A DNA stretch of 64,000 nucleotides, from contig OZ244065.1 in assembly GCA_965215505.1 (NCBI GenBank), positions 4,032,001 through 4,096,000 of the forward strand, given 5' to 3'. The notes beneath the pieces are model-generated. The model did not search any database. It worked only from the letters and a program-made list of their open reading frames with translations, and was not told where the DNA came from. The position numbers and the translations under genes were made by a program. Below are positions 1-64,000 of this stretch, in pieces; position 1 is the first letter of the stretch, and every line of letters begins with the position of its first letter. This stretch comes from Capsulimonadaceae bacterium. Its GTDB lineage: Bacteria; Armatimonadota; Armatimonadia; Armatimonadales; Capsulimonadaceae.

Positions 1-139
1 GGTGGCCGCGCTTGACGGAGGCCCCTTCTCTCTGGAAGGCGGCGACGACCTGCTTCTCCATCGCCGCCTGCGCCTCCTGGCACATCTGGTTCGCGGACAG
101 GCGCAGGTCGCCGCTGGCAATGAGCGTGATTTCTTTCAT
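1..139 (-). CDS. 5' end of a putative fucose-isomerase-like protein (runs off the window start)
   Basis: Manual translation from ATG at 139: MKEITLIASGDLRLSANQMCQEAQAAMEKQVVAAFQREGASVKRGH. The ASGDLRLSAN N-terminus is recalled from proteins annotated as fucose isomerase-like. TATACT -10-like box upstream at ~176-181. Confidence 0.55.
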   Translation of the reverse strand, partial: MKEITLIASGDLRLSANQMCQEAQAAMEKQVVAAFQREGASVKRGH

Positions 140-232
140 CGGGGAATTCCTTTGCCGGCATGAATGCTTGGCAAAGTATAAGGCACGGGCGGGGGAATGT
201 CAAGAACCCACCCCGCGACAAGCCGGGCGGGT

Positions 233-1387
233 TCATCGCGGCGTCAGCAGGAACGCCCGACGCTTCCCGTCGTGCAGGCCCTCGCCGACGATCTGCCCCC
301 GGTCGTTGATCCCCTGCGCCGACTCAAGCACCCAGCTGGAGCGGGCGGGGATGAGCGCATTCAGGTCCGTCAAGCGGCCTGCGCGGTAGACCCAGGCGCG
401 CTGCGTCTCGTTCTGCCGGAACAGCGAGATCAGCGGCCTCAAGCGGATCGGGTGGTCGTTGACGAAGCGCGACAGCGGCCCCGGCCCGGACCAGGCCGTC
501 CCGACCGCCTCGCCGCGGTCGTTGATGGCTGTGCCGTCGCCGCTCTCCATGCCGGGGAGCGTTCCCAGGACCGTGACCCGGCTGCCGACCCAGAGCGCGG
601 CCCGTGCATACCGGTCGGACAGCATGGCGGTGCCGATGATCTGGCCCCGGCGGTTGACTCCGAGCGCGAGGGTGTCCAGGGAGCCAGGCGGCGCTGCCAG
701 GGCCGTCGTTCTTCGTGTCCGGCTGTCATAGAGGAAGGCCTGCATGCCCGCCCCGATCTGCCGCTCATCGTAGCCGACGACCTGCCCCGCCGCGTTGATG
801 CCAGTGGGGAGGGCACCCAGGAACCCCGGCAGAACGCCGATGTCCACCATTTTGCCGCCGCCGGTGAGGAAGGCGTGATATGTGTTCGGCCCTCTGGTCC
901 CCCATGCTTCAAAGACGACCTGACCCTGGGTGTTGATACCCTGCCCCATGCTCATGGAGTAGCCCGGCGGCGTGCCTAGGTCGCGCATCCTGCCCGCGCC
1001 GTAGAGGAACGCATGGAACTGCCGCCCGGATGCGCGGACGTTCCTGGGCGTGGCCACCCACAGGCTGCCCGTCACCTGGCCGCCGTCGCTGATTGCCGGC
1101 CCATCGTGGCTGGTGATCAGCCCGGCCGGCCCCAGGTCCGTCATCACGCCGCCGTGCCACAGGAAGATGTGCCGCGCGCCCAGCCTCTGCCCCCCGCTGA
1201 GGCCGACGATGTCGCCCCGGTTGTTAATCGCGGACGCCCCGCTGACGGCCGCGCCGGGCAGGACGCCGAGGTCGGTAACGGTGTAGCGCGGCGGGCCAGG
1301 CCGGTACAGCCAGACGACGAGGACAAGGGCGAGTGCGGCGAGGAGGCCGAGGGACATGGCGGTGAAGCGGCGCTTGTGGGGCGACAT
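233..1387 (-). CDS. HAF-family extracellular repeat (beta-propeller) protein with N-terminal membrane anchor
   Basis: Repeated A.GIN..GQVVG / HAFLY..G.M.DLG units; hydrophobic N-terminus. Start placed at 1387 because TAGGAT lies 7 nt upstream. Confidence 0.85.
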   Translation of the reverse strand: MSPHKRRFTAMSLGLLAALALVLVVWLYRPGPPRYTVTDLGVLPGAAVSGASAINNRGDIVGLSGGQRLGARHIFLWHGGVMTDLGPAGLITSHDGPAISDGGQVTGSLWVATPRNVRASGRQFHAFLYGAGRMRDLGTPPGYSMSMGQGINTQGQVVFEAWGTRGPNTYHAFLTGGGKMVDIGVLPGFLGALPTGINAAGQVVGYDERQIGAGMQAFLYDSRTRRTTALAAPPGSLDTLALGVNRRGQIIGTAMLSDRYARAALWVGSRVTVLGTLPGMESGDGTAINDRGEAVGTAWSGPGPLSRFVNDHPIRLRPLISLFRQNETQRAWVYRAGRLTDLNALIPARSSWVLESAQGINDRGQIVGEGLHDGKRRAFLLTPR

Positions 1388-1410
1388 GGGCGGCATCCTA
1401 TTCCGGGGGA

Positions 1411-1441
1411 ACCGGCATTGGAAATGCCGGCCTACTCTTGA
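1411..1441 (-). repeat. GTAG-type REP palindrome (second copy at 19615-19645)
   Basis: Reverse complement reads GTAGGCCGGCATTTCCAATGCCGGT: GTAG followed by a hairpin. Confidence 0.7.
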
Positions 1442-1496
1442 GTGAAAACCCCTCTGGGGTTGAGGAACGCCCTACTCGCGCCCTCTTCCTGCTCGC

Positions 1497-2636
1497 TTAC
1501 TTTGGCGTCAGCACAAATCCCCGTTCTTGCCCGTGGTGCAGGCCGTTGCCCACGATCTGGCCCCGGTCGTTGATGCCCCGCGCGCTTTCCAGTATCCAGT
1601 CCTCATCCTTCGGGATCAGGCCGTTCAAATCCTGCATCCTGCCGCCTCGGTACACGAAGGCGTGTTCGGAAGAGCGGTCCAGATACCGCCGCCACGGGTT
1701 GTCGCCGCCCGCGTGCATCGACAAAAACCCCTTGATGGAATTGGCATCAATGAAGCAGTTGCCCACCGCCTCGCCCCGGCTGTTCAGGTCCTCGCCGATG
1801 CTGATGGGGTAGCCCGGCGGTGCCCCCAGGTCGGTCATCCGGTTCCCACGCCAGATGGTGGCATGACAGTAGCCGCCGGGCAGCGAGGCATCGCCGATGA
1901 CCTCCCCGGCGTCGTTGATACGGCGCACGAAGCCCCGCAGGTAGGGTGGCAGCACGGGCAGAATCCTCATTGTACCCGCTCGGCTGTCGTAGACGAACGG
2001 GCCAATCGGGCCGACATGGCGCGTGTTCCAGTGGCATTCGCCGACGATCTGCCCGGCGTTGTTGATGCCCAGCGCGTGCATCTCGGAGCAGCCGGCGGGC
2101 AGCCTGATCTGCGTCATCCGGCCCGCGCTGTAGAGGAAGACGCGGCCCTGGGGCGGCCCCGGCTGCATGGGGCCGCTCGTGGCGTTGATGGCGACCTCGC
2201 CCCGGCCGTTGATGCCCACGCCGGCACTGTCGTGGAAGCCGGGCAGGGTGCCGAGGTCCCGCATCCTGCCGCCGCTGTAAAGGAAGGCGCGCTTCCCCCC
2301 ATTTGGCAGGAAAACGACCCCCGTGACGTCCCCCACCGAGTTCATGCCGCCCGCCCCGCTGTAGCTGCCGCCTGGAAGGACGCCGAGGTCTGTCAGCCGG
2401 CCGTCCCGGAAGATCACTGCCCGCGTACTCGTCCCGCTCACGGACCCCGCCACCTCGCCCCGGCTGTTGACGGCATCCGCGCCGCTTTCCTTATAGCCCG
2501 GCAGGACCCCAAGGTCGGTGACGGTGTAGCGCGGGGCGGGGCGCGGCGAGAGCAGGCCGGACAGGAAGAGCGTCAGGACCACGGCGAGGCCGAGGGCCGC
2601 CGCTTGGAGGGGGCGGCGGTATCTGAGTGGGGGCAT
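1497..2636 (-). CDS. HAF-family extracellular repeat protein, tandem paralog of 233..1387
   Basis: Same PRYTVTDLGVLPG start of repeats and DLN.LIP...W.LESA.GINDRGQIVG.GLH.G..R.F.LTP C-terminus. GGAAGGAG RBS before ATG 2636. Confidence 0.85.
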   Translation of the reverse strand: MPPLRYRRPLQAAALGLAVVLTLFLSGLLSPRPAPRYTVTDLGVLPGYKESGADAVNSRGEVAGSVSGTSTRAVIFRDGRLTDLGVLPGGSYSGAGGMNSVGDVTGVVFLPNGGKRAFLYSGGRMRDLGTLPGFHDSAGVGINGRGEVAINATSGPMQPGPPQGRVFLYSAGRMTQIRLPAGCSEMHALGINNAGQIVGECHWNTRHVGPIGPFVYDSRAGTMRILPVLPPYLRGFVRRINDAGEVIGDASLPGGYCHATIWRGNRMTDLGAPPGYPISIGEDLNSRGEAVGNCFIDANSIKGFLSMHAGGDNPWRRYLDRSSEHAFVYRGGRMQDLNGLIPKDEDWILESARGINDRGQIVGNGLHHGQERGFVLTPK

Positions 2637-2716
2637 GAAAAAGCTCCTTCCGTTTGGCCTCATAAGGGCCTAAACGCAAGGAGCGGCGGAAACGGTTCGC
2701 TCTATAGTCGGGGAGT

Positions 2717-3757
2717 TTAGTAGGTGAACGTCGCCAGGCCGACCGAGACACCCGCGCTGCCGACGACGATGAGCGTCTTGTCGCCCCGGTTCAGGCGGCC
2801 CTCCTGGGCGGCGAGGCTCATGCCCAGCGGGACCGAGGCCGAGACGCAGTTGCCGTAGCGGGGGTGGACGCTGTAGTAAACGCCCTTGGGGATGTCCAGG
2901 TGCTTGACCAGGACCTCGGAGGCCTTCTGGCTGGCCTCGTGGCCGAAGGCGATGTCGTAGTCGCGGTTCTTGAAGTGGCAGTCGGCGTTGTAGACCTCGA
3001 CGATCTTCTTGACCGTCGTGACCACAAGCTCGCGCGAGAGGGAGAAGAACTGCATGGCCGCGTAGCGCGGGTCGGGGGCGGAGGGCAGGAAGTCACCGAG
3101 GTTTTCCAGCGGGATCATGCACAGCTTGTAGTGTTCGCCGAAGTTCTTGAAGTTGAAGTAGAAGTCGTCGTCCGGATTCTCGTCCGTCACGATGGTCGCC
3201 GTCGCCGCCTCGCCGATGGTGAACTGGGCGACCCGGTGCTTGAGGTCGTTGGCGTCTTTGATCTCCGAACACCAGAAGGAGCGGACCAGGCTGCTCTCGC
3301 AGTTGACGATCATGCCGCACTTGTAGGTCCCCCCCTGGATCAAGGAGCGCGCCACCTGCATGGCCCGCAGCCAGGAGGCGCAGGCGTCCAGGATGTCGAA
3401 ACAGGTGGCATTCGGCATGTTCAGCTCGGACTGGACGACGTTCGCCATCGCCGGCTCCACCCACCCGCGCCCGACGCCGGTGTAAATGAGGAAGTCCACG
3501 TCTTTGGCCGTGATGCCCGCCTGGGCGATGGCCGAGCGGCCCGCCGCCAGCACGAAGTCAATGGCCTTCTCGCCCGTGTTCAGCTTGTAGCGGACCTGTG
3601 TCCCCGCCGTGAACAGCGTTTCGCGGACCTGTTTCTCCAGCCTGTCGATCTCCGCCTTGGGGAGACGTCCCTCGCTTTCCCGCCGAAAAGTCTCCAGGAT
3701 GTCGTCATTGGTGACTTTTTTGGTGGGAACGGCGTGCTGAATCGTGCGGATGTGCAT
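2717..3757 (-). CDS. 3-oxoacyl-ACP synthase III / OleA-like condensing enzyme
   Basis: FDILDACASW (catalytic Cys), TIGEAATA, GHEAS (His), YGNCVSASVP (Asn), GSAG. Confidence 0.8.
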   Translation of the reverse strand: MHIRTIQHAVPTKKVTNDDILETFRRESEGRLPKAEIDRLEKQVRETLFTAGTQVRYKLNTGEKAIDFVLAAGRSAIAQAGITAKDVDFLIYTGVGRGWVEPAMANVVQSELNMPNATCFDILDACASWLRAMQVARSLIQGGTYKCGMIVNCESSLVRSFWCSEIKDANDLKHRVAQFTIGEAATATIVTDENPDDDFYFNFKNFGEHYKLCMIPLENLGDFLPSAPDPRYAAMQFFSLSRELVVTTVKKIVEVYNADCHFKNRDYDIAFGHEASQKASEVLVKHLDIPKGVYYSVHPRYGNCVSASVPLGMSLAAQEGRLNRGDKTLIVVGSAGVSVGLATFTY

Positions 3758-3894
3758 GCGGAAGGCTTTCTTTGCGGCTTGTTAAGTCTTGGGGAATCTT
3801 AGGTGGGCCTGGTGTATACCTTAGCATACCACAGGACGGGAAGAAAATGTGCCCGAGGCCGGCGCGGGCGGCCGGGAATTTTCGCGAGGCGTTT

Positions 3895-4095
3895 TCAGCG
3901 GCGGGCCTTCCGCGCCACGAAAACGAGCGTCAGAACCGCCAGTCCCAGGAAGAGGGCGGGGCCGGCGAGGGCGGCGTGGGCGCGGACGCCGGGCAGGGCG
4001 AACAGGGCGACCCAGGCCAAAGCCAGCCCGGCGAAGGCCCAGTCGTCCACGAACAGGCCGACGATCTCGGCCAGGGCGCCTCGGAGGAAGTTCAT
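3895..4095 (-). CDS. Small membrane protein (66 aa), translationally coupled to the COG4280 gene
   Basis: MNFLRGALAEIVGLFVDDWAFA...; two hydrophobic segments; ATGA overlap at 4092-4095. Confidence 0.65.
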   Translation of the reverse strand: MNFLRGALAEIVGLFVDDWAFAGLALAWVALFALPGVRAHAALAGPALFLGLAVLTLVFVARKARR

Positions 4096-4847
4096 GCCGT
4101 TAGCCCCCCTTCCGCCTTTTTCTGCCTCATGCCCCGCGCCAGCGCGACGCCGAGGCCGGCGACCAGGAGCCAGCCCGCCGAAAGGACGAGCGGAGTCCAG
4201 GCGTCCCCGAAGGTCCACTCGATCTGCAAACCCTCACCGACCAGCAATGTCCCGAAGGCGGAAACCAGGGTGCCGACGACCAGCTTGAGCGCGTTCTCCG
4301 GGATCTGCGATAGTGGACGCCGCGCGGCCAGGCCCAGGAGGATGACCAGGACAGCCGCCGCCGCCGCGCCCGCCGAGGCCGCCGCCAGGTGGTGGGAGGC
4401 CGCGCCCATGGAGATGACCAGGAAAATGACTTCGATGCCCTCGATGAAGACGCCGTTAAAGGAGGTCAGCGCCGCGCCGGTGTCGAAGCCCGCCCCCGCG
4501 CTGCTCCCGCGCAGGGCGGTCTCCGTCTCGGCATACTCCTTCTCCTCGTTGTGCAGCGCGATGACGCCCGCCGCCCGCAGGATGGCCTTCCGCAGCCAGC
4601 GCAGGCCGAACAGCAGCAGCAGTAGGCCGACGATGAGCTGGAACAGGTGCGCGTCCAGGCTCGCCAGGCGCGGCCCGAAGGCCAGCACCAGCACGGCCAG
4701 CAGGCCCGCCGCCCCCGCCGCCCCGACGAGGGCGGGCCGCCACCCCCGCACCGCCCCGACGGCCAGCACGATGGTCAGCGCCTCGACGAATTCTACGAGC
4801 GAGGCCAGGAAGGCCGCGATGATGGTGGGCCACGGGATTGTCAGCAT
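4092..4847 (-). CDS. COG4280-type multi-pass membrane protein
   Basis: AFLASLVEFVEALTIVLAVG..RGWR and GLRWLRKAILR motifs; second EGIEVIF motif. TACAAT 6 nt upstream of ATG 4847. Confidence 0.75.
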   Translation of the reverse strand: MLTIPWPTIIAAFLASLVEFVEALTIVLAVGAVRGWRPALVGAAGAAGLLAVLVLAFGPRLASLDAHLFQLIVGLLLLLFGLRWLRKAILRAAGVIALHNEEKEYAETETALRGSSAGAGFDTGAALTSFNGVFIEGIEVIFLVISMGAASHHLAAASAGAAAAAVLVILLGLAARRPLSQIPENALKLVVGTLVSAFGTLLVGEGLQIEWTFGDAWTPLVLSAGWLLVAGLGVALARGMRQKKAEGGLTA

Positions 4848-4924
4848 GGGAGTATTGTACCCGAGCATCAACGGGAAGAACGCCGAGGGGTGATGATGCA
4901 GTGACAGTGAGGGATGGAAACCTT

Positions 4925-4954
4925 CTGCCGGCAAAGGGGGACCTTTGCCGACAG
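4925..4954. terminator. Hairpin downstream of 5011..7278, possible terminator
   Basis: CTGCCGGCAAAGG-ggga-CCTTTGCCGACAG stem; no clear U-tract. Confidence 0.35.
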
Positions 4955-5010
4955 GCAGGGAATGAAAAAGCGATGTTGGCCTTCGGATCGGCTCAAGTCG
5001 GCGGCATTTT

Positions 5011-7278
5011 CTACGGTGCAGGCGGCGTCACAACCTTCAGGTCCATCGGCGGCGTTGCTCCGAAGGAGACACGGGCGGAAGGTGTCCAGCGGCCAACCAA
5101 GCCCAGCAGCACCGACGCTGCCGGTGAGTTTTGGAGGGCCTGGGGCAGAGTGGGCGTCAGGGAGGCTGCTCCCGCCAACTGCGCTTCGTTGAGCGCATCG
5201 GCAGGAAGACGTCCCCCCAGCAGCGCCGTCCGCCCCGCATCGTCCAAACTCCCGTACAGGTGAACCGTGTGTGAAAAACCTTTCAACAGATCGGTCGCCA
5301 GCCCAAAAGGGGCCTGCCGCGTCGCCGCCGTAAAGGGGTTAAATCCGGGGGGCATCGCCTCCCCCAGCGGTAGGGGACGGTGCTTCAACGGCTCAAACAG
5401 CCTGGATGCCGAAGCGTCATTCTGGGCCATGAGGTCTTTCTCCTCCGGCTGGAACAGCGTCAGACCGTTGTATATCTGCCAGGGCGTCAGCGTAGAGGAC
5501 ACCTCCGCCGCCCAGTCCCATGTCTGCTTGATTGCCCCTGCCCGCTCCTCCGGCGTCTGCACCACAAGAGGAGTGGCCGCCTGCGCTGCCGCCTCCTGCT
5601 GCCGGGACTGGAGCAGCATCGCGAACCAGCGGCGCAGCAAGGGCTGCGGCGCTTCCAGATCGTCGTCCCGATACCAGCGGTTGCTGCGGATCAAGACCAG
5701 GCCGTCGGCATTGCGCCTCCAGCTGATGTCACGTTTAGCGGCCATCTCGTCCAGCTCAGTCGCCAGGGGACGGCGCAGCGGCTGCTTTCTTTGCTCCGGG
5801 GGCATGGAGTAGCCGCCCTTCGAGTAGTAGTCACAGACATATTCTATGCCGCTGCGCTCTCCCAACCAGTCGGTCTGCGCCGCGCGGCTGACGACGATCA
5901 GCGGCATTTCGCCGTTATCGCGCGGCAGCTTAGGCAGCGTGTTGGGCCAGATACGCCCGCGCTGGTAGTCGGCCAGCTGCTTCCAGGCCGGGGGCGCGGC
6001 GTCCCCCATGCCGTACACCTGATAAACCTGCATCTGCAAGAAAGGCGGCAGAGAGGTGCCTGTCTGACGCAATTCGGCGATCTGGCGCTTCCAGGAAGGC
6101 GGCATGTCAGCCCCGCCGTAGACGACTTGCGCCAGCCCCTTTTGGTCCGCCAGCAGGGGCATCGTGTTCACGGTGGGAGGAATACTTAGGTCTAACGTAC
6201 TGCTGGAGGGCGGCCCGTTGAAGGGCGTGGCCGCCACCCAAACTCCCCAATTCTGGAACAGGAAGTAGACCTTGCTGGAATCCAGCGCCGTCAGGCCGCT
6301 TTGCGCCTGTTGAGCATACTTCTGGAAGGCAGGAGGTGCCCCGGCCAGATGGTTGGTGATGTTGTCCTGCATCGCCGCCTTGAACTTTTCCTGCGTCTCC
6401 GGCGGCATCTGTGACAACCAGCCGATTGTGCCGAAGCGCTCCCCAGTGTTACTGAATCTCACATTTTCGATCTCATAAAAGGCGCTGTCGTCCAGGGTAG
6501 CGACGATCTGCTCTTTGAGCGCCTGGGGCAGCGTGGTAAAGAAGTCGTGCTGGTTCGCCTCCTCCTCTTCAATGGCATGGTCGGATGGCTCCGGCTCCGG
6601 GTCGTTTGCCTGGCGTCGTCGGGCTTTGGTCTGCATGGCCGAAAGCATCGCCTGACGCTGCAAGGCCAGCGCCTTGTCGCGCTCGCCCAGGAATAGCCGC
6701 CACCACTCGGCGCGGGCAACGGCGGCTTTGTCCGTCAAGGACAGGTTGTAGCCGTCGTCCGTCTTGGTCCACTTGCCCGGCAGCAGGTCGGACAAGGCTT
6801 GCATCAGCACCCGCAGAGGACGCTGGTTCAGGCGGATTTGCAGCTTCAGGTCAGCCGTGTTGTGGGAGGCAGTCAGAAGAATCTTGTCCGAGTTTGTCTT
6901 TTCGGCGGCACTGGGCTTGGTGTCTGCGCTTGGCTTGGCATCAGTAGTGGGCTTGGTGTCTGCACTTGGCTTGGCGTCTTTGCTTTTCTCTGTGGCCGGT
7001 TTGATGCTGACCTGTTGCAGCACTTCGTCCAGGGGGACACTGATCACGTCTAGAGAGATGAAGCGGTCTAGACGCTTGTCGTCAGCGAGCATCTGTTTCT
7101 GGCGGAGGGCTTCTTGGGGACTAAGGCCAAGTGATGCTGCGGAAGCCGGAGGCGAGGCGGCAGGCTTGGGAGCGGCGGATTTCTGGGCGAGGCTGGGGGC
7201 GGGCAAAGCGGCCGGCAGGAGAAACAAGGCCGCCGTCAAGCAGCGGCGAACAGCGCTGGGAAGCGACGCATTGTTCAT
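5011..7278 (-). CDS. Large secreted hypothetical protein with secretin/TonB N-terminal (STN)-like segments
   Basis: AGGAGG RBS before ATG 7278; signal peptide (..PAPSLAQ); LDRFISLDVISVPLDEVLQQVS..PLRVLMQALSDLL pattern; KPSADTKP low-complexity repeat. Confidence 0.6.
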   Translation of the reverse strand: MNNASLPSAVRRCLTAALFLLPAALPAPSLAQKSAAPKPAASPPASAASLGLSPQEALRQKQMLADDKRLDRFISLDVISVPLDEVLQQVSIKPATEKSKDAKPSADTKPTTDAKPSADTKPSAAEKTNSDKILLTASHNTADLKLQIRLNQRPLRVLMQALSDLLPGKWTKTDDGYNLSLTDKAAVARAEWWRLFLGERDKALALQRQAMLSAMQTKARRRQANDPEPEPSDHAIEEEEANQHDFFTTLPQALKEQIVATLDDSAFYEIENVRFSNTGERFGTIGWLSQMPPETQEKFKAAMQDNITNHLAGAPPAFQKYAQQAQSGLTALDSSKVYFLFQNWGVWVAATPFNGPPSSSTLDLSIPPTVNTMPLLADQKGLAQVVYGGADMPPSWKRQIAELRQTGTSLPPFLQMQVYQVYGMGDAAPPAWKQLADYQRGRIWPNTLPKLPRDNGEMPLIVVSRAAQTDWLGERSGIEYVCDYYSKGGYSMPPEQRKQPLRRPLATELDEMAAKRDISWRRNADGLVLIRSNRWYRDDDLEAPQPLLRRWFAMLLQSRQQEAAAQAATPLVVQTPEERAGAIKQTWDWAAEVSSTLTPWQIYNGLTLFQPEEKDLMAQNDASASRLFEPLKHRPLPLGEAMPPGFNPFTAATRQAPFGLATDLLKGFSHTVHLYGSLDDAGRTALLGGRLPADALNEAQLAGAASLTPTLPQALQNSPAASVLLGLVGRWTPSARVSFGATPPMDLKVVTPPAP

Positions 7279-7325
7279 TGGAAACCTCCTGATAGGGGGA
7301 AGCAGAACCGGAAGCAAGAAATTAC

Positions 7326-7353
7326 CGCCGCACAAGAAATACCTGTGCGGCGT
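7326..7353 (-). terminator. Stem-loop with T-rich tail between 7377..7796 and 5011..7278
   Basis: Minus strand reads CGCCGCACAGG-tattt-CTTGTGCGGCG followed by GTAATTTCTT. Confidence 0.45.
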
Positions 7354-7376
7354 CACCATGGCCCGACACATCTTGC

Positions 7377-7796
7377 CTATTGCAAGTTTATAAAAGGGCC
7401 GCCCCCGCCAGTAGACACACTCCAGGGTCTATAGTTAGGGCCATAGCCGCTGCAAATGCACCAGCAGTTGTATGTGCCGGAAGGAAGGTAGGTGATGTAC
7501 CCATAGGCGCTGGAGGTGCCCGGCCCCGCATAGTTGACGTATATGGTTGGCGAATAGCCATTGACGCCATTGTCAGCAAGCTGCTGCGCGTGGAACACTG
7601 CTTGATACCATGTGCTGCCAGCAGACTCTACGGTACACTGAACCGTCTCATTGATGCGGCCACTGCCAGGGCCGGCGCTTCCGTAGGAAGTCAAAATAGC
7701 CGAAGCGGCGTGCGTGGGAGCGCAGAAGGGGATCGCGGCGATAGCCGCAAGGAGCGGAACAAGGGTCCGCTTGAACAGAGAACACCGAAGTTTCAT
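7377..7796 (-). CDS. Small secreted hypothetical protein (139 aa, Cys/Tyr/Gly-rich)
   Basis: AAAGGAG RBS; signal peptide ending PTHA; lower GC than flanks. Confidence 0.6.
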   Translation of the reverse strand: MKLRCSLFKRTLVPLLAAIAAIPFCAPTHAASAILTSYGSAGPGSGRINETVQCTVESAGSTWYQAVFHAQQLADNGVNGYSPTIYVNYAGPGTSSAYGYITYLPSGTYNCWCICSGYGPNYRPWSVSTGGGGPFINLQ

Positions 7797-7825
7797 GTGA
7801 ACGTCTCCTTTGCATCAGAAATGCA

Positions 7826-7884
7826 TCAGGAGTGGAAACGTCTCCGGTGTCAGGAGTGGAAACGTCTCCGGTGTCAGGAGTGGA
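7826..7884. repeat. 24-bp tandem repeat, about 2.5 copies
   Basis: TCAGGAGTGGAAACGTCTCCGGTG twice, then TCAGGAGTGGA. Confidence 0.9.
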
Positions 7885-8007
7885 GCGGGGTCTCAGCCGC
7901 TCCGGGGCAGGAATGTGGCTCTTGCGGCCTGTCTCTCAGGCTGCGCCTGTGCGGGCAATCCTAAGAGTATGTTGAAAAAGTCTTGGTCGTTCAAGTACAC
8001 TGTAGTT

Positions 8008-8903
8008 ATGGAACGCCGAGCCTATTCTACCGACCTGACCGACGACCAGTGGCAGAAGCTACAAGAGTGCCTGCCCAAAGCCCGCAACGGGCGCACGGGC
8101 CGACGCCGCAAGCACCCGCTGCGCGAAGTCGTCAACGGCCTGTTCTACCAACTGCGGACGGGCTGCCCCTGGCGCGATCTGCCCCACGATCTGCCGCCCT
8201 GGGCCACGGTCTATGACCAGTTCCGCAGATGGCGCGACGACGGCACCATCGAGTGCCTGCACGACAACCTGCGCGACCAGGCCCGCAAGCAGCAGGGCCG
8301 CGAGGCCAGCCCGTCCGCCGCCGTCCTGGACAGCCAGACGGTCAAGGCGGGCGAAAAAGGGGGCCGCCTGGCACCCTCGGCTATGATGCCAACAAGAAGA
8401 TCAAGGGCCGCAGGCGGCACCTGATGGTGGACACGCAGGGCTTCCTGCTGGCCGTCTCCGTCCAGGCGGGCGATGTGCAGGACCGTGACGGGGCCAAAGA
8501 AGTGCTCTCCTACTGCAAGGGCACCTACCCGCGCCTGTCTGTGGTGTGGGCGGACGCCGCCTACGGGGGCGAGTTGGTGGACTGGGTCGCCTCCTGCTAC
8601 GGCTGGACGCTGGAGATCGTCCTACGGCTGGACGCTGGAGATCGTCCTACGGCTGGACGCTGGAGATCGTCCTACGGCTGGACGCTGGAGATCGTCAGGA
8701 AGTCCGAAGACCAAAAGGACGTCAAGGGCTTCGCGGTTCAGCCGCACCGCTGGATCGTGGAGCGCACGTTCGCGTGGCTGTGCAAGTACCGCCGCCTGGT
8801 GCGCGACTACGAGTTCCTGACCGAGAGCAGCGAGGCGATGATCCGCCTGGCGATGTGTCACCTGATGGTCCGTAGGCTCAAACCCAAGCCCAGAAAGGCA
8901 TGA
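8008..8903 (+). CDS. IS5 transposase, two ORFs joined by a probable -1 frameshift at AAAAAGGGGG (8354-8363)
   Basis: YSTDLTDDQW, GCPWRDLPHDLPPW, LDSQTVK, then GYDANKKIKGRRRH, WADAAY, RWIVERTFAWL. Confidence 0.85.
8597..8696. repeat. 25-bp tandem repeat, 4 copies, inside the transposase
   Basis: CTACGGCTGGACGCTGGAGATCGTC in four exact copies. Confidence 0.95.
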
Positions 8904-8960
8904 CGCAGACTTTCTCAACGTACTCTAAGAATGCCGCTTCGCCTCTGGTCTGCTGAAGCC

Positions 8961-8988
8961 ATTATACAGCAATGTTGCAAAAATACAA
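8961..8988 (-). promoter_or_regulatory. Sigma70-like promoter pointing toward 7796, now separated from it by the IS
   Basis: Minus strand TTGTAT-N16-TATAAT in an AT-rich stretch. Confidence 0.5.
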
Positions 8989-9086
8989 TAGGGCGCAAAA
9001 ATTTTTGACGTTTATTTTTCGTGTTGCGCTGTCGGAAGGATAGGAAGCGGCAGGAAGCCTCAGCAAGACAGGGAGGACGATTAATG

Positions 9087-9189
9087 CCCGCACCGCCCCG
9101 ACGGCCAGCACGCTGGTCAGGGCCTCCACGAATTCGACGAGGGAGGCCAGGAAGGCCGCGATGATGGTCGGCCATTGCACAGTCAGCAT
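9087..9189 (-). pseudogene. Truncated 5' fragment of the COG4280 gene
   Basis: MLTVQWPTIIAAFLASLVEFVEALTSVLAVGAVR. Segment 9087-9193 has 11 mismatches in 107 bp versus 4745-4851; homology stops abruptly. Confidence 0.85.
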
Positions 9190-9231
9190 GGGATCATTAG
9201 ACCTCTTGCGTAAGTCGGGTATCCTGCGTGT

Positions 9232-10136
9232 ATGTTTTACGCCGATGCCCGTTTGTTGAAGCCGCCCGTGTTCAAGCGACTGACCGGCGTCCCGCCGGAC
9301 ACGTTCCAAGCCATGAGGGCGGCCCTCGCTGAGCATCTGCCCACCGGCGGACGCCGGGCCAGGCACTGCCGGGCCAGGCACTGCCGGGCCAGGCACTGCC
9401 GGGCCAGGCACTGCCGGGCCAGGCACTGCCGGGCCAGGCACTGCCGGGCCAGGCACTGCCGGGAAGACCGGCTCCTGATGACCTTGATGTACTGGCGCGA
9501 GTACCGCACTTACGCCCATATCGCCCACACCTACGGCCTGAGCGAGTCCGCCGTCTGCCGCACCGTCCACGCCGTCGAGAACGCCCTGCTCCGCTCCGGC
9601 GCGTTCACCCTGCCCGGCAGGAAAGCCCTGACCCGGAGCGACATCCAGTTCGAGGTCGTCGTCGTGGATGCCACCGAGTGCCCGGTGGAGCGTCCGAAAA
9701 AAAGCAGAGACGCTCCTACAGCGGCAAGAAGGAGCGGCACACTCAGAAAGCGCAGGTCGTCGCGGACCCGAGGACCGGGCGCATCCTAGCCACGGCGTTC
9801 AGCGCGGGCAGGCTGCACGACTTCAAGCTGTTCCCGCGCAGCCGCGTGGCGCTCCACCGGAAGACCGCGTGCCTGGCAGACAGCGGCTATCTGGGGCTGA
9901 AGAAGCGCCACGCCAACAGCCGCCTGCCGGCCAAGAAGAGCAAACTGCACCCGCTGACGCGGGAGCAGAAGCGAGACAACCGGCAACTCTCGCGGGAACG
10001 GTTCGTGATCGAGCATATCATCCGCAGCGTCAAGATCTTCCGCATCCTGGCGGAGCGCTACCGTAACCGGCGCAAGCGCTTTGGCCTGCGCTTCAACCTG
10101 ATTGCCGCCCTCTACAACCTGGGGCGGCCGACCTGA
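9232..10136 (+). CDS. IS5/ISL2-like DDE transposase, probable -1 frameshift at A7G (9697-9704)
   Basis: FKRLTGV, EDRLLMTLMYWREYRTYAHIA, VDATE, RPKK, then YSGKKERHT, ADSGY, IEH, RFNLIAALYN. Confidence 0.85.
9353..9463. repeat. 15-bp tandem repeat, 7 copies, inside the transposase (encodes RARHC x7)
   Basis: GCCGGGCCAGGCACT in seven copies plus a partial copy. Confidence 0.95.
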
Positions 10137-10171
10137 GACTTACGCAGGAGGTCTATTGTACCCCGATGGAT

Positions 10172-10314
10172 GCCACGGGGCTGAACCCCCGTACTTCGGG
10201 AGAGCAAATCCCCGCCTGCGCGGGCATGGGAGAGAACGGAATCGGAAAATCTGGAAATCTTCGCCCTTACCCTCGGGGGCTTGCACTTCTAAAGCACGGG
10301 GGTTCAGCCCCGTG
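10172..10314. repeat. Inverted pair of REP-like hairpins (REPIN-like)
   Basis: CACGGGGCTGAACCCCCGTACT ... AGCACGGGGGTTCAGCCCCGTG. Confidence 0.7.
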
Positions 10315-10322
10315 AAGGCCAT

Positions 10323-10754
10323 TCAGGCGGGGCTGAAGTCGTAGCGGTACTCCGACACGCGCCAGCCGCCTGGCGTCCTTGCCATGACGACCCGGATAGG
10401 CCCGCCGCCTCTCTGATAGGCATTGTCACAGGAAAGGCTAACGCGCGTCAAATCTTGGCTGGGGTGATACTCGTCCACGGCGGGCTTTCCGACCGCCCTG
10501 CCGTGCTTCTTCTCGATCTCTTCCTCGGCCTTCCGCATGGCGCTGAGAGTGACGGCCTCCTGCTGCGAGGCGTCCAGCAGCGCGTGTGCGCCCGCGTAGT
10601 CGTGCCCGTCCAGAGCGGACAAAAAGCGGGTGGCAGTCGCCGCCGCCTCGTCTCTGGCGTGAAACCGCAGTTGTAGAGGGATGGCTGTAGAGGCCATTAC
10701 TAACACGACCAGCAGGGCCGACCCGGCGATGACCCACCTCCACGGCTTTTTCAT
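10323..10754 (-). CDS. Membrane-anchored hypothetical protein (NTF2-like/DUF4878-type C-terminus)
   Basis: N-terminal TM; AT.FLSAL...DYAGAHALL; ...GGWRV ending. Confidence 0.6.
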   Translation of the reverse strand: MKKPWRWVIAGSALLVVLVMASTAIPLQLRFHARDEAAATATRFLSALDGHDYAGAHALLDASQQEAVTLSAMRKAEEEIEKKHGRAVGKPAVDEYHPSQDLTRVSLSCDNAYQRGGGPIRVVMARTPGGWRVSEYRYDFSPA

Positions 10755-10770
10755 GGTGACAGGGGAGGGC

Positions 10771-11001
10771 TTACGCGGCCTGCCTTTGCATGGCTTCCCG
10801 ACTCTCGGCAAGGGAGCGCGACATGGCTAGGTGGTCGAAACCGTCCGTGATGCCTGAGTCATCGGGATGTGCCGCCAGCCACTCTTGGAGCATCTGCCTC
10901 GTTTGGGTGACCTCCGCCAGCGTCTTCGCTGACAGTATCATGCTGATGAGCCGTTCTCTCCGTTGCTCATCGGTTTCACCTTCCCCGCCACCTGATTGCA
11001 T
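10771..11001 (-). CDS. Small hypothetical helical protein (76 aa)
   Basis: TATAGT 6 nt upstream of ATG 11001; WLAAHPDD motif. Confidence 0.55.
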   Translation of the reverse strand: MQSGGGEGETDEQRRERLISMILSAKTLAEVTQTRQMLQEWLAAHPDDSGITDGFDHLAMSRSLAESREAMQRQAA

Positions 11002-11079
11002 GACGACACTATACCAGATGTCGGGATGAGCGTCAACTTCCTTCGGCGTGGGCAAGGGCAGATACGGAAGATCAAGATG

Positions 11080-11163
11080 GGGAAGGAGGGCGGGGACAAG
11101 CCCCGCCCCTACGCGGATGGCCCTCGGAACGTAGGGGTAGGGCTTGTCCCTACCCTCCTTCCC
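11080..11163. repeat. REPIN: two inverted GTAG-type REPs
   Basis: GGGAAGGAGGGCGGGGACAAGCCCCGCCCCTACG ... CGTAGGGGTAGGGCTTGTCCCTACCCTCCTTCCC, with compensatory stem changes between the copies. Confidence 0.8.
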
Positions 11164-11196
11164 AAGTTTCCTTTCGCGTCCCCTTCTCCCTGCCCC

Positions 11197-11973
11197 CTAG
11201 ATCGTCGGCATGACGTTGCCGCCGCAGACGGGGACGTAGACGCCGGTGACGTAACTCGCGAGGTCCGAGGCCAGGAAGGCGACGACGTTTGCGATCTCCT
11301 GGTCGGTCCCGCGCCGCCCCAGGGGCACGGATTTGGAGTAGCCCTCGTTTACTTCCGTGCCCGCCGCCCGGTCCCGGTCGCTGATGGTCCAGCCGGGCGC
11401 GACCTGGTTGACCGTGATGCCGTGCGCGCCGACCTCCTTGGCGAGCACGCGCAGGACGCCGTCCATGCCGCGCTTGCCGGAGACGTAGGCGGACTGCGAG
11501 GCGAAGACCTGCATGGCGCATTCGGTGTTGATGCCGATGACGCGCCCGCCCTTCCCGCCCGCAATCATGCCCGGCACGAAGGCCTGGGCCATCAGGACGT
11601 TGTGCAGGACGCAGGACCGGAACTGGCCTTCATAGTCCTCCGGGGCCTGCTCCAGAACCGAGGTCCAGCCGTACTGGATGACGGCATTGTTGACGATGAT
11701 GTCCGCCGCGCCCAGTCCCGCCGTCACGGCGTCGCGCATCGCCAAAACGGCGTCTTTGTCGGTGACGTCCGCCTGGACGGCGAGGGCGCGGCGGCCCATC
11801 GCCTCGATCTCGGCGCAGAGCTGCGCGGCCATGTCCGCGCTCTTCAGATAGTTGACCGCGACGTCCGCGCCGCACTGGGCGAGCGTCCGCGCCATGACGC
11901 GGCCGAGCTGGCCGGTCGCCCCGGTCACGACGGCGACGTGACCGGTTAGGTCTAAGGTGAGGGGGGGTGTCAT
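11197..11973 (-). CDS. Short-chain dehydrogenase/reductase (FabG-like)
   Basis: TGATGQLG, VNNA, YVSGK (YxxxK), NQVAPG, V.GG. Confidence 0.85.
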   Translation of the reverse strand: MTPPLTLDLTGHVAVVTGATGQLGRVMARTLAQCGADVAVNYLKSADMAAQLCAEIEAMGRRALAVQADVTDKDAVLAMRDAVTAGLGAADIIVNNAVIQYGWTSVLEQAPEDYEGQFRSCVLHNVLMAQAFVPGMIAGGKGGRVIGINTECAMQVFASQSAYVSGKRGMDGVLRVLAKEVGAHGITVNQVAPGWTISDRDRAAGTEVNEGYSKSVPLGRRGTDQEIANVVAFLASDLASYVTGVYVPVCGGNVMPTI

Positions 11974-13463
11974 CGGGCGGAGTCCTTTCGTATCGGGAGT
12001 GAGCGCAGTGTCACCAGGTCAAGCGGCCCGATGGCGGGGACGAGGACGACGCCGTCATGCATGACGACGGCTCCTGCTGGCGCGTCGTTCACGCCACTGC
12101 CGCTGCGTCGGACGGCGAACTTTAACACTTCCACGCGGGCGAGTTCCGGGACGCGCACCGCTACGGCGAACGTCCGGGCGGCGTGGCCGCCGTTGTGGAC
12201 GGCGAAGTCCTTCTCGTCGCCTACGTCCGTGAAAGTGGAGGCGGTGAAATTAGACAGTCCGATGCCCCAGGTCCCGTCCGGGTTGCGGGCCGCCGCCGCC
12301 GTCAGCCTGGGCTTCTTGCCGTAGGTGTAGGTCATGTCGCCGTCCACGTCGCTCCGGCTGGCCCGAAAGACCGCGCCCACGTCGAACGCCTCCGACAACT
12401 GCTTGTAGTAGTAATACTTCTGGAATGTGGTGATCACGAACGGCGCGGGCGTATAGGCCAAAATGCGGGTCGCGTTGTCGTGCGGGTCGGGGACTTCGAA
12501 GCCGACGAAGTGTATCCAGTCCGTGACCCGGTGGTTCATGTCGCTGAGGAAGCGCGAGGCGAGCGAGGCCGCCCGCAGGCCGTCGCCCGGTGCTTCGGGG
12601 CCGTTGTCGCTGGCTTCGGTCATCCAGTACGATTTGCCGGTGCCTTCGACCCGCCGCGCCGCCTCCTCGGTCGCCGCCATGTTGTAGGAGTGCGAGGCGA
12701 TGCCGGCAAGGCCCGCCCAGGCCGACGGGTCGGCGCGCAGGGCGTCGAGCTGCGCGTACAGCGAGCCGTCGGCGCTGGCGTTCTCGGGCGCGATGATCTT
12801 CACCCGCGCCATGCCCTGCGCGTCCAGGTCCGCGCGTAGGCGCTTGACGACGCGGGCGATCTCGGCGGGGGTGAACCGCTCCCGGTCGTTCGGCTCGTTC
12901 TGCACGCCGGTGACGTCCGGCACGACGCCGGTTTCGCGCTTCAAGCGCATGAGGAAGTCCGCCAGGAGGTCGGCGTAAGGCTCCGCGTCGGCTTCCTTCA
13001 GCGCCATGCCGGTATCGGAACTGCCTTCTTTGCTCTTCTCCGCCATAAACGGTGGCAGGCCGTCGGGGGCCAGCAGGAGGGTGTTTACGCCGTTTCTGCG
13101 CGCGTCGGCGATCATCCCCGAGTCCACATAGCAGCCCCGGAACTGCGACAGGTCGTGCGCGCCCGGTGTCGGTGCATACTGGTCCGTGTTGAACCAGAGC
13201 CGCAGAGTCTTGAAGTTCAGGCCGCGCCAGAGCCGCCCCGAGAGCGTCTGCCGCTGCGCGGGCGTCAACTTCTGGTACTCATGCCCGAAGTTCAGGCCGC
13301 TCGCGCCGAAGCCCGCGAACGTCTGCCGCGCGCCGGGCTGGACGGTGATGGTGACCGGGGTGGGGACGAGCATGGGAGGCGGTGCGGCCTGCGCCCGGAC
13401 GGCGGCGAGGCAGGCGGCGAGGGCGAGCGGGCAGAAGCGGCGGCATGAGAGAGCGGGTCGCAT
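11970..13463 (-). CDS. Secreted clan GH-A glycoside hydrolase (GH30/GH59-like)
   Basis: Signal peptide; QTFAGFGAS; QNEP acid/base; HSY; WMTE nucleophile. TACAAT 6 nt upstream of ATG 13463. Confidence 0.75.
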   Translation of the reverse strand: MRPALSCRRFCPLALAACLAAVRAQAAPPPMLVPTPVTITVQPGARQTFAGFGASGLNFGHEYQKLTPAQRQTLSGRLWRGLNFKTLRLWFNTDQYAPTPGAHDLSQFRGCYVDSGMIADARRNGVNTLLLAPDGLPPFMAEKSKEGSSDTGMALKEADAEPYADLLADFLMRLKRETGVVPDVTGVQNEPNDRERFTPAEIARVVKRLRADLDAQGMARVKIIAPENASADGSLYAQLDALRADPSAWAGLAGIASHSYNMAATEEAARRVEGTGKSYWMTEASDNGPEAPGDGLRAASLASRFLSDMNHRVTDWIHFVGFEVPDPHDNATRILAYTPAPFVITTFQKYYYYKQLSEAFDVGAVFRASRSDVDGDMTYTYGKKPRLTAAAARNPDGTWGIGLSNFTASTFTDVGDEKDFAVHNGGHAARTFAVAVRVPELARVEVLKFAVRRSGSGVNDAPAGAVVMHDGVVLVPAIGPLDLVTLRSLPIRKDSAR

Positions 13464-13579
13464 GGCGGGATTGTACCCGAAGCGCGGCGTGGTGGGTTCC
13501 GTGTTTCGGAAACCAGCCGTTCGGATAAAGTAAAGAGAACGCCACTTGTGCCTCACGCCAAAGGAGCGTCACCCTTCCA

Positions 13580-15787
13580 ATGCAAATACGAACGACTCTT
13601 ACCCTCCTCGCCGCCACCGCCGCCCTCTCCATCGCCGGGACTGGCGCGCGGGCGGCAGGCCCCATCCGCGTGGTCCTCAACGGGACGCCGCTGGCCTTCG
13701 CGCATACGCCGGCGATGCAGATCAAAGGCTCGACCCTGGTGCCAATGCGCGACATCTTCGAGGCCCTGGGCGCGACCGTCAAGTTCGACAAGGCTTCGCA
13801 GACCGTCTACGGCCAGAAGGGCGCGACGGCGATCATCCTGCCGCTGGGGGCTTTGACGGCGACCGTCAACGGCCAGCCGCAGACACTGCCGGAGCCTGCC
13901 CAGCTTGTCGCCGGGACGACGCTGGTTCCCCTGCGCTTCATCTCGGAGTCGCTCGGCGCGTCGGTCGGCTGGGACCCGTCCACCAGCACGGTGACGATCC
14001 AGACGATTGACCCGCACCTCGCCACCCTGCCCGCGCCGTCCCAGGCGGGCGTCGTGACAGGGCAGGTGACGGGCATCTACACGAACACGACGCCCAGCCA
14101 GCTTACCTTGCGGGTCGGCGGCAAAAACACAGTCGTACCGCTGGCCCCCAGCACGATCATCCTGCGTTCCACGACGGACCGGCCCGCCGTCGAGTCCCCC
14201 CTGAGCGCGATCAAGGCGGGCGACCAGGTGACGGTGCAGCGCGGCGACGACGGCGTGGCGACCATCGTGACGGCGACGTTCGGCGAGGTGGGGGGGACGA
14301 TCGTCAGCATCGGCAAGCTCGCGAGCGGCAGTGCGGCCATCACCCTGGACAGCGGGCGCGTCGTGGAACTGACCCCGGACGCGCCCGTCACGTTCGACGG
14401 CCTGCCGGTCGCCTTGGGCGACCTGAAGCGGGCGGAGAAGGTCGTCATCCGCACCAACCCCCAGAACAGCCTGGGCTACGGCGTGGCCGTGGCGACCGAC
14501 CCGACGCCCAACCCGACGCCGCCCGGCGAACCCCCCGCCCCGGCGAACCCGTTCCCCCTGGCGGCACCCTCGGTCGAGGTGACCTCGTTCACGACGGACG
14601 CTTCCCGGCCCCTACGGGCGGGTGGGACGCTGACGGCGACCCTGGCCGGGACTCCGGGCGGCAAGGCGACCTTCTCGATCCCCGGCGTGGCCGAGGACAT
14701 CCCCATGCGCGAAACCTCGCCCGGCGTCTACTCGGGGAGCTACACGGTCACGCGGGGCACGAATGCCCCCCGCGCCTCGGTCCTGGGCAAGCTGGTGGCG
14801 CGGGGCGTGACGAGCGCGCTGATCCAGGCGCCGGGGACCGTGACGCTGGCCACCCAGCCGCCCCGAGTCACCGACTTCGGGCCGGCCCGTGATGCCACCG
14901 TCGAAAGCGACCACCCGCTGATCTACGCCACCTTCTCGCACCCCGCCGGCGCTGAGGTGGACACCGGCGCGACCAGCATCCTCCTGGACGGTCGGAACGT
15001 GACCGGCGAGGCCGCCGTGACGGCCTCGCTGTTCACCTTCCGGCCCGCCGCCGCACTGGCGGGCGGCGGGCATACCGTTTCGGTCACGGTGGCCGACCGG
15101 GCGGGCAACGTCGCCACCCAGAGCTGGGGCTTCAAAGTCTCCACCAGCCGCGTCATCCAGTCGTTCACCACCAACGAGCCGTCGGGCCGCGCCATCGGGG
15201 CGGGTGCGACCATCGTGTTCACCTTGCGGGCTTTGCCGGGCGGCAAGGCGACCGCCACCGTGGGCGGCCTGGCGAAGACGATCCCGCTGGGCGAAACCGA
15301 TCCGGGCGTCTACGTCGGCGAGTACACCATCAAGGCCGGGGACAGCGTCTCGAACTCGCCCGTGACGGCGCGCTACGAGGCGCGGGACGGCACCGTCGTA
15401 AATGCAAGCCTCGCGACCGGCCTGACGGTCACGGCGGGTCCGCCGCCCGCGCCGCGAATCCTCAGCCCGATAGACGCGGAGTATGTGGACGCGAACCTGC
15501 CGCTGACCGTCCGGGGCCGCGCCGCGCCGGGCAGCACGGTCCGCCTGGTCGTGTCCTATGAGAGCAAGGTGCTGGGCGGCATCCTGCCGGTGAGCGGCCA
15601 GAGCGCCACCAAGGACGTGACCGCGAACAAGGGTGGGGAGTGGACGGCGGAGGCCCTGTCGCTCCGAGTCCGCAGCCTGCTGTTTGGGGGCACGCGCGAC
15701 ACGGTCTTCACCATCACCGCCACCGAGCTGGATGCGGCCGGCAACCCCGTCTCGGAGAGCGCCAAGGTCACGGTCCGGCCCGGTTAA
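13580..15787 (+). CDS. Secreted copper-amine-oxidase N-terminal (stalk) domain protein with Ig-like repeats
   Basis: TLVPMRDIFEALGATV and TLVPLRFISESLGASVGWD; two PGGKAT..PGVY.G.YT modules; AAGGAG RBS. Confidence 0.8.
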   Translation: MQIRTTLTLLAATAALSIAGTGARAAGPIRVVLNGTPLAFAHTPAMQIKGSTLVPMRDIFEALGATVKFDKASQTVYGQKGATAIILPLGALTATVNGQPQTLPEPAQLVAGTTLVPLRFISESLGASVGWDPSTSTVTIQTIDPHLATLPAPSQAGVVTGQVTGIYTNTTPSQLTLRVGGKNTVVPLAPSTIILRSTTDRPAVESPLSAIKAGDQVTVQRGDDGVATIVTATFGEVGGTIVSIGKLASGSAAITLDSGRVVELTPDAPVTFDGLPVALGDLKRAEKVVIRTNPQNSLGYGVAVATDPTPNPTPPGEPPAPANPFPLAAPSVEVTSFTTDASRPLRAGGTLTATLAGTPGGKATFSIPGVAEDIPMRETSPGVYSGSYTVTRGTNAPRASVLGKLVARGVTSALIQAPGTVTLATQPPRVTDFGPARDATVESDHPLIYATFSHPAGAEVDTGATSILLDGRNVTGEAAVTASLFTFRPAAALAGGGHTVSVTVADRAGNVATQSWGFKVSTSRVIQSFTTNEPSGRAIGAGATIVFTLRALPGGKATATVGGLAKTIPLGETDPGVYVGEYTIKAGDSVSNSPVTARYEARDGTVVNASLATGLTVTAGPPPAPRILSPIDAEYVDANLPLTVRGRAAPGSTVRLVVSYESKVLGGILPVSGQSATKDVTANKGGEWTAEALSLRVRSLLFGGTRDTVFTITATELDAAGNPVSESAKVTVRPG

Positions 15788-15796
15788 GGATTCCCC

Positions 15797-16852
15797 ATGA
15801 ACGCACTACTGATGCGCCTGAAGCGCATCTTCCTGATCAAGTTCGTCTTCGACGTTTTCGAGCGATTCGGTAAGGACAACGGCGGCCTGCTAGCCGCCGG
15901 CCTGTCCTTCTTCCTGGTTCTCGCCTTCGTGCCCCTGCTGCTGGTCGGCCTGTGGGCCTTGGGGCTGGTCTATGCGGACAAGCCCAACGAGGCGGTGGCG
16001 CAGATCCAGCACTTGCTGTCCACCCAGATATTGCCGGGAGCGGCGGGCGACGAGGTGAAGCACCTGATGGAGCGGGCGAACATCGCCGACGCTCAGGGGA
16101 ATGCCGGCCCCACTCTCCTGCACATCCTCCAGGGCCACGGGGTTGCGGGCATCGTTGGCTTGCTTGGCATCGTCTGGGCGGCGATCCAGATCTTCATCAA
16201 CGGCTCGACGGCGATGAACGCGGCCTGGCAGACGCAGGAGAAGCGCAACTGGTTCGCCCTGCGCGGGGTCGCGCTGGCCCTGCTGGTGGGGGTCGGCGTC
16301 CTGCTGGTGCTGTCCCTGGTCGTGACCGCCTTCTCCACCTACGTCTCCGACAGCCCCTTCGCGCACGACGTCCCATTCGCGGGGGCCATCGAGGCCGGTG
16401 CGCTCGAACTCGGCGCGGTCATCGTCAGCGGCCTGATGTACGCCGTCACCTACAAGTTCCTGCCGTCGCCCTCGGCCAAGGTCTCATGGCGCTCCGCCCT
16501 CGTCGGTGGTGCGGTGGCCGCCATCGCTTTTGAGGTGGTCAAGAAGGGCCTGTCCGTCTACCTGCTCAAGCCGAACAAGTCTTTGTACGGCGAGCTGGGC
16601 AACCTCATCGCCTTCGTCCTGTGGGTCTACTACTCGATGATGATCCTGCTGCTTGGGGCGGAGGTTTCGGCGGTCTACGCGGATGACGTCGAGGGGAGCG
16701 CCGCCACGCGGCTGAAGCGGGTGTCCCGCGCCACCGCCGTCGCCATCCCCGATGCCCCCTCCAACTCGCCCCTGGCGCGGGCGAAGGAGAAGAACCGCGC
16801 GCAGCGGGTGCGGAAGACGGGGCAGAAGGACGGCGAGCAGGCACGGCGGTGA
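15797..16852 (+). CDS. YihY/virulence factor BrkB family membrane protein
   Basis: LAAGLSFF...PLLL; YKFLP; LYGELG..LWVYYSMMILLLGAE. Confidence 0.9.
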   Translation: MNALLMRLKRIFLIKFVFDVFERFGKDNGGLLAAGLSFFLVLAFVPLLLVGLWALGLVYADKPNEAVAQIQHLLSTQILPGAAGDEVKHLMERANIADAQGNAGPTLLHILQGHGVAGIVGLLGIVWAAIQIFINGSTAMNAAWQTQEKRNWFALRGVALALLVGVGVLLVLSLVVTAFSTYVSDSPFAHDVPFAGAIEAGALELGAVIVSGLMYAVTYKFLPSPSAKVSWRSALVGGAVAAIAFEVVKKGLSVYLLKPNKSLYGELGNLIAFVLWVYYSMMILLLGAEVSAVYADDVEGSAATRLKRVSRATAVAIPDAPSNSPLARAKEKNRAQRVRKTGQKDGEQARR

Positions 16853-17041
16853 ACCCACCCCGCTGCAAGCAGCGACCCTCCCGGAGCGGGAGGGTGGACT
16901 GGGAAGGTTGTTGAGAGGTTTAGCGGGATGATTGGGTGGCTGGGCGGTTAAAGAGGCCGCGTCAAGAAGACAAAACCCGACGACCACCCTCCCGCCCTTC
17001 CCGCTCCGGGAGGGGCAGCGACTTGTCGCGGGGTGGGTTCA
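16850..17041. repeat. MITE/REPIN-like foldback element filling the intergenic space between two convergent genes
   Basis: Terminal inverted repeats TGAACCCACCCCGC / GCGGGGTGGGTTCA, plus CCCTCCCGGAGCGGGA / TCCCGCTCCGGGAGGG. Confidence 0.75.
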
Positions 17042-18322
17042 GAAAAGCCCCCACCGCTTCTTCTTCGGGCCATCCTGGCTGGCGTCCGACCCGCCCGGCT
17101 CCGGCCCCATCTTCGCCAACTCCTGCGCGGCATATAGCCCCGGCTCCCCCGCCGCGTCCAGCGCCACCGCCCTCTGGAATTCCGCCCGCGCCTCTTCCGT
17201 CCGCCCGTCCGCGAGGTAGCAGCCGCCCAGCACCGACCGGCGCAGGGCGTCGTCCGGCTGGAGGGCCAGCGCGCGCTCGTAAAGCGGAATGGCCTGGTCC
17301 AAGCGCCCGAACATGGCGTGGAGGCGGCCCAGGCTGACGACCGCCTTGTGGTAGTCCGGGGCTTTTTGCAGGGCGATCTCGTTCAGCCGGATCGCCTCGT
17401 TCCAGTTCTCCTCCTGCTCGTAAGTCCCCGCCATATTGACGTAGAGGGCGGGGTTGTCCGGCGCATAGTCCTGCGCCTTCTCCCAGAAGTTGCGGGCGGT
17501 CTTGGGGTCCCCGAGGTAGATGGAGGCCAGGCCCAGTTCAAAGTAAACGTCGCCCAGGTCCGCGGGGTCAGTGGTGACGGATGCCGCGCGGGATAGGCGC
17601 TTGCGCGTCATCGCGTAGTCGGTCTGCGTCTTGTAGAGCATGGCGCTGTTGTAGAGCGCGAGGAAAAAGTCGGGGTCCTGCCCGATGGCCTGCTCGTAAT
17701 AGCCGAGTTTCGTCTCCGGCGTCCGCGCCAGCCGCTTGCCCTTCAGGAAGGCCACATAGGCGGGCCAGGAGGCCGTCGGCTGCAAGACGTCCGTCGTGAA
17801 GCCCCAGGGTACGTTCGCGCCCAATGTGTCCAGCAGCGCCACGCCCAGCCGGTATTGCAGGGCAATCCACAGGTCATAATCTAAGGCCAGCACTTCCGGC
17901 CTGGCGTTCGGGTCGAAGGCCGACAGGGTCAGGCTGTCCGGCGCGAAGAACTCGCCGGTCGCGGGCAGGAAGACGCGCAGCGAGACGGTGATCCGGGCCA
18001 AGGCCCCCGTTTCGGGGTGTCGCTCGCAGGAGAGCATCCCGTCCACCAGCGCGTCACACTGCGCTTTTGCGGCCAGCGCGAAGACCTCGCCCTCGGTCAG
18101 CGGCGGGGAGGGCCGGTCTTTCTTGTCCGTTCCCCCCAAGGCGTCGTGGACATCGGCATAGGCAAAGCCGCCCGCCGCCTCGACAGCGGTTTCGAGCGCG
18201 AACAGGATGCCGTGTTCGAAGAGCAGGATGTCGTCGCCGAACATGTCCGCGCCCAGCGGCGCGAAGACGAGTTTCTGCTGGGCTGACTGAGACGGCGGCG
18301 TGTCGGGTTGCTGCAAATTCAT
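17039..18322 (-). CDS. Tetratricopeptide-repeat protein
   Basis: About 6 TPR motifs in the C-terminal half (YEQAIGQDPDF, YERALALQPDD). TACAAT 6 nt upstream of the ATG. Confidence 0.85.
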   Translation of the reverse strand: MNLQQPDTPPSQSAQQKLVFAPLGADMFGDDILLFEHGILFALETAVEAAGGFAYADVHDALGGTDKKDRPSPPLTEGEVFALAAKAQCDALVDGMLSCERHPETGALARITVSLRVFLPATGEFFAPDSLTLSAFDPNARPEVLALDYDLWIALQYRLGVALLDTLGANVPWGFTTDVLQPTASWPAYVAFLKGKRLARTPETKLGYYEQAIGQDPDFFLALYNSAMLYKTQTDYAMTRKRLSRAASVTTDPADLGDVYFELGLASIYLGDPKTARNFWEKAQDYAPDNPALYVNMAGTYEQEENWNEAIRLNEIALQKAPDYHKAVVSLGRLHAMFGRLDQAIPLYERALALQPDDALRRSVLGGCYLADGRTEEARAEFQRAVALDAAGEPGLYAAQELAKMGPEPGGSDASQDGPKKKRWGLF

Positions 18323-18397
18323 GGTATCATTGTACCCGACGCTCTGCCAGGCCTGGGACTGGAAACGCGGACAGCAGGAGCGAAGACAGGTGCCGCC

Positions 18398-18979
18398 ATG
18401 ATCTCCGACATCATCCTGATCGGCCCGATCGGCGCGGGCAAGAGTACCCTAGCCGCCCTGCTGGCCGGACGGCTGGGCGTGCCGCGCTGTTGCATGGACG
18501 AGGAGCGCTGGCCCTATATGCAGGAGGTGGGGTATGACCCAGCTGTCGCGGACGGGATCAGGAAGCGGGACCGGCACTGGGGGAACGTGTTCGCCTACTG
18601 GAAACAGTTCGAGGCGCACATGGTCGAGCGGCTGCTGGAGGAACACCGGGGCTGCGTCATTGACTTCGGGGCGAGCCAGTCTGTCTACGAGGACGAGGCC
18701 GACTTCGTCCGCGTCCAGGCGGCGCTGGCTGACTACGCGAATGTCGTACTCGTCCTGCCCTCCCAGGACCCCGCCGAGTCGCTGCGCGTCCTGAAAGAGC
18801 GGGTTTGGGACGGTGTGGCGGGCGGCTTCGACTTTCAGGAGCACTTCGTCAACCACCCGTCCAACCGTCGTTTGGCGACGCTGACCGTCTACACCGAGGG
18901 CAAGACGCCCGCCGAGACGTGCGACGAAATCTTGCGCCGCCTGCCGCTTCCGTTCGGCACCGAGGAAACAATCCCATGA
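18398..18979 (+). CDS. Shikimate-kinase-like P-loop kinase
   Basis: IILIGPIGAGKST Walker A; VIDFGA; TEGKTPAET. Confidence 0.7.
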   Translation: MISDIILIGPIGAGKSTLAALLAGRLGVPRCCMDEERWPYMQEVGYDPAVADGIRKRDRHWGNVFAYWKQFEAHMVERLLEEHRGCVIDFGASQSVYEDEADFVRVQAALADYANVVLVLPSQDPAESLRVLKERVWDGVAGGFDFQEHFVNHPSNRRLATLTVYTEGKTPAETCDEILRRLPLPFGTEETIP

Positions 18980-19221
18980 CCATCCCCATCGAGTTTGACG
19001 ACCGCTTGACCGAGCTGGCGGGCGGCGCGGGCGGCCTCTCCGTCAGCGCGACGAGCGTTCACGGCGCGCTCATCCAGGTCGCCAAGGCGCACCCCAAGTT
19101 CCGGATGTTCAACTGCGACGGCGAGCTGCGCTCCATCCTGCGCGTCCACCGCAACGGGACCCCGGCCGCCATCGGCGATGCGCTGGCCGAGGGCGATGCG
19201 CTGCGGCTGTCGCTGGGATGA
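18976..19221 (+). CDS. MoaD/ThiS-like beta-grasp protein lacking the C-terminal GG
   Basis: MTIPIEF..LTELAGG..SVSATSV..LIQ..HP..GELRSILRVHRNG..LAEGDALRLSLG; ATGA overlaps on both sides. Confidence 0.6.
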   Translation: MTIPIEFDDRLTELAGGAGGLSVSATSVHGALIQVAKAHPKFRMFNCDGELRSILRVHRNGTPAAIGDALAEGDALRLSLG

Positions 19222-19592
19222 ACGAGTTTGGGACAGACGAAGGCAGGGTTTGGCCCCCGCCGCCGGCGCGGGAAGAGCCGGGGACCTGGGAAGAGCCGAC
19301 CGCGCCGCGTCTCACCGACCGCGCCCTCGGGCGGGCGGCACTCGGGCTGTCCGGCCTCGGGTCACTCTGCGCGCTGGCCTGCGCGCTGTCCGGCATGATC
19401 GACCCGCGCGGCCACTGGTTCAGCCTGTGGGAAACGCTCCAGTCCGGTGCCGTGGATGGCGCCTTCGCCGGCCTCTTCACCGGCTTTTTCGGCTGGAACT
19501 CGTGGGAGGGGAAGGTCGGCGTGTGGCTCGCCGTCGCCAGCCCGCTCTGGGTGGTGGCGGCTCTCCTGGTGGCTGCGGCCCACAGGCATTGA
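19218..19592 (+). CDS. Small membrane hypothetical protein
   Basis: VWPPPP N-terminal motif; three hydrophobic segments; coupled start. Confidence 0.55.
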   Translation: MNEFGTDEGRVWPPPPAREEPGTWEEPTAPRLTDRALGRAALGLSGLGSLCALACALSGMIDPRGHWFSLWETLQSGAVDGAFAGLFTGFFGWNSWEGKVGVWLAVASPLWVVAALLVAAAHRH

Positions 19593-19614
19593 CGGCTCCC
19601 TGGCGAGAAGCGCC

Positions 19615-19645
19615 ACCGGCACTGGAAGTGCCGGCCTACTCTTGA
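19615..19645 (-). repeat. GTAG-type REP, second copy of 1411-1441
   Basis: ACCGGCACTGGAAGTGCCGGCCTACTCTTGA; differs from the first copy by one compensatory pair. Confidence 0.7.
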
Positions 19646-19657
19646 CCGGTCCCGACT

Positions 19658-22018
19658 CTACGCCGCTAGGCGCAGGGCCGGGTCCTTCTCTTCGTCCCCA
19701 GCCTCAGAATTCTTCCCGCCCTCCGCTTCCTCTCGCAGCGTTCGCGCCAAGGCATCCACGACGGCGGCGTCGAATTGGGTGCCGGCGCACCGGTGCATCT
19801 CCTCCAATGCCTGGGCGATGGGTCTCCCCCGGCGGTAGGGGCGGTCGGTGGTCATCGCTCCGTAGGCGTCCGCGACGGCCACGATGCGGGCGGCCAGGGG
19901 AATCGCCTCGCCGGCCAGGCCGTCCGGGTAGCCGCCGCCGTCCCATCGCTCGTGGTGGGCGCGGACGGACGGCGCGATGACGCGCAGGGAGGGCATCCGG
20001 CTGACCACGTCCGCGCCGACGACCGGGTGCCGGCGCATCAGCACCCACTCTTCCTCGGTCAGACGGCCCGGCTTTTGCAGCACGGCGTCGGGGACCGCCA
20101 CCTTGCCCACATCGTGGAGCTGCCCGACCAGGCCGACGATCCGCGCCTCCTGCGTGTCCATGCCCAGGGCCAGGGCCAGGCGGATCGAGAGGGCGGCCAC
20201 CTCGTCCGTGTGCCGGCCCGTGTAGTTGTCGCGGGCCGCCACCAGGGCGGCCAGGCCCGCCACCTCGCCGCGCAGGGCGTTCTCCTCGCGCGAGCCGACC
20301 TGGTCGCCCGCGCCCAGGGCCGACACGGCGGGGTCGGTGATGGAGCGCGCCTGGTTGCGCCCCAGGCGCTTGGCGGCGTACATCGCCCGGTCCGCAGCCT
20401 CCACCATCTCGGAGCGGTCCTCGGCGTCGTCGGGGAAAACGGCCACCCCCAGGGAGCAGGTCAGCCGGCCTCCCCCGCCCGCCCGGAAGCCGTAGGAGGC
20501 GACGGCGGTCCGCACGGTTTCGGCCAGGGCCAAAGCCGATGCGCGGTCCGTCTCCGGCAGCAGGGCGACGAACTCCTCGCCGCCCCAGCGCCCCACGGTG
20601 TCCATCCCGCGCAGGCAGCCCGACACGACCGCCCCGAACTCGGCCAGCGCGGCGTCCCCGGCGACATGGCCGCAGCCGTCGTTGAGCGCCTTGAAGTGGT
20701 CAATGTCCAGGAACAGCAGCGCGCAGGGGCGGCCGAAGCGGGCGGACCGCTCCAGCTCACGGTCCACGGCGCTGACGACCGCCCGGTGGTTGGGCAGGCC
20801 GGTGATCGGGTCGGCGGTCGCCAGGGCGGCCAGCTTGTCCGCCGCGCCGGCGATCTGGCGCGTCTCCCGGTAGAGGACCACGCCGACGCCCCCCGCGATG
20901 ACGAAGCCGAGGAGCAGGAGCGTAAAGATCATGCGCGTCTGGCCCTCGTTCAGCCGCGTCTGGAAGCCCCTGAAGTCGGCGGCGTCCGTGTCGGCGACGA
21001 TCACCCAGTCCCAGGGGGCGTAGTAGGCCGCCTGCGCGACCCGCGCGGAGGAAGGCCCGCCGGGCCGCCCCAGGCGGTAGCGGACCGTCGCCGACCCGCC
21101 GGGCACTGCTCCACGCGCCGCCGCCACGATCCGCTGGACGTACAGGCCGCCGTTGGCGTCCTGTTCGTCCCACAAGTCCTGCCCGTCCAGACCGCCGCCG
21201 GGCGAGATGCGGCAGCGCCCGCGCTCCGCCCCCTCACCGCCGAGGATGGTGATCGCCCCGGTCTTGCCGACGCGCGTGTGCTGGATGGCTCGGCGCAGGG
21301 CCGGGGCGCTCTCCTGCCGCCGCCCGGTGAAAAGCGCTCCGATTACCCGGCCGCCTTCGCCCAGGAGCGGCTGATAGTCGGAGACGTACCAGGCGTTGAC
21401 GACGTAAGCGTTACCGTGGTAGGTGCGGCCCGCCAGCACGGTCGCCGCGACCGGGTTCGGCCGGCCGTCGGGGTTGACGGCGGGGATGAAGGTGCCGATC
21501 GCGCGCCGGCCCGCCCGCGTGCGGACGTTCGTGCCGACGCGCAGCAGGTCCCCGCGCGCGTCCATCCGCTGGAAGATCGTGACCGTCGCCCCGCCCATCG
21601 CGCTGACCTCGTCCACGATGGGCGTCGCCCGAGTGAACGTGGCGTTCTGCCCGAGCCAGGTCTTGCCGATCAGCATCTTCGGCAGGACGACGCCCCGCTT
21701 CGCCTGCGTGAACTGGTTGGTCGCCGTCCATGACACGCGCGCGGGCGCGAGGCGCACCGCCCCGTGCTGCGCCAGGACGTGCCGGGCCGTGCGGAGGTCG
21801 TCGTCCACCTGGCGGCTGATGGACTGGTCCTGGGACTGGATCAGGTCGTAGGTGCCGCGCGTGGTCTGGGTCAGGTCTGCCGAAACCAGGCGGTCCACTT
21901 CCTCCCGCGCCCGCGCGTGGAAGACGTTGGTCTGCCAGACGCCCACGGCGGTCAGGGCGGCGGTCGTCAGGAGGGTGCTGCCGAAGCCCATCAGCATCAG
22001 ACGGGTTCGGATCAGCAT
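19658..22018 (-). CDS. Cache-sensor diguanylate cyclase / HD-GYP phosphodiesterase
   Basis: Two TMs around a Cache_3/Cache_2-type region (VTIFQRM, RAIGT, AYVVNAWY, PWDWVI); RGMD I-site; RWGGEEF; LHDVGK; HHERWDGGGYP. Confidence 0.9.
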   Translation of the reverse strand: MLIRTRLMLMGFGSTLLTTAALTAVGVWQTNVFHARAREEVDRLVSADLTQTTRGTYDLIQSQDQSISRQVDDDLRTARHVLAQHGAVRLAPARVSWTATNQFTQAKRGVVLPKMLIGKTWLGQNATFTRATPIVDEVSAMGGATVTIFQRMDARGDLLRVGTNVRTRAGRRAIGTFIPAVNPDGRPNPVAATVLAGRTYHGNAYVVNAWYVSDYQPLLGEGGRVIGALFTGRRQESAPALRRAIQHTRVGKTGAITILGGEGAERGRCRISPGGGLDGQDLWDEQDANGGLYVQRIVAAARGAVPGGSATVRYRLGRPGGPSSARVAQAAYYAPWDWVIVADTDAADFRGFQTRLNEGQTRMIFTLLLLGFVIAGGVGVVLYRETRQIAGAADKLAALATADPITGLPNHRAVVSAVDRELERSARFGRPCALLFLDIDHFKALNDGCGHVAGDAALAEFGAVVSGCLRGMDTVGRWGGEEFVALLPETDRASALALAETVRTAVASYGFRAGGGGRLTCSLGVAVFPDDAEDRSEMVEAADRAMYAAKRLGRNQARSITDPAVSALGAGDQVGSREENALRGEVAGLAALVAARDNYTGRHTDEVAALSIRLALALGMDTQEARIVGLVGQLHDVGKVAVPDAVLQKPGRLTEEEWVLMRRHPVVGADVVSRMPSLRVIAPSVRAHHERWDGGGYPDGLAGEAIPLAARIVAVADAYGAMTTDRPYRRGRPIAQALEEMHRCAGTQFDAAVVDALARTLREEAEGGKNSEAGDEEKDPALRLAA

Positions 22019-22114
22019 GACGGCTTCCGGGTCATAAAGGGACGGGCACGGGTGGGACGGGTGGGGGCGGGCATCGGCGTAGCACTTTCTTTAGCCGGAC
22101 GACTCTCCTTCTGA

Positions 22115-22142
22115 GTATCGGCCTTTCCACCGGTCATCTTCA
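22115..22142 (-). promoter_or_regulatory. Sigma28 (FliA)-like promoter for the GGDEF/HD-GYP gene
   Basis: Minus strand TGAAG-N15-GCCGATAC versus consensus TAAA-N15-GCCGATAA. Confidence 0.55.
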
Positions 22143-22251
22143 GGGCCTATGGAACTGCTCCTGTAAGCGTATGACAAGAGGAGGACGCCGACACCCGATT
22201 ATTCCACACCAGGCCAGCAATTCCATGGGCGGGGACGCTTGATCGCTCCGC

Positions 22252-25005
22252 TCAATCTTTCCCCCCGCTCTGCTGCAAGATCTTCGCGATCAGCCCCGTC
22301 CACCCCGTCTGGTGGGTGGCCCCCAGGCCCGCGCCGGTGTCGCCGTGGAAGTATTCGTAGAACAGGATCAAGTCGCGCCAGTGCGGGTCGTCCGCGAAGA
22401 CGTCCGCCCCGCCGTGGGCCGGGCGGTGTCCGGACTCGCCGGGCACGAACAGCCGCCCGAGCCGGGCGGACAGGTCGGCGGCCACCTCCCACAAGGTCAT
22501 CCAGACCCCGCTGCCGGTCGGGCACTCCACCTTGTAGTCGTCGCCCAAATAGTGGTGGAACTTCTGGAGCGATTCGATGAGCAGATAGTTGACCGGGAAC
22601 CAGACCGGGCCGCGCCAGTTGGAGTTGCCGCCGAAGACCTCCGTCTGCGACTCGGCCGGCTCGTACCCCACCGTGTAGTCGCGGCCCTCGACGGACAGCA
22701 CATAGGGATGGTCCCGGTGCCGGGCGGACAGGGCGCGGATGCCGTAGGGGGACAGGAACTCGGCCTCGTCCAGCATGATCCGCAGGACGCGGCGCAGGCG
22801 GTCGGGGCTGACGATCGCCAGCAGGCGGCGCTGGCCCTTGCCCGGCACAGTCATGGAGGGCAGGTCGGCGGTCAGGTCAGGGCGGTAGTCCACGAACCAG
22901 TCCAGACGCCGCGTGAAGTGGGCCAGCTTGTTCAGGATCTTCGGCTCCAAAGTCTCCACGGCGAACAGGGGGATCAGTCCGACCATCGAGCGGACCTTTA
23001 AAGGCTCCGAGGTGCCGTCGGGCCGCTGCAAGACGTCGTAGTAGAAGCCGTCTTCCTCGTCCCAGAGGTGCGTCCCGCCGTACCCCGTGCTTTGCCCGGT
23101 ATCGTTCATGGCGTAGGCGATGCGGACGAAATGCTCGAAGAACTTGGAGGCGACGTCCTCATAGGCCGGGTTGTCGCGGGCTAACTCTAAGGCGATGGTC
23201 ATCAGGTTCAGGCAGTACATCCCCATCCAGCTCGTCCCGTCTGCCTGCTGGATGTGGCCGCCGGTCGGCAGCGGCGCGCTGCGGTCAAAGACGCCGATGT
23301 TGTCCAGGCCCAGGAAGCCGCCCTGGAAGACGTTCCGCCCCTCGGCGTCCTTGCGGTTGACCCACCAGGTGAAGTTCATCAGCAGCTTGTGGAAGACGCG
23401 CTCCAGAAACGCCCGGTCCGGCCCGGCCCGCTTTTTCTCGATCTTGTAGACCCGCCAGGCCGCCCAGGCGTGGACGGGCGGGTTGACGTCGCTGAACTCC
23501 CACTCGTAGGCCGGGAGCTGTCCGTTCGGGTGCATGTACCACTCGCGCAGCATCAGGACGAGCTGGTCTTTGGCGAAGTCCGAGTCAACCAGCGCGAGCG
23601 GCAGGCAGTGGAAGGCGAGGTCCCAGGCCGCATACCAGGGGTACTCCCATTTGTCCGGCATGGAAAGCACATCCGCGTTGAACAGGTGCGCCCACTCGCC
23701 GTTGCGCCCCTGCCTCCGGTCGGGAGGCGGCGGCTGGGCTGGGTCGCCGGTCAGCCACTGCTCCTGGACGTAGTGGTAGAACTGCTTGGACCAGAGCAGG
23801 CCCGCGAACGCCTGCCGCATGACGGCCTTGTCGTCGGCGGAAAGATGGGCGGGAATGATTGGGGCGTAGAACTCGTCCGCCTCGGCCCGGCGCTTGGCGA
23901 GGACGGCGTCGAAGTCGGCGAAGGCGACGGCGTTCAGCGGCAGGGGTTCCGAATCGGAGAGCCGCAGGCGGACCGTGGCCGTCTCGCCGGGACCCAGGAC
24001 GAAGGCGTAGTGGGCGGCCACTTTGGTGCCGTCCTCCTCGGGATTGACCGCCTCGCGGCGTCCCCGCACGACGCACTCGCCGATGCCGTCTTTCACATGG
24101 GGCGTGGGGTTCGGGCTGCCGTAGAGCCGCTCGGCATTCGTCTCGTTCTCGGTGAACAGGAGGGGCGGCAGGCCCTCGCAGGTCAGCCAGCGCGGCCCGT
24201 AGTAGGGGTGGACGGCCTCCACCTGGGCGGCATAGTGCCCGTCCGCGACCCAATCTGCCGGGTCGGCCAGGGGGTCCGTCTGCATCCGCTGGCGGGTGGC
24301 GCGGGCCAGCCGGGGGCGCGGGCTCTCGTACCCCCAGGCCCAGGTGTTGCGGAACCAGAGCGTCGGCAGGATGTGCAGCGGGGCCGCCTCGGGCCCACGG
24401 TTGACGGCGGTGATCTGGATGCAGACGTCGTCCTGCCCGGCCTTGGCGTACTCGACGAACACGTCGAAGTACCGCCCTCCGTCGAAGACGCCGGTGTCCA
24501 GGATCTCGAACTCGCCCGCCGCCCGCCCGCGCTCCTTGTTCTCCCGGACGAGCTGCTCATAGGGGAAGGCCGCCTGCGGGTACTTGTACAGGAACTTCAT
24601 GTAGGAGTGCGTCGGGGTGCTGTCCAGGTAGAAATACTGCTCCTTGACGTCCTCGCCGTGGTTGCCCTCGGACCCGGACAGCCCGAACAGCCGCTCCTTC
24701 AGGATCGCGTCCTGGCCGTTCCACAGGGCGAGGGCGAAGCAGACCAGTTGGTGCCGGTCGGAGATTCCGGCCAGCCCGTCCTCGTCCCATCGGTAGGCCT
24801 TGGACCGGGCGGCGTCGTGGGGCAGATAGTCCCAGGCGGACCCGTCCGGCGAGTAGTCCTCGCGGACGGTCCCCCACGACCTCTCGCTGAGGTAGGGACC
24901 CCACCGCTTCCAGTGGGCCGTCCGCCGGCGCGACTCGTCCAGCCGCTTCTGCTCCTCCGTCCTCTCCTCGGCCCTCTTGTCTTCGCCCTTTTTTTCTTCC
25001 GCCAA
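22252..25005 (-). CDS. GH63-like glucosidase (MGH1-like)
   Basis: [67 protein letters not shown] start at 25005 is a best guess. Confidence 0.85.
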
Positions 25006-25240
25006 GCGCCCGCCGCCTTTCCGCTCCCGCCAACCCCCCGCAGGCACGTCCTCGTCCGCGCGGCACACTAGGAAGAGTATAGCACAGGGGACGGCGTTGT
25101 GGGTGGGGAAGGGCACCCGCACTGGAAGGCAGACGGCAGAACAAAGGCAGACGGCAGAACGGCCCGCCGCCTCTCACGATAGAGGCAGCGGGCCGATGTT
25201 CCGCCCCCGGACGTGCGCCGGGGCGGTGCCCGTGTGCGGC

Positions 25241-25855
25241 TCAGACGGCGCGCTTTGCCTTGCGGGCGCGCAGCAGCAGGCCGAGCAGGCCGACGCCGCC
25301 CAGGCCCATGCTGGCGACGGAGGACGGCTCGGGCACGGCGGCGGGGGCGGCCGGGACGCCGTTGAACCGGAGGGTGCCGGGTGCGCCGTTGGACTCCGAA
25401 TACTGGACCTCGTAGCTGTAGGTGCCCGCCCCCAGGTTCAGGGTCTTGGGTCCGTTCCCCGACGAGAGGACGGTCGGGCCTTGGACGCTGATCAGGGGCG
25501 TGTTGCTGTAGCCGGGGCCGGTCAGGAAGGAGTAGCTGCCGTCGTCCGAGGCCTGCGTGAACGTGTAACTCCCCGCCTTGTTGAGCGTGAAGCCCCCCTT
25601 GATTTCCAGGCTGAAGGCGTTGCCCGAAAAGTTCGTGCCCGAGTTGAAGTCGGCGATCGTGTCCTGCGTCGTTTTGAAGAAGCCGTCCGCTTCGGTGAAC
25701 GTGGCGAGGGCCTTGCCGGTGAAGGTGATGCTGGAGCCGGTGTCGGTTCCAGGGCCGTACTTGGTGATGGTCATCTGGGCGGAGGCGGCACCGGCCAGCA
25801 GCGCCATCCCTGTCGCGGCGGCGAGGCCGGTCAGGGATTTGAGAGTCAGGGTCAT
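25241..25855 (-). CDS. PEP-CTERM sorting-domain protein with PA14-like domain
   Basis: Signal peptide; YTF...SDDGS; VPEPSS-TM-RARKAKR tail. Confidence 0.85.
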   Translation of the reverse strand: MTLTLKSLTGLAAATGMALLAGAASAQMTITKYGPGTDTGSSITFTGKALATFTEADGFFKTTQDTIADFNSGTNFSGNAFSLEIKGGFTLNKAGSYTFTQASDDGSYSFLTGPGYSNTPLISVQGPTVLSSGNGPKTLNLGAGTYSYEVQYSESNGAPGTLRFNGVPAAPAAVPEPSSVASMGLGGVGLLGLLLRARKAKRAV

Positions 25856-25904
25856 GGTTGTCTTCTTTCTGTCTGTAAAGATTGCGGGTCGCACAACAAA
25901 GTAA

Positions 25905-25920
25905 TGCAACATCCGTGCCA
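25905..25920 (-). promoter_or_regulatory. Sigma54 -24/-12 promoter
   Basis: Minus strand TGGCACGGATGTTGCA matches TGGCAC-N5-TTGCW exactly; AT-rich tract just upstream. Confidence 0.75.
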
Positions 25921-26075
25921 GACGGGCGTCGGGCCATCAGCATAATTACTTGTTTTATGAATATATTTAGGCCGACACCGGGAAGCCGAAGAGGGAGGAA
26001 TGCACGCACATCGCGCCGAACAAGCCCCGCAGCGCCCGCCCGTCACAGGAAAGAGTCACAGGAGACACCCACGCC

Positions 26076-27347
26076 ATGACCTTGCAGCCGGACCCGACGC
26101 CGGGGGACACGTCCTGGTTCACCCAGGCCCGCTTCGGGCTTTTCATCCACTGGGGGCTGTACGCCCTGCCCGCCCGCCACGAGTGGGTCAAGAACCGGGA
26201 GAAGGTCTCGGACGCCGACTACGAGAAGTATTTCAAGCACTTCGACCCCGACCTGTATGACCCGGCCGTGTGGGCGGACGCAGCGGCGAACGCGGGCATG
26301 GGGTACTTCGTGGTCACCACCAAGCACCACGAGGGCTTCTGCCTGTGGGACTCGGCCCTCACCGACTACAAGGCCACGAACACCCCTTACGGTAGGGACC
26401 TCCTGCACCCGATGGTGGATGCGTTCAGGGCGAAGGGGCTGCGCGTCGGCTTTTACCACTCGCTGCTTGACTGGCACCACCCCGACTACCCTATAGACGA
26501 CCTGCACCCGATGCGCGACGACGCCCCCTCCCGCGCCTCAAACGCGGGCCGTGACCTGGCCCGCTATGTGGACTATCTGCACGGGCAGTCGCGCGAGCTG
26601 CTGACGCAGTTCGGCAAAGTGGATATCCTGTGGTATGATTTCTCCTACGGAGGCATGGGGAAGGAGCAGTGGCGGAGCGAGGAGCTGATCGCGGAGATAC
26701 GGCGGATGCAGCCGGACGTCGTCCTGAACGACCGCCTGCAAGTGGGCTGGGACATCAAGACCCCCGAGCAGTACCAGCCGCGCGAATGGGTGCGGGTGGA
26801 CGACAAGCCGGTGGTCTGGGAGGCCTGCCAGACCTTCAGCGGGTCCTGGGGCTATGCGCGCGATGAGGAGTCGTGGAAGAGCGTGGACACCCTCGTCCAG
26901 ATGCTCATTGACAGCGTTTCCAAGGGCGGAAACCTGCTCCTGAACGTCGGCCCGACGGGCCGGGGCGAGTTCGACGCCCGCGCCCTGGACCGGCTGGCGG
27001 GCATGGGCGAGTGGATGAAGCGCCATTCCCGGTCCATCAAGGGCTGCACGCAGGCCCCGGACGAGTTCAAGACGCCCCAGGACTGCCGCCTGACCTACAA
27101 CCCGCAGACGAACCGCCTGTACGTCCACCTGTTCGCCTGGCCCTTCGGCGAAATCCAGGTAGAAGGTCTGGCGGGCCGGGTCGCCTACGCCCAGCTATTA
27201 AACGACGCCTCCGAAATCCTGATGGGCCAGGACGAGTGGGGGGCGGGCCAGCCCGGCGGCGGGGCGGGGGCGGGCGCGCTGGTCCTGCGCCTGCCGGTCA
27301 AGAAGCCGCCCGTGACGGTGCCGGTGATCGAGCTGTTCCTGAAGTGA
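26076..27347 (+). CDS. Alpha-L-fucosidase (GH29)
   Basis: RFGLFIHWGLY, TTKHHEGFCLW, LWYD, GGNLLLNVGP. Confidence 0.92.
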   Translation: MTLQPDPTPGDTSWFTQARFGLFIHWGLYALPARHEWVKNREKVSDADYEKYFKHFDPDLYDPAVWADAAANAGMGYFVVTTKHHEGFCLWDSALTDYKATNTPYGRDLLHPMVDAFRAKGLRVGFYHSLLDWHHPDYPIDDLHPMRDDAPSRASNAGRDLARYVDYLHGQSRELLTQFGKVDILWYDFSYGGMGKEQWRSEELIAEIRRMQPDVVLNDRLQVGWDIKTPEQYQPREWVRVDDKPVVWEACQTFSGSWGYARDEESWKSVDTLVQMLIDSVSKGGNLLLNVGPTGRGEFDARALDRLAGMGEWMKRHSRSIKGCTQAPDEFKTPQDCRLTYNPQTNRLYVHLFAWPFGEIQVEGLAGRVAYAQLLNDASEILMGQDEWGAGQPGGGAGAGALVLRLPVKKPPVTVPVIELFLK

Positions 27348-28642
27348 ATGTCGCCGCCGCCCTTGCTTCCGCCATTCCCGCCCTTGCCGCGGCGGGCGTA
27401 GACACACCGCGCCTGGACGCGCAGTTGCTGCTGGCCTGGACACTCAAGGCCAGCCGTGAGGACCTGGCACGGGACCCGGACCGCCTGCTGACGGGCCGCG
27501 AGCGGGTGATCTACGAAAAGGCCGTCTCCCTGCGAACGCTGCGCCGGCCCCTGCCGTATATCACCGGGGAGGCCTGGTTTTACGGGCGTCCCTTCAAGAT
27601 CAACCGGGCCGTCCTGATCCCGCGCCCGGAGACGGAAGACCTGGCGCTCGCGGCGCTGGAAATCTGCCGGAACGAACCCGCGCCCTTATTAGCAGACATC
27701 GGCACCGGCAGCGGGTGCTTGGCCGTGACTTTGGCCCTGGAACACCCCGGCGCGTCGGGCTGGGCCACCGACCTGTCCGCCGACGCCCTGAAGCTGGCCC
27801 GCAAGAACGTCGCCCGCTATGACCTGCAAGGGCGCGTGACCCTGCTCCACGGCGACCTGCTCGGCCCGTTGCCAACGGGCCTGCGCTTTGATGTCATCGT
27901 CAGCAACCCGCCGTATGTGCTTGAAGCCGACCTGCCGGGCCTCCAGCCCGAGGTGCGGGACTACGAGCCGGTCGTCGCCCTCTCCGGCGAGCCGGGCGCG
28001 GCGGGGTCGGACGGGACCGCCCTGCACCGCCGCCTGCTGGCCGAGGCTCCGCCGCATCTGAAACCGGGGGGCCGGCTCCTGATGGAAGTAGGGCAGGGGC
28101 AGTTCGAATCGGTGGCGCAGGCCGCCCGTGATTCTGGGTATGAAGACGTGATGATCCGAAAAGACATGGCGGGCATCGGGCGGATCGTGGGGGGGCGGTG
28201 GCCCCTCGCCCTCGTCGCCGCCATGCTCGCCGCCGGATGCTCGGGCTTGTTGGCCGGATGCTCGGCCCGAGACCCCGTCACCGAGACGCCGGTCTATCAC
28301 ATCGGCACGCCCACCAACCGGTCGTCGGTCAACTCCTGGGAGCTGGACACCGCCCCGCTCAACACCCAGCCGGGCGTCTACGGCGGCAAGCCCGTTCACC
28401 TGAAGGCCATCGCCTCCCAGCGCCGCTTTGAAGTGGATGACCCGGCTGCCAAAGCCGTCCTGAGCGCCCTGAGCGCGGACGGCTCGGTCCCGACACAGTA
28501 CCTCTCGGCCAGCGGCGAGGGCGGCGTGGTGATCCTCATCGGCAGCGTCCCCGACGCGGGGCGCAAGGCGCGCGCCGAGCAGATCGCCCGCGCCGTGCCC
28601 GGCGTGAAGCGGCTGGACAGCCGGCTGATGGTGGTGCCATAA
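27344..28642 (+). CDS. prmC: Release-factor glutamine methyltransferase PrmC, in frame with a lipoprotein-like/BON-domain C-terminus
   Basis: PLPYITG, VLIPRPETE, DIGTGSG, VSNPPY, DMAG..R, then LLAGC and a BON-like tail (GVVILIGSV..AEQIARAVPGVKRLDSRL). GTG start overlaps the fucosidase stop. Confidence 0.8.
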   Translation: MNVAAALASAIPALAAAGVDTPRLDAQLLLAWTLKASREDLARDPDRLLTGRERVIYEKAVSLRTLRRPLPYITGEAWFYGRPFKINRAVLIPRPETEDLALAALEICRNEPAPLLADIGTGSGCLAVTLALEHPGASGWATDLSADALKLARKNVARYDLQGRVTLLHGDLLGPLPTGLRFDVIVSNPPYVLEADLPGLQPEVRDYEPVVALSGEPGAAGSDGTALHRRLLAEAPPHLKPGGRLLMEVGQGQFESVAQAARDSGYEDVMIRKDMAGIGRIVGGRWPLALVAAMLAAGCSGLLAGCSARDPVTETPVYHIGTPTNRSSVNSWELDTAPLNTQPGVYGGKPVHLKAIASQRRFEVDDPAAKAVLSALSADGSVPTQYLSASGEGGVVILIGSVPDAGRKARAEQIARAVPGVKRLDSRLMVVP

Positions 28643-28646
28643 GACT

Positions 28647-29285
28647 ATGACCGAACTCCTCCAAATCAACCCCGCCGACCCCGATCCGGCCATCCTGGCC
28701 CACGCCGGGGACGTCCTGCGAATGGGCGGGCTGGTCGCCTATCCGACCGAAACCGTCTACGGCCTGGCCGCAAGCGCCTTCGTCGTGGACAGCGTCGCGC
28801 GCGTCTTTGATGCCAAGCAGCGGCCGTTCGGCCAGGCCCTGCCGGTGCAGATCGCCGCGCCGGAAGAGGTCGAGACGCTGGCGCGTGACGTGTCCGCCGA
28901 GGCCAAGCGGCTGGTCGTCGACTTTTTCCCCGGACCGCTGACTTTGGTGCTGTGGCGGCTGCCCTCCGTCTCGCTCACCGTGACCGGCGGCGGCAACACC
29001 ATCGGGCTGCGGATGCCCGACCACCCGATCGCCCTGGGCGTCCTGCGCGCCTTCGGTGCCCCGGTCGTCTGCCCCTCGGCAAACCTCACGGGCCGCCGCG
29101 CCCCCATGTCCGCCCGTGACGTGCTGGACGACCTGGACGGCCGGATAGACCTCGTTCTGGACGGCGGCGAGACGGCGGACCGGACCCCCAGCAGCGTCCT
29201 GGACCTGACGACGCGGCCCGCCCGCCTGCTCCGCGAGGGCAAGATCGGGCGGGCCGTCTTGGAGGGCTATGTGGAGATCGCGTAG
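28647..29285 (+). CDS. tsaC: L-threonylcarbamoyladenylate synthase (TsaC/Sua5/YrdC)
   Basis: VAYPTETVYGL, K.RP, PGPLTLV, GLRMPDHP, PSAN, LLREG. Confidence 0.92.
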   Translation: MTELLQINPADPDPAILAHAGDVLRMGGLVAYPTETVYGLAASAFVVDSVARVFDAKQRPFGQALPVQIAAPEEVETLARDVSAEAKRLVVDFFPGPLTLVLWRLPSVSLTVTGGGNTIGLRMPDHPIALGVLRAFGAPVVCPSANLTGRRAPMSARDVLDDLDGRIDLVLDGGETADRTPSSVLDLTTRPARLLREGKIGRAVLEGYVEIA

Positions 29286-29305
29286 GGGCGGGGTCCCCCT
29301 GCCCT
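29282..29305 (+). repeat. GTAG-type REP overlapping the tsaC stop codon
   Basis: GTAGGGGCGGGGTCCCCCTGCCCT; near-identical copies at 32917 and 33380. Confidence 0.75.
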
Positions 29306-29325
29306 CTTCTATCCTGGCCCACTTC

Positions 29326-30072
29326 TCAGGCATTCTCGTACACGTTCCCCGCCACATCCACGCCGCGCGCCAGCCAGATCGGGTGGCCGACGTTCCTCTC
29401 CGGATAGACCATCGTGGTCGTCGGGAAGTAGCGCATGGTATAGCCCGCCCGGCGCTTGTCCGAGGTGTTCGCCCGCGCACCGTGCATGATCCGCGCTTCG
29501 TGCAGGCTGCACTCGTCCGGCTTCAGCTCGAAATAGACCGCCTGAGACTCGTCTATCAGGTCCGCCTTGATCTGCGACTGGAAGATGTTGGCCGACTCGT
29601 CCGCCACGGCCTCATACTCCGAGAAGCCGCCGTGCTGGCTGCCGGGGATGACCGCCATGCAGCCGTTCTCCTTCGTCGCCTCGTCAATCGCCAGCCAGAC
29701 CGTGCAGATGCCCGCCATCGTGGAGGTCCGCCCGTTCCAGTAGGACGAGTCCTCGTGCCACGGTGTGGCCTTACCCATCTTGGGGTCCTTGGAGATGAAG
29801 TGGCTGGCCCACAGCCCGATGTTCGGCCCGACCAGCGGCTCGATCAGGTCCAGGACCTCGGCGGACAGCAGGAACTCCAACAGACGTGCGTCGCGCGTGT
29901 GAATCATGTCCATGCCGCCGGACCCCTCGCGGGCCAGGTTCTCTTCAAAGATCGCCCGCAGCTTGGCGAACTTGTCCGGCGCGAACAGCGGCTGCTTGAC
30001 CAGCGTGTAGCCGTCTCGCTGGTACTGCGCGGCCTGTTCGGGCGTCAGGCGGGGGGAAGTGAGTGTCGTCAT
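29326..30072 (-). CDS. Phytanoyl-CoA dioxygenase (PhyH) family Fe/2OG enzyme
   Basis: PWHED, TVWLAIDEATKENGCM.VIPGS, H..H, NTSDKRR. Confidence 0.88.
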   Translation of the reverse strand: MTTLTSPRLTPEQAAQYQRDGYTLVKQPLFAPDKFAKLRAIFEENLAREGSGGMDMIHTRDARLLEFLLSAEVLDLIEPLVGPNIGLWASHFISKDPKMGKATPWHEDSSYWNGRTSTMAGICTVWLAIDEATKENGCMAVIPGSQHGGFSEYEAVADESANIFQSQIKADLIDESQAVYFELKPDECSLHEARIMHGARANTSDKRRAGYTMRYFPTTTMVYPERNVGHPIWLARGVDVAGNVYENA

Positions 30073-30167
30073 CGGCGTGGCCTCCGGTGGTGTGTGATGC
30101 GACCATTATACGGCAACGGCCATGAAAGGTCTTGCGCTGGGACAACCATTTATTGTATCCTAGCGAC

Positions 30168-31034
30168 ATGGCACCCCAGCACCTGCATTTCGACCGGGTC
30201 GCGCCTGGCCGCGACTTCCATGCCGCCCTCGCCCCCGACTTCCCCCGCCGGGCGGACCTCGTGCTGCACACCCACGACTTTTCCGAGGCGATGTATGTCC
30301 TGGATGGGGCCGGGACGCACGCCCTGAACGGCGCGGATCACGTCCTGCGCGCGGGTGACCTGCTGTGGATACGCCCCCAGGACCGTCACGGCTTTTATGT
30401 GCGTCCCGGTCAAAAGATGCACTTCATCAACATCGCGTTCCGGCAGGGACTGTGGGCCGACTTCCGCCGCCTGGCCCTGGATGCGCCCGGCCCAACCGAC
30501 TGGGAGGCCGCGCCCGCCCCGCCCGCCGTCCACGTCCCGCCCGCGCGCCGGTCTGAAAGCGCCCGGCTCTTCCAGGACATGCTGCTGCTGTTCCATGCCC
30601 GCCCCACGCGCCTGGCCTTGTGCCGTTTCTGGGGAGAACTCCTGTCGCTGCTCGCGCCGCCGCCCGCCCTGCCGTCGCCCGACGCGCCCCCGCCGGTCGG
30701 CCCCGCCTGGCTGGCCCGCGCCTGCCTCTCTCTGCACTCCGAGGACGCCCTGCGGGCGGGCGTCCCGCGCCTGGTCGAACTGTGCGGGGTCAGCCCCGCC
30801 CACCTCGCCCGGACGCTGAAGGCGAGCCAGGGCCGGACGCCGACCGAGTTTGTCAACGCCCTGCGACTGGAACACGCCGCCGTACTGCTGGCGACGACGA
30901 CGCAGGAGATCAGCGAAGTCGCCGCCGACTGTGGCTTTGAGAACCTGTCCTACTTCTACCGCCTGTTCCGCGCCCGCTTCGGCCAGTCCCCGCGCCGCTA
31001 CCGGCTGGGCGCGCGCCTGGCGGTGCTGCCATAG
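30168..31034 (+). CDS. AraC-family regulator (ChbR/RhaR-like)
   Basis: Cupin LHTHDF.E; C-terminal HTH EVAADCGFENLSYFYRLF..SPRRYR. TATCCT 6 nt upstream of the ATG. Confidence 0.88.
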   Translation: MAPQHLHFDRVAPGRDFHAALAPDFPRRADLVLHTHDFSEAMYVLDGAGTHALNGADHVLRAGDLLWIRPQDRHGFYVRPGQKMHFINIAFRQGLWADFRRLALDAPGPTDWEAAPAPPAVHVPPARRSESARLFQDMLLLFHARPTRLALCRFWGELLSLLAPPPALPSPDAPPPVGPAWLARACLSLHSEDALRAGVPRLVELCGVSPAHLARTLKASQGRTPTEFVNALRLEHAAVLLATTTQEISEVAADCGFENLSYFYRLFRARFGQSPRRYRLGARLAVLP

Positions 31035-31078
31035 GGGTGCCCGCCGCCTGCGCCGCTTTCGGGTACAATGTCCCCATC

Positions 31079-32815
31079 GTGCCTACCTTCCTCCGCATCC
31101 TTTCCCTGCTGCGCCCTTATACCCCCCCACTCGTTTTCGGCTTCCTCTGCCTCATCGGGTCGGTTGCCCTCGAACTCGCCCCGCCGCTGGTCTGGGGCGT
31201 CGTCGTGGATGACGTGGTCGTCCGCCGCCACGTCCAGAAACTCTGGCCCGCCGTGGTGGCCCTGACCCTGATCGCCGGCGGCAGCGCCGTCCTGTCCGCC
31301 GTCCGCACCCGGATTCTGGAATCGGTCGGCCAGCGATTCGTCTATGACCTGCGGAACACGCTTTATGACAAGCTCTCCCATCAGTCGCTGGCCTACTTCA
31401 ATGAGGCCCGGACGGGCGACCTGATGAGCCGGGCATCGTCCGACGTGGACGCCGTGCAGGAGGTGGTCATCCGTGGCACCGACTCGATCATCGCGAACTT
31501 CCTGCGGCTGGCCGGGGTCGCGGTCATCTTCTGTGCCCTGAACCTGAAACTCGGGCTTGCCACCCTTCTGCCCATCCTGCTGGTCGGCGTCTTCCTGAAA
31601 CTGTTCAACAAGCGCGTCAAAGGCGTTTACAAAGCCGCCCGCGAGAAGCTGGGCCTGGTCAATGCCAAGCTGCAAGACAACCTCTCAGGCATCCGGGTCA
31701 TCAAGGCGTTCGCCCGCGAGCGGGCCGAGGCGGAGGCGTTCGAGCGCGTCAACCATCGCTATCTGAAGGACAACATCGAGGCAATCAAGCTGCGTGCGAC
31801 GTTCTTCCCGTTCGTCCGCTGGATCGCCTCCTTCGGCAACACCATCACCATCGGCTACGGCGCGTGGCTGATTTTGCACGGGCAGTTCACCGTCGGCGGC
31901 CTGGTGGCCTACCGGGGTTACGGGCGGTACTTCTTCGGGCCGATTGACGACCTGACCCAGATCAACGACACCATCCAGCGGGCCGTCGCGGCGGGCAACC
32001 GCATCTTCACCGTTCTGGACGCCCCCGTCACGGTCACGGACGCGCCCGGCGCGGTCACCCTGCCGCCCGTGCGCGGCGGCATCGTCTTCGACCAGGTGGA
32101 GTTCCGCTACCGCACGGATACCCCGCCCATCCTGGACCGGCTCACGCTCCGCATCCAGCCGGGCCAGACAGCCGCCCTGGTCGGCGACTCGGGTGCGGGC
32201 AAAAGCACCCTGTTCGCCCTCGTGTCCCGCTTCTGGGACCCCGACGCGGGCCGCGTCCTTGTAGACGGCCATGACCTGCGCGACGTCACCCAGGAGTCGT
32301 TGCGCCGCCAGATCGCCTCAGTGCAGCAGGAGACGTTCCTGTTCGGGGCCAGCGTCAAAGAGAACATCCGCTACGCCCGCCCGGACGCCGAAGACTCCGA
32401 GGTGGAGGAAGCCGCCCGCGCCGCCAACGCCCACGACTTCATCACCGCCCTGCCCGACGGCTACGACACGCTTGTCGGCGAGCGCGGCGTCAAGCTCTCC
32501 GGCGGCCAGCGGCAGCGGCTCTCGGTCGCCCGCGCCTTCCTCGCCGACCCGGCCATCCTCCTCTTGGACGAGGCCACCAGCGCCGTCGAGCCGGACTCGG
32601 AGCGCGTCATCCAGGACGCCCTGGCCCGCCTGATGCGGGGCCGGACGACCATCCTCGCCGCCCACCGCCTGTCCACCGTCCGCCACGCCGACGTCATCTT
32701 CGTCCTGGACCACGGCCGCCTCGCCGAGCAGGGCACGCATGACGCCCTGATGCGCCAGGGTGGCCGCTACGCCCGCCTCGTCTCCCAGCAGCAGGGCGTG
32801 TTGGAACCCGCGTAA
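31079..32815 (+). CDS. ABC exporter, fused permease and ATPase (MsbA/MdlB-like)
   Basis: [33 protein letters not shown] with TGDLMSR. Confidence 0.92.
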
Positions 32816-32940
32816 GGGCGCGATTCATCGCGCCCCATCCTGGGGGGCTGGAAAGAACCGGGGGGCAGGGCGACCCTGCCCCTACGGCCTGTTCCGGCCT
32901 GTTCCGGCCTGTTCTCGTAGGGGCGGGGTCCCCCCGCCCT
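32812..32940. repeat. Cluster of GTAG/GTAA REPs, including a REPIN with a 10-bp x3 spacer repeat
   Basis: GTAAGGGCGCGATTCATCGCGCCC; GGGCAGGGCGACCCTGCCCCTAC-(GGCCTGTTCC)n-GTAGGGGCGGGGTCCCCCCGCCCT. Confidence 0.75.
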
Positions 32941-33059
32941 CCTCTATCCCCTCCCTTGTTTCCCTTGTGCCCCTCAGCCCTGGAAGCGATCTTCCCGATG
33001 CAGGAATAAAGCCTGCCCATGGGGAACCAGCAGGCAGGCGATACATGAGGAGGAGGCAA

Positions 33060-33302
33060 ATGGCAACGACAATACCTACTGTGCAGAAGAGCCGGATCAG
33101 GTCGGTCACGCAGGCCGTGATGCCGTCTGTGCAGATGGCGTCACAAGTGATACTTGGCGTTAGCGTGATGGACGCGGCCCGCGAGTTGTTCTATCCGGAC
33201 ATGCCACGGCACAGCCCAGAACTCTACCTGTGCAGGCTGGGCAGCTTTCTGGCCGGCGTCATTCTGGTGAAGGCAGCCCAATGGCGGAAGACCACGGGTT
33301 GA
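33060..33302 (+). CDS. Small hypothetical membrane protein (80 aa)
   Basis: Strong AGGAGGAGG RBS; two moderately hydrophobic segments. Confidence 0.45.
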   Translation: MATTIPTVQKSRIRSVTQAVMPSVQMASQVILGVSVMDAARELFYPDMPRHSPELYLCRLGSFLAGVILVKAAQWRKTTG

Positions 33303-33494
33303 AACCCGAGGCACCGAAAAGCCCGCCGTCCAGGGGACGCGAGAGACAGGAGCAGACGCAAGAAATAGGGTATGGCCCTGTAGGGGCGGGGTCCCCCCGC
33401 CCTCTTTCAATCCCTGCTCTCCTGTCTCCGCCCTTCCTCATCCTAACGTCGTTTCGACGGTGGGAACTTCGGTGCCTTGGGTTTCAACCCACGG
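33292..33494. repeat. Nested foldback: GGGTTGAAACCC-type REP pair enclosing a GTAG REP
   Basis: CCACGGGTTGAAACCCGAGGCACCGAA ... TTCGGTGCCTTGGGTTTCAACCCACGG; inner GAGACAGGAG/CTCCTGTCTC; central REP at 33380-33403. Confidence 0.75.
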
Positions 33495-33520
33495 CCCTCT
33501 TGAATCGAGGATTACAGCGC

Positions 33521-34165
33521 GTGGCAAGATTTTTGGTGACCGAGGCCGACGGCGTACTGGTCGTCGAGCGCAACAGGAAAATGGATGCTCTAACCTTCGC
33601 CTGCTTCGCCCTGGCAGCGGCCCTGACGCTCGGACTTTTGTGGCTCCCGATCCGCCACGGGCCGCCCGTCTGGGTCCGTCTTGATCTGACGGCCTGCCTG
33701 ATGCCGGTCTTTACCATCTTCGGCTGGGCAATGGCTGACTCGTGCCGCCGCCGGACGTTCGTCTTCGACCGCGCCCAGGGCCAGGTGTCCTTCAACGGGT
33801 GGCCCGTCCAGGCGATGGCGGAACTCCAAAGCGTCTATCTGGAGCGTGTTTCCTACCGCGACTCCCAGGCCAACATCCTGTTTTTGCGGACAAAAAATCG
33901 GGTGCAGATCGAGATCACGCGTGAGGGCCTTCCGGGAGGTACTCTGCCGGAGATGCGGCGCATGGCGGAGCGGATCGCGGACTACGCCGGGGTTGATCTA
34001 GTGACACCTGACGGCTTCATGCCGGGCTGGCGGAGTGCTATCATCTCCTCGGACCGTCTGAAGCGCCAGGGAAAGAGGCCGTGCCAAAGGCTGAAGCGGC
34101 TTAAAGCGGATGGCCCATCAAGTCGGCGGCGCAATCTCCGGGCGCGTCATTGGGGCGCGCGCTGA
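33521..34165 (+). CDS. Hypothetical two-TM membrane protein
   Basis: Two TMs followed by TFVFDRAQGQV; start codon uncertain. Confidence 0.5.
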   Translation: MARFLVTEADGVLVVERNRKMDALTFACFALAAALTLGLLWLPIRHGPPVWVRLDLTACLMPVFTIFGWAMADSCRRRTFVFDRAQGQVSFNGWPVQAMAELQSVYLERVSYRDSQANILFLRTKNRVQIEITREGLPGGTLPEMRRMAERIADYAGVDLVTPDGFMPGWRSAIISSDRLKRQGKRPCQRLKRLKADGPSSRRRNLRARHWGAR

Positions 34166-34251
34166 ACGCCGCTTGGGCCGCAGGCACGACCACTCAGCCG
34201 CGCTCGGACCGATCTCGTAAAAGTTCAGGTGCTTGTCAAAGGAGAAGAGCC

Positions 34252-34599
34252 ATGATCAAAGTGTTCACGTCGCCGAACCTGGCGGAAGCCGAAATGCTGC
34301 AAGGCATTCTGGAGGGGGAGGCTATTCCCTGCATCGTGCGGAACCAGCATTCCAACATCGCGAACGGAGAAATCCCCTTCACGGACAACTGGCCGGAGAT
34401 CTGGGTCCTGCGCGAAGCCGACGCCGACGCGGCCCGGCTGCTCCTCAGCACGCCCGCGCCCGTCGCCGCCGACTGGGTGTGCCCCCGGTGCGGGGAGGAC
34501 AACGAAGGCCAGTTCACCGCCTGCTGGAACTGCTCCCAGAACCGGCCCGTGGCGGGGCTGGAAGGGGCGGGGCTGGAAGGGGCGGGGGCGGAGGCATGA
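34252..34599 (+). CDS. DUF2007 putative signal-transducing protein with RanBP2-type Zn finger
   Basis: EAEMLQGILE...IPC.VRN, GEIPF..WPEIWV, W.CP.CGE.NE..F..CWNC. Confidence 0.8.
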   Translation: MIKVFTSPNLAEAEMLQGILEGEAIPCIVRNQHSNIANGEIPFTDNWPEIWVLREADADAARLLLSTPAPVAADWVCPRCGEDNEGQFTACWNCSQNRPVAGLEGAGLEGAGAEA

Positions 34600-34859
34600 A
34601 ACTGACCGGGGACCTCCAGAGCGCGCGGCTGATCTACCTGAAGGGGTTCCTGTTCCTGGTGACGGGCCTGCTCGCCCTGACCGCGCTCCTGCTGGACAGC
34701 CCGACGCTGCGGACGGCGTTCCTGCTGGGGATCGCCATCTGGTCGTTCTGCCGCCTGTACTACTTCATGTTCTATGTCATCGAGAAGTATGTGGACCCAG
34801 GCTACAAGTTCGCCGGGCTGTATTCGTTCCTGGTGTATCTGGCGCGAAGGCGGGGGTAG
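34596..34859 (+). CDS. Small membrane hypothetical protein
   Basis: IYLKGFLF..WSFCRLYYFMFYVIEKYVDPGYKFAGL; coupled ATGA start. Confidence 0.7.
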   Translation: MKLTGDLQSARLIYLKGFLFLVTGLLALTALLLDSPTLRTAFLLGIAIWSFCRLYYFMFYVIEKYVDPGYKFAGLYSFLVYLARRRG

Positions 34860-34893
34860 GGGAGGGACCCGGCCATGAGTGGCCGGTTCATGC

Positions 34894-35428
34894 ATGCCAA
34901 AACACTACATGATGGAAATGCGCCTCGATCTGTCATCCGTAGACACAGCGGCATTTGGGGCCATCGTCAACGCTCAAACAGGAGGCGGAGGCAGACCCGG
35001 AGGCCGTGGGACGGGCCTACCAATGTCACATGACGTGTCGCTTGCGGCAGCCGCCGACGGTCTTGCGGCGGGAGCCGATCCCGTTTGAGCAGTGGCAGGA
35101 GAGCGTCGTGACTGGCCCTGAAGCCTTGCCGGACGCCTACTTCATCGCTAAATCTAGTGCAGAATACGTTGGCGTATGCCTTTTGGAACGGGTCGTCGGG
35201 AATCCGGAGGCATTGGGGAGTGGGTTCACGGGGACGCTGCCCGCGTGGAGCGGGAGGGGCATCGCGAAGGCGCTCAAGGCCCATGCACTGCTCTGGGCCA
35301 ACCGGCAGGGCTACGGCTGGGTCGAGACGAGTAACCTTCAGATAAACCGCAGGATGTGCGCGATCAACCGGACACTCGGCTTCCAGATCGTCCGGCGTCA
35401 CCTGCACGCCTACGCCGTTCCCGCCTAA
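34894..35428 (+). pseudogene. Frameshifted GNAT acetyltransferase
   Basis: N-part MEMRLDLSSVD..FGA is in one frame. C-part with TGTLPAWSGRGIAKALK and T.N...N..M..IN..LGF is in another. Break near 34965. Confidence 0.6.
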
Positions 35429-35435
35429 ACTTCCC

Positions 35436-37148
35436 CTAAAACCCCTGCAAAAAGCTGACGCTGACGATGTGGCGGCGCAAAGTCTCGCCGTAGTCCGCGC
35501 CGCCCGTGCCGCTGCCGGGGGCGAGGACCAGGCCGGGGTAGGGGTCTTCGCGGTAGAAGTCGTAAGACAACCCGACGGACCGGGCCGCGCTGAGGTGGTA
35601 GGCGAGGGAGACGTCTAGGGCGGAGGCGCGGACGGCGGGGAAGTCGGCGGAGGCGCGGCGGCGGTCGCGGCCTTCAGCGCTGAGGTCCAGGCGCGGGGCG
35701 AGTCGCTGGCCCAGTCGCAGATACACCTCGTTGCCGTTGGGCCCGATAGGGTCGCCGAGCGGCAGGCCGTCCCGAAAAGACGCCAGTGTCGGGATGGCGG
35801 GCGGGACACGGGTGTAAAGTTCGCGGTCGGCGTGGGTGAACTCCAAGACGACATCCGTCCCGGACCGGGCAAAGGCGTCCGCGTAGCCCAGCAGGTAGGC
35901 GATCTTGCGCGGCGTCTTGTTGCCCAGGCCCAGGCCGTTCGGGGCCTGGAGGTCGTCAACGTAGAACTGGGTGTAGAGCCGCCGCGGAGTGCCCGGCCCG
36001 CGCGGGGTGACGGCGAAGCCGATGTTGAGGTTGTAGTTGAAGACGTAAGGCTCGCGGCTGTTGCCCAGATACGTCTTTTGGTAGAGGTAATACGGCAGCA
36101 CCTGCAAGGGACCTTTGCCGAACTCCGTGGAGGTGTACGTCTCCTCGACCGATAGCATAGTCCGGTCGCCGATGGGGTGTTCCAGCCGCCGCCCGCCGCT
36201 GTAGATGGTCCGGCCGGCGTTGCTGTAACGCGACAGGAGCTGGGTCAGACGGTAATCCCCCAAGAGGTGTCCGAGCGAGAACGGCAGCTCCAGTTGGAAG
36301 GTCGGGCGGGCGGGCGCGTTGTCGTCCAGGAGCAGGTCCCCCCGGTATCCGCTGCCCCAGCGCTGGCGCAGCTCGCCGACGGTCACGCGCAGGCCGCGAC
36401 TGCTGACGGCGGTCACGTAGGCCTCGTCTATGCCGTTCAGCAGGTCCGGCTCGTCCCCGCCGCTGTGGCCGTCATTGCGGGTGCTGACCGAGGAGTTCAG
36501 CCGGGTCTGGCGGTAGATGTTGGTCAGGCTGACCGTGTAAGCCCCGTCGCGCCCCAGGTTCCCCAGCAGGCGCGCGCGCCCGAGCAGCTCGCCGTGGCTG
36601 TGGAGGTTCGTTCCCTCGTCATCCCTGCCACCCGCCGTGGCCTCGACGAAGCCGGTGACGACCGGCGTGGAGGTGCCCCCGGAGGGGAACGGCTCGTCGG
36701 GCTTTCCGAGTTCGGGCGCGAGGATGTTCCGGCAGTAGGCCAGGGCAGCGGCGGCGCGCGCATCAGCGGGAACGTCCGTGATGGGCCGGATGATGTCTGC
36801 CATCTCGCGGCGGGTGTAGAGCCGGGCCGTGACGCCCAGAAGCCGTGTCGCGTCCGGCGAGCCGGGCGGCGTCAGGTGCTTGGCCGTGAGCAGGGCGACG
36901 GCGTCATACAGGCCGGACCCGGCGGGGACCAGGTCCTCGGGCGACGTAGCGCGGGCGGGGGACAGGGCGAAGGACAGTATCAGGGCGAGCGGGAGGGCAG
37001 CGCGGAGCAGAAGCGTGGAGCCTAGGGCCGGCACAGAACACAGGGCGAACACAAGGTTCGCCCCTACGACCTGTTTTCCTAGTCCGTAGGGGCGAACCTT
37101 GTGTTCGCCCTTCCTGTTCTGTTCGCCCGTCTTTCCAAATGTTTTCAT
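35436..37148 (-). CDS. Capsule assembly Wzi-like outer-membrane protein
   Basis: VTVG...RWG.G..G.LLL.DNA, LG.PIGPNG; beta-strand-rich; terminal Phe; last gene of the polysaccharide locus. Confidence 0.7.
   Translation of the reverse strand: MKTFGKTGEQNRKGEHKVRPYGLGKQVVGANLVFALCSVPALGSTLLLRAALPLALILSFALSPARATSPEDLVPAGSGLYDAVALLTAKHLTPPGSPDATRLLGVTARLYTRREMADIIRPITDVPADARAAAALAYCRNILAPELGKPDEPFPSGGTSTPVVTGFVEATAGGRDDEGTNLHSHGELLGRARLLGNLGRDGAYTVSLTNIYRQTRLNSSVSTRNDGHSGGDEPDLLNGIDEAYVTAVSSRGLRVTVGELRQRWGSGYRGDLLLDDNAPARPTFQLELPFSLGHLLGDYRLTQLLSRYSNAGRTIYSGGRRLEHPIGDRTMLSVEETYTSTEFGKGPLQVLPYYLYQKTYLGNSREPYVFNYNLNIGFAVTPRGPGTPRRLYTQFYVDDLQAPNGLGLGNKTPRKIAYLLGYADAFARSGTDVVLEFTHADRELYTRVPPAIPTLASFRDGLPLGDPIGPNGNEVYLRLGQRLAPRLDLSAEGRDRRRASADFPAVRASALDVSLAYHLSAARSVGLSYDFYREDPYPGLVLAPGSGTGGADYGETLRRHIVSVSFLQGF
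37042..37111. repeat. REPIN (inverted GTAG REPs) inside the 5' region of the wzi-like ORF
   Basis: AGGGCGAACACAAGGTTCGCCCCTAC ... GTAGGGGCGAACCTTGTGTTCGCCCT, perfect 26-bp inverted repeat. Confidence 0.85.
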
Positions 37149-38425
37149 AGCGGCACCGCGCCCGGTTTGCCGACGGACGGCGAGGCCCCGCTGCCGGGCA
37201 TCAGCCGCTCGAAAATGGCCTCGTACTGGCGCGCGACACTGACGCGGGTGTAGTGCGCCTCGACGTGCAGCCGGCCACGGCGGCCAAGCTCCGCGCACCG
37301 CGTCCGGTCGTCATAAAGCGACTGCACGGCGTCGGCCAGCGCGCGGGCGTCTTCGGGCGGGACGCACAGGCCGCAGCCCGAGTCGGCGATCACCTTGGAG
37401 GTCTCGCTGTGGGCGTCCACGCCCGCGATCATCGGGCGGGCGACGCCCATGATCGTGAACAGCTTGCTCGGCACCGAGTCGTTAGTGAAGCCACGCCGGA
37501 GCGGGATCAGGCCGACATCGGCGGCGGAATACAGGAGTGGCACGCGGTCGTAAGACTGGTACGGCAGGAACTCGACGTTGGTCAGCCCCAGCGCCTCGGC
37601 CTGCGCCATCAGAGCAGGCTTGGACGCCCCGTTGCCGACGACGGCGAATAGCAGGTCTGGGATGTGCCGCAGCAGGTGGGCGGCCTCAAGGACCGTGTCC
37701 AGCCCCTGGGACATGCCGACGTTGCCGGCGAATAGGGCGACGAATTTGTCGTCCCAGCCCTGCTCCCGGCTGAACTCGTTGCGGCGCGGGTGGGGCGCGA
37801 CGAAGGCGGCGTCAATGAAGTTCGGGATGACCTCGATCTTCTCGGTCGGCACGCCCTTGGCGGCCAGGTTTTCCTTGAAGCCCTCGGAGATCACCGTGAT
37901 CGCCGCCGAGTGGGCGTAAACGAACTTTTCCAGCTTCTTGTAGACGGCGATGACGGCGGGGTTCTTCATGACGCCCATGCGGATAGCGACGTCCGGGTAG
38001 ATGTCCTGGATGTTGGAGATGAACGGGACGCCGCGCAGCCGCCCCAGCAGGTAGGCCGACGCGCCGTTGGTCAGCGGCGGCGAGGGGGAGGGCGTGACGA
38101 TGATGTCCGGGCGCGGCATGAGCTGGCCGGCCAGGGCGGAGAGCAGGGTGAACGAAAGGTAGGAAAAGAAGCGCGGCAGCAGCCTGTCTTTGTTGACGGG
38201 GACATACGACCAGACGCGCTGGACCAGGATCTTGCCCTGCCGCTCGCGCATCCACGCCTTGCCCCTGTACTCTTTCCAGATGGAGTTGGTCGAGTAGTGC
38301 GGCATGCTGGTGACGACCCGGACATCGTGCCCCTGCTCGGCCAGCTCCTCGGCAAGCTCCGCCATGAGGATGCCGGTGGCCGCGTTGTCCGGCTTGTAAT
38401 ACATCGTCAGAAAAAGAATCCGCAT
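37145..38425 (-). CDS. GT4 glycosyltransferase (WcaI/WbuB-like)
   Basis: MRILFLT.YY.PD, IQDIYPD, AGNVG.SQGL, VPSKLFTIM. Confidence 0.88.
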   Translation of the reverse strand: MRILFLTMYYKPDNAATGILMAELAEELAEQGHDVRVVTSMPHYSTNSIWKEYRGKAWMRERQGKILVQRVWSYVPVNKDRLLPRFFSYLSFTLLSALAGQLMPRPDIIVTPSPSPPLTNGASAYLLGRLRGVPFISNIQDIYPDVAIRMGVMKNPAVIAVYKKLEKFVYAHSAAITVISEGFKENLAAKGVPTEKIEVIPNFIDAAFVAPHPRRNEFSREQGWDDKFVALFAGNVGMSQGLDTVLEAAHLLRHIPDLLFAVVGNGASKPALMAQAEALGLTNVEFLPYQSYDRVPLLYSAADVGLIPLRRGFTNDSVPSKLFTIMGVARPMIAGVDAHSETSKVIADSGCGLCVPPEDARALADAVQSLYDDRTRCAELGRRGRLHVEAHYTRVSVARQYEAIFERLMPGSGASPSVGKPGAVPL

Positions 38426-38463
38426 GAACCCATCCGCCCCGTTCCGCCTCAGTCCGCGCCGGC

Positions 38464-39564
38464 TCAGTCCGCGCTGGTCGGCGCGCTTCCGCTGGGGGAA
38501 GGTCGCCACCGGTTCTCATTGGCCTGGTAGATCTCCTGCAAGATCGCGTGAATGTCGTACTCTTGTTTCCACTCGGGATACTGAGACTGAAACTTCCCGT
38601 TGTCGCCGACCCACCAGATGTGGTCGCCGGTCCGGTTCTGCTCCTGGTAAGTGTACTGGAGCGCCTTCCCGGCGATCCTCTGCCCCGCCTCGATTCCCTC
38701 CAGCATGGAGCAGTGGGAGAAGCGCCCGCCGCCGATGTTGTAGACCTCGGCGATGCGCGGGGCCTTGAAGAAGGCATCAAAGGCGCGGATCAGGTCATTG
38801 GAGTGGATGGCGTCGCGGACCTGCTTCCCTTTATACCCGAAAACCGTGTACGGCGTCTCGGTCATGATGCAGCGCATCAGGTAGGCCAGGAACCCGTGGA
38901 GCTGCGTGGCGGCGTGCTGCGGCCCGGTCAGGGTGCCGCCCCGGAAGCAGGCGGTCCGCAGGCCGAAGTAGCGCCCGTATTCCTGCACCAGCACGTCGGC
39001 GGCCACTTTGGAGGCCCCGAACAGGGAGTGCAGGCACTGGTCAATGGACATGTCCTCCCGAATCCCAGGCTCATAAGTGTGGCCCGGCGCGATCTCGTAG
39101 CGCGTCTCCTGCTCCACTAGGGGCAGGCGGTTGGGCGTGTCGCCGTAGACCTTGTTGGTGGAGGTGAAAATGAACACGGCCTCGGGGCAGCGGTGCCGGA
39201 CGGCTTCGAGGACGTTCAGGGTGCCGACGGCGTTGACGTCGAAGTCGGTGAACGGCTCGCGGGCGGCCCAGTCGTGGGACGGCTGGGCCGCCGTGTGGAT
39301 GACCAGGCTGACTTCCCGGCCGTAGCGCGCCAGCAGCGCGTCCACGGCGGCCCGGTCCCGGATGTCCAGGCCGTGGTGCGCGTACCGGCCGCCAAGCTCC
39401 GCCTGGAGGTCCTTGACGTTGTGGGCGGTGCTGGCCTCCGCGCCGAAGAAGACGCGCCGCATGTCGTTATCCACGCCGACCACGTCCATGCCCATCGCGC
39501 CGAAGTAGCGCGTCGCCTCGGACCCGATCAGGCCCGCCGATCCCGTTATGACTGCAACACTCAT
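38464..39564 (-). CDS. CDP-paratose 2-epimerase (RfbE/Tyv)-like NAD-dependent epimerase
   Basis: [39 protein letters not shown]. Confidence 0.75.
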
Positions 39565-39666
39565 TTCTTTTGCCTACTCATCGCCGTCCCCCGTACCTCT
39601 ATTCACAGAGGCGTTCCCGCGCGGAATGTTTCATGAATCTGTCCCAAACCCCGAAGCGGGGGCGCA

Positions 39667-40839
39667 TCAGCGCGGCGTCTGCGCCTCGACCGCCTGCCAG
39701 ACCGCTTCGAGCGTGATGCCGGCGACGCACGGCTTCGGCTGGTCCGGCGGCACCTTGTAGATGCAGGCCCAGTCGCAGCCGAAACAGGGCATCGGGTGGG
39801 AGGCGGCCATCGGGAGCGGCCGCGCCGTGGGCCGCTCGGTCCGGTAGGGGACATAGCGCCCGTAGTGCCCCCCCCCGATGATGCAGACCGAGGGCGTCGC
39901 CAGCGCCGCCGCCATGTGCAGCCCGCTCGTCTCCGAGCCGACCACCAGCCGCGCACCCGCGATGACCCGGATGAGGTCGGGGAGCGACGTCCGCCCGGTC
40001 CAGTCTTCAATCGCCGCGCCCTCGTCTGCCGCGAGCCGCTCCCCCAGGGGCCGGTCCTGGCCGGCCCCGACGACGATCCCGGTCCAGCCCGTCCGCTCGT
40101 GCAGACGCCGCGCGAGCCGCGCGTAGTTCTCCAGCGGCCACTGCCGGTACGCCTTGCCCGCGCCGGGGACCAGCACATAGTAGTCGCCCGTGGGGAAACC
40201 CTCCGGCAGCCCCGGCGTCCGGGGCAGGACCGGCAGGTCCGCCCGGAAGTCCGCCGCGCCGAGCGCGCGCACGAAGTCGGCGTTGCGTTCCAGCTCCTGG
40301 CGCGGCTCGGGGTGGGAGCGGATGACCCGCGTGTACCACGAGTCCACCAGGCGCATCAGGGGCGGCGTGATGATCGAGAAGTCGCCGGAATGGCAGACGC
40401 GCTCCGACGCCCCGCTCGCCCGCGCCAGCGTGTCGCTCCACAGGAAGTCGCGCGAGAAGATCGGGTTGATCAGCGTCCCGAAGCCCTCGTGCCGGACGCG
40501 GGCGAGGAAGCGGAAGCGGTACAAAGGGTCGGTCACGAACTTCTTCCGGTCCATGCCCCAGACTCGGTCGAACGCGGGCACCTGCGCGGCCAATTCCTGC
40601 CAGGTCTTGTTGCCGACCAGGGTGATCTCGGCACCGGGGTACAGCGCGCGCAGGGCCGGGGCCGCGTCCTGCCAGACCACGAAGTCGCCCAGGGCGTCCA
40701 TGCGGAGGACCAGGACCTTGCCCGCGCCCCGGCCCTTCCGCACACACCGGGCGGCGGTGTCCACCGGCAGGAGGACGACCAGCCACCACAGCAGCCGCGT
40801 GACATCGCGCAGGGTCAGGCCTTTCAACCTAGTCGTCAT
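39667..40839 (-). CDS. GT9 glycosyltransferase (heptosyltransferase-like)
   Basis: R.DALGD, PGA....RQWP, G.TSL, ETSGLHMAAAL, C.GC...C. Confidence 0.85.
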   Translation of the reverse strand: MTTRLKGLTLRDVTRLLWWLVVLLPVDTAARCVRKGRGAGKVLVLRMDALGDFVVWQDAAPALRALYPGAEITLVGNKTWQELAAQVPAFDRVWGMDRKKFVTDPLYRFRFLARVRHEGFGTLINPIFSRDFLWSDTLARASGASERVCHSGDFSIITPPLMRLVDSWYTRVIRSHPEPRQELERNADFVRALGAADFRADLPVLPRTPGLPEGFPTGDYYVLVPGAGKAYRQWPLENYARLARRLHERTGWTGIVVGAGQDRPLGERLAADEGAAIEDWTGRTSLPDLIRVIAGARLVVGSETSGLHMAAALATPSVCIIGGGHYGRYVPYRTERPTARPLPMAASHPMPCFGCDWACIYKVPPDQPKPCVAGITLEAVWQAVEAQTPR

Positions 40840-42185
40840 GGGAGGGCGGACCCCGGCTCGGCCAGCGGGGCTTCCTGCGGTGCGCGGGCCGCCGCGATGA
40901 TCGTGGACAGCACTTGAAGCCCGAGTACCAGCAGAGTCGGCTGGGCGATGGAGAACTCGAACATGGATTTCACGATGGAGATGGAGAACGGGTCCCGGAA
41001 GAACGTGAAGCCGAGCCATCCGGTGAGCATGACGTACATCACGCGATACAGCAGCGTCCGGTCCCGACCGCGCAGGTAGCTCAGGCCGCAGCCCGTCAGG
41101 AACAACGCCGCGAGTGTCCCCAGGACGCCGAAATTTACCATGAAGGAGAAGAACGAGGAGAGGCCACCCGCAGGCGAAAATATCTCATAGCCGTATTGCG
41201 CCGGGTCGATCAGGTAAGCGGCCTTGCCTGGGAAGAAGGCAGTCGGGATCAGGTTGATAAAGCTGCCGATGAGGAACACAGGAAATTTGATGACTTCAAA
41301 GCCGTTGACCTCCAGGAAATGCAGCATCGGCAGATTAACGAAAAGCGGTTCGGTGAGCAGATTAATCAAGCCTTGACCGGCCTTCAAGGATTGTCCTTGA
41401 CGCAGCAAGCCGGCTCCCCCGGCGAAGGCGGCTACCGCCAGGCTGAAGAGGAGCATCCGCCGCACCGGGATGCGCCGGAAGTAGACGGTCCGATAGACCA
41501 GCAGCATGACCAAAGTGGAGATGAAGTACAAGCGGCCACCCAACGACAGAACGAGTATGGCGACGATGAAATAGATCACGAAGAAGTGGTTCCGCAGCAG
41601 GGAGCGGAACCGCCCTAGTCCTGCGCTCCGCTCGTCTAATTTGGCGGCGTAGGTGATGGCGACGGACAGGATGGAGACGCTGATACCCGTAAACGCCGAG
41701 CGCTCGGGCGTCGGCACCGGCGTGACCAGGGGGCTGGTATAGCCCATGAACAACTCACCGCGCAGCAGGAACGCATAGGCTGCGGCCAGGACGGCACCGA
41801 TCGCCAGAGGCACGTTCAGGGTGTTCTTGTAAAAAAACAGCCGACGATAGCGGGGGTTGGGCCGTTGCGGCTCCGGCAGCCGCCGCCGCACCCACTCGCT
41901 CCCGCCCCAGAAGCACAGGTAGGAGGCTAATGTGACCAGGAAATAGAGGGTCAGGTTTGGGGGGGGGATGTTGTCAAAGAGCAGATACCAGAGGCGAAAG
42001 GTCGGCTCATCCGCCTCCACCCGGAAGATGCCGACTCCTATCGGGAAAACCCAGTAGAAAAGGAAGCCGACGGTGAACATCAGGACGTGATTGACTTCCA
42101 GGCCGCCCGCCCGGACGCAGGAGCGCCGGGCCAGCCAGACCGGGACCAGGATGTTCAGGAAAAACAGGGCGGCAATGAGAGTCAT
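40836..42185 (-). CDS. wzy: Wzy-type polysaccharide polymerase
   Basis: About 11 TMs, LGGR, FFRD; position in the locus. Confidence 0.7.
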   Translation of the reverse strand: MTLIAALFFLNILVPVWLARRSCVRAGGLEVNHVLMFTVGFLFYWVFPIGVGIFRVEADEPTFRLWYLLFDNIPPPNLTLYFLVTLASYLCFWGGSEWVRRRLPEPQRPNPRYRRLFFYKNTLNVPLAIGAVLAAAYAFLLRGELFMGYTSPLVTPVPTPERSAFTGISVSILSVAITYAAKLDERSAGLGRFRSLLRNHFFVIYFIVAILVLSLGGRLYFISTLVMLLVYRTVYFRRIPVRRMLLFSLAVAAFAGGAGLLRQGQSLKAGQGLINLLTEPLFVNLPMLHFLEVNGFEVIKFPVFLIGSFINLIPTAFFPGKAAYLIDPAQYGYEIFSPAGGLSSFFSFMVNFGVLGTLAALFLTGCGLSYLRGRDRTLLYRVMYVMLTGWLGFTFFRDPFSISIVKSMFEFSIAQPTLLVLGLQVLSTIIAAARAPQEAPLAEPGSALP

Positions 42186-43210
42186 GAGGCTTGTCTCACC
42201 GCGCTTCCGGTGCGGACGCGCCGGAGCATCGCGTAGGCCCGCTCGAAGAGCAGCGCGTACACCGCGCGGGGCGTCAGCACCATCGGGACGATCACCAGCA
42301 GCAGGACGGGGTGCGGCCCGTAGACGCGCCACAGGCGGCGCAGCCCGTCGCGGTAGTCGGGCCGGACCGTCCCGATGGCCCCCTTCGATTTGAAGACGCC
42401 GATGACGTAGCAGACGAAACGCAGGACCTTCGCCCGGACCTGCCGGACGGCGGCCTCGGAATACCCGTTCCGGCGGGCATAGCGCAGGACGAGGTCGAAG
42501 TTCGTGACGAAGACCTCGAAGAAATTGAAGCCCTGGTTGTTGTCGGCCCGCTGGGCCAGGAACGGTTGCTGCGTGGCGTAAAAGCCGCGCCCCGGTGCGA
42601 GCGCGTCCACGAAGAAAAAGGCCTGAATGACGACCGTCCCGACCTTGTCCGCGTAGTCTTTCCCCAGGACGTTCGCCCGGCGGAAGGCGATGCACGAGAG
42701 GAACGTGATGTGCGTCCCCAGGAAGACCAGCGCCTCGTCGCGCGTCCCCAGCAGGCGGTCCGCTTCCAGCCGGAAGACGCCCGCCGTCTCCTCGTCCGGT
42801 GAGTGCGTGAAGGGGCGCGTGTTCAGGCTGAAGGCGTCAAAGTCCGGGTGTTGCCCGATGAGTTCAAGCAGCCGGGCGACCGCGCCGGGGAGCAGCACGT
42901 CGTCGTCGGAGAGCAGGTACAGGAACTCGCCGCGTGCCTGCGTCAAGGCGTCGGTGAAGTTGCGGTCCGGCCCGATGTTCTGGGGGCGGCGGACGTAGCG
43001 CAGGGCAACGTGGGGGAAGTCGGCCTGGGCCTTGGCGACGACGGCGGGCGTCTGGTCCGGGGAGGCGTTGTCCAGCACGAGGACCTCCACGCGGGCAGCC
43101 GCGTCGGGCGTGAGCTGCGACAGCACGGCCCGGAGCGCCTGGCCGAGCAGGGCGGCGCGCTTGTAGGTCGGAATGCACAGCGACAGGCGGGGGGGCGGGG
43201 AAGGCATCAC
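42182..43210 (-). CDS. GT2 glycosyltransferase A (RfbV/WbaV abequosyltransferase-like)
   Basis: LSLCIPTY.R, DNAS.D, NIGPDRNF, LSDDD, TFLS. Confidence 0.85.
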   Translation of the reverse strand: MMPSPPPRLSLCIPTYKRAALLGQALRAVLSQLTPDAAARVEVLVLDNASPDQTPAVVAKAQADFPHVALRYVRRPQNIGPDRNFTDALTQARGEFLYLLSDDDVLLPGAVARLLELIGQHPDFDAFSLNTRPFTHSPDEETAGVFRLEADRLLGTRDEALVFLGTHITFLSCIAFRRANVLGKDYADKVGTVVIQAFFFVDALAPGRGFYATQQPFLAQRADNNQGFNFFEVFVTNFDLVLRYARRNGYSEAAVRQVRAKVLRFVCYVIGVFKSKGAIGTVRPDYRDGLRRLWRVYGPHPVLLLVIVPMVLTPRAVYALLFERAYAMLRRVRTGSAVRQAS

Positions 43211-43215
43211 GGCCT

Positions 43216-44265
43216 CTATTGTACCCCCCGCGCGGGCGGATTGAGGCCCGCCGCCGATGCGGGCTTGGGCCGGACACCTTTAGCGAGGCGGTAAAGGGCA
43301 TGCGCGCGCATGAAAAGCAGCGTGAAAAGCGGTCGGGGGAGCAGGATCATCGGGAGGACGACCAGCAGCAGGAAGGGGTCGGGTCCGTAGACCCGCCACA
43401 GCCGGGTGATGCCGTCGCGGTAATCGGGCCGGACCGTGCCGAGTGCGCCCTTGTCCTTGAAGACGCGCACATACGCGCCGATCAGACGCAGATGCCGGGC
43501 CATGACCTGCCGGACGCACGGCGCGGAGTATCCCAACGTCCCCGCGTGGCGGATGAGGGCGTTGAAGTTGGTGACGAAGACGCGGAAGAAGTCGAACCCC
43601 TCGTTGTTACCCGCCCGCTGGGCCAGGAAACACTCGCGGACGGCGTACAGGCCGCGCCCCGGCGCGAGGGCGTCCAGGAACATATAAGCCTGGGCCAGAT
43701 TGGTCGCGTAGCGGGCGCTGTAGTCGCGCCCCGCCACTGCCTCCCGGCGGAAGGCGATGCACGAGAGAAACGCGATGTGCGTCCCCAGGAAGACCAGCGC
43801 CTCGTCGCCCGTCCCCAGCAGGCGGTCGCCTTCTATGGTGTAAGCGCCCTCGCCCTCCTCCTCGGGGTGTTCCCAGAACTGACGGACGTTGAGTGCGAAG
43901 GCGTCCACGTCGGGGTGGTCCGCGATGAGGCCCAGCAGCCGGGCGATCGCGCCGGGCAGCAGCACGTCGTCGTCGGAGAGCAGGTACACCCAGGCCCCGC
44001 GCGCCTGGTTGGGGGCGTCGCAGAAGTTGGCGTCGCACCCGATGTTCTGGGGGCGGCGGACGGAGCGGAGCGTGACGCGGGGGAAGTCGGCCTGGGCGCG
44101 GGCGACGGCGGCGGGGGTGTCGTCGGGGGAGTGGTTGTCGATGACGACGACCTCGACCTGTCCGGCGAGGGCGGGCGTGACCTGGGCCAGGATGGCGCGG
44201 AGGGACTGGTCGAGCAGGGCGGCGCGGTTGTAGGTCGGAACGCACAGGGAGAGCAGGGGTGGCAT
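43216..44265 (-). CDS. GT2 glycosyltransferase B (RfbV-like)
   Basis: Same motifs; paralog. Confidence 0.85.
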   Translation of the reverse strand: MPPLLSLCVPTYNRAALLDQSLRAILAQVTPALAGQVEVVVIDNHSPDDTPAAVARAQADFPRVTLRSVRRPQNIGCDANFCDAPNQARGAWVYLLSDDDVLLPGAIARLLGLIADHPDVDAFALNVRQFWEHPEEEGEGAYTIEGDRLLGTGDEALVFLGTHIAFLSCIAFRREAVAGRDYSARYATNLAQAYMFLDALAPGRGLYAVRECFLAQRAGNNEGFDFFRVFVTNFNALIRHAGTLGYSAPCVRQVMARHLRLIGAYVRVFKDKGALGTVRPDYRDGITRLWRVYGPDPFLLLVVLPMILLPRPLFTLLFMRAHALYRLAKGVRPKPASAAGLNPPARGVQ

Positions 44266-44301
44266 GGTGGCTCGATTATACCCGGTTCCTGTATACCCGG
44301 T

Positions 44302-45366
44302 TCATGCCCGGCGGGGCTTGCCGCCCGCCCGGCCCGCCGGCGGCTTCCCGGTCACGCGCGCCTTCAGTCCGGTATATAGGCGCTGCATGGGCGCGAAGAG
44401 GCCGCTCGGGACCAGCATCCGGGGGACGATCATGAGCGTCACAAAGCGGTCCGGCCCGTAGGCCCGCAGGATCAGCACGGCGGCCTCCAGATAGGCCCGG
44501 TAGCTGAGGTCCAGGGTGCCGCACCCGCCGCGCGTCTTGAAGTCGAGTACGCACTGGTACAGGAACTCGCGGTGGCGGGCGAACGTCTCCCGGACGGCCG
44601 CATCGGAGTAGCCGACCTCCCGCGCATACTGGAGGAGGTGCTGGAACTGCGTCACGAAGACCTGAAAGAAGCCGAATCCCTGGCTGTTATCGGCCCGGCG
44701 TGCGAGGAAAGGAGCCACGGCGACGTACAGGCCGCACCCCGGCGCGAGCGCGTCCAGGAACATGTAGGCCTGGCCGATGATGGTGCCGGAGAAGCGGGAA
44801 TAGTCGCGCCCCGCCACGTTGGCCCGGCGGAACGCAATGCAGGAGAGGAACGTGATATGGAAGCGCAGGAACGTCAGCGCCTCGTCGCATGTCCCCAGCA
44901 GGCTGTCTTCGGGGAGGACGAACAGGCCCGGCATGTCTTCGTCCGGGCTGTGAAGGAACTCGCGGACATTGAGTGCGAAGGCGTCCACGTCGGGGTGTTC
45001 GCCAATAAGCCGCAGCAGGGTGGCGACCGCACCGGGCAGCAGCACGTCGTCGTCGGAGAGCAGGTACACGAACGTGCCGTGCGCCTGGTTGGGCGCGTCA
45101 CACATGTTGGCGTCTGGCCCGATGTTCTCGGGGCGGCGGACGGAACGCAGGGCGGCGTGGGGGAACTCGGCCTGGACCTCGCGAACAACGTCCGGCGTAT
45201 CATCCGGGGAGGCGTTGTCCAGGATGACCACTTCCACCCGCCCAGCCATGTCCGGCGTGATCTGGGTGAGGATAGCCCGGAGCGCCTGCGGCAGCAGGGC
45301 GGCGCGGTTGTAGGTCGGTACGCAAAGCGAGAGCAGGGGCGGATCTTGCGTGGGCGTTTCTGTCAC
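44302..45366 (-). CDS. GT2 glycosyltransferase C (RfbV-like)
   Basis: Same motifs; GTG start overlaps the stop of D. Confidence 0.85.
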   Translation of the reverse strand: MTETPTQDPPLLSLCVPTYNRAALLPQALRAILTQITPDMAGRVEVVILDNASPDDTPDVVREVQAEFPHAALRSVRRPENIGPDANMCDAPNQAHGTFVYLLSDDDVLLPGAVATLLRLIGEHPDVDAFALNVREFLHSPDEDMPGLFVLPEDSLLGTCDEALTFLRFHITFLSCIAFRRANVAGRDYSRFSGTIIGQAYMFLDALAPGCGLYVAVAPFLARRADNSQGFGFFQVFVTQFQHLLQYAREVGYSDAAVRETFARHREFLYQCVLDFKTRGGCGTLDLSYRAYLEAAVLILRAYGPDRFVTLMIVPRMLVPSGLFAPMQRLYTGLKARVTGKPPAGRAGGKPRRA

Positions 45367-46442
45367 CGGGGAGCCTCCGAAACGCGCCCTTCGCCCGACG
45401 TCCGGCGGCCCCGCCTGCGGACGGCTCGATAAAGCCCCTGAATGGCCGTGAAGGCGGACGCCGGGACGAGGAGCAGGGGGACGACCTGGGACAGTACGCG
45501 CCGGTCGGTTCCGTAGGCGCGCAGCAGCCGGAATGCCGCCTTCAGGCACCCCAGGTAGCTGGCCCGCAGCTTACCGTACCCGCCCTCGGTCTTGAACACG
45601 AGGACGAAATGGTAGACGAAGTTGATCTGGTGGGCCGACATCGCGCGGGCGGTCTGTTCGGAGTAGCCGATGGCCTGGGCGTGGCGGATCAGGGCGTGGT
45701 AGTTGGTGACGAAGACGCGGAAGAAGTCGAACCCCTCGTTGTTGTCGGTGCGGCGCGACAGGTAAGGCTCCGCGACGGCGTACAGGCCGCGCCCCGGCGC
45801 GAGGGCGTCCAGGAACATATAAGCCTGGGCCAGATTGGTCGCATAGCGGGCGGTGTAGTCGCGCCCCGCCACTGCCTCCCGGCGGAAGGCGATGCACGAG
45901 AGGAACGCGATGTGAGTCCGCAGAAAGGCGAGGGCCTGGTCGGCGTCGGCGAACAGCCGCTCCGGACCGTCCAGCTTGAAGGCGCGCGGCTTTTCCAATA
46001 CCCCCTGGTGCAGGACCTCCGCCTCCGGCTCATCCGGCGCGCGCCGGAACTCGCGGACGTTGAGTGCGAAGGCGTCCACGTCGGGGTGGTCCGCGATGAG
46101 GCCCAGCAGCCGGGCGACCGCGCCGGGCAGCAGCACGTCGTCGTCGGAGAGCAGGTACACCCAGGCCCCGCGCGCCTGGTTGGGGGCGTCGCAGAAGTTG
46201 GCGTCGCACCCGATGTTCTGGGGGCGGCGGACGGAGCGGAGCGTGACGCGGGGGAAGTCGGCCTGGGCGCGGGCGACGGCGGCGGGGGTGTCGTCGGGGG
46301 AGTGGTTGTCGATGACGACGACCTCGACCTGTCCGGCGAGGGCGGGCGTGACCTGGGCCAGGATGGCGCGGAGGGACTGGTCGAGCAGGGCGGCGCGGTT
46401 GTAGGTCGGAACGCACAGGGAGAGCGTGGGCATCATAGGCAT
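45363..46442 (-). CDS. GT2 glycosyltransferase D (RfbV-like)
   Basis: Same motifs; N-half nearly identical to B. Confidence 0.85.
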   Translation of the reverse strand: MPMMPTLSLCVPTYNRAALLDQSLRAILAQVTPALAGQVEVVVIDNHSPDDTPAAVARAQADFPRVTLRSVRRPQNIGCDANFCDAPNQARGAWVYLLSDDDVLLPGAVARLLGLIADHPDVDAFALNVREFRRAPDEPEAEVLHQGVLEKPRAFKLDGPERLFADADQALAFLRTHIAFLSCIAFRREAVAGRDYTARYATNLAQAYMFLDALAPGRGLYAVAEPYLSRRTDNNEGFDFFRVFVTNYHALIRHAQAIGYSEQTARAMSAHQINFVYHFVLVFKTEGGYGKLRASYLGCLKAAFRLLRAYGTDRRVLSQVVPLLLVPASAFTAIQGLYRAVRRRGRRTSGEGRVSEAPR

Positions 46443-46445
46443 TGT

Positions 46446-47480
46446 TTATCCCGCCTCCTGCGTTTTGGGTGCACGTCCGGTCCGGCGCTGTGTCAGCCGA
46501 TAGAAGCCGGCCGGCAGCAGGAGGCGCGGGACGATGAAGCGCAGGGAGAACGGGTTGAAGCGGTAGGCCCGCAGCACGCGCACCACGGCGTCAGGGTAGT
46601 TCGGGCGCAGCTCGTCATAGTGGCCGCGGTCTTTAAAGATCAAAGCGTAATGGTAAATAAACCTCAGATGCGCGCGGAGCGCGGCGTCAAGTGCCTGCCC
46701 CGAAAAACCCGCCCGGTGGGCATAGCGCAGGACAAGGTCGAAGTTCGTGACGAAGACACGGAAGAAATTGTACCCGCCCGCGTTCTCCGCCCGCTGGGCC
46801 AGGAGGGGCTGGCGTGTGGCGTAGAAGCCGCGCCCCGGCGCCAATGCGTCCACGAAGAAGAAGGCCTGGATCAAAACGGTCCCGACCTTGTCCGCGTAGT
46901 CTTTCCCCAGCACGTTCGCCCGGCGGAAGGCCATGCACGAGAGGAACACGAGGTGCGTACTCAGAAGCTCGAGCGCCGCGTCCGGGCTGTGCGTCACCAT
47001 GTCTTCCTTCAGAGTGAACGGCTGGGAGCCGCCTTCCTCAGAAGGGTCCTCCCGGAACATGCGGACGTTAAGCGCGAAGGCGTCGAATGTGGGATGCTCG
47101 GCGATGAGCGAGAGCAGCTTGGCGATCGCGCCGGGGAGCAGCACGTCGTCGTCGGAGAGCAGGTACAGGAACTCGCCGCGCGCCTGCGTCAAGGCGTCGG
47201 TGAAGTTGCGGTCCGGCCCGATGTTCTGGGGGCGGCGGACGTAGCGCAGGGCAACGTGGGGGAAGTCGGCCTGGGCCTTGGCGACGACGGCGGGCGTCTG
47301 GTCCGGGGAGGCGTTGTCCAGCACGAGGACCTCCACGCGGGCAGCCGCGTCGGGCGTGAGCTGCGACAGCACGGCCCGGAGCGCCTGGCCGAGCAGGGCG
47401 GCGCGCTTGTAGGTCGGAATGCACAAGGAGAGCGTCGGGACCGAGGGCGTTTGTGGTTGAAGCGGCGTTGAGCCTGTCAT
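46446..47480 (-). CDS. GT2 glycosyltransferase E (RfbV-like)
   Basis: Same motifs; N-part nearly identical to A; ATGA overlap with wzx. Confidence 0.85.
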   Translation of the reverse strand: MTGSTPLQPQTPSVPTLSLCIPTYKRAALLGQALRAVLSQLTPDAAARVEVLVLDNASPDQTPAVVAKAQADFPHVALRYVRRPQNIGPDRNFTDALTQARGEFLYLLSDDDVLLPGAIAKLLSLIAEHPTFDAFALNVRMFREDPSEEGGSQPFTLKEDMVTHSPDAALELLSTHLVFLSCMAFRRANVLGKDYADKVGTVLIQAFFFVDALAPGRGFYATRQPLLAQRAENAGGYNFFRVFVTNFDLVLRYAHRAGFSGQALDAALRAHLRFIYHYALIFKDRGHYDELRPNYPDAVVRVLRAYRFNPFSLRFIVPRLLLPAGFYRLTQRRTGRAPKTQEAG

Positions 47481-48922
47481 CGGAGGGAAGGCTCCGGCAC
47501 CGGCGGCCGGTCCGTCGGCGATGCCGAGACGGGCGGATGGGAGGGCGGGTCCGCGTGCCACTGTCGGCGCTTCTGGATGAATATCCGGTTGCCCAGCCCC
47601 AGCCCGACCCCGAGGCTGACGGCGAGATACCAGGCCATCATCCCGGTCGCGCCGAATGGCCTCCCGAGGAGTAGGCTGCCGAGCGCAGTCAGGCCGCCGA
47701 CCGTCAGTGACAGAGGCAGGAACGGCTCCTGCTTGTGTGCCCGCAGGTAGATGGATTCGGCCCCGACGATGTGGGCGCAGACGACCGCCCCCATCAGCAG
47801 CCCCAGCGGAGCGGGGTCGAGCAGGCGAACGCTCAGCCGGTGCGCGAACGGCTGGCCGTGGAGGACAACGGTGAGCAGCCAGAACCCGCACTCCCCGACG
47901 ACCAGGGCCAGCGTGGAGCGCCACAGGGCCGGGAAGAACATGCGGTCCATTTGTGCCCAATCGCGGCGGGCGACGAGGCTGCCGAAGGGGGCCGCTTTGG
48001 TCGAGACCCAGGCCAGCGAGATGGCGGCGATCGCGGACGTGATGCTCAGGCTCAGTCCCATCTTCCCCGCCCAGACCGGCCCCTGGAATATGAACAGGAG
48101 CGGGACGAACGTCTGCGTGATGAAATACCCGGAAAGCCAGGAGACGGCGATCTTCCACTGGAACGGCCAGATCTCGTGCCGCCAGTCCACCTGGATGTCC
48201 GGCCTCGCCGCCCGGAGCAGGTCGCCCAGGAACACGCGCTGCCGGACCAGGAGCCACCCGATCACCCAGGTCGAGCTGGCGATGCCGCCGATGGAGGCGG
48301 CATACAGCCCCCAGTGCAGCAGCAGCATCGTCCAGAACAGCAGGCTGCTCAGGACGGCCCCGACGAACTGCGCCTTGACGACCTCCGCCACCAGCCCGCA
48401 GCCTTCCAGGATGGACCAGAGCGGCGTGAACATCAGGCCCATCGCAAGGCCCGCCGACAGGAACAGCCACGGCCCCTCCCAGGCGATGGGCGGCACGCCG
48501 GGCGGGAGGCGGTGGAAGGTGCGGAAGAAGACCACGCCCACGGGGTACACGACGGCCAGGACCAGTACCGCCATGATGCCGTACCACCGCAGGCCGCGCC
48601 GCAGCAGCGAGGCCAGCCGCGCCTTGGCGACCGGGTCCCCCTCCAGCGTCCGCCGCGATGTCCACTCCAGCCCGGCCCGCTCGTGGGAGGCGAACTGCAT
48701 CAGGACCAGCCCAATGCCCAGCTCGAAGAAGATCTGGAGGCCCATGATGCTGCCGAACGCGGCGTAGTACCCCTGCTCGTACTTGTTCAGGGACCGCACC
48801 AGCAGGGCCAGCGTGACGATGCCCCCCAGGGCACCCCAGCCGCGCGAAAGTATCGCGAAGCCGACCGCACGGTCAACGCCGGCCAGGCGGCCCAGCTTTC
48901 CGATGATGCCCGGTGTTCTCAT
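47477..48922 (-). CDS. wzx: Wzx-type flippase
   Basis: About 12 TMs, EQGYY..F.S, FELG, QWKIAVSW, RAHKQEP; position in the locus. Confidence 0.75.
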   Translation of the reverse strand: MRTPGIIGKLGRLAGVDRAVGFAILSRGWGALGGIVTLALLVRSLNKYEQGYYAAFGSIMGLQIFFELGIGLVLMQFASHERAGLEWTSRRTLEGDPVAKARLASLLRRGLRWYGIMAVLVLAVVYPVGVVFFRTFHRLPPGVPPIAWEGPWLFLSAGLAMGLMFTPLWSILEGCGLVAEVVKAQFVGAVLSSLLFWTMLLLHWGLYAASIGGIASSTWVIGWLLVRQRVFLGDLLRAARPDIQVDWRHEIWPFQWKIAVSWLSGYFITQTFVPLLFIFQGPVWAGKMGLSLSITSAIAAISLAWVSTKAAPFGSLVARRDWAQMDRMFFPALWRSTLALVVGECGFWLLTVVLHGQPFAHRLSVRLLDPAPLGLLMGAVVCAHIVGAESIYLRAHKQEPFLPLSLTVGGLTALGSLLLGRPFGATGMMAWYLAVSLGVGLGLGNRIFIQKRRQWHADPPSHPPVSASPTDRPPVPEPSLR

Positions 48923-48935
48923 AAAGGTCTGATGC

Positions 48936-49991
48936 TCATGGAGGCCCGAAGCTCAGGACGGTGCGGCGGAAGCCGTCCTCGACCGTCGTCCCCGGCTCCC
49001 AACCCAAGGCGCGAACCTTGCCGATCTCGGGGCAGCCGCGCGTGATCTTGCTCTGTAGATAACCGTCGGTCGGGACCGGCTGCCGGACGACACGCAGGTT
49101 CTTCTCGGGGAACAAGGCGACCAGGCGGTGGGCGAGGTCTAAGATGCTGACCTCCGCCTTGTCATTGCCGACGTTATAGGCCTGCCCGCTCTCGCCCATC
49201 AGCAGCACGGTGAAGAAGCCCGCAGTGGCGTCCGCGAGGTAGCAGAAGGCCCGCGTCGCGCGCCCGTCGCTCTTCATCACGATGTCCCGGCCCGCGACGA
49301 TGTCGGCGACGAAATCGGCGAAGACGCGCCCGTCCGTCAGCGACATGCCCGGTCCATAGGTGTGGAACGGCCGGGCGACATTTGCGGGGACGCCGTATTG
49401 GGCGTGCCAGGCGACGCACATGGTTTCGCCCATCCGCTTGCTCTCGGCATAGCAGGAGCGCACCTCCGTCGGGTCCACGGAGGCGTAATCCGTCTCGCGC
49501 GTCGGCACCTGGGCGTCGGTGATCTGGCCGTAGACCTCGCCGCTGCTGAAAAACAGGAAGCCCGAGACGCCCGACGCGCGGGCCAGCTCCAGCAGGTGGT
49601 GCGTGCCGAAGACGTTGGCGGACAGCGTCCCCACGGGATCGGACTTGTAATACTTCGGGCTGGCCTGGGAGGCGGCGTGGATGATGTAATCCACGCGCCC
49701 GCCGATGTCGAGCGGCTGGGACACGTCCCCGACGACCAACCGCAGATCTGAACGGCCCTCGTAGGCGGCGAACCGCTCCCGCGCCCGGCCCTCGTGGCGC
49801 ACCAAGCCCAAAACACGCGTATTCTGTCCGGGCCGCCGCTCATTGAGGAAAAGTAAGGTTTCGACGATGTAGGCGGGCAGGAAGCCCGATGCGCCCGTGA
49901 CCAGGACGGTCTTCCCCGCCAGGTCATCCCAGGGCAGCGGCGCGGACGTGATCGCTTCCAGGTCTTCGGTGACGATTGGGTGGCGCATCAT
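48936..49991 (-). CDS. NAD-dependent epimerase/dehydratase (UDP-glucuronate decarboxylase-like; possible YerF-type reductase)
   Basis: TGASGFL, HAASQASP, SSGEVYG, RSCYAESKR, HTYGPG, RAFCY. Confidence 0.8.
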   Translation of the reverse strand: MMRHPIVTEDLEAITSAPLPWDDLAGKTVLVTGASGFLPAYIVETLLFLNERRPGQNTRVLGLVRHEGRARERFAAYEGRSDLRLVVGDVSQPLDIGGRVDYIIHAASQASPKYYKSDPVGTLSANVFGTHHLLELARASGVSGFLFFSSGEVYGQITDAQVPTRETDYASVDPTEVRSCYAESKRMGETMCVAWHAQYGVPANVARPFHTYGPGMSLTDGRVFADFVADIVAGRDIVMKSDGRATRAFCYLADATAGFFTVLLMGESGQAYNVGNDKAEVSILDLAHRLVALFPEKNLRVVRQPVPTDGYLQSKITRGCPEIGKVRALGWEPGTTVEDGFRRTVLSFGPP

Positions 49992-51076
49992 CGCGCCCGG
50001 CCCATGTCACTCTTGCCTATGTGCAAAAGCCAGTCGGCAAGCAGGGGCCGGGCCTGGGAGTCAAACGACAGCTTGGTCTTCTCCATCCGCCCCGCCCCGC
50101 GCGTCAGGATGCAGCCGAGGGTGTCGCCGGTGTTCTTCTTGTCCAGCCGCATGGCCGCCAGAATCCGCTCCGGGTCCGCCCCCGTCAGGACATCCTGGTA
50201 CGGCGCGTAGTAGGGCACCAGCCATTCCTGGAGGTCGTGAAAGTAGTCCTCGGACACCCAGCCGAGCTTAACGGAGAAGAAGGTCGCCGTCAGGACGCCC
50301 AGTGTCACCGAGATGCCGTGCGGGATGCCGTAGTCGGTCGCCGACTCGTAGGCGTGGCCGAAGGTGTGTCCGTAGTTCAGCAGGTTGCGGACGCCTTTAT
50401 CGAACTCGTCTTCCTCGATGAACTTCTGCTTGATCGCAAGAGAGTCCCAGACGATCTCGCGCAGCGACTCGGGGCGGGCCTCCCCACCGGTTAGCTTGGG
50501 ACGCAGGCGAGTGACCGCCTCCTCGCCCGCGATCAGGTGCAGCTTGATCGCCTCGCCCAGCCCGCTCCGGATCTCGTCATAAGGCAGTGAGCCTAACACG
50601 TCGAAGGCCAGCAGGACCTGATGCGGCGGGTAGAAGGTGCCGAGCTGGTTCTTGTAATGCCCGACATTGATGGAGCTTTTGCTGCCGATGCAGCTATCGC
50701 ACTGGGCGAGCAGGGTGGTGGGAACCAGGCTCCAGCGGACGCCCCGGAAGAGGGTGGAGGCGATGAAGCAGCTCAAGTCCTGCATGACGCCGCCGCCGAC
50801 GACCAGCAGCAGGCAGTCCCGCCGGAAGCCCGCGCCCAGCAGCCACTCGATGTGCGGGGCCAGGGCATCCAGGCTCTTCGCGCCCTCGGTCGCCTCGATC
50901 AGCCGGACGTTCTCGGGCGGCAGGGTGTCCGCAAAGGCTTCCGGGTACAGCCTGTGGACTTGGGCGTCCACGAGGGCGAAGGTGCGCCGCCCCTGGGCGG
51001 CGGCCTGGATGGCTTCGCGCAGTCCCGGCGCTTCGGTGACATCGTAAGGGTGGGATTTGCTCTGGATCTGCATCAT
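49988..51076 (-). CDS. 3-dehydroquinate-synthase-like sugar-phosphate cyclase
   Basis: GGGVMQD, PTTLLAQCDSCIGSK, KNQLGTFYPP, SGLGEAIK, LNYGHTFGHA, HG, DKK. Confidence 0.85.
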   Translation of the reverse strand: MMQIQSKSHPYDVTEAPGLREAIQAAAQGRRTFALVDAQVHRLYPEAFADTLPPENVRLIEATEGAKSLDALAPHIEWLLGAGFRRDCLLLVVGGGVMQDLSCFIASTLFRGVRWSLVPTTLLAQCDSCIGSKSSINVGHYKNQLGTFYPPHQVLLAFDVLGSLPYDEIRSGLGEAIKLHLIAGEEAVTRLRPKLTGGEARPESLREIVWDSLAIKQKFIEEDEFDKGVRNLLNYGHTFGHAYESATDYGIPHGISVTLGVLTATFFSVKLGWVSEDYFHDLQEWLVPYYAPYQDVLTGADPERILAAMRLDKKNTGDTLGCILTRGAGRMEKTKLSFDSQARPLLADWLLHIGKSDMGRAR

Positions 51077-51085
51077 AGGGTGGGG

Positions 51086-51754
51086 TCAGCGGCAGGTGAA
51101 GCCGCCGTCTACTAAAATCGTCTGCCCCGTCAGGTAGGTGTTCGAGTCGCCGCACAGCCAGGCCACGAAGCGGGCAATCTCGGCCGGCTCGGCCAGCCGC
51201 CCGGCGGGGATCGTCGCCTCGATCTTCTCCAGGTCGGCGGGCGAGTTGTTCTGCCGCGTCAGGTCCGTCGCCACATAGCCGGGGCAGACCGAGTTGACCA
51301 GGACGCCGAAGGGGGCGAGTTCCACGGCCGCCGTCCGGGTCAGCCCGTTCAGGCCCGCCTTGACCATGCTGTAAGCCCCGCGCCGCTCCTTCGTCACGAC
51401 TCCGAAAATGGAGCTGATGTTGACGACGCGGCCCCAGCCCCGCGCCTTCATGCCGGGCGCAACGCCTTGAAGAAGCTGGAGTGGGGCGGTTAGGTCCACC
51501 TGCACCATCTCCGACCAGCCCTCGGGCGTAATGGCTTCTAGGTCGTTCAGGACGTTGATGCCGGCATTGTTGACTAAGATATCCACCGCCTCGCCGTGTT
51601 CGCCAAGCCAGGCGGCGATGGAGGCCGGGTCGGACAGGTCCAGCCTCGCCCGGCCCGCATCCAGGACGGACACGTCCTGCGCGCGCAGGGCATCGGCGAT
51701 GGCCGCGCCGATGCCTCGGGCCGCGCCGGTCACCAGGGCGATGCGCTGGGGCAT
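51086..51754 (-). CDS. Short-chain dehydrogenase/reductase
   Basis: TGAARGIG, NNAG, YSMVK, NSVCPG, VDGG. Confidence 0.88.
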   Translation of the reverse strand: MPQRIALVTGAARGIGAAIADALRAQDVSVLDAGRARLDLSDPASIAAWLGEHGEAVDILVNNAGINVLNDLEAITPEGWSEMVQVDLTAPLQLLQGVAPGMKARGWGRVVNISSIFGVVTKERRGAYSMVKAGLNGLTRTAAVELAPFGVLVNSVCPGYVATDLTRQNNSPADLEKIEATIPAGRLAEPAEIARFVAWLCGDSNTYLTGQTILVDGGFTCR

Positions 51755-51758
51755 GGTT

Positions 51759-52568
51759 CTAGCCCTGCCCGTGGACGGCGGCGATGGACTTGGAGTAGCG
51801 CTCCTGCATCATCGCCAGGCGCGTGTCGTCCTCGCGGTGGATCGAGCCGTAGTAGTCCTTCTTGTTCTGGAGCCACATGATCTCGAACTCGACCGCCTTC
51901 AGGAACGCCTCCTGCCGGTTCTCCAGCGCGGCGGGGCAGCCGAAGACGACCTTGCGCGTCTCGTAGCGGTCGATGTGGCCGGGCGGGAAGGCCTGGAAGA
52001 AGGGCAGGGACAGGACGGACACGCCGCCGCCGACCACGACGTGCAGGCCCTTGGCCTTGGCCTTGGCGGCGACGTCTATACAGATCTTGAGGATACCGTC
52101 GTTGTTGACCGAGGTGCGGTCCAGCCCCATCGAGCCGGTCAGGTCCACGCGGCCCAGGACGATCCCGCTGAGGCTGCCGATCTCGGGGATTTCCAGCATC
52201 TTGTCGAAGTTCTCGATGGCTGTGATCGTTTCGAGGTTAATCAAATAGTCCATGTCCTCACGCTGGTCGTCGGGGAAGACCAGCTTGACGGCCTGCAAGT
52301 ACTTCTTGAGGGCGTAGGGCGTCTCCACCATCGGCGCGACCAGATGCTCGGTGCCAAGGCTTGCCGCCTCGATCATGTCCTTGATGGCCTCGCAGCCGCC
52401 GATCTTCAGGCTCAGGCCCAGGCCCGCCTTCAGGCTGACCTCTTTGAGACGCATCGCTTCTTCCAGGCGTGTCCCTTCGGCCTCGAACTCGGCCTTGACA
52501 CCCACCACGTTGTGGCTCTCGCGCATCTCGGTGAGGAGCGCGACCATTTTCTTTTCCAGGGCGTTCAC
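51759..52568 (-). CDS. HpcH/HpaI aldolase / citrate-lyase-family protein
   Basis: KAEFEAEG, KIGGCEA, APMVET, NLET, GRVDL. Confidence 0.75.
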   Translation of the reverse strand: MNALEKKMVALLTEMRESHNVVGVKAEFEAEGTRLEEAMRLKEVSLKAGLGLSLKIGGCEAIKDMIEAASLGTEHLVAPMVETPYALKKYLQAVKLVFPDDQREDMDYLINLETITAIENFDKMLEIPEIGSLSGIVLGRVDLTGSMGLDRTSVNNDGILKICIDVAAKAKAKGLHVVVGGGVSVLSLPFFQAFPPGHIDRYETRKVVFGCPAALENRQEAFLKAVEFEIMWLQNKKDYYGSIHREDDTRLAMMQERYSKSIAAVHGQG

Positions 52569-52590
52569 GATTATTCTCCTTTGCTCATCC

Positions 52591-54390
52591 CTATTCGGTA
52601 ATGAGGTTGCTTGCTAACTCTTCGCGGCTCAGGAAAGGCGCCATGTCTTCCAGGGGAGCCGACACCATCCGCCCATCATCCAGCTTCCGCGACGAGACTT
52701 TGGGCGCGAACTGCTGGCCCAGGTCCAGGAAGACCTCGCACATCTGCGGCCCGTCACCCGCCAGCGTTTCGCGCAGGGCGTCTTCCAGGTCAGCCGCCGT
52801 CCGGGCGGCGTGGTAGCCGAATCCACAGGCGTCGGCCAGTTTGTCGAAGGGGGCGAAAAACAGCCCGCTGTCGGGGCCGCAGCCGATCAGGTTGTCGGGG
52901 AAGTAGTTCTGCTGGGTCTGACGGATGGAATGATACCCCTGGTTGTTCAGGACGAAAAGCTTGATCGGCAGCCTGTGCAGGGCAATCGTCTGGAGTTCCG
53001 CCAGGTTCATCTGGATGGAGCCGTCGCCGGCCAGGCAGACGATCCGCTTGCCGCCGCTCCCGAAGGCCGCGCCGACGGCGGCGGGCAGGTCGTAGCCCAT
53101 CGAGGCGCAGCCGGAGTTCGTGTAGAGCCGCTGGCCGGGCTTGATGTTCGCGGCCTGGAAGGAGGTGACGCAGGCCGTCCCGTCCCCGGTCACGACAATC
53201 TGGTCCTCGGGCAACTGGCTGAACAGGGCGTCCATGAAGCAGTACGGGTTGATGCCGTTCTTGCTTTCCCAATACTCCGGCAGCGTAACCGGGTATTTGT
53301 GTACGCGCTCCCGGCACCAGGCCAGCCACTCGGAGTGCATCGCGGGGACGGGCCGGACGGGCTGACCGAGGAGCGTGTGCAAAACGTCGGCGACGTTCGC
53401 CTGGATCGGCAGGTCCGGGGACAGCGTCGGCTTTCGGAGTTCGGCGGCGTCAATGTCCACGACCACTTTATAGGCGCGGTGGGCGAAGTTCTCCCAGTTG
53501 TAGCTGATCTGCCGGACGTTCAGCCGGCTGCCCAGCACGAGCAGGAAGTCGGCGTTCTGGACGGCGAAATTGCCCGCCCGGTCCCCGATGGAGCCGGGCC
53601 GCCCGCTGTAGCCGGGGTGGGAGTTCGGAACCAGATCGTGGGCGTTCCAGGCGGTGACGATGGGAACGCCCCAGCGGTCGGCCAATGCCAGCAGTTCGGC
53701 CTGCGCGCCCGCCAGGCGGACGCCGGACCCGGCCATGATGACGGGCCGCTTGGCCTCGCCGCACATGCGCGCGATCTGCTCGCAGATCTGGGGCAGCCGG
53801 GCCGTGTCGTCCGATACGGGGCCTAGCTCGGCGGGGTCGAAGCCGGGCAGAGTGTCGGGGTCAACACTCGCGCCCTGGACGTTCATTGGGATGTCCAGCC
53901 AGACCGGGCCGGGCCGCCCCGCTTTCGCGAGGTACAATGCTTTTTCCAGATGGTAGCGGATGCTCTGCGGGTCGGTCACCATCTCGGCGTACTTGGTCAT
54001 CGGCGCGACGACTCGGACGATGTCAAGCTCCTGGTCGCCCAATTGCCGCAGGGGCAGGTCGGTGCTCCGGACGACCGTCTCCCACTTGACCTGGCCGGAG
54101 ATGACGATCATGCCGATGGAGTCGGTCCAGGCCCCCCAGACGCCCGTGATGGCGTTCGTCCCGCCCGGCCCGGTCGTGACATTGACGGCGGCCAGCCGGT
54201 TCGTCAGCCGGTAGTAGCTCTCGGCGGCCATAGCGCAGGCCTGCTCGTGATGGCAGCAGACGTACTTCAAGCCCTCGCATCGCCCGACGGCGTCATTGAG
54301 GTGCATGGCGCCGCCGCCGGTCACGAGGAAGATGTGTTCAATGCCGTGCCGCACCAGGGTCTGCGCGATGTAATCTGAGACTTTAATCAT
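52591..54390 (-). CDS. ThDP-dependent acetolactate-synthase-like enzyme (YerE-like carboligase)
   Basis: HHEQA, TTGPGGTN, ISGQVK, GRPGPVWLDIP, GDGS..N ThDP motif. Confidence 0.85.
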   Translation of the reverse strand: MIKVSDYIAQTLVRHGIEHIFLVTGGGAMHLNDAVGRCEGLKYVCCHHEQACAMAAESYYRLTNRLAAVNVTTGPGGTNAITGVWGAWTDSIGMIVISGQVKWETVVRSTDLPLRQLGDQELDIVRVVAPMTKYAEMVTDPQSIRYHLEKALYLAKAGRPGPVWLDIPMNVQGASVDPDTLPGFDPAELGPVSDDTARLPQICEQIARMCGEAKRPVIMAGSGVRLAGAQAELLALADRWGVPIVTAWNAHDLVPNSHPGYSGRPGSIGDRAGNFAVQNADFLLVLGSRLNVRQISYNWENFAHRAYKVVVDIDAAELRKPTLSPDLPIQANVADVLHTLLGQPVRPVPAMHSEWLAWCRERVHKYPVTLPEYWESKNGINPYCFMDALFSQLPEDQIVVTGDGTACVTSFQAANIKPGQRLYTNSGCASMGYDLPAAVGAAFGSGGKRIVCLAGDGSIQMNLAELQTIALHRLPIKLFVLNNQGYHSIRQTQQNYFPDNLIGCGPDSGLFFAPFDKLADACGFGYHAARTAADLEDALRETLAGDGPQMCEVFLDLGQQFAPKVSSRKLDDGRMVSAPLEDMAPFLSREELASNLITE

Positions 54391-54414
54391 AAACCGTTCT
54401 ATCCCGATGCTAGT

Positions 54415-55461
54415 CTATCCCGAAACTACTCTGTTCCACTCGATGGTGCGCCGCAGCGCCTCGTCCAGCCCCACACGCACCTCAAGCCCTAGCTCGGTCC
54501 GGGCGCGCTCCGTCGAGGGCACATAGCGCGAGGCGGGCGTCCCGGCGACCGCCTCCTTGCCGATCAGCACCGGCGGGGCGGGCGTGAACCGCGAAGCGAC
54601 TGCCGAGGCCGTTTCCCCGATCGTCATCGCCTCCTCGGAGCCGACGTTGTAGGCACGGCCAGGCAGGCCGCGCAGCAGGATCGTCCACAGCCAGACGGCA
54701 AGGTCTGCGGCATAAAGGTAAGACCGGAACGGCGTCCCGTCCCCGCCGACCCGGACCGGGCCGCCCGCAAGCCCGTCGCGGATGAAGTTGCCGACCGCGA
54801 AGTGCGAGTCCAGCGGCAGGAACGGGCCGACGAAGGCGAAGCCGCGGGCGATGCCGACGTCCAGCCCGTGCTTCTCGGCGTAAACGGCGCAGAAGAGTTC
54901 CGCCAGCCGCTTACCTTCCCCGTAGGCCGCGCTTGCCTGCGCGCAGTCCGGCGCCCCGACATATTCCTCGGGGACGTGGCTGATGTCCGGCGGCTGCGCC
55001 CCATAGACCGCGCCCGACGAGGTCAGCAGGAACCGGCCCGCACCGCACTGCCGCGCGAATTCCAGGGTGCGCCGCGTCCCCTCGGTGATCGTCTCGATCA
55101 TGCCCAGCGGGTCATCGCGGTTCAAGGAGGCTTTCGCCTCGGTCGCGCCATGGACGACATGGGAAAACTCCCCCGGCGGAAACGGGAAGGAGCGGATATC
55201 ACCCTGATGGAACCCGATGGCCGGGTGCGCGGCCAGGCGTGGGTGCTTGGCCGCGAAGGCGGACGGGTTGCGCGTCAGTATCAGCGCTTCGGCCCCCAAA
55301 CCGAGCGCATCATTGGCCCAGGCGAAGCTTTCCAGAAGCCAGCAGCCGAAGAACCCCGTCCCGCCGGTGATGAACAGCCGCCGACCGCGCAGCCCCTCCC
55401 AGAGTTTCGCGGTGTGGGTCAGGACGTGGTCCAGGTCTGCGGCCAGCGGGTTGACGTTCAC
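54415..55461 (-). CDS. NAD-dependent epimerase/dehydratase
   Basis: [37 protein letters not shown]. Confidence 0.82.
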
Positions 55462-56780
55462 TCGTGCGACGCGCGCACGAAGTCGTGCAGGACCGAGAGC
55501 ATGTAGTCTTTGTGCGCGTCGCTCAGGCCCGGATAGACGCCCACCCAAAACACGTTGTTCATCACGAAGTCCGTGTTGTGGAGGTCGCCGATCTTGCGGT
55601 GGGCGATGCCGGCATAAGCGGGCTGTTTGAGCAGGTTGCCCGCGAACAGCAGCCGCGTCCCGATCTTCTTGGTGTCCAGGTGCCGCACTAGCTGGTCGCG
55701 CGTGAACGGCGCATCCTCGCGGACGGCGATGGGGAACCCAAACCAGGACGGGTCGGAGTTCGGCGTCGCCTGCGGCAGGATCAGATGCTCCTGCAAGTCC
55801 TGCAAGCCTTCATGCAGGTAGGTAAAATTGCGCCGCCGGGCCGCGATGAACTCGGGTAGCTTCTTGAGCTGCGAGACGCCCACGGCCGCCTGCATGTCCG
55901 TCACCTTCAGGTTGTAGCCGATGTGCGAATAGGTGTACTTGTGGTCATACCCGCAGGGCAGGTCGCCCAGTTGCCACTCGTACCGCTTGCCGCAAGTGTT
56001 GTCCTTGCCCGGCTCGCACCAGCATGCCCGCCCCCAGTCGCGGTATGACTCGGCGATGACTTTGAGCTTGACGTTGTTCATGAAGACGGCCCCGCCCTCG
56101 CCCATCGTGATGTGGTGGGCGGGGTAGAAGGAGGCCGTGGCGATGTCGCCGAACGTCCCGACCTTCTGGCCGTTGTAGCTCCCTCCGATGGCGTCGCAGC
56201 AGTCTTCGACGAGGTACAGGTCGTGCTTCTTGACGAACTCGGAGATGGCCGTCATGTTGCCGGGGTTGCCCAGGGTGTGCGCGAACATCAGGGCGCGCGT
56301 CTTGGGAGACAATGCCTCTTCGAGCTGCCGGATGTCCAGGTTATAGTCGGGGATAGTCACGTCAAGGAAGACCGGGACCAGGCCGTTCTGGATGATCGGG
56401 TTGACCGTCGTGGGGAAGCCCGCCGCGACCGTGATGACCTCATCGCCGGGTTTCAGCCGCCGGTCGCCCAAGGTAGGTGAAGTGAGCGTGGTCAGGGCAA
56501 CCAGATCGGCGGAGGAGCCGGAGTTGACCAGCAGGGCCTTGCGGACGCCGCAGAAGCGGGCGAACTCGCGCTCGAATTGGGTGGCGAAGCGGCCCGTGGT
56601 CAGCCAGAAGTCCAGGGTTGAGTCCATCAGGCTCTGCATGTCTGCGGCGTCGAAAACGCGGCCCGAGACGGGCACTGCGCTGACGCCCGGCACGAACTCG
56701 CGGGCGGCAAATGCCTCGTCGTGGTACTGGACCACCAGGTCTGCGATCTGCGCCCGGAGCGCGTCGGCTTTGTCCGTCAT
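55458..56780 (-). CDS. rfbH: CDP-4-keto-6-deoxy-D-glucose 3-dehydrase (E1)
   Basis: [25 protein letters not shown] (His in place of the PLP Lys), CWC..TC Fe-S motif, YDHKY. Confidence 0.92.
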
Positions 56781-56817
56781 TGGGAATCCTTCTAAGGTCC
56801 GCCCCCGGCGGTGGGGG

Positions 56818-57819
56818 TCAGGGCGTCAAAAACTCAGTATACCACCGGATCGTCTTTTCCAAGCCCCCGTTGAGTGTAAAAAGCGGCTCCCAGTCCAGCA
56901 TCCGGCGGGCCTTGGCGGCGCTCAGGTACTGGTGCTTGATCTCGTTGGAGGCCTCGTTGCGGACTTCCGGCGTCAGGTCCGACCCCATCAGCTCCAAGAT
57001 CTTGTGGGTCAGGTCCAGCACGGTCACCTGAAGCTCGTTGGAGAAGTTGAAGGCCTCGCCGCGCAGGCTCGGGTCCTTCGCCATGCTCTCGGCCAGCAGC
57101 ATGTAGGCCGCCGCACCGTCCTCGACGTAGAAGTAGTCGCGGATGAACGAGCCGTCGGAGCGGATGACCGGGGCCTGGCCGCGCAGGATGGAGCGGACGG
57201 TGCCGGGCACGATCCGGTTCCAGTTGAGGTCCCCCCCGCCGTAGAAGTTGCCGCAGCGGGTGATCGTCACCGGCAGGTCGTAAGACTTGGCGTAGGTGTA
57301 GGAGATCAGGTCGGCGCAGGACTTGGACACGTCGTAGGGGTGCTGGCCTTGCAGGGGCGTGGTTTCATCATACGGCAGGACCTCCTGGTCGCCGTAGGCC
57401 TTGTCCGAGGAGGCGATGACGATCTGCTTGACGCGCGGGGACCTCCGGCAGGCTTCCAGCAGCCGCCACGTCCCGGCGATGTTCGCCTCGAAGGTGGAAA
57501 CCGGGTTGCGGTTGGCGATGCCGACGATGGTCTGGGCGGCCAGGTGGATGACGGTGTCTATCTCGTGTTCGCCCAACGCGCGCTCCATCATCTCCTGGTC
57601 GGTGATGTCGCCCCGGACGATCTTCACCTTGTCCAGATGGCCCGACCGGACCAACTCGCAGTCGGGTATCCAGTCCCGGACGAGGCAGACGACGTCCGCG
57701 CCCGATGCCACCAGCGACTTCACCAGCCACCCGCCGACCAGCCCGGTCGCGCCGGTCACGAAGGTCGGGCGGTCCCGCCAAAAATCTTTATCTACTTTGT
57801 CTTTATCCGTTTGTATCAT
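56818..57819 (-). CDS. rfbG: CDP-glucose 4,6-dehydratase-like (RfbG/DdhB)
   Basis: FW....[39 protein letters not shown]; lies between rfbF and rfbH. Confidence 0.72.
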
Positions 57820-58583
57820 CAGACTTTCCAGGGCGCGCGGCCCGACTGCCACAGGTTCTCTAAAATCTTCTTCTCGCGCAGCGTATCCATGCACTGCCAG
57901 AAGCCTTCGTGCCGGAAGGCGGCGAGCTGGTTGTCGGCGGCCAGGCGCTCCAGGCCGTCCACCTCCAGGCTGCTCGCGTCGCCCTCCAGATAATCAAAGA
58001 CCTGCGGCTCCAGGACCATGAAGCCGCCGTTGATCCAGCCCTCGCCGATCTGCGGCTTCTCGCTGAACTCGCGCACCAGGTCGCCCTCAAAGACCAGCCC
58101 GCCAAAGCGAGACGGGGGGCGCACGGCGGTGATGGTGGCGAGCTTGCCGTGGGCGCGGTGGAACTCCAGGACTTTGCCGAGGTCCACGTCGCAGACGCCG
58201 TCGCCGTAGGTGACCATGAAGGCCCCGTCTTTGAGCCATCGCTCCAGCCGCTTCACCCGGCCGCCGGTCTGCGTACTCTGGCCCGTGTCCATCAGGTGGA
58301 CGTTCCAGTCCTCGGTGTCTTTCTCCAGGTCTTCTACCGTGCCGCTCGCGAGGTCCACGCGCAGGGAGCCGCCGAGGCTGTAGTGGTCCAGGAAGAAGCG
58401 CTTGATGACCTCGCCCTTGTACCCCAAAGCCAGGAAGAAGTCCTTGAACCCGTAGTGGGCGTAGGAGCGCATGATGTGCCAGACGATGGGGTGTTCGCCG
58501 ACCTCCACCATGGGCTTGGGCTTGATCTCGGTTTCTTCGGCCAGGCGCGTCCCCAAGCCTCCCGCCAGTACGACGACTTTCAT
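57819..58583 (-). CDS. rfbF: Glucose-1-phosphate cytidylyltransferase
   Basis: [44 protein letters not shown]. Confidence 0.93.
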
Positions 58584-58623
58584 GCTGTTCCCATTCTGAT
58601 GAGCCTTTGGATGAACGAGCGAT

Positions 58624-58733
58624 TGAAATCACTCGCTGCCGCCGGATTTGTCCAGGGGACAAGGGAGCGGAGTATAGGGAGCGATCCCTCCTCTTCTGTC
58701 CCCTGGACAGGTCCCCTTCAGCGAGTGATTTCA
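58624..58733. repeat. Long nested inverted repeat (110-nt stem-loop) between the wzc-like gene and rfbF
   Basis: Outer 15-bp perfect repeat TGAAATCACTCGCTG/CAGCGAGTGATTTCA; inner 13-bp repeat TGTCCAGGGGACA/TGTCCCCTGGACA. Confidence 0.8.
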
Positions 58734-58788
58734 CTCACTCGTCCTGCTCCGGTCTTCGCCCACTCACCTGTTCTCTAACGACTTCTTC

Positions 58789-60354
58789 CTACCGCTTCTT
58801 GACGAGCGGCGGTGCGTCCCCAACCTCCGCCGGTGGCCGCGCGCCGCTGCCGTTGGCGGGCTTCGGCAGGGATGCGCCCGGCCCGGTCGCCCTGTCCCCG
58901 GCGCGCGGCGCGCGGGCGTAGTCCACCGCGACGGCAAGGAGGAAGGCCAGCACGACCGGCAGCAGGCAGAACAGGCCGAGGCGCGTCATGCCCGGCTCGC
59001 CGGTCGTGGGCGGGAGGGCGCTGTCGATGATCGACATCCGGCTCTGGGCCGAGGCGTTGTTGATCTTGATGCTCTGCGCCTGCGTCAAGGTTTCGCGCAG
59101 GATGTCCGCCTGGAAGCCGCGCTCGGCCTGGAGGCGGTCCAGCTCGAACGACAGGTCCCGGCTGACGCCCAGGCGGCGCTCGGCCTTCGCGATCTTGTCG
59201 AAGAGGGTCGCTTGCCGGGCGTAGAGCGAGTTGATGAGCTGGTCGTTGTTCAGGTCCGGAGTCGTCAGGCGCTCTTTGACGCCCTGGGTCTGGAGGTCGA
59301 GCTGCTTCTGGTCGGCATCCAGCCGCGTTTGCGCCGTGATGACGGCGGTGTTCTCCGGGCCGTAAAGGTTTGCGGCCGTGGTGTAGGCGATCCGGTCGTT
59401 GGTGACGCGGGTGCGGATGTCGGACAACTGCGGGTCGTCCGTCGGGAGGCGGGACAGGTCGCGGAGCTGGGCGGTGATCCCCTTCTCCCGCGCCAGCCGG
59501 GCGGCCTGGGCGGCGCGCAGGTCGGTCTGCACCACGTCGTACTGGCTGTTGAGCGTGTTCAGTGCGGCCGAGGCGGAGGCGGCGTCCGTGTCCGCGCCGG
59601 GCGTCGCGCCCTCGGCCGCCGACGTGCCGGAGCGGCCGCCGCCCGCCGAGCGCGGGTTGGCGCGCGCCACCTCGCGGCTGAAGTCGCGCAGCCGCTTCAA
59701 AGACTGGTTGTAGTCGGCCGTCGCCTGCCGCACCTGGGCGTCCGCCCCGTGCAGGAGGGCGGTGCCCTGGTCGCTGTCGCTGTTGATGAAGTAGTACTTC
59801 AGGGCGGCGGCGTAGGCGTTGGCGGCCTGGGCGGCGGCGTCCTCGACCTGTGCAGGCCGGGGAGCGTGCGTCAGGCTGAGGCGCGGGGAGCCGGGCAGGG
59901 TGACGCTGATGTAGAGCAGGCCGTCGGGGTTGTCCTCGGGCTTGACCCCTTTCGCCAGCAGGCCTGCGGCGGCGGCCTCCGAGGGCAGCGTCTTCGCGCC
60001 GTAGATCCGGGTGAGTTTGACCTGATGCTCCACCTGCGTCGCCATTTCGCGGCTCTTCAGGACGCCGATGTAGTGCTTGTTCCCGCCGCCCCCGCCGCCG
60101 CCGAGCAGGCCGGCCAGCCCGCCGCTCGCGGCCGGCTGCTGCATGGCGACGGAGACGGAGGCGGTGTAGGAGCGGGGGACCAGGAGCAGGGCCGCCGTCA
60201 GCAGGACGGCGAAGAGCAGCGGCCCCTTCCAGAGCCAGCCCCCGGCCTGCCGCCGGAATGCGCGTGCCAGGGCCGGCCCGTCTATAATGATTTCGTCTTG
60301 TTCCAATTTGTTAGCGGCGTTGTTTGCGGCGGACGGTTTCGGCGGCCGGGCCAT
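58789..60354 (-). CDS. Polysaccharide co-polymerase (Wzz/Wzc/GumC-like, no kinase domain)
   Basis: N-terminal TM + P.SYTA; LKSR; coiled coil; IIDSALPP + C-terminal TM; no Walker A. Confidence 0.75.
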   Translation of the reverse strand: MARPPKPSAANNAANKLEQDEIIIDGPALARAFRRQAGGWLWKGPLLFAVLLTAALLLVPRSYTASVSVAMQQPAASGGLAGLLGGGGGGGNKHYIGVLKSREMATQVEHQVKLTRIYGAKTLPSEAAAAGLLAKGVKPEDNPDGLLYISVTLPGSPRLSLTHAPRPAQVEDAAAQAANAYAAALKYYFINSDSDQGTALLHGADAQVRQATADYNQSLKRLRDFSREVARANPRSAGGGRSGTSAAEGATPGADTDAASASAALNTLNSQYDVVQTDLRAAQAARLAREKGITAQLRDLSRLPTDDPQLSDIRTRVTNDRIAYTTAANLYGPENTAVITAQTRLDADQKQLDLQTQGVKERLTTPDLNNDQLINSLYARQATLFDKIAKAERRLGVSRDLSFELDRLQAERGFQADILRETLTQAQSIKINNASAQSRMSIIDSALPPTTGEPGMTRLGLFCLLPVVLAFLLAVAVDYARAPRAGDRATGPGASLPKPANGSGARPPAEVGDAPPLVKKR

Positions 60355-60450
60355 GCGCCCGGTGGAGTGCGTGTCGATGTCTCTGTTGACGCTTTTGCGG
60401 GATTTTGAGTATAGCCCAAAAGCGGCCGTTTGTCAAATCCGGGCGGGGCC

Positions 60451-63400
60451 TTACAGCAGACCCCCCAGGATTTTCAGAGTGATGGCCGAGCCGAGCAGGC
60501 CCTGGAAGAAGGTGCTGAAGCTGTTCCCGCTCCGGCTCACGTTCTCGGCCAGCACCTTGGTCGGTACCAGGATCAGGTCGCCCGGCTGGATCGCGCCCGC
60601 GGCGGCGGCGGGGATCAGGCCGCCCCCGGCGTGGATGACCTCGATCCGGTCCTTGGCGGCGTCCGGGGTGAAATCGCCGGCGTACTTGATGTAATAGTCC
60701 ACGGACTGGCCCGGCTTGAAGACGACCCCGCGCCCGGCGTAGACCGCCCCGACGACCTGGACGGTCGTGGGCGTCTCGGGGACGACGATGGTGTCGCCGT
60801 CTTTGAGCAGGAAGTCCTCGGAGCCGCCGGGGCGTCTCAAGGCGTCCCGCAGCCGGATGGCGACGTTGCCGTTCGGCTGGAGCTGGCTCGGGGTCAGCAG
60901 CCGCCCCTGCGAAACCGGGTTGATGGTCCGCAGGTTGTCCACCAGCCCCCCGACATTGGGGTTAGCGGCGCTGCCGCTGCTCGGCGTGATGCCGGGGATG
61001 GCGATGCCGCTGCTCGACGCCCCGCTGGCCGCGCTGCCCGCCGCTTCGATCAGGGCGAGGCTGGCCTTGGCCCGCTCGCGCTGGTACTGGCTCAAGTTCA
61101 GCATGTCGCTCATCTTGCTGATGGTCTGGGCGAGGTCCATCTGCCCGGTCGTCAGCAGGGTGTCCGAAGTGCGCGTGAACTCGGCCCCCTGCGGGAACGC
61201 CTCGGGCAGCAGGCCGCCCGCCTTGCGAACGGCGTCGCTCAGGCGCGTCGTGCTGTCTATCGGGAACGGGCCGGGGTGGGCGACGGCCCCGGTCACGGTC
61301 ACGATGGGCGGGTGGTCCTTGATGGTGCCGTTACCCTGCACCGTCACCACGTCGCCGTCCTGGAGGACGGTGTCGCCGCTCGGGGCCAGCACGCCCGGCC
61401 CCTGGTAGGCGACGACGATCGGCGGCGTCACGGCCGGAGACGTGGACGTGTTCGGCTGCCGGGCGTGGGAGACCATGACCACCGTGCCGCCGCCGGGCTT
61501 GTAGGCCCCGGACAGCTTGACCAGGTCGCTGATCTTCATGCCCTCGCCGCGCGCGTACAGGCCCGGCGCGACCACGTCGCCCAATATCTTGACGGTGTGG
61601 TCCGGCGTGAAGTGCGCCTCGCCGATGCGGAAGACGGCCAGCACGTCGTTATCCTGGACCGAGGCGTCCTCCGCCGCGTCCCCCGCCAGCAGGGCGCGCA
61701 GGTTGACGTAGTCATAGGCGAACGTGCCGTCGCCGCGCTGGTGCAGCAGGACCGCCCGGTTTAAATAGGCGTCGGGGAGCGGCCCGCCGGTGTCGAGCAG
61801 CAGGTCGCTGACCTTCATGTTGTCGGACTGCGTGTAGAGGCCGGGCCGCTGGACGTCCCCGCGCACCTCGACGGAGCGCCGCCCCAGGTAGGCCACGTCC
61901 TGGCGCGAAAAGACCCGCAGGGTGTCGAATGTCTTCAAGGGCAGGTTCTGGGCCGGGTCGCCGTCGAGCGCCGCCGCGACGTTGACCGACACGACGGCGG
62001 TCGTATTGTCGGCGTTCAGCCGCGTCAGCTCCGCCCGCCCCAAGTAGGCGTCATACAACGGCTGCCGCGCCCGACGCAGCAGGTCGGCGACGCGCATCCC
62101 CGGCGTCAGGGCGTAGTCGCCTGGCTGGTCCACCTCGCCGACAACCGTGACCCGGTTGGTCAGGATGGCGCGCACCGAGGACACTTCCACGCTGTCGCCG
62201 TCGTACAGAGGCGTCCGGGCGGCCCTGGCGCGGTCGCTCAGGTTGACGTCCACGATGATGCGGCCCGTCCCGTTGTTCACGGTGTCTATGTGGACGTTCT
62301 GGTCCACGCCCGAGGGTTTGACGCCGCCCGCGTAGTTCAGGGCGTCCAGGAGAGTCTCGGCCGGGTTCAGCTCGTAGACGGCCTGCTGGCGCACCTCGCC
62401 GCGTACCGAGACGCGCGAGACAGGGGCGGGGATGTAGATGTTGTCGCCGGACTGGAGGTTGACGTCGCCCTGACGCGCGCTCGGGCGGCCCGTGCCCGCG
62501 CTGATCAGCGGGTAGATGTCCAGGACGCCCACGGGCCGCCCGCCGCGCAGGACGCGGATGTCGCGCAGGGAGCCGTTTGCCGTCGGCCCGCCGGTCGCCT
62601 GGAGGACGCTGAAGGCGGTCGTGCTGGCCGGGACCTGGTAGGTGCCCGGCTCGAAGGAGTTCCCGCTGACCGTCACCTGGATGGTGCGGAGCTGACGCAG
62701 GCTGATGGAGACTTCCGGTTTCCGGTACAGCCGGGACAGGCGCTGGATCAGGGTCGCCTCGGCCTGAGCGGCCGTCCTCCCGGCAACGCTGAGGCGGCCC
62801 GCGCCCTCGACGCTGATGCCGCCCTGCGCGTCTACAGTCGCATTGAACTCGCGCGGGGTCAGGGTCAGGGCGCTGTAGCGGACCGTCAGCGAGTCGCCCG
62901 GCTGGAGCTGGTAGTTCGGCGGCAGGGAGGTGAGGACGTTGCGGTACAGCGAGGAGATCGGGTCGGCGAGTTGGCCCCCGACGGCGTCCGTCGCGCCCGC
63001 CCCGCCGTTCTGACCGTTGTTTTGGCCGCCGCTTTGCAGCAGGGCGTCATCGCCGGGGAACTGGATGTCGCTGCCAGGAGCGGCCGTGTCGCCGGCAAAA
63101 GCACCGCCGGTGTAAGCGTCATCCGGGGTCCGGCGGCGGGGCGTCGTCTGCCCGCTCACGTCGCCGCTCCCCGTGCCGTCCTGACCGCCGTACCCATTGT
63201 TGTAGGCCTGGCCGTTATATGTTTGGCCGTTATCGCCCGTGCTGCGCGTGTCCGGCGCATTGGGATCGTTCAAGAGAGCGGCGTTGGGATCATTCATATT
63301 GCCCCCGGCCACGCCGGCAGCCGCCGCGCGCCGCCGCGCCGCCGCGCTCTGGCCCGACCCGTCCGCGCCGCCGTTCGTGTCCTGGCCGTTCGTGTCCTGG

Positions 63401-64000
63401 CTGTTGGTATTCGGGCCATTCGAGTTCAGGCCATTGGCATCGAAGCCGTTCGTGTCGCCTGAGCCGTTTGCGCCGAACCCGGTGCCTGCCGCGTTCCCGC
63501 CGCCCTGAGTCACGGTCGAGCGGCTGCGCGTCCCCGTCTGAACCGGGGCAGGGCGCGGCAGCAGGGCGCGGCGGCGGGCGATGATGATCTGGCGCGCGGG
63601 CTGGAAGAAGTCGTACCCGAAGAGCGGGAGCGGCCGGACGCCCGCCCCCTGCCGCGGCTGGAACGGGTCCGTCGGGAGGGTGTAGACGCCCGGCGCGCGC
63701 GGGGGGATGAGCGGGGTGATCCGGTTGCCGGGCGACCCGCCGGTCGCCCCCGGCCCGGTCCCGCGCGTCGGGGTGGTCAGGAGCAGGGGGTTGGGGGGCG
63801 TCACGGGCAGCCGCGGCCGGTTCGTCCGGCCGGAGCGTGTCCCGACCGCGCCCGCCGCGCCGCCGTTGTCCACGCCGACCGGGGGGCCGGGGGACGCCGA
63901 GCCATTCGCCCCGCCATACCCGCCGCTGCCGTCATCGCCCCCATTGCCGGTGTTCTGGTCGCCGAAGCCGCCCGGCGCGCTGCCCGTGTCCCCCACGCCG
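60451..64000 (-). CDS. SLBB-repeat polysaccharide export protein (Wza/KpsD-like), 5' end beyond the window
   Basis: FGYDFF, Y.LQPGD, GGPTANGSLR.I, repeated V.G.V..PG.Y..AGG..L.DGD SLBB units; Gly/Asn-rich disordered N-terminus. Confidence 0.88.
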   Translation of the reverse strand, partial: GVGDTGSAPGGFGDQNTGNGGDDGSGGYGGANGSASPGPPVGVDNGGAAGAVGTRSGRTNRPRLPVTPPNPLLLTTPTRGTGPGATGGSPGNRITPLIPPRAPGVYTLPTDPFQPRQGAGVRPLPLFGYDFFQPARQIIIARRRALLPRPAPVQTGTRSRSTVTQGGGNAAGTGFGANGSGDTNGFDANGLNSNGPNTNSQDTNGQDTNGGADGSGQSAAARRRAAAAGVAGGNMNDPNAALLNDPNAPDTRSTGDNGQTYNGQAYNNGYGGQDGTGSGDVSGQTTPRRRTPDDAYTGGAFAGDTAAPGSDIQFPGDDALLQSGGQNNGQNGGAGATDAVGGQLADPISSLYRNVLTSLPPNYQLQPGDSLTVRYSALTLTPREFNATVDAQGGISVEGAGRLSVAGRTAAQAEATLIQRLSRLYRKPEVSISLRQLRTIQVTVSGNSFEPGTYQVPASTTAFSVLQATGGPTANGSLRDIRVLRGGRPVGVLDIYPLISAGTGRPSARQGDVNLQSGDNIYIPAPVSRVSVRGEVRQQAVYELNPAETLLDALNYAGGVKPSGVDQNVHIDTVNNGTGRIIVDVNLSDRARAARTPLYDGDSVEVSSVRAILTNRVTVVGEVDQPGDYALTPGMRVADLLRRARQPLYDAYLGRAELTRLNADNTTAVVSVNVAAALDGDPAQNLPLKTFDTLRVFSRQDVAYLGRRSVEVRGDVQRPGLYTQSDNMKVSDLLLDTGGPLPDAYLNRAVLLHQRGDGTFAYDYVNLRALLAGDAAEDASVQDNDVLAVFRIGEAHFTPDHTVKILGDVVAPGLYARGEGMKISDLVKLSGAYKPGGGTVVMVSHARQPNTSTSPAVTPPIVVAYQGPGVLAPSGDTVLQDGDVVTVQGNGTIKDHPPIVTVTGAVAHPGPFPIDSTTRLSDAVRKAGGLLPEAFPQGAEFTRTSDTLLTTGQMDLAQTISKMSDMLNLSQYQRERAKASLALIEAAGSAASGASSSGIAIPGITPSSGSAANPNVGGLVDNLRTINPVSQGRLLTPSQLQPNGNVAIRLRDALRRPGGSEDFLLKDGDTIVVPETPTTVQVVGAVYAGRGVVFKPGQSVDYYIKYAGDFTPDAAKDRIEVIHAGGGLIPAAAAGAIQPGDLILVPTKVLAENVSRSGNSFSTFFQGLLGSAITLKILGGLL

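Follow-up and report, generated by a model that had tools for sequence, protein, structure and literature searches.

A CDP-3,6-dideoxyhexose operon of Armatimonadota with a DHQS paralogue, most likely for a surface sugar with a long carbon side chain

Gene content of the locus

The window analysed is a stretch of 64,000 nucleotides from a Capsulimonadaceae bacterium (assembly GCA_965215505.1, contig OZ244065.1). Positions 48936..58583 hold nine open reading frames, all on the minus strand and separated by intergenic distances of -91 to +37 nt. The gene run given for this region in the initial annotation is real, and its coordinates are exact. Genes and profile matches are collated below.

57819..58583, minus strand: rfbF, glucose-1-phosphate cytidylyltransferase (equivalog TIGR02623, 356.1 bits, cut-off 300.25)
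56818..57894, minus strand: NDP-hexose 4,6-dehydratase, rfbG-like (PF16363, 178.6 bits)
55458..56780, minus strand: rfbH/E1, CDP-4-keto-6-deoxyglucose 3-dehydrase (NF011936 RfbH, 730.4 bits, cut-off 423)
54415..55548, minus strand: extended SDR, SDRe1 (PF01370, 111.2 bits)
52591..54390, minus strand: YerE-like ThDP-dependent carboligase (all three TPP domains of Pfam)
51759..52568, minus strand: divergent HpcH/HpaI-fold (class II pyruvate) aldolase (PF03328, 35.6 bits, cut-off 25)
51086..51754, minus strand: classical SDR, SDRc, the constant partner of the DHQS relative (PF13561, 164.6 bits; FabG-like in the PDB)
49988..51076, minus strand: DHQS paralogue of family TIGR04425 (both DHQS Pfam domains)
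48936..49991, minus strand: extended SDR, SDRe2, epimerase or reductase (PF01370, 149.5 bits)
47477..48922, minus strand: Wzx-like flippase, downstream of the operon (NF041503, 78.6 bits, below cut-off; 9 TM-like segments)
42182..47480, minus strand: five tandem family-2 glycosyltransferases (GT2), downstream of the operon (PF00535, 64.9-78.9 bits each)
58789-60354, minus strand: candidate chain-length protein, 521 aa (TM-like segments near residues 40 and 454; no match in a Pfam search)
60451-63996, minus strand: Wza-like exporter, 1181 aa (Poly_export and five SLBB stretches)

Acceptor-sugar genes, carboligase and aldolase

The 4,6-dehydratase reading frame overlaps rfbF by 76 nt, and its top NCBIfam model is that of CDP-glucose 4,6-dehydratase (TIGR02622, 209.8 bits, below the cut-off of 278.45). 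RfbF is 81-97% identical among the Armatimonadota loci. An E3 reductase, the partner required by RfbH/E1, was searched for, and none is encoded in the cluster. The top PDB match of SDRe1 was UDP-glucuronate decarboxylase (96 bits); among 16 Verrucomicrobiota loci without the DHQS relative, 12 have a homologue of SDRe1 near the YerE-like gene, and SDRe1 is regarded as a candidate for a YerF-like enzyme reducing the branch ketone. SDRe2 was found in loci L004, L005, L007 and L063 and was missing from L003, L006 and L058.

The ThDP enzyme scored under every acetolactate-synthase cut-off of NCBIfam. Its top PDB match was 8rph (427.5 bits), which is JanthE, a YerE-like enzyme (PMC12188165), and the best acetolactate synthase reached 243.4 bits. 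Judged by sequence similarity, the enzyme is YerE-like and far nearer JanthE than acetolactate synthase; together with the family matches of its neighbours, this bears out the earlier proposal that the cluster extends a CDP-3,6-dideoxyhexose pathway with a carboligase of this kind.

The aldolase was modelled by AlphaFold with a pLDDT of 92, and the best Foldseek matches of the model were HpaI, HpcH, YfaU and SwHKA (E from 8e-9, TM 0.53-0.60). Residues E113 and D142 are invariant (alignment A2), and a lysine occupies the position aligned, at 21% identity, to the arginine that we take to be the catalytic residue of HpaI. The family shares the database name 'aldolase/citrate lyase family' with MMAR_2331. 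An aldolase able to build a longer 2-oxo acid donor, as the initial annotation had suggested, is present, and the idea coincides with a published 'unifying scheme' (PMC9306805).

The DHQS paralogue

The product of 49988..51076 was scored at 417.7 bits by TIGR04425 (cut-off 400), which NCBIfam names 'AroB-related putative sugar phosphate phospholyase (cyclizing)'; a literature search for papers naming this family found none. Relatives linked to CMP-transferases are scored by the model above the window protein (L100, for example, at 458.6 bits), and among 301 genomes from this phylum only 2 exceed the cut-off. Against solved structures, the protein matched DHQS at 118-153 bits, DOIS at 109.3, EEVS at 79.9 and DDGS at 74.5 bits.

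It is very improbable that the protein is a second AroB, serving shikimate or quinate metabolism and located in a polysaccharide cluster by chance. All catalytic residues are present and the aroB model TIGR01357 does match, but at 258.4 bits, short of its 305-bit cut-off, and a canonical aroB (368.8 bits) was found by genome search 268 kb away. In the tree, the clade of DHQS relatives was separated from 19 AroB sequences with an SH-aLRT of 100. The earlier expectation that the gene is not the sole aroB of the genome was thus confirmed. Further points against a second AroB are the rarity of the family in the phylum, two fixed sequence differences (below) and a neighbourhood that is kept across phyla and is always sugar-related.

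Residue conservation was examined at 13 metal- and DAHP-contact positions, whose roles we take from the A. nidulans DHQS structure. All are invariant in 127 family members with the sole exception of K197, which is replaced by H in one of the eight Verrucomicrobiota rows of the alignment of DHQS relatives; all 13 are likewise invariant in 29 AroB sequences. Fixed differences between AroB and the family lie in HGE, which becomes HGI (E in 29/29 AroB sequences, I in 125/127 family members), and in GGK, which becomes GSK. The motif DSCIGSKSSIN retains D, K and N of the DHQS motif. The initial annotation had described altered substrate motifs: its comparison of DSCIGSKSSIN with D-S-x-V-G-G-K is accurate, but the changes fall at neighbouring positions and the presumed contact residues are unchanged. 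K250 and R264, presumably the carboxylate-binding positions, are invariant and are common also to relatives without a ThDP partner. Because the presumed binders of the DAHP carboxylate and phosphate are retained, the substrate is probably a free keto-acid phosphate.

Conservation of the gene arrangement

The whole gene order was found again in five Armatimonadota loci, two of them complete and three each without one SDR, and the core arrangement also occurs in Verrucomicrobiota and on metagenome contigs. Since the arrangement recurs in this way, it exceeds chance and is conserved across phyla; the co-occurrence check upheld the claim that the module keeps its place beside rfbF and rfbH.

Context was counted in 80 metagenome loci grouped by the identity of their DHQS relative to the window protein, the closer group being at least 47.5% identical. 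In the closer group, the ThDP gene was present in 22/22 loci whose upstream sequence reaches 3.4 kb or more, and rfbH and rfbF in 9 of the 11 loci where it reaches 8 kb or more. Among the 20 closer loci with full flanks, an HpcH-like aldolase was found in 10, a NeuB-family gene directly downstream in 9, both in none and neither in one. The gene immediately upstream of the DHQS relative is SDRc in 29/30 closer and 31/34 more distant loci. The more distant group has the ThDP gene in 1 of 42 loci; of the 13 distant loci that extend 5 kb or more on both sides, 7 carry a PseF-like or KdsB-like cytidylyltransferase, against 0/38 closer loci.

NeuB-type and HpcH-type enzymes both produce 3-deoxy-2-ulosonic acids, and ThDP carboligases and CMP-transferases both act at the 2-oxo/anomeric C2 of ulosonic acids. 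Since both consumers use 2-oxo/ulosonic acids, phosphate elimination and ketone reduction on a DAHP-like acid are favoured as the joint role of the DHQS relative and SDRc.

Proposed pathway and competing readings

What the operon makes is most likely a rare sugar of the cell surface that bears a long carbon side chain, and the route is of an already published type. In the specific form preferred here, to which a probability of roughly one half is assigned, the product would be a CDP-activated 3,6-dideoxyhexose with a long polyhydroxyalkyl branch at C4, whose donor acid is tailored by the DHQS paralogue and SDRc. Family-level support exists for four steps: RfbF would supply CDP-glucose; the 4,6-dehydratase and RfbH/E1, with the reductase partner that the latter requires, would convert it into CDP-4-keto-3,6-dideoxyglucose; the YerE-like enzyme would decarboxylate a 2-oxo acid and transfer the acyl anion to C4; and one of the extended SDRs would then reduce the branch ketone. 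For the donor, we infer that the HpcH-fold aldolase joins pyruvate to a phosphorylated aldose, the simplest candidate being erythrose 4-phosphate, to give a DAHP-like 3-deoxy-2-heptulosonate 7-phosphate. The DHQS paralogue would perform the first half of DHQS chemistry only (transient oxidation by NAD+, beta-elimination of phosphate and re-reduction), yielding a 7-deoxy-6-keto acid with its 2-oxo group retained, and SDRc would reduce the new ketone to 3,7-dideoxyheptulosonate. The carbon skeleton of this acid is exactly that of the donor for a branch of the caryophyllose type, the side chain of caryophyllose being a 1,3,4,5-tetrahydroxyhexyl group (PMC5706390). The finished sugar would be flipped by Wzx and incorporated in the surface polysaccharide.

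Several points count against this reading. To our knowledge, no member of the DHQS superfamily halts before cyclisation, and the DHQS enol intermediate cyclises spontaneously. The family name contains 'cyclizing', the aldolase has Lys in place of the presumed Arg, the E3 reductase was not found, and the evidence from gene context is indirect; the CMP-transferases of the distant loci could serve a different sugar. The main text of PMC9306805 describes the caryophyllose and R. palustris clusters without a DHQS-like gene.

A true cyclase, closing a six-membered carbocycle, whether on a free DAHP-like acid or, after ligation, on the CDP-sugar side chain, is considered unlikely, as is the resulting glycan, a carbocyclic or carbocycle-branched residue in the spirit of caryose or bradyrhizose. 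Cyclisation by every characterised superfamily member we know of, the NCBIfam name and the complete DHQS catalytic set speak for it; the adjacent SDRc could reduce a ring ketone, and an IolG-like oxidoreductase adjoins the gene in distant loci. Superfamily members are listed in PMC4426668. Room for such a route is left by the literature: how caryose forms is described as unknown in PMC9092360, and PMC4743980 says the same of the bradyrhizose genes, for which only a cluster of 11 genes around a dTDP-glucose 4,6-dehydratase is proposed. Ring closure of the DHQS type on the free acid would, however, destroy the 2-oxo group that both alternative consumers, the YerE-like enzyme and the CMP-transferase, require, and for this reason the carbocycle put forward in the initial annotation is not supported. 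Nor does the cluster contain, by Pfam and NCBIfam profile assignments, an enzyme for activating or attaching a free carbocyclic acid. Were the CDP-sugar adduct the substrate, K250 and R264 should be neither invariant nor common to relatives without a ThDP partner, and the retained carboxylate and phosphate binders likewise argue against closure. The protein is also nearer DHQS than the solved DOIS, EEVS and DDGS. The DHQS paralogue thus probably tailors the side-chain precursor and does not close a carbon ring. Of the earlier interpretation as a whole, the extended CDP-sugar route, an aldolase able to build a longer donor, the paralogue and the conserved module are supported, and the carbocycle and the altered substrate contacts are not.

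Less probable still is that the DHQS relative and SDRc act one stage earlier, before the C-C bond is made. A tetrose phosphate, for instance erythrose 4-phosphate, would then be oxidised, lose its phosphate by elimination and be reduced, and the resulting 4-deoxytetrose would be joined to pyruvate by the aldolase or, in other loci, to PEP by the NeuB-like enzyme. This order agrees equally well with the gene content and the counted co-occurrences. Pyruvate and a C4 aldehyde are the pair proposed for caryophyllose, and PMC9306805, which does not name the source of the aldehyde, proposes them as substrates of the M. marinum and R. palustris aldolases. Retention of all presumed contacts to the carboxylate end of DAHP and to its pyranose would nevertheless be unexpected for a four-carbon substrate, and oxidation beside a free aldehyde would be chemically awkward.

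Comparison with known systems

In the unifying scheme of PMC9306805, a pyruvate aldolase forms a gamma-hydroxy-2-oxo acid, which a YerE-like enzyme adds to a keto sugar before a reductase acts. Its members are erwiniose (ErwE/F/I/J), caryophyllose (MMAR_2331 aldolase, of the 'aldolase/citrate lyase family', and MMAR_2332 ThDP enzyme) and gastriose (MyGE/MygI/MygF), and the sugar made here most likely belongs to the same class. The present operon likewise places the CDP-4-keto-3,6-dideoxyglucose genes in one glycan cluster with those for a pyruvate-type aldolase, a YerE-like ThDP enzyme and an NAD(P)H reductase. It differs in its extra DHQS paralogue and SDRc, neither of which is mentioned in the main text of that paper, in the missing E3 reductase, and in the NeuB-like synthase that replaces the aldolase in about half of the related loci. 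What is new relative to the published scheme is suggested to be a variant route to which family TIGR04425 has been added.

With AroB, the DHQS paralogue shares the fold, both Pfam domains, the metal ligands and the presumed DAHP contacts; it is set apart by its sub-threshold score, separate clade, fixed substitutions and sugar-cluster context, and by the genome's own aroB. Caryose and bradyrhizose resemble the proposed product as higher-carbon surface-glycan residues with a quaternary C4, and nothing found here ties the cluster at 48936..58583 to either sugar. The yersiniose A pathway of Yersinia pseudotuberculosis (DdhA-D, YerE and YerF; PMC9306805, PMC12247030) uses the same acceptor sugar and the same ThDP-dependent branching step at C4. 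YerE takes pyruvate and forms a two-carbon branch, whereas the aldolase and the two tailoring enzymes encoded here imply a longer, functionalised donor.

Gene content of the operon

Window positions 48936 to 58583 are filled by nine ORFs on the minus strand, spaced by -91 to +37 nt. ORF positions and family searches confirmed the gene run described in the initial annotation. The ORFs are the following, from rfbF onwards:

57819-58583, minus strand: rfbF (TIGR02623, 356.1 bits, above the cut-off)
following rfbF, minus strand: 4,6-dehydratase (best model the CDP-glucose enzyme, 209.8 bits, below the cut-off of 278.45)
following the dehydratase, minus strand: rfbH/E1 (730.4 bits, above the cut-off)
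54415-55548, minus strand: extended SDR (SDRe1), assigned by family search
52591-54390, minus strand: ThDP enzyme with three domains, below every acetolactate-synthase cut-off
51759-52568, minus strand: HpcH_HpaI protein, a weak match (PF03328, 35.6 bits; gathering score 25)
51086-51754, minus strand: small SDR, FabG-like
49988-51076, minus strand: DHQS-like protein with both DHQS domains (the DHQS relative)
48936-49991, minus strand: second extended SDR (SDRe2), assigned by family search

Downstream, the operon is followed by a Wzx-like gene and five GT2 genes; a Wza-like exporter is encoded upstream. No dedicated E3 reductase (AscD/DdhD type) was found in the cluster by family searches, and a search of the rest of the genome with an E3-like query from a related locus returned only a 21.8-bit match. 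In some related metagenome loci (L052:1894-2673; L073:4429-5175) rfbH is followed by a gene with an NAD_binding_1 domain only, which is absent from the window; it may encode a reduced E3-like reductase.

Long acyl-branched sugars are formed in three steps, according to Steitz et al. 2022 (PMC9306805): a gamma-hydroxy-2-oxo acid is supplied by a pyruvate aldolase, the acid is joined to CDP-4-keto-3,6-dideoxyglucose by a YerE-like enzyme (ErwE, MMAR_2332, MyGE), and a reductase then acts. MMAR_2331 is placed there in the aldolase/citrate lyase family. The first inference of the initial annotation, that the aldolase could build a longer 2-oxo acid donor, is thus a paradigm already in print, and the branched-sugar reading of the operon is supported and agrees with this scheme. 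More than 200 YerE-like clusters have been found in silico, as stated in an excerpt of a review (PMC12247030).

ThDP enzyme and aldolase

The best solved relative of the ThDP enzyme in the PDB is 8rph (427.5 bits; the top-scoring acetolactate synthase reached 243.4 bits), which an excerpt of PMC12188165 describes as JanthE, a characterised YerE-like enzyme. Both features used to define the YerE-like class were found, namely the three ThDP-enzyme domains and a closer similarity to JanthE than to acetolactate synthase, and the gene sits with the CDP-4-keto-3,6-dideoxyglucose genes in the window. The protein is predicted from its sequence to be a YerE-like carboligase that would transfer an acyl anion from a 2-oxo acid to a ketone.

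The HpcH-like aldolase was assigned to the class II pyruvate aldolases (HpcH/HpaI) from its Pfam score and its fold. Its AlphaFold model (pLDDT 92) was matched by Foldseek to HpaI, HpcH, YfaU, and SwHKA (E from 8e-9, TM 0.53-0.60), and a sequence search of the PDB returned only YfaU (E = 0.046). E113 and D142 do not vary and pair with Glu and Asp in an HpaI-like protein; where HpaI has its catalytic Arg, a nearly invariant Lys (K55) is found. Both observations come from an alignment of only 21% identity, and we take these columns to be those of the metal-binding Glu/Asp and the catalytic Arg of HpaI. The aldolase family has many members (6188 proteins at E <= 1e-10), and where these are named they are called 'aldolase/citrate lyase family protein'. 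Matches of the window SDRs in the PDB were uninformative.

Family and residues of the DHQS relative

The interesting part of the locus is the function of the TIGR04425 family, to which the DHQS relative belongs with 417.7 bits (417.4 by genome search) against a cut-off of 400. The NCBIfam name of this family is 'AroB-related putative sugar phosphate phospholyase (cyclizing)'. With the aroB model (TIGR01357, cut-off 305 bits) the protein scored 258.4 bits, below the cut-off, versus 368.8 bits for the separate canonical aroB whose presence in the genome had been proposed as a check; this copy lies about 268 kb away. That the DHQS relative is simply a spare AroB is very improbable. Members of its large family are routinely labelled '3-dehydroquinate synthase'.

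In a quick IQ-TREE analysis of AroB and family sequences, 86 family rows were separated from 19 AroB rows (SH-aLRT 100, branch length 1.26). The initial annotation had proposed a phylogeny against AroB, EEVS, DOIS, and DDGS; the last three were compared by PDB bit scores. These were 118-153 bits for DHQS entries, 109.3 for DOIS (2d2x), 79.9 for EEVS (4p53), and 74.5 for DDGS (5tpr), so by this measure the protein is nearer to solved DHQS than to solved DOIS, EEVS, or DDGS.

Residues were compared in an alignment of 119 family proteins, 8 Verrucomicrobiota copies, and 29 AroB sequences. The positions which we take to be metal ligands or DAHP contacts in Aspergillus-type numbering (A. nidulans DHQS) are R130, D146, K152, N162, E194, K197, K250, R264, N268, H271, H275, H287, and K356. 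All 13 are kept in the window protein, in the family, and in the AroB sequences, the sole exception being one H at K197. This conservation shows a predicted DAHP-like pocket and says nothing of the reaction outcome. Family-specific changes flank the 13 positions (HGE to HGI, GGK to GSK, and changes in the glycine-rich loop); at the HGE/HGI site, E is present in 29/29 AroB sequences and I in 125/127 family members.

A literature search found no publication on TIGR04425 or on an AroB-related sugar phosphate phospholyase, and none linking dehydroquinate synthase to branched sugars of O-antigens or to diulosonic acids.

Gene context in metagenome loci

Family-specific motifs were used to scan metagenomes, giving at least 598 stretches, 584 of them relatives. 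The sample is tilted to the clade of the window protein because only the best 80 loci were kept. These were divided by identity to the window protein, not by context, into a closer group of 38 (at least 47.5%) and a more distant group of 42.

In the closer group, 29 of 30 loci with sufficient flank have the small SDR gene directly upstream of the DHQS relative; L064, the exception, has it about 0.5 kb further off. A ThDP gene is present in 22/22 loci with at least 3.4 kb upstream. The co-occurrence of the module with rfb genes, another proposed check, was observed as well: rfbH and rfbF are both present in nine of the 11 loci whose upstream sequence reaches 8 kb or more (misses L061 and L094). 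Among 20 closer loci with full flanks, ten carry an HpcH-like aldolase gene, nine carry a NeuB-family gene directly downstream, none carries both, and one (L065) carries neither. The NeuB-family gene (PF03102, 122 bits; far below the PseI and NeuB cut-offs) stands in the place of the aldolase, for example at L053:10526-11620, L073:11077-12186, and L057:8360-9481, and HpcH-linked and NeuB-linked copies of the DHQS relative are intermixed on the tree. The copies linked to a ThDP gene group together, in a clade that falls within the remaining copies (SH-aLRT 89-99); L057 is a long-branch outlier.

The SDR gene also adjoins the DHQS relative in 31/34 loci of the distant group, and a ThDP gene is found in one locus of 42 (L090). 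A GmhA-like SIS gene is adjacent in 17/27 loci, a PseF/KdsB-like cytidylyltransferase gene is present in seven of the 13 loci whose two flanks each reach 5 kb or more, and a bona fide HpaI-like aldolase is encoded in 11/42. IolG-like, 2-hydroxyacid-dehydrogenase, class III aminotransferase, and MptE-like genes were also found in this group.

Two HpcH-like aldolase genes follow the DHQS relative in tandem at L088:5842-7509, and small '23S rRNA intervening sequence protein' genes (PF05635) lie within sugar operons of two unrelated loci (L052:3658-4050; L073:3893-4432).

A distinct conserved cassette surrounds distant relatives at L097:6092-12882, L100:8659-15145, and L054:5006-13303. It encodes a PseF-like cytidylyltransferase, an HpaI-like aldolase, a 2-hydroxyacid dehydrogenase, a GmhA-like isomerase, an SDR, the DHQS relative, an IolG-like oxidoreductase, an MptE-like protein, and sometimes a class III aminotransferase; it may make up the route to a CMP-activated ulosonic acid not yet described.

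Proposed role of the DHQS relative

Enzymes of the HpcH and NeuB types form 3-deoxy-2-ulosonic acids from pyruvate or PEP and an aldehyde. The mutual exclusivity of the two genes therefore places ulosonic-acid formation as the step beside the DHQS relative. Because its pocket is conserved, the sequence suggests that the DHQS relative binds a 3-deoxy-2-ulosonic acid with a terminal phosphate, as in DAHP. Action ahead of the aldolase, on a tetrose phosphate, would agree with the published substrate proposal but is at odds with the conserved DAHP pocket, and we regard it as quite improbable. Action on the CDP-sugar adduct was rejected, the same pocket being found in relatives without a ThDP partner.

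The initial annotation had also proposed a carbocycle, and ring closure has the precedent of the superfamily and the word 'cyclizing' in the NCBIfam name on its side. In ring closure of the DHQS type, the 2-oxo centre (the anomeric C2) would end up as a tertiary carbinol. Cyclisation is disfavoured because the two alternative consumers presumed for the product, the ThDP carboligase and the CMP-transferase, need this centre as a keto acid; moreover, the cluster encodes no enzyme able to attach a free carbocyclic acid, and the pocket is identical in relatives without a ThDP partner. The carbocycle reading of the operon is unsupported, and it is unlikely that the DHQS relative truly closes a ring. 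Slightly less likely still is the specific version in which ring closure has the aldolase product, or the side chain after ligation, as its substrate, so that the Armatimonadota, Verrucomicrobiota, and viral clusters would make a surface sugar bearing a cyclohexane (quinate-like) unit. Such a sugar would define a new class of glycan residue that bears a carbocycle, and would offer a first genetic entry to carbocyclic LPS sugars.

We favour phosphate elimination without ring closure by the DHQS relative, the product of the operon being a CDP-3,6-dideoxyhexose with a long C4 branch (probability about 0.5). In the most economical course, oxidation, phosphate elimination, and re-reduction by the DHQS relative would be followed by release of a 7-deoxy-6-keto acid, which the adjacent SDR would reduce to 3,7-dideoxyheptulosonate. 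Decarboxylative addition of this acid and reduction would then give a 1,3,4,5-tetrahydroxyhexyl branch of the caryophyllose type; the caryophyllose branch is given as 1,3,4,5-tetrahydroxyhexyl in an excerpt of PMC5706390. The finished residue would be a branched dideoxy sugar of 12 carbons, and the released keto acid would be an isomer of the product expected from cyclisation. If correct, this would be the first non-cyclising activity within the DHQS superfamily, would explain the source of the terminal methyl group in caryophyllose-type side chains, and would open a way of making chiral deoxy 2-oxo acids biocatalytically for use by YerE-like carboligases. The reading further predicts branched sugars of unusual type in phyla that have been little studied. 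The TIGR04425-type family appears to consist not of dehydroquinate synthases but of enzymes that tailor sugar acids in surface-glycan pathways.

Distribution

The closest matches of the DHQS relative are in Armatimonadota MAGs (74-85% identity), and the full gene order recurs in MAG loci of this phylum (two complete, three each lacking one extended SDR). Within the phylum the family cut-off was passed in only 2/301 genomes. Seven of 401 Verrucomicrobiota genomes gave a match at E <= 1e-95, three of them above the cut-off; among six Verrucomicrobiota neighbourhoods compared, five have the ThDP gene next to the SDR and DHQS-like genes, and two contain both rfbH and rfbF.

A YerE-like gene was found in 85/401 Verrucomicrobiota genomes, only five of which also carry the DHQS relative. 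From the 80 genomes without the DHQS relative, 16 loci were picked by hand to include strong and weaker matches on long contigs. They contained rfbH (16/16), rfbF (15/16), an SDRe1-like gene (12/16), a NeuB-like gene (4/16), and an HpcH-like aldolase gene (1/16). These presence counts identify rfbFGH, the YerE-like gene, and the extended SDR as a common core, to which the pair of DHQS relative and SDR is an add-on.

Predicted viral contigs of IMG/VR contained 109 relatives. Near the 80 of these that were kept (L154-L233), a YerE-like ThDP gene was found in 12 loci, a cytidylyltransferase gene in 37, and an HpcH-like aldolase gene in 24. Matches in plasmid and phage collections did not rise above aroB level (at most 39.5% identity).

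Other genes of the glycan region

The product of window 58789-60354 has no Pfam match, and its TM-like segments are confined to the vicinity of residues 40 and 454; from this pattern it is a candidate chain-length (PCP) protein. With at least eight TM-like segments and likewise no Pfam match, the product of 40836-42695 may be a Wzy polymerase. At 1181 aa, the Wza-like exporter (60451-63996) is unusually long; it contains Poly_export and five stretches of SLBB. A Cache-GGDEF-HD-domain signalling protein (19658-22018), a GH63/MGH1-like hydrolase (22252-25122), and an alpha-L-fucosidase (26076-27347) are encoded upstream of the glycan region.
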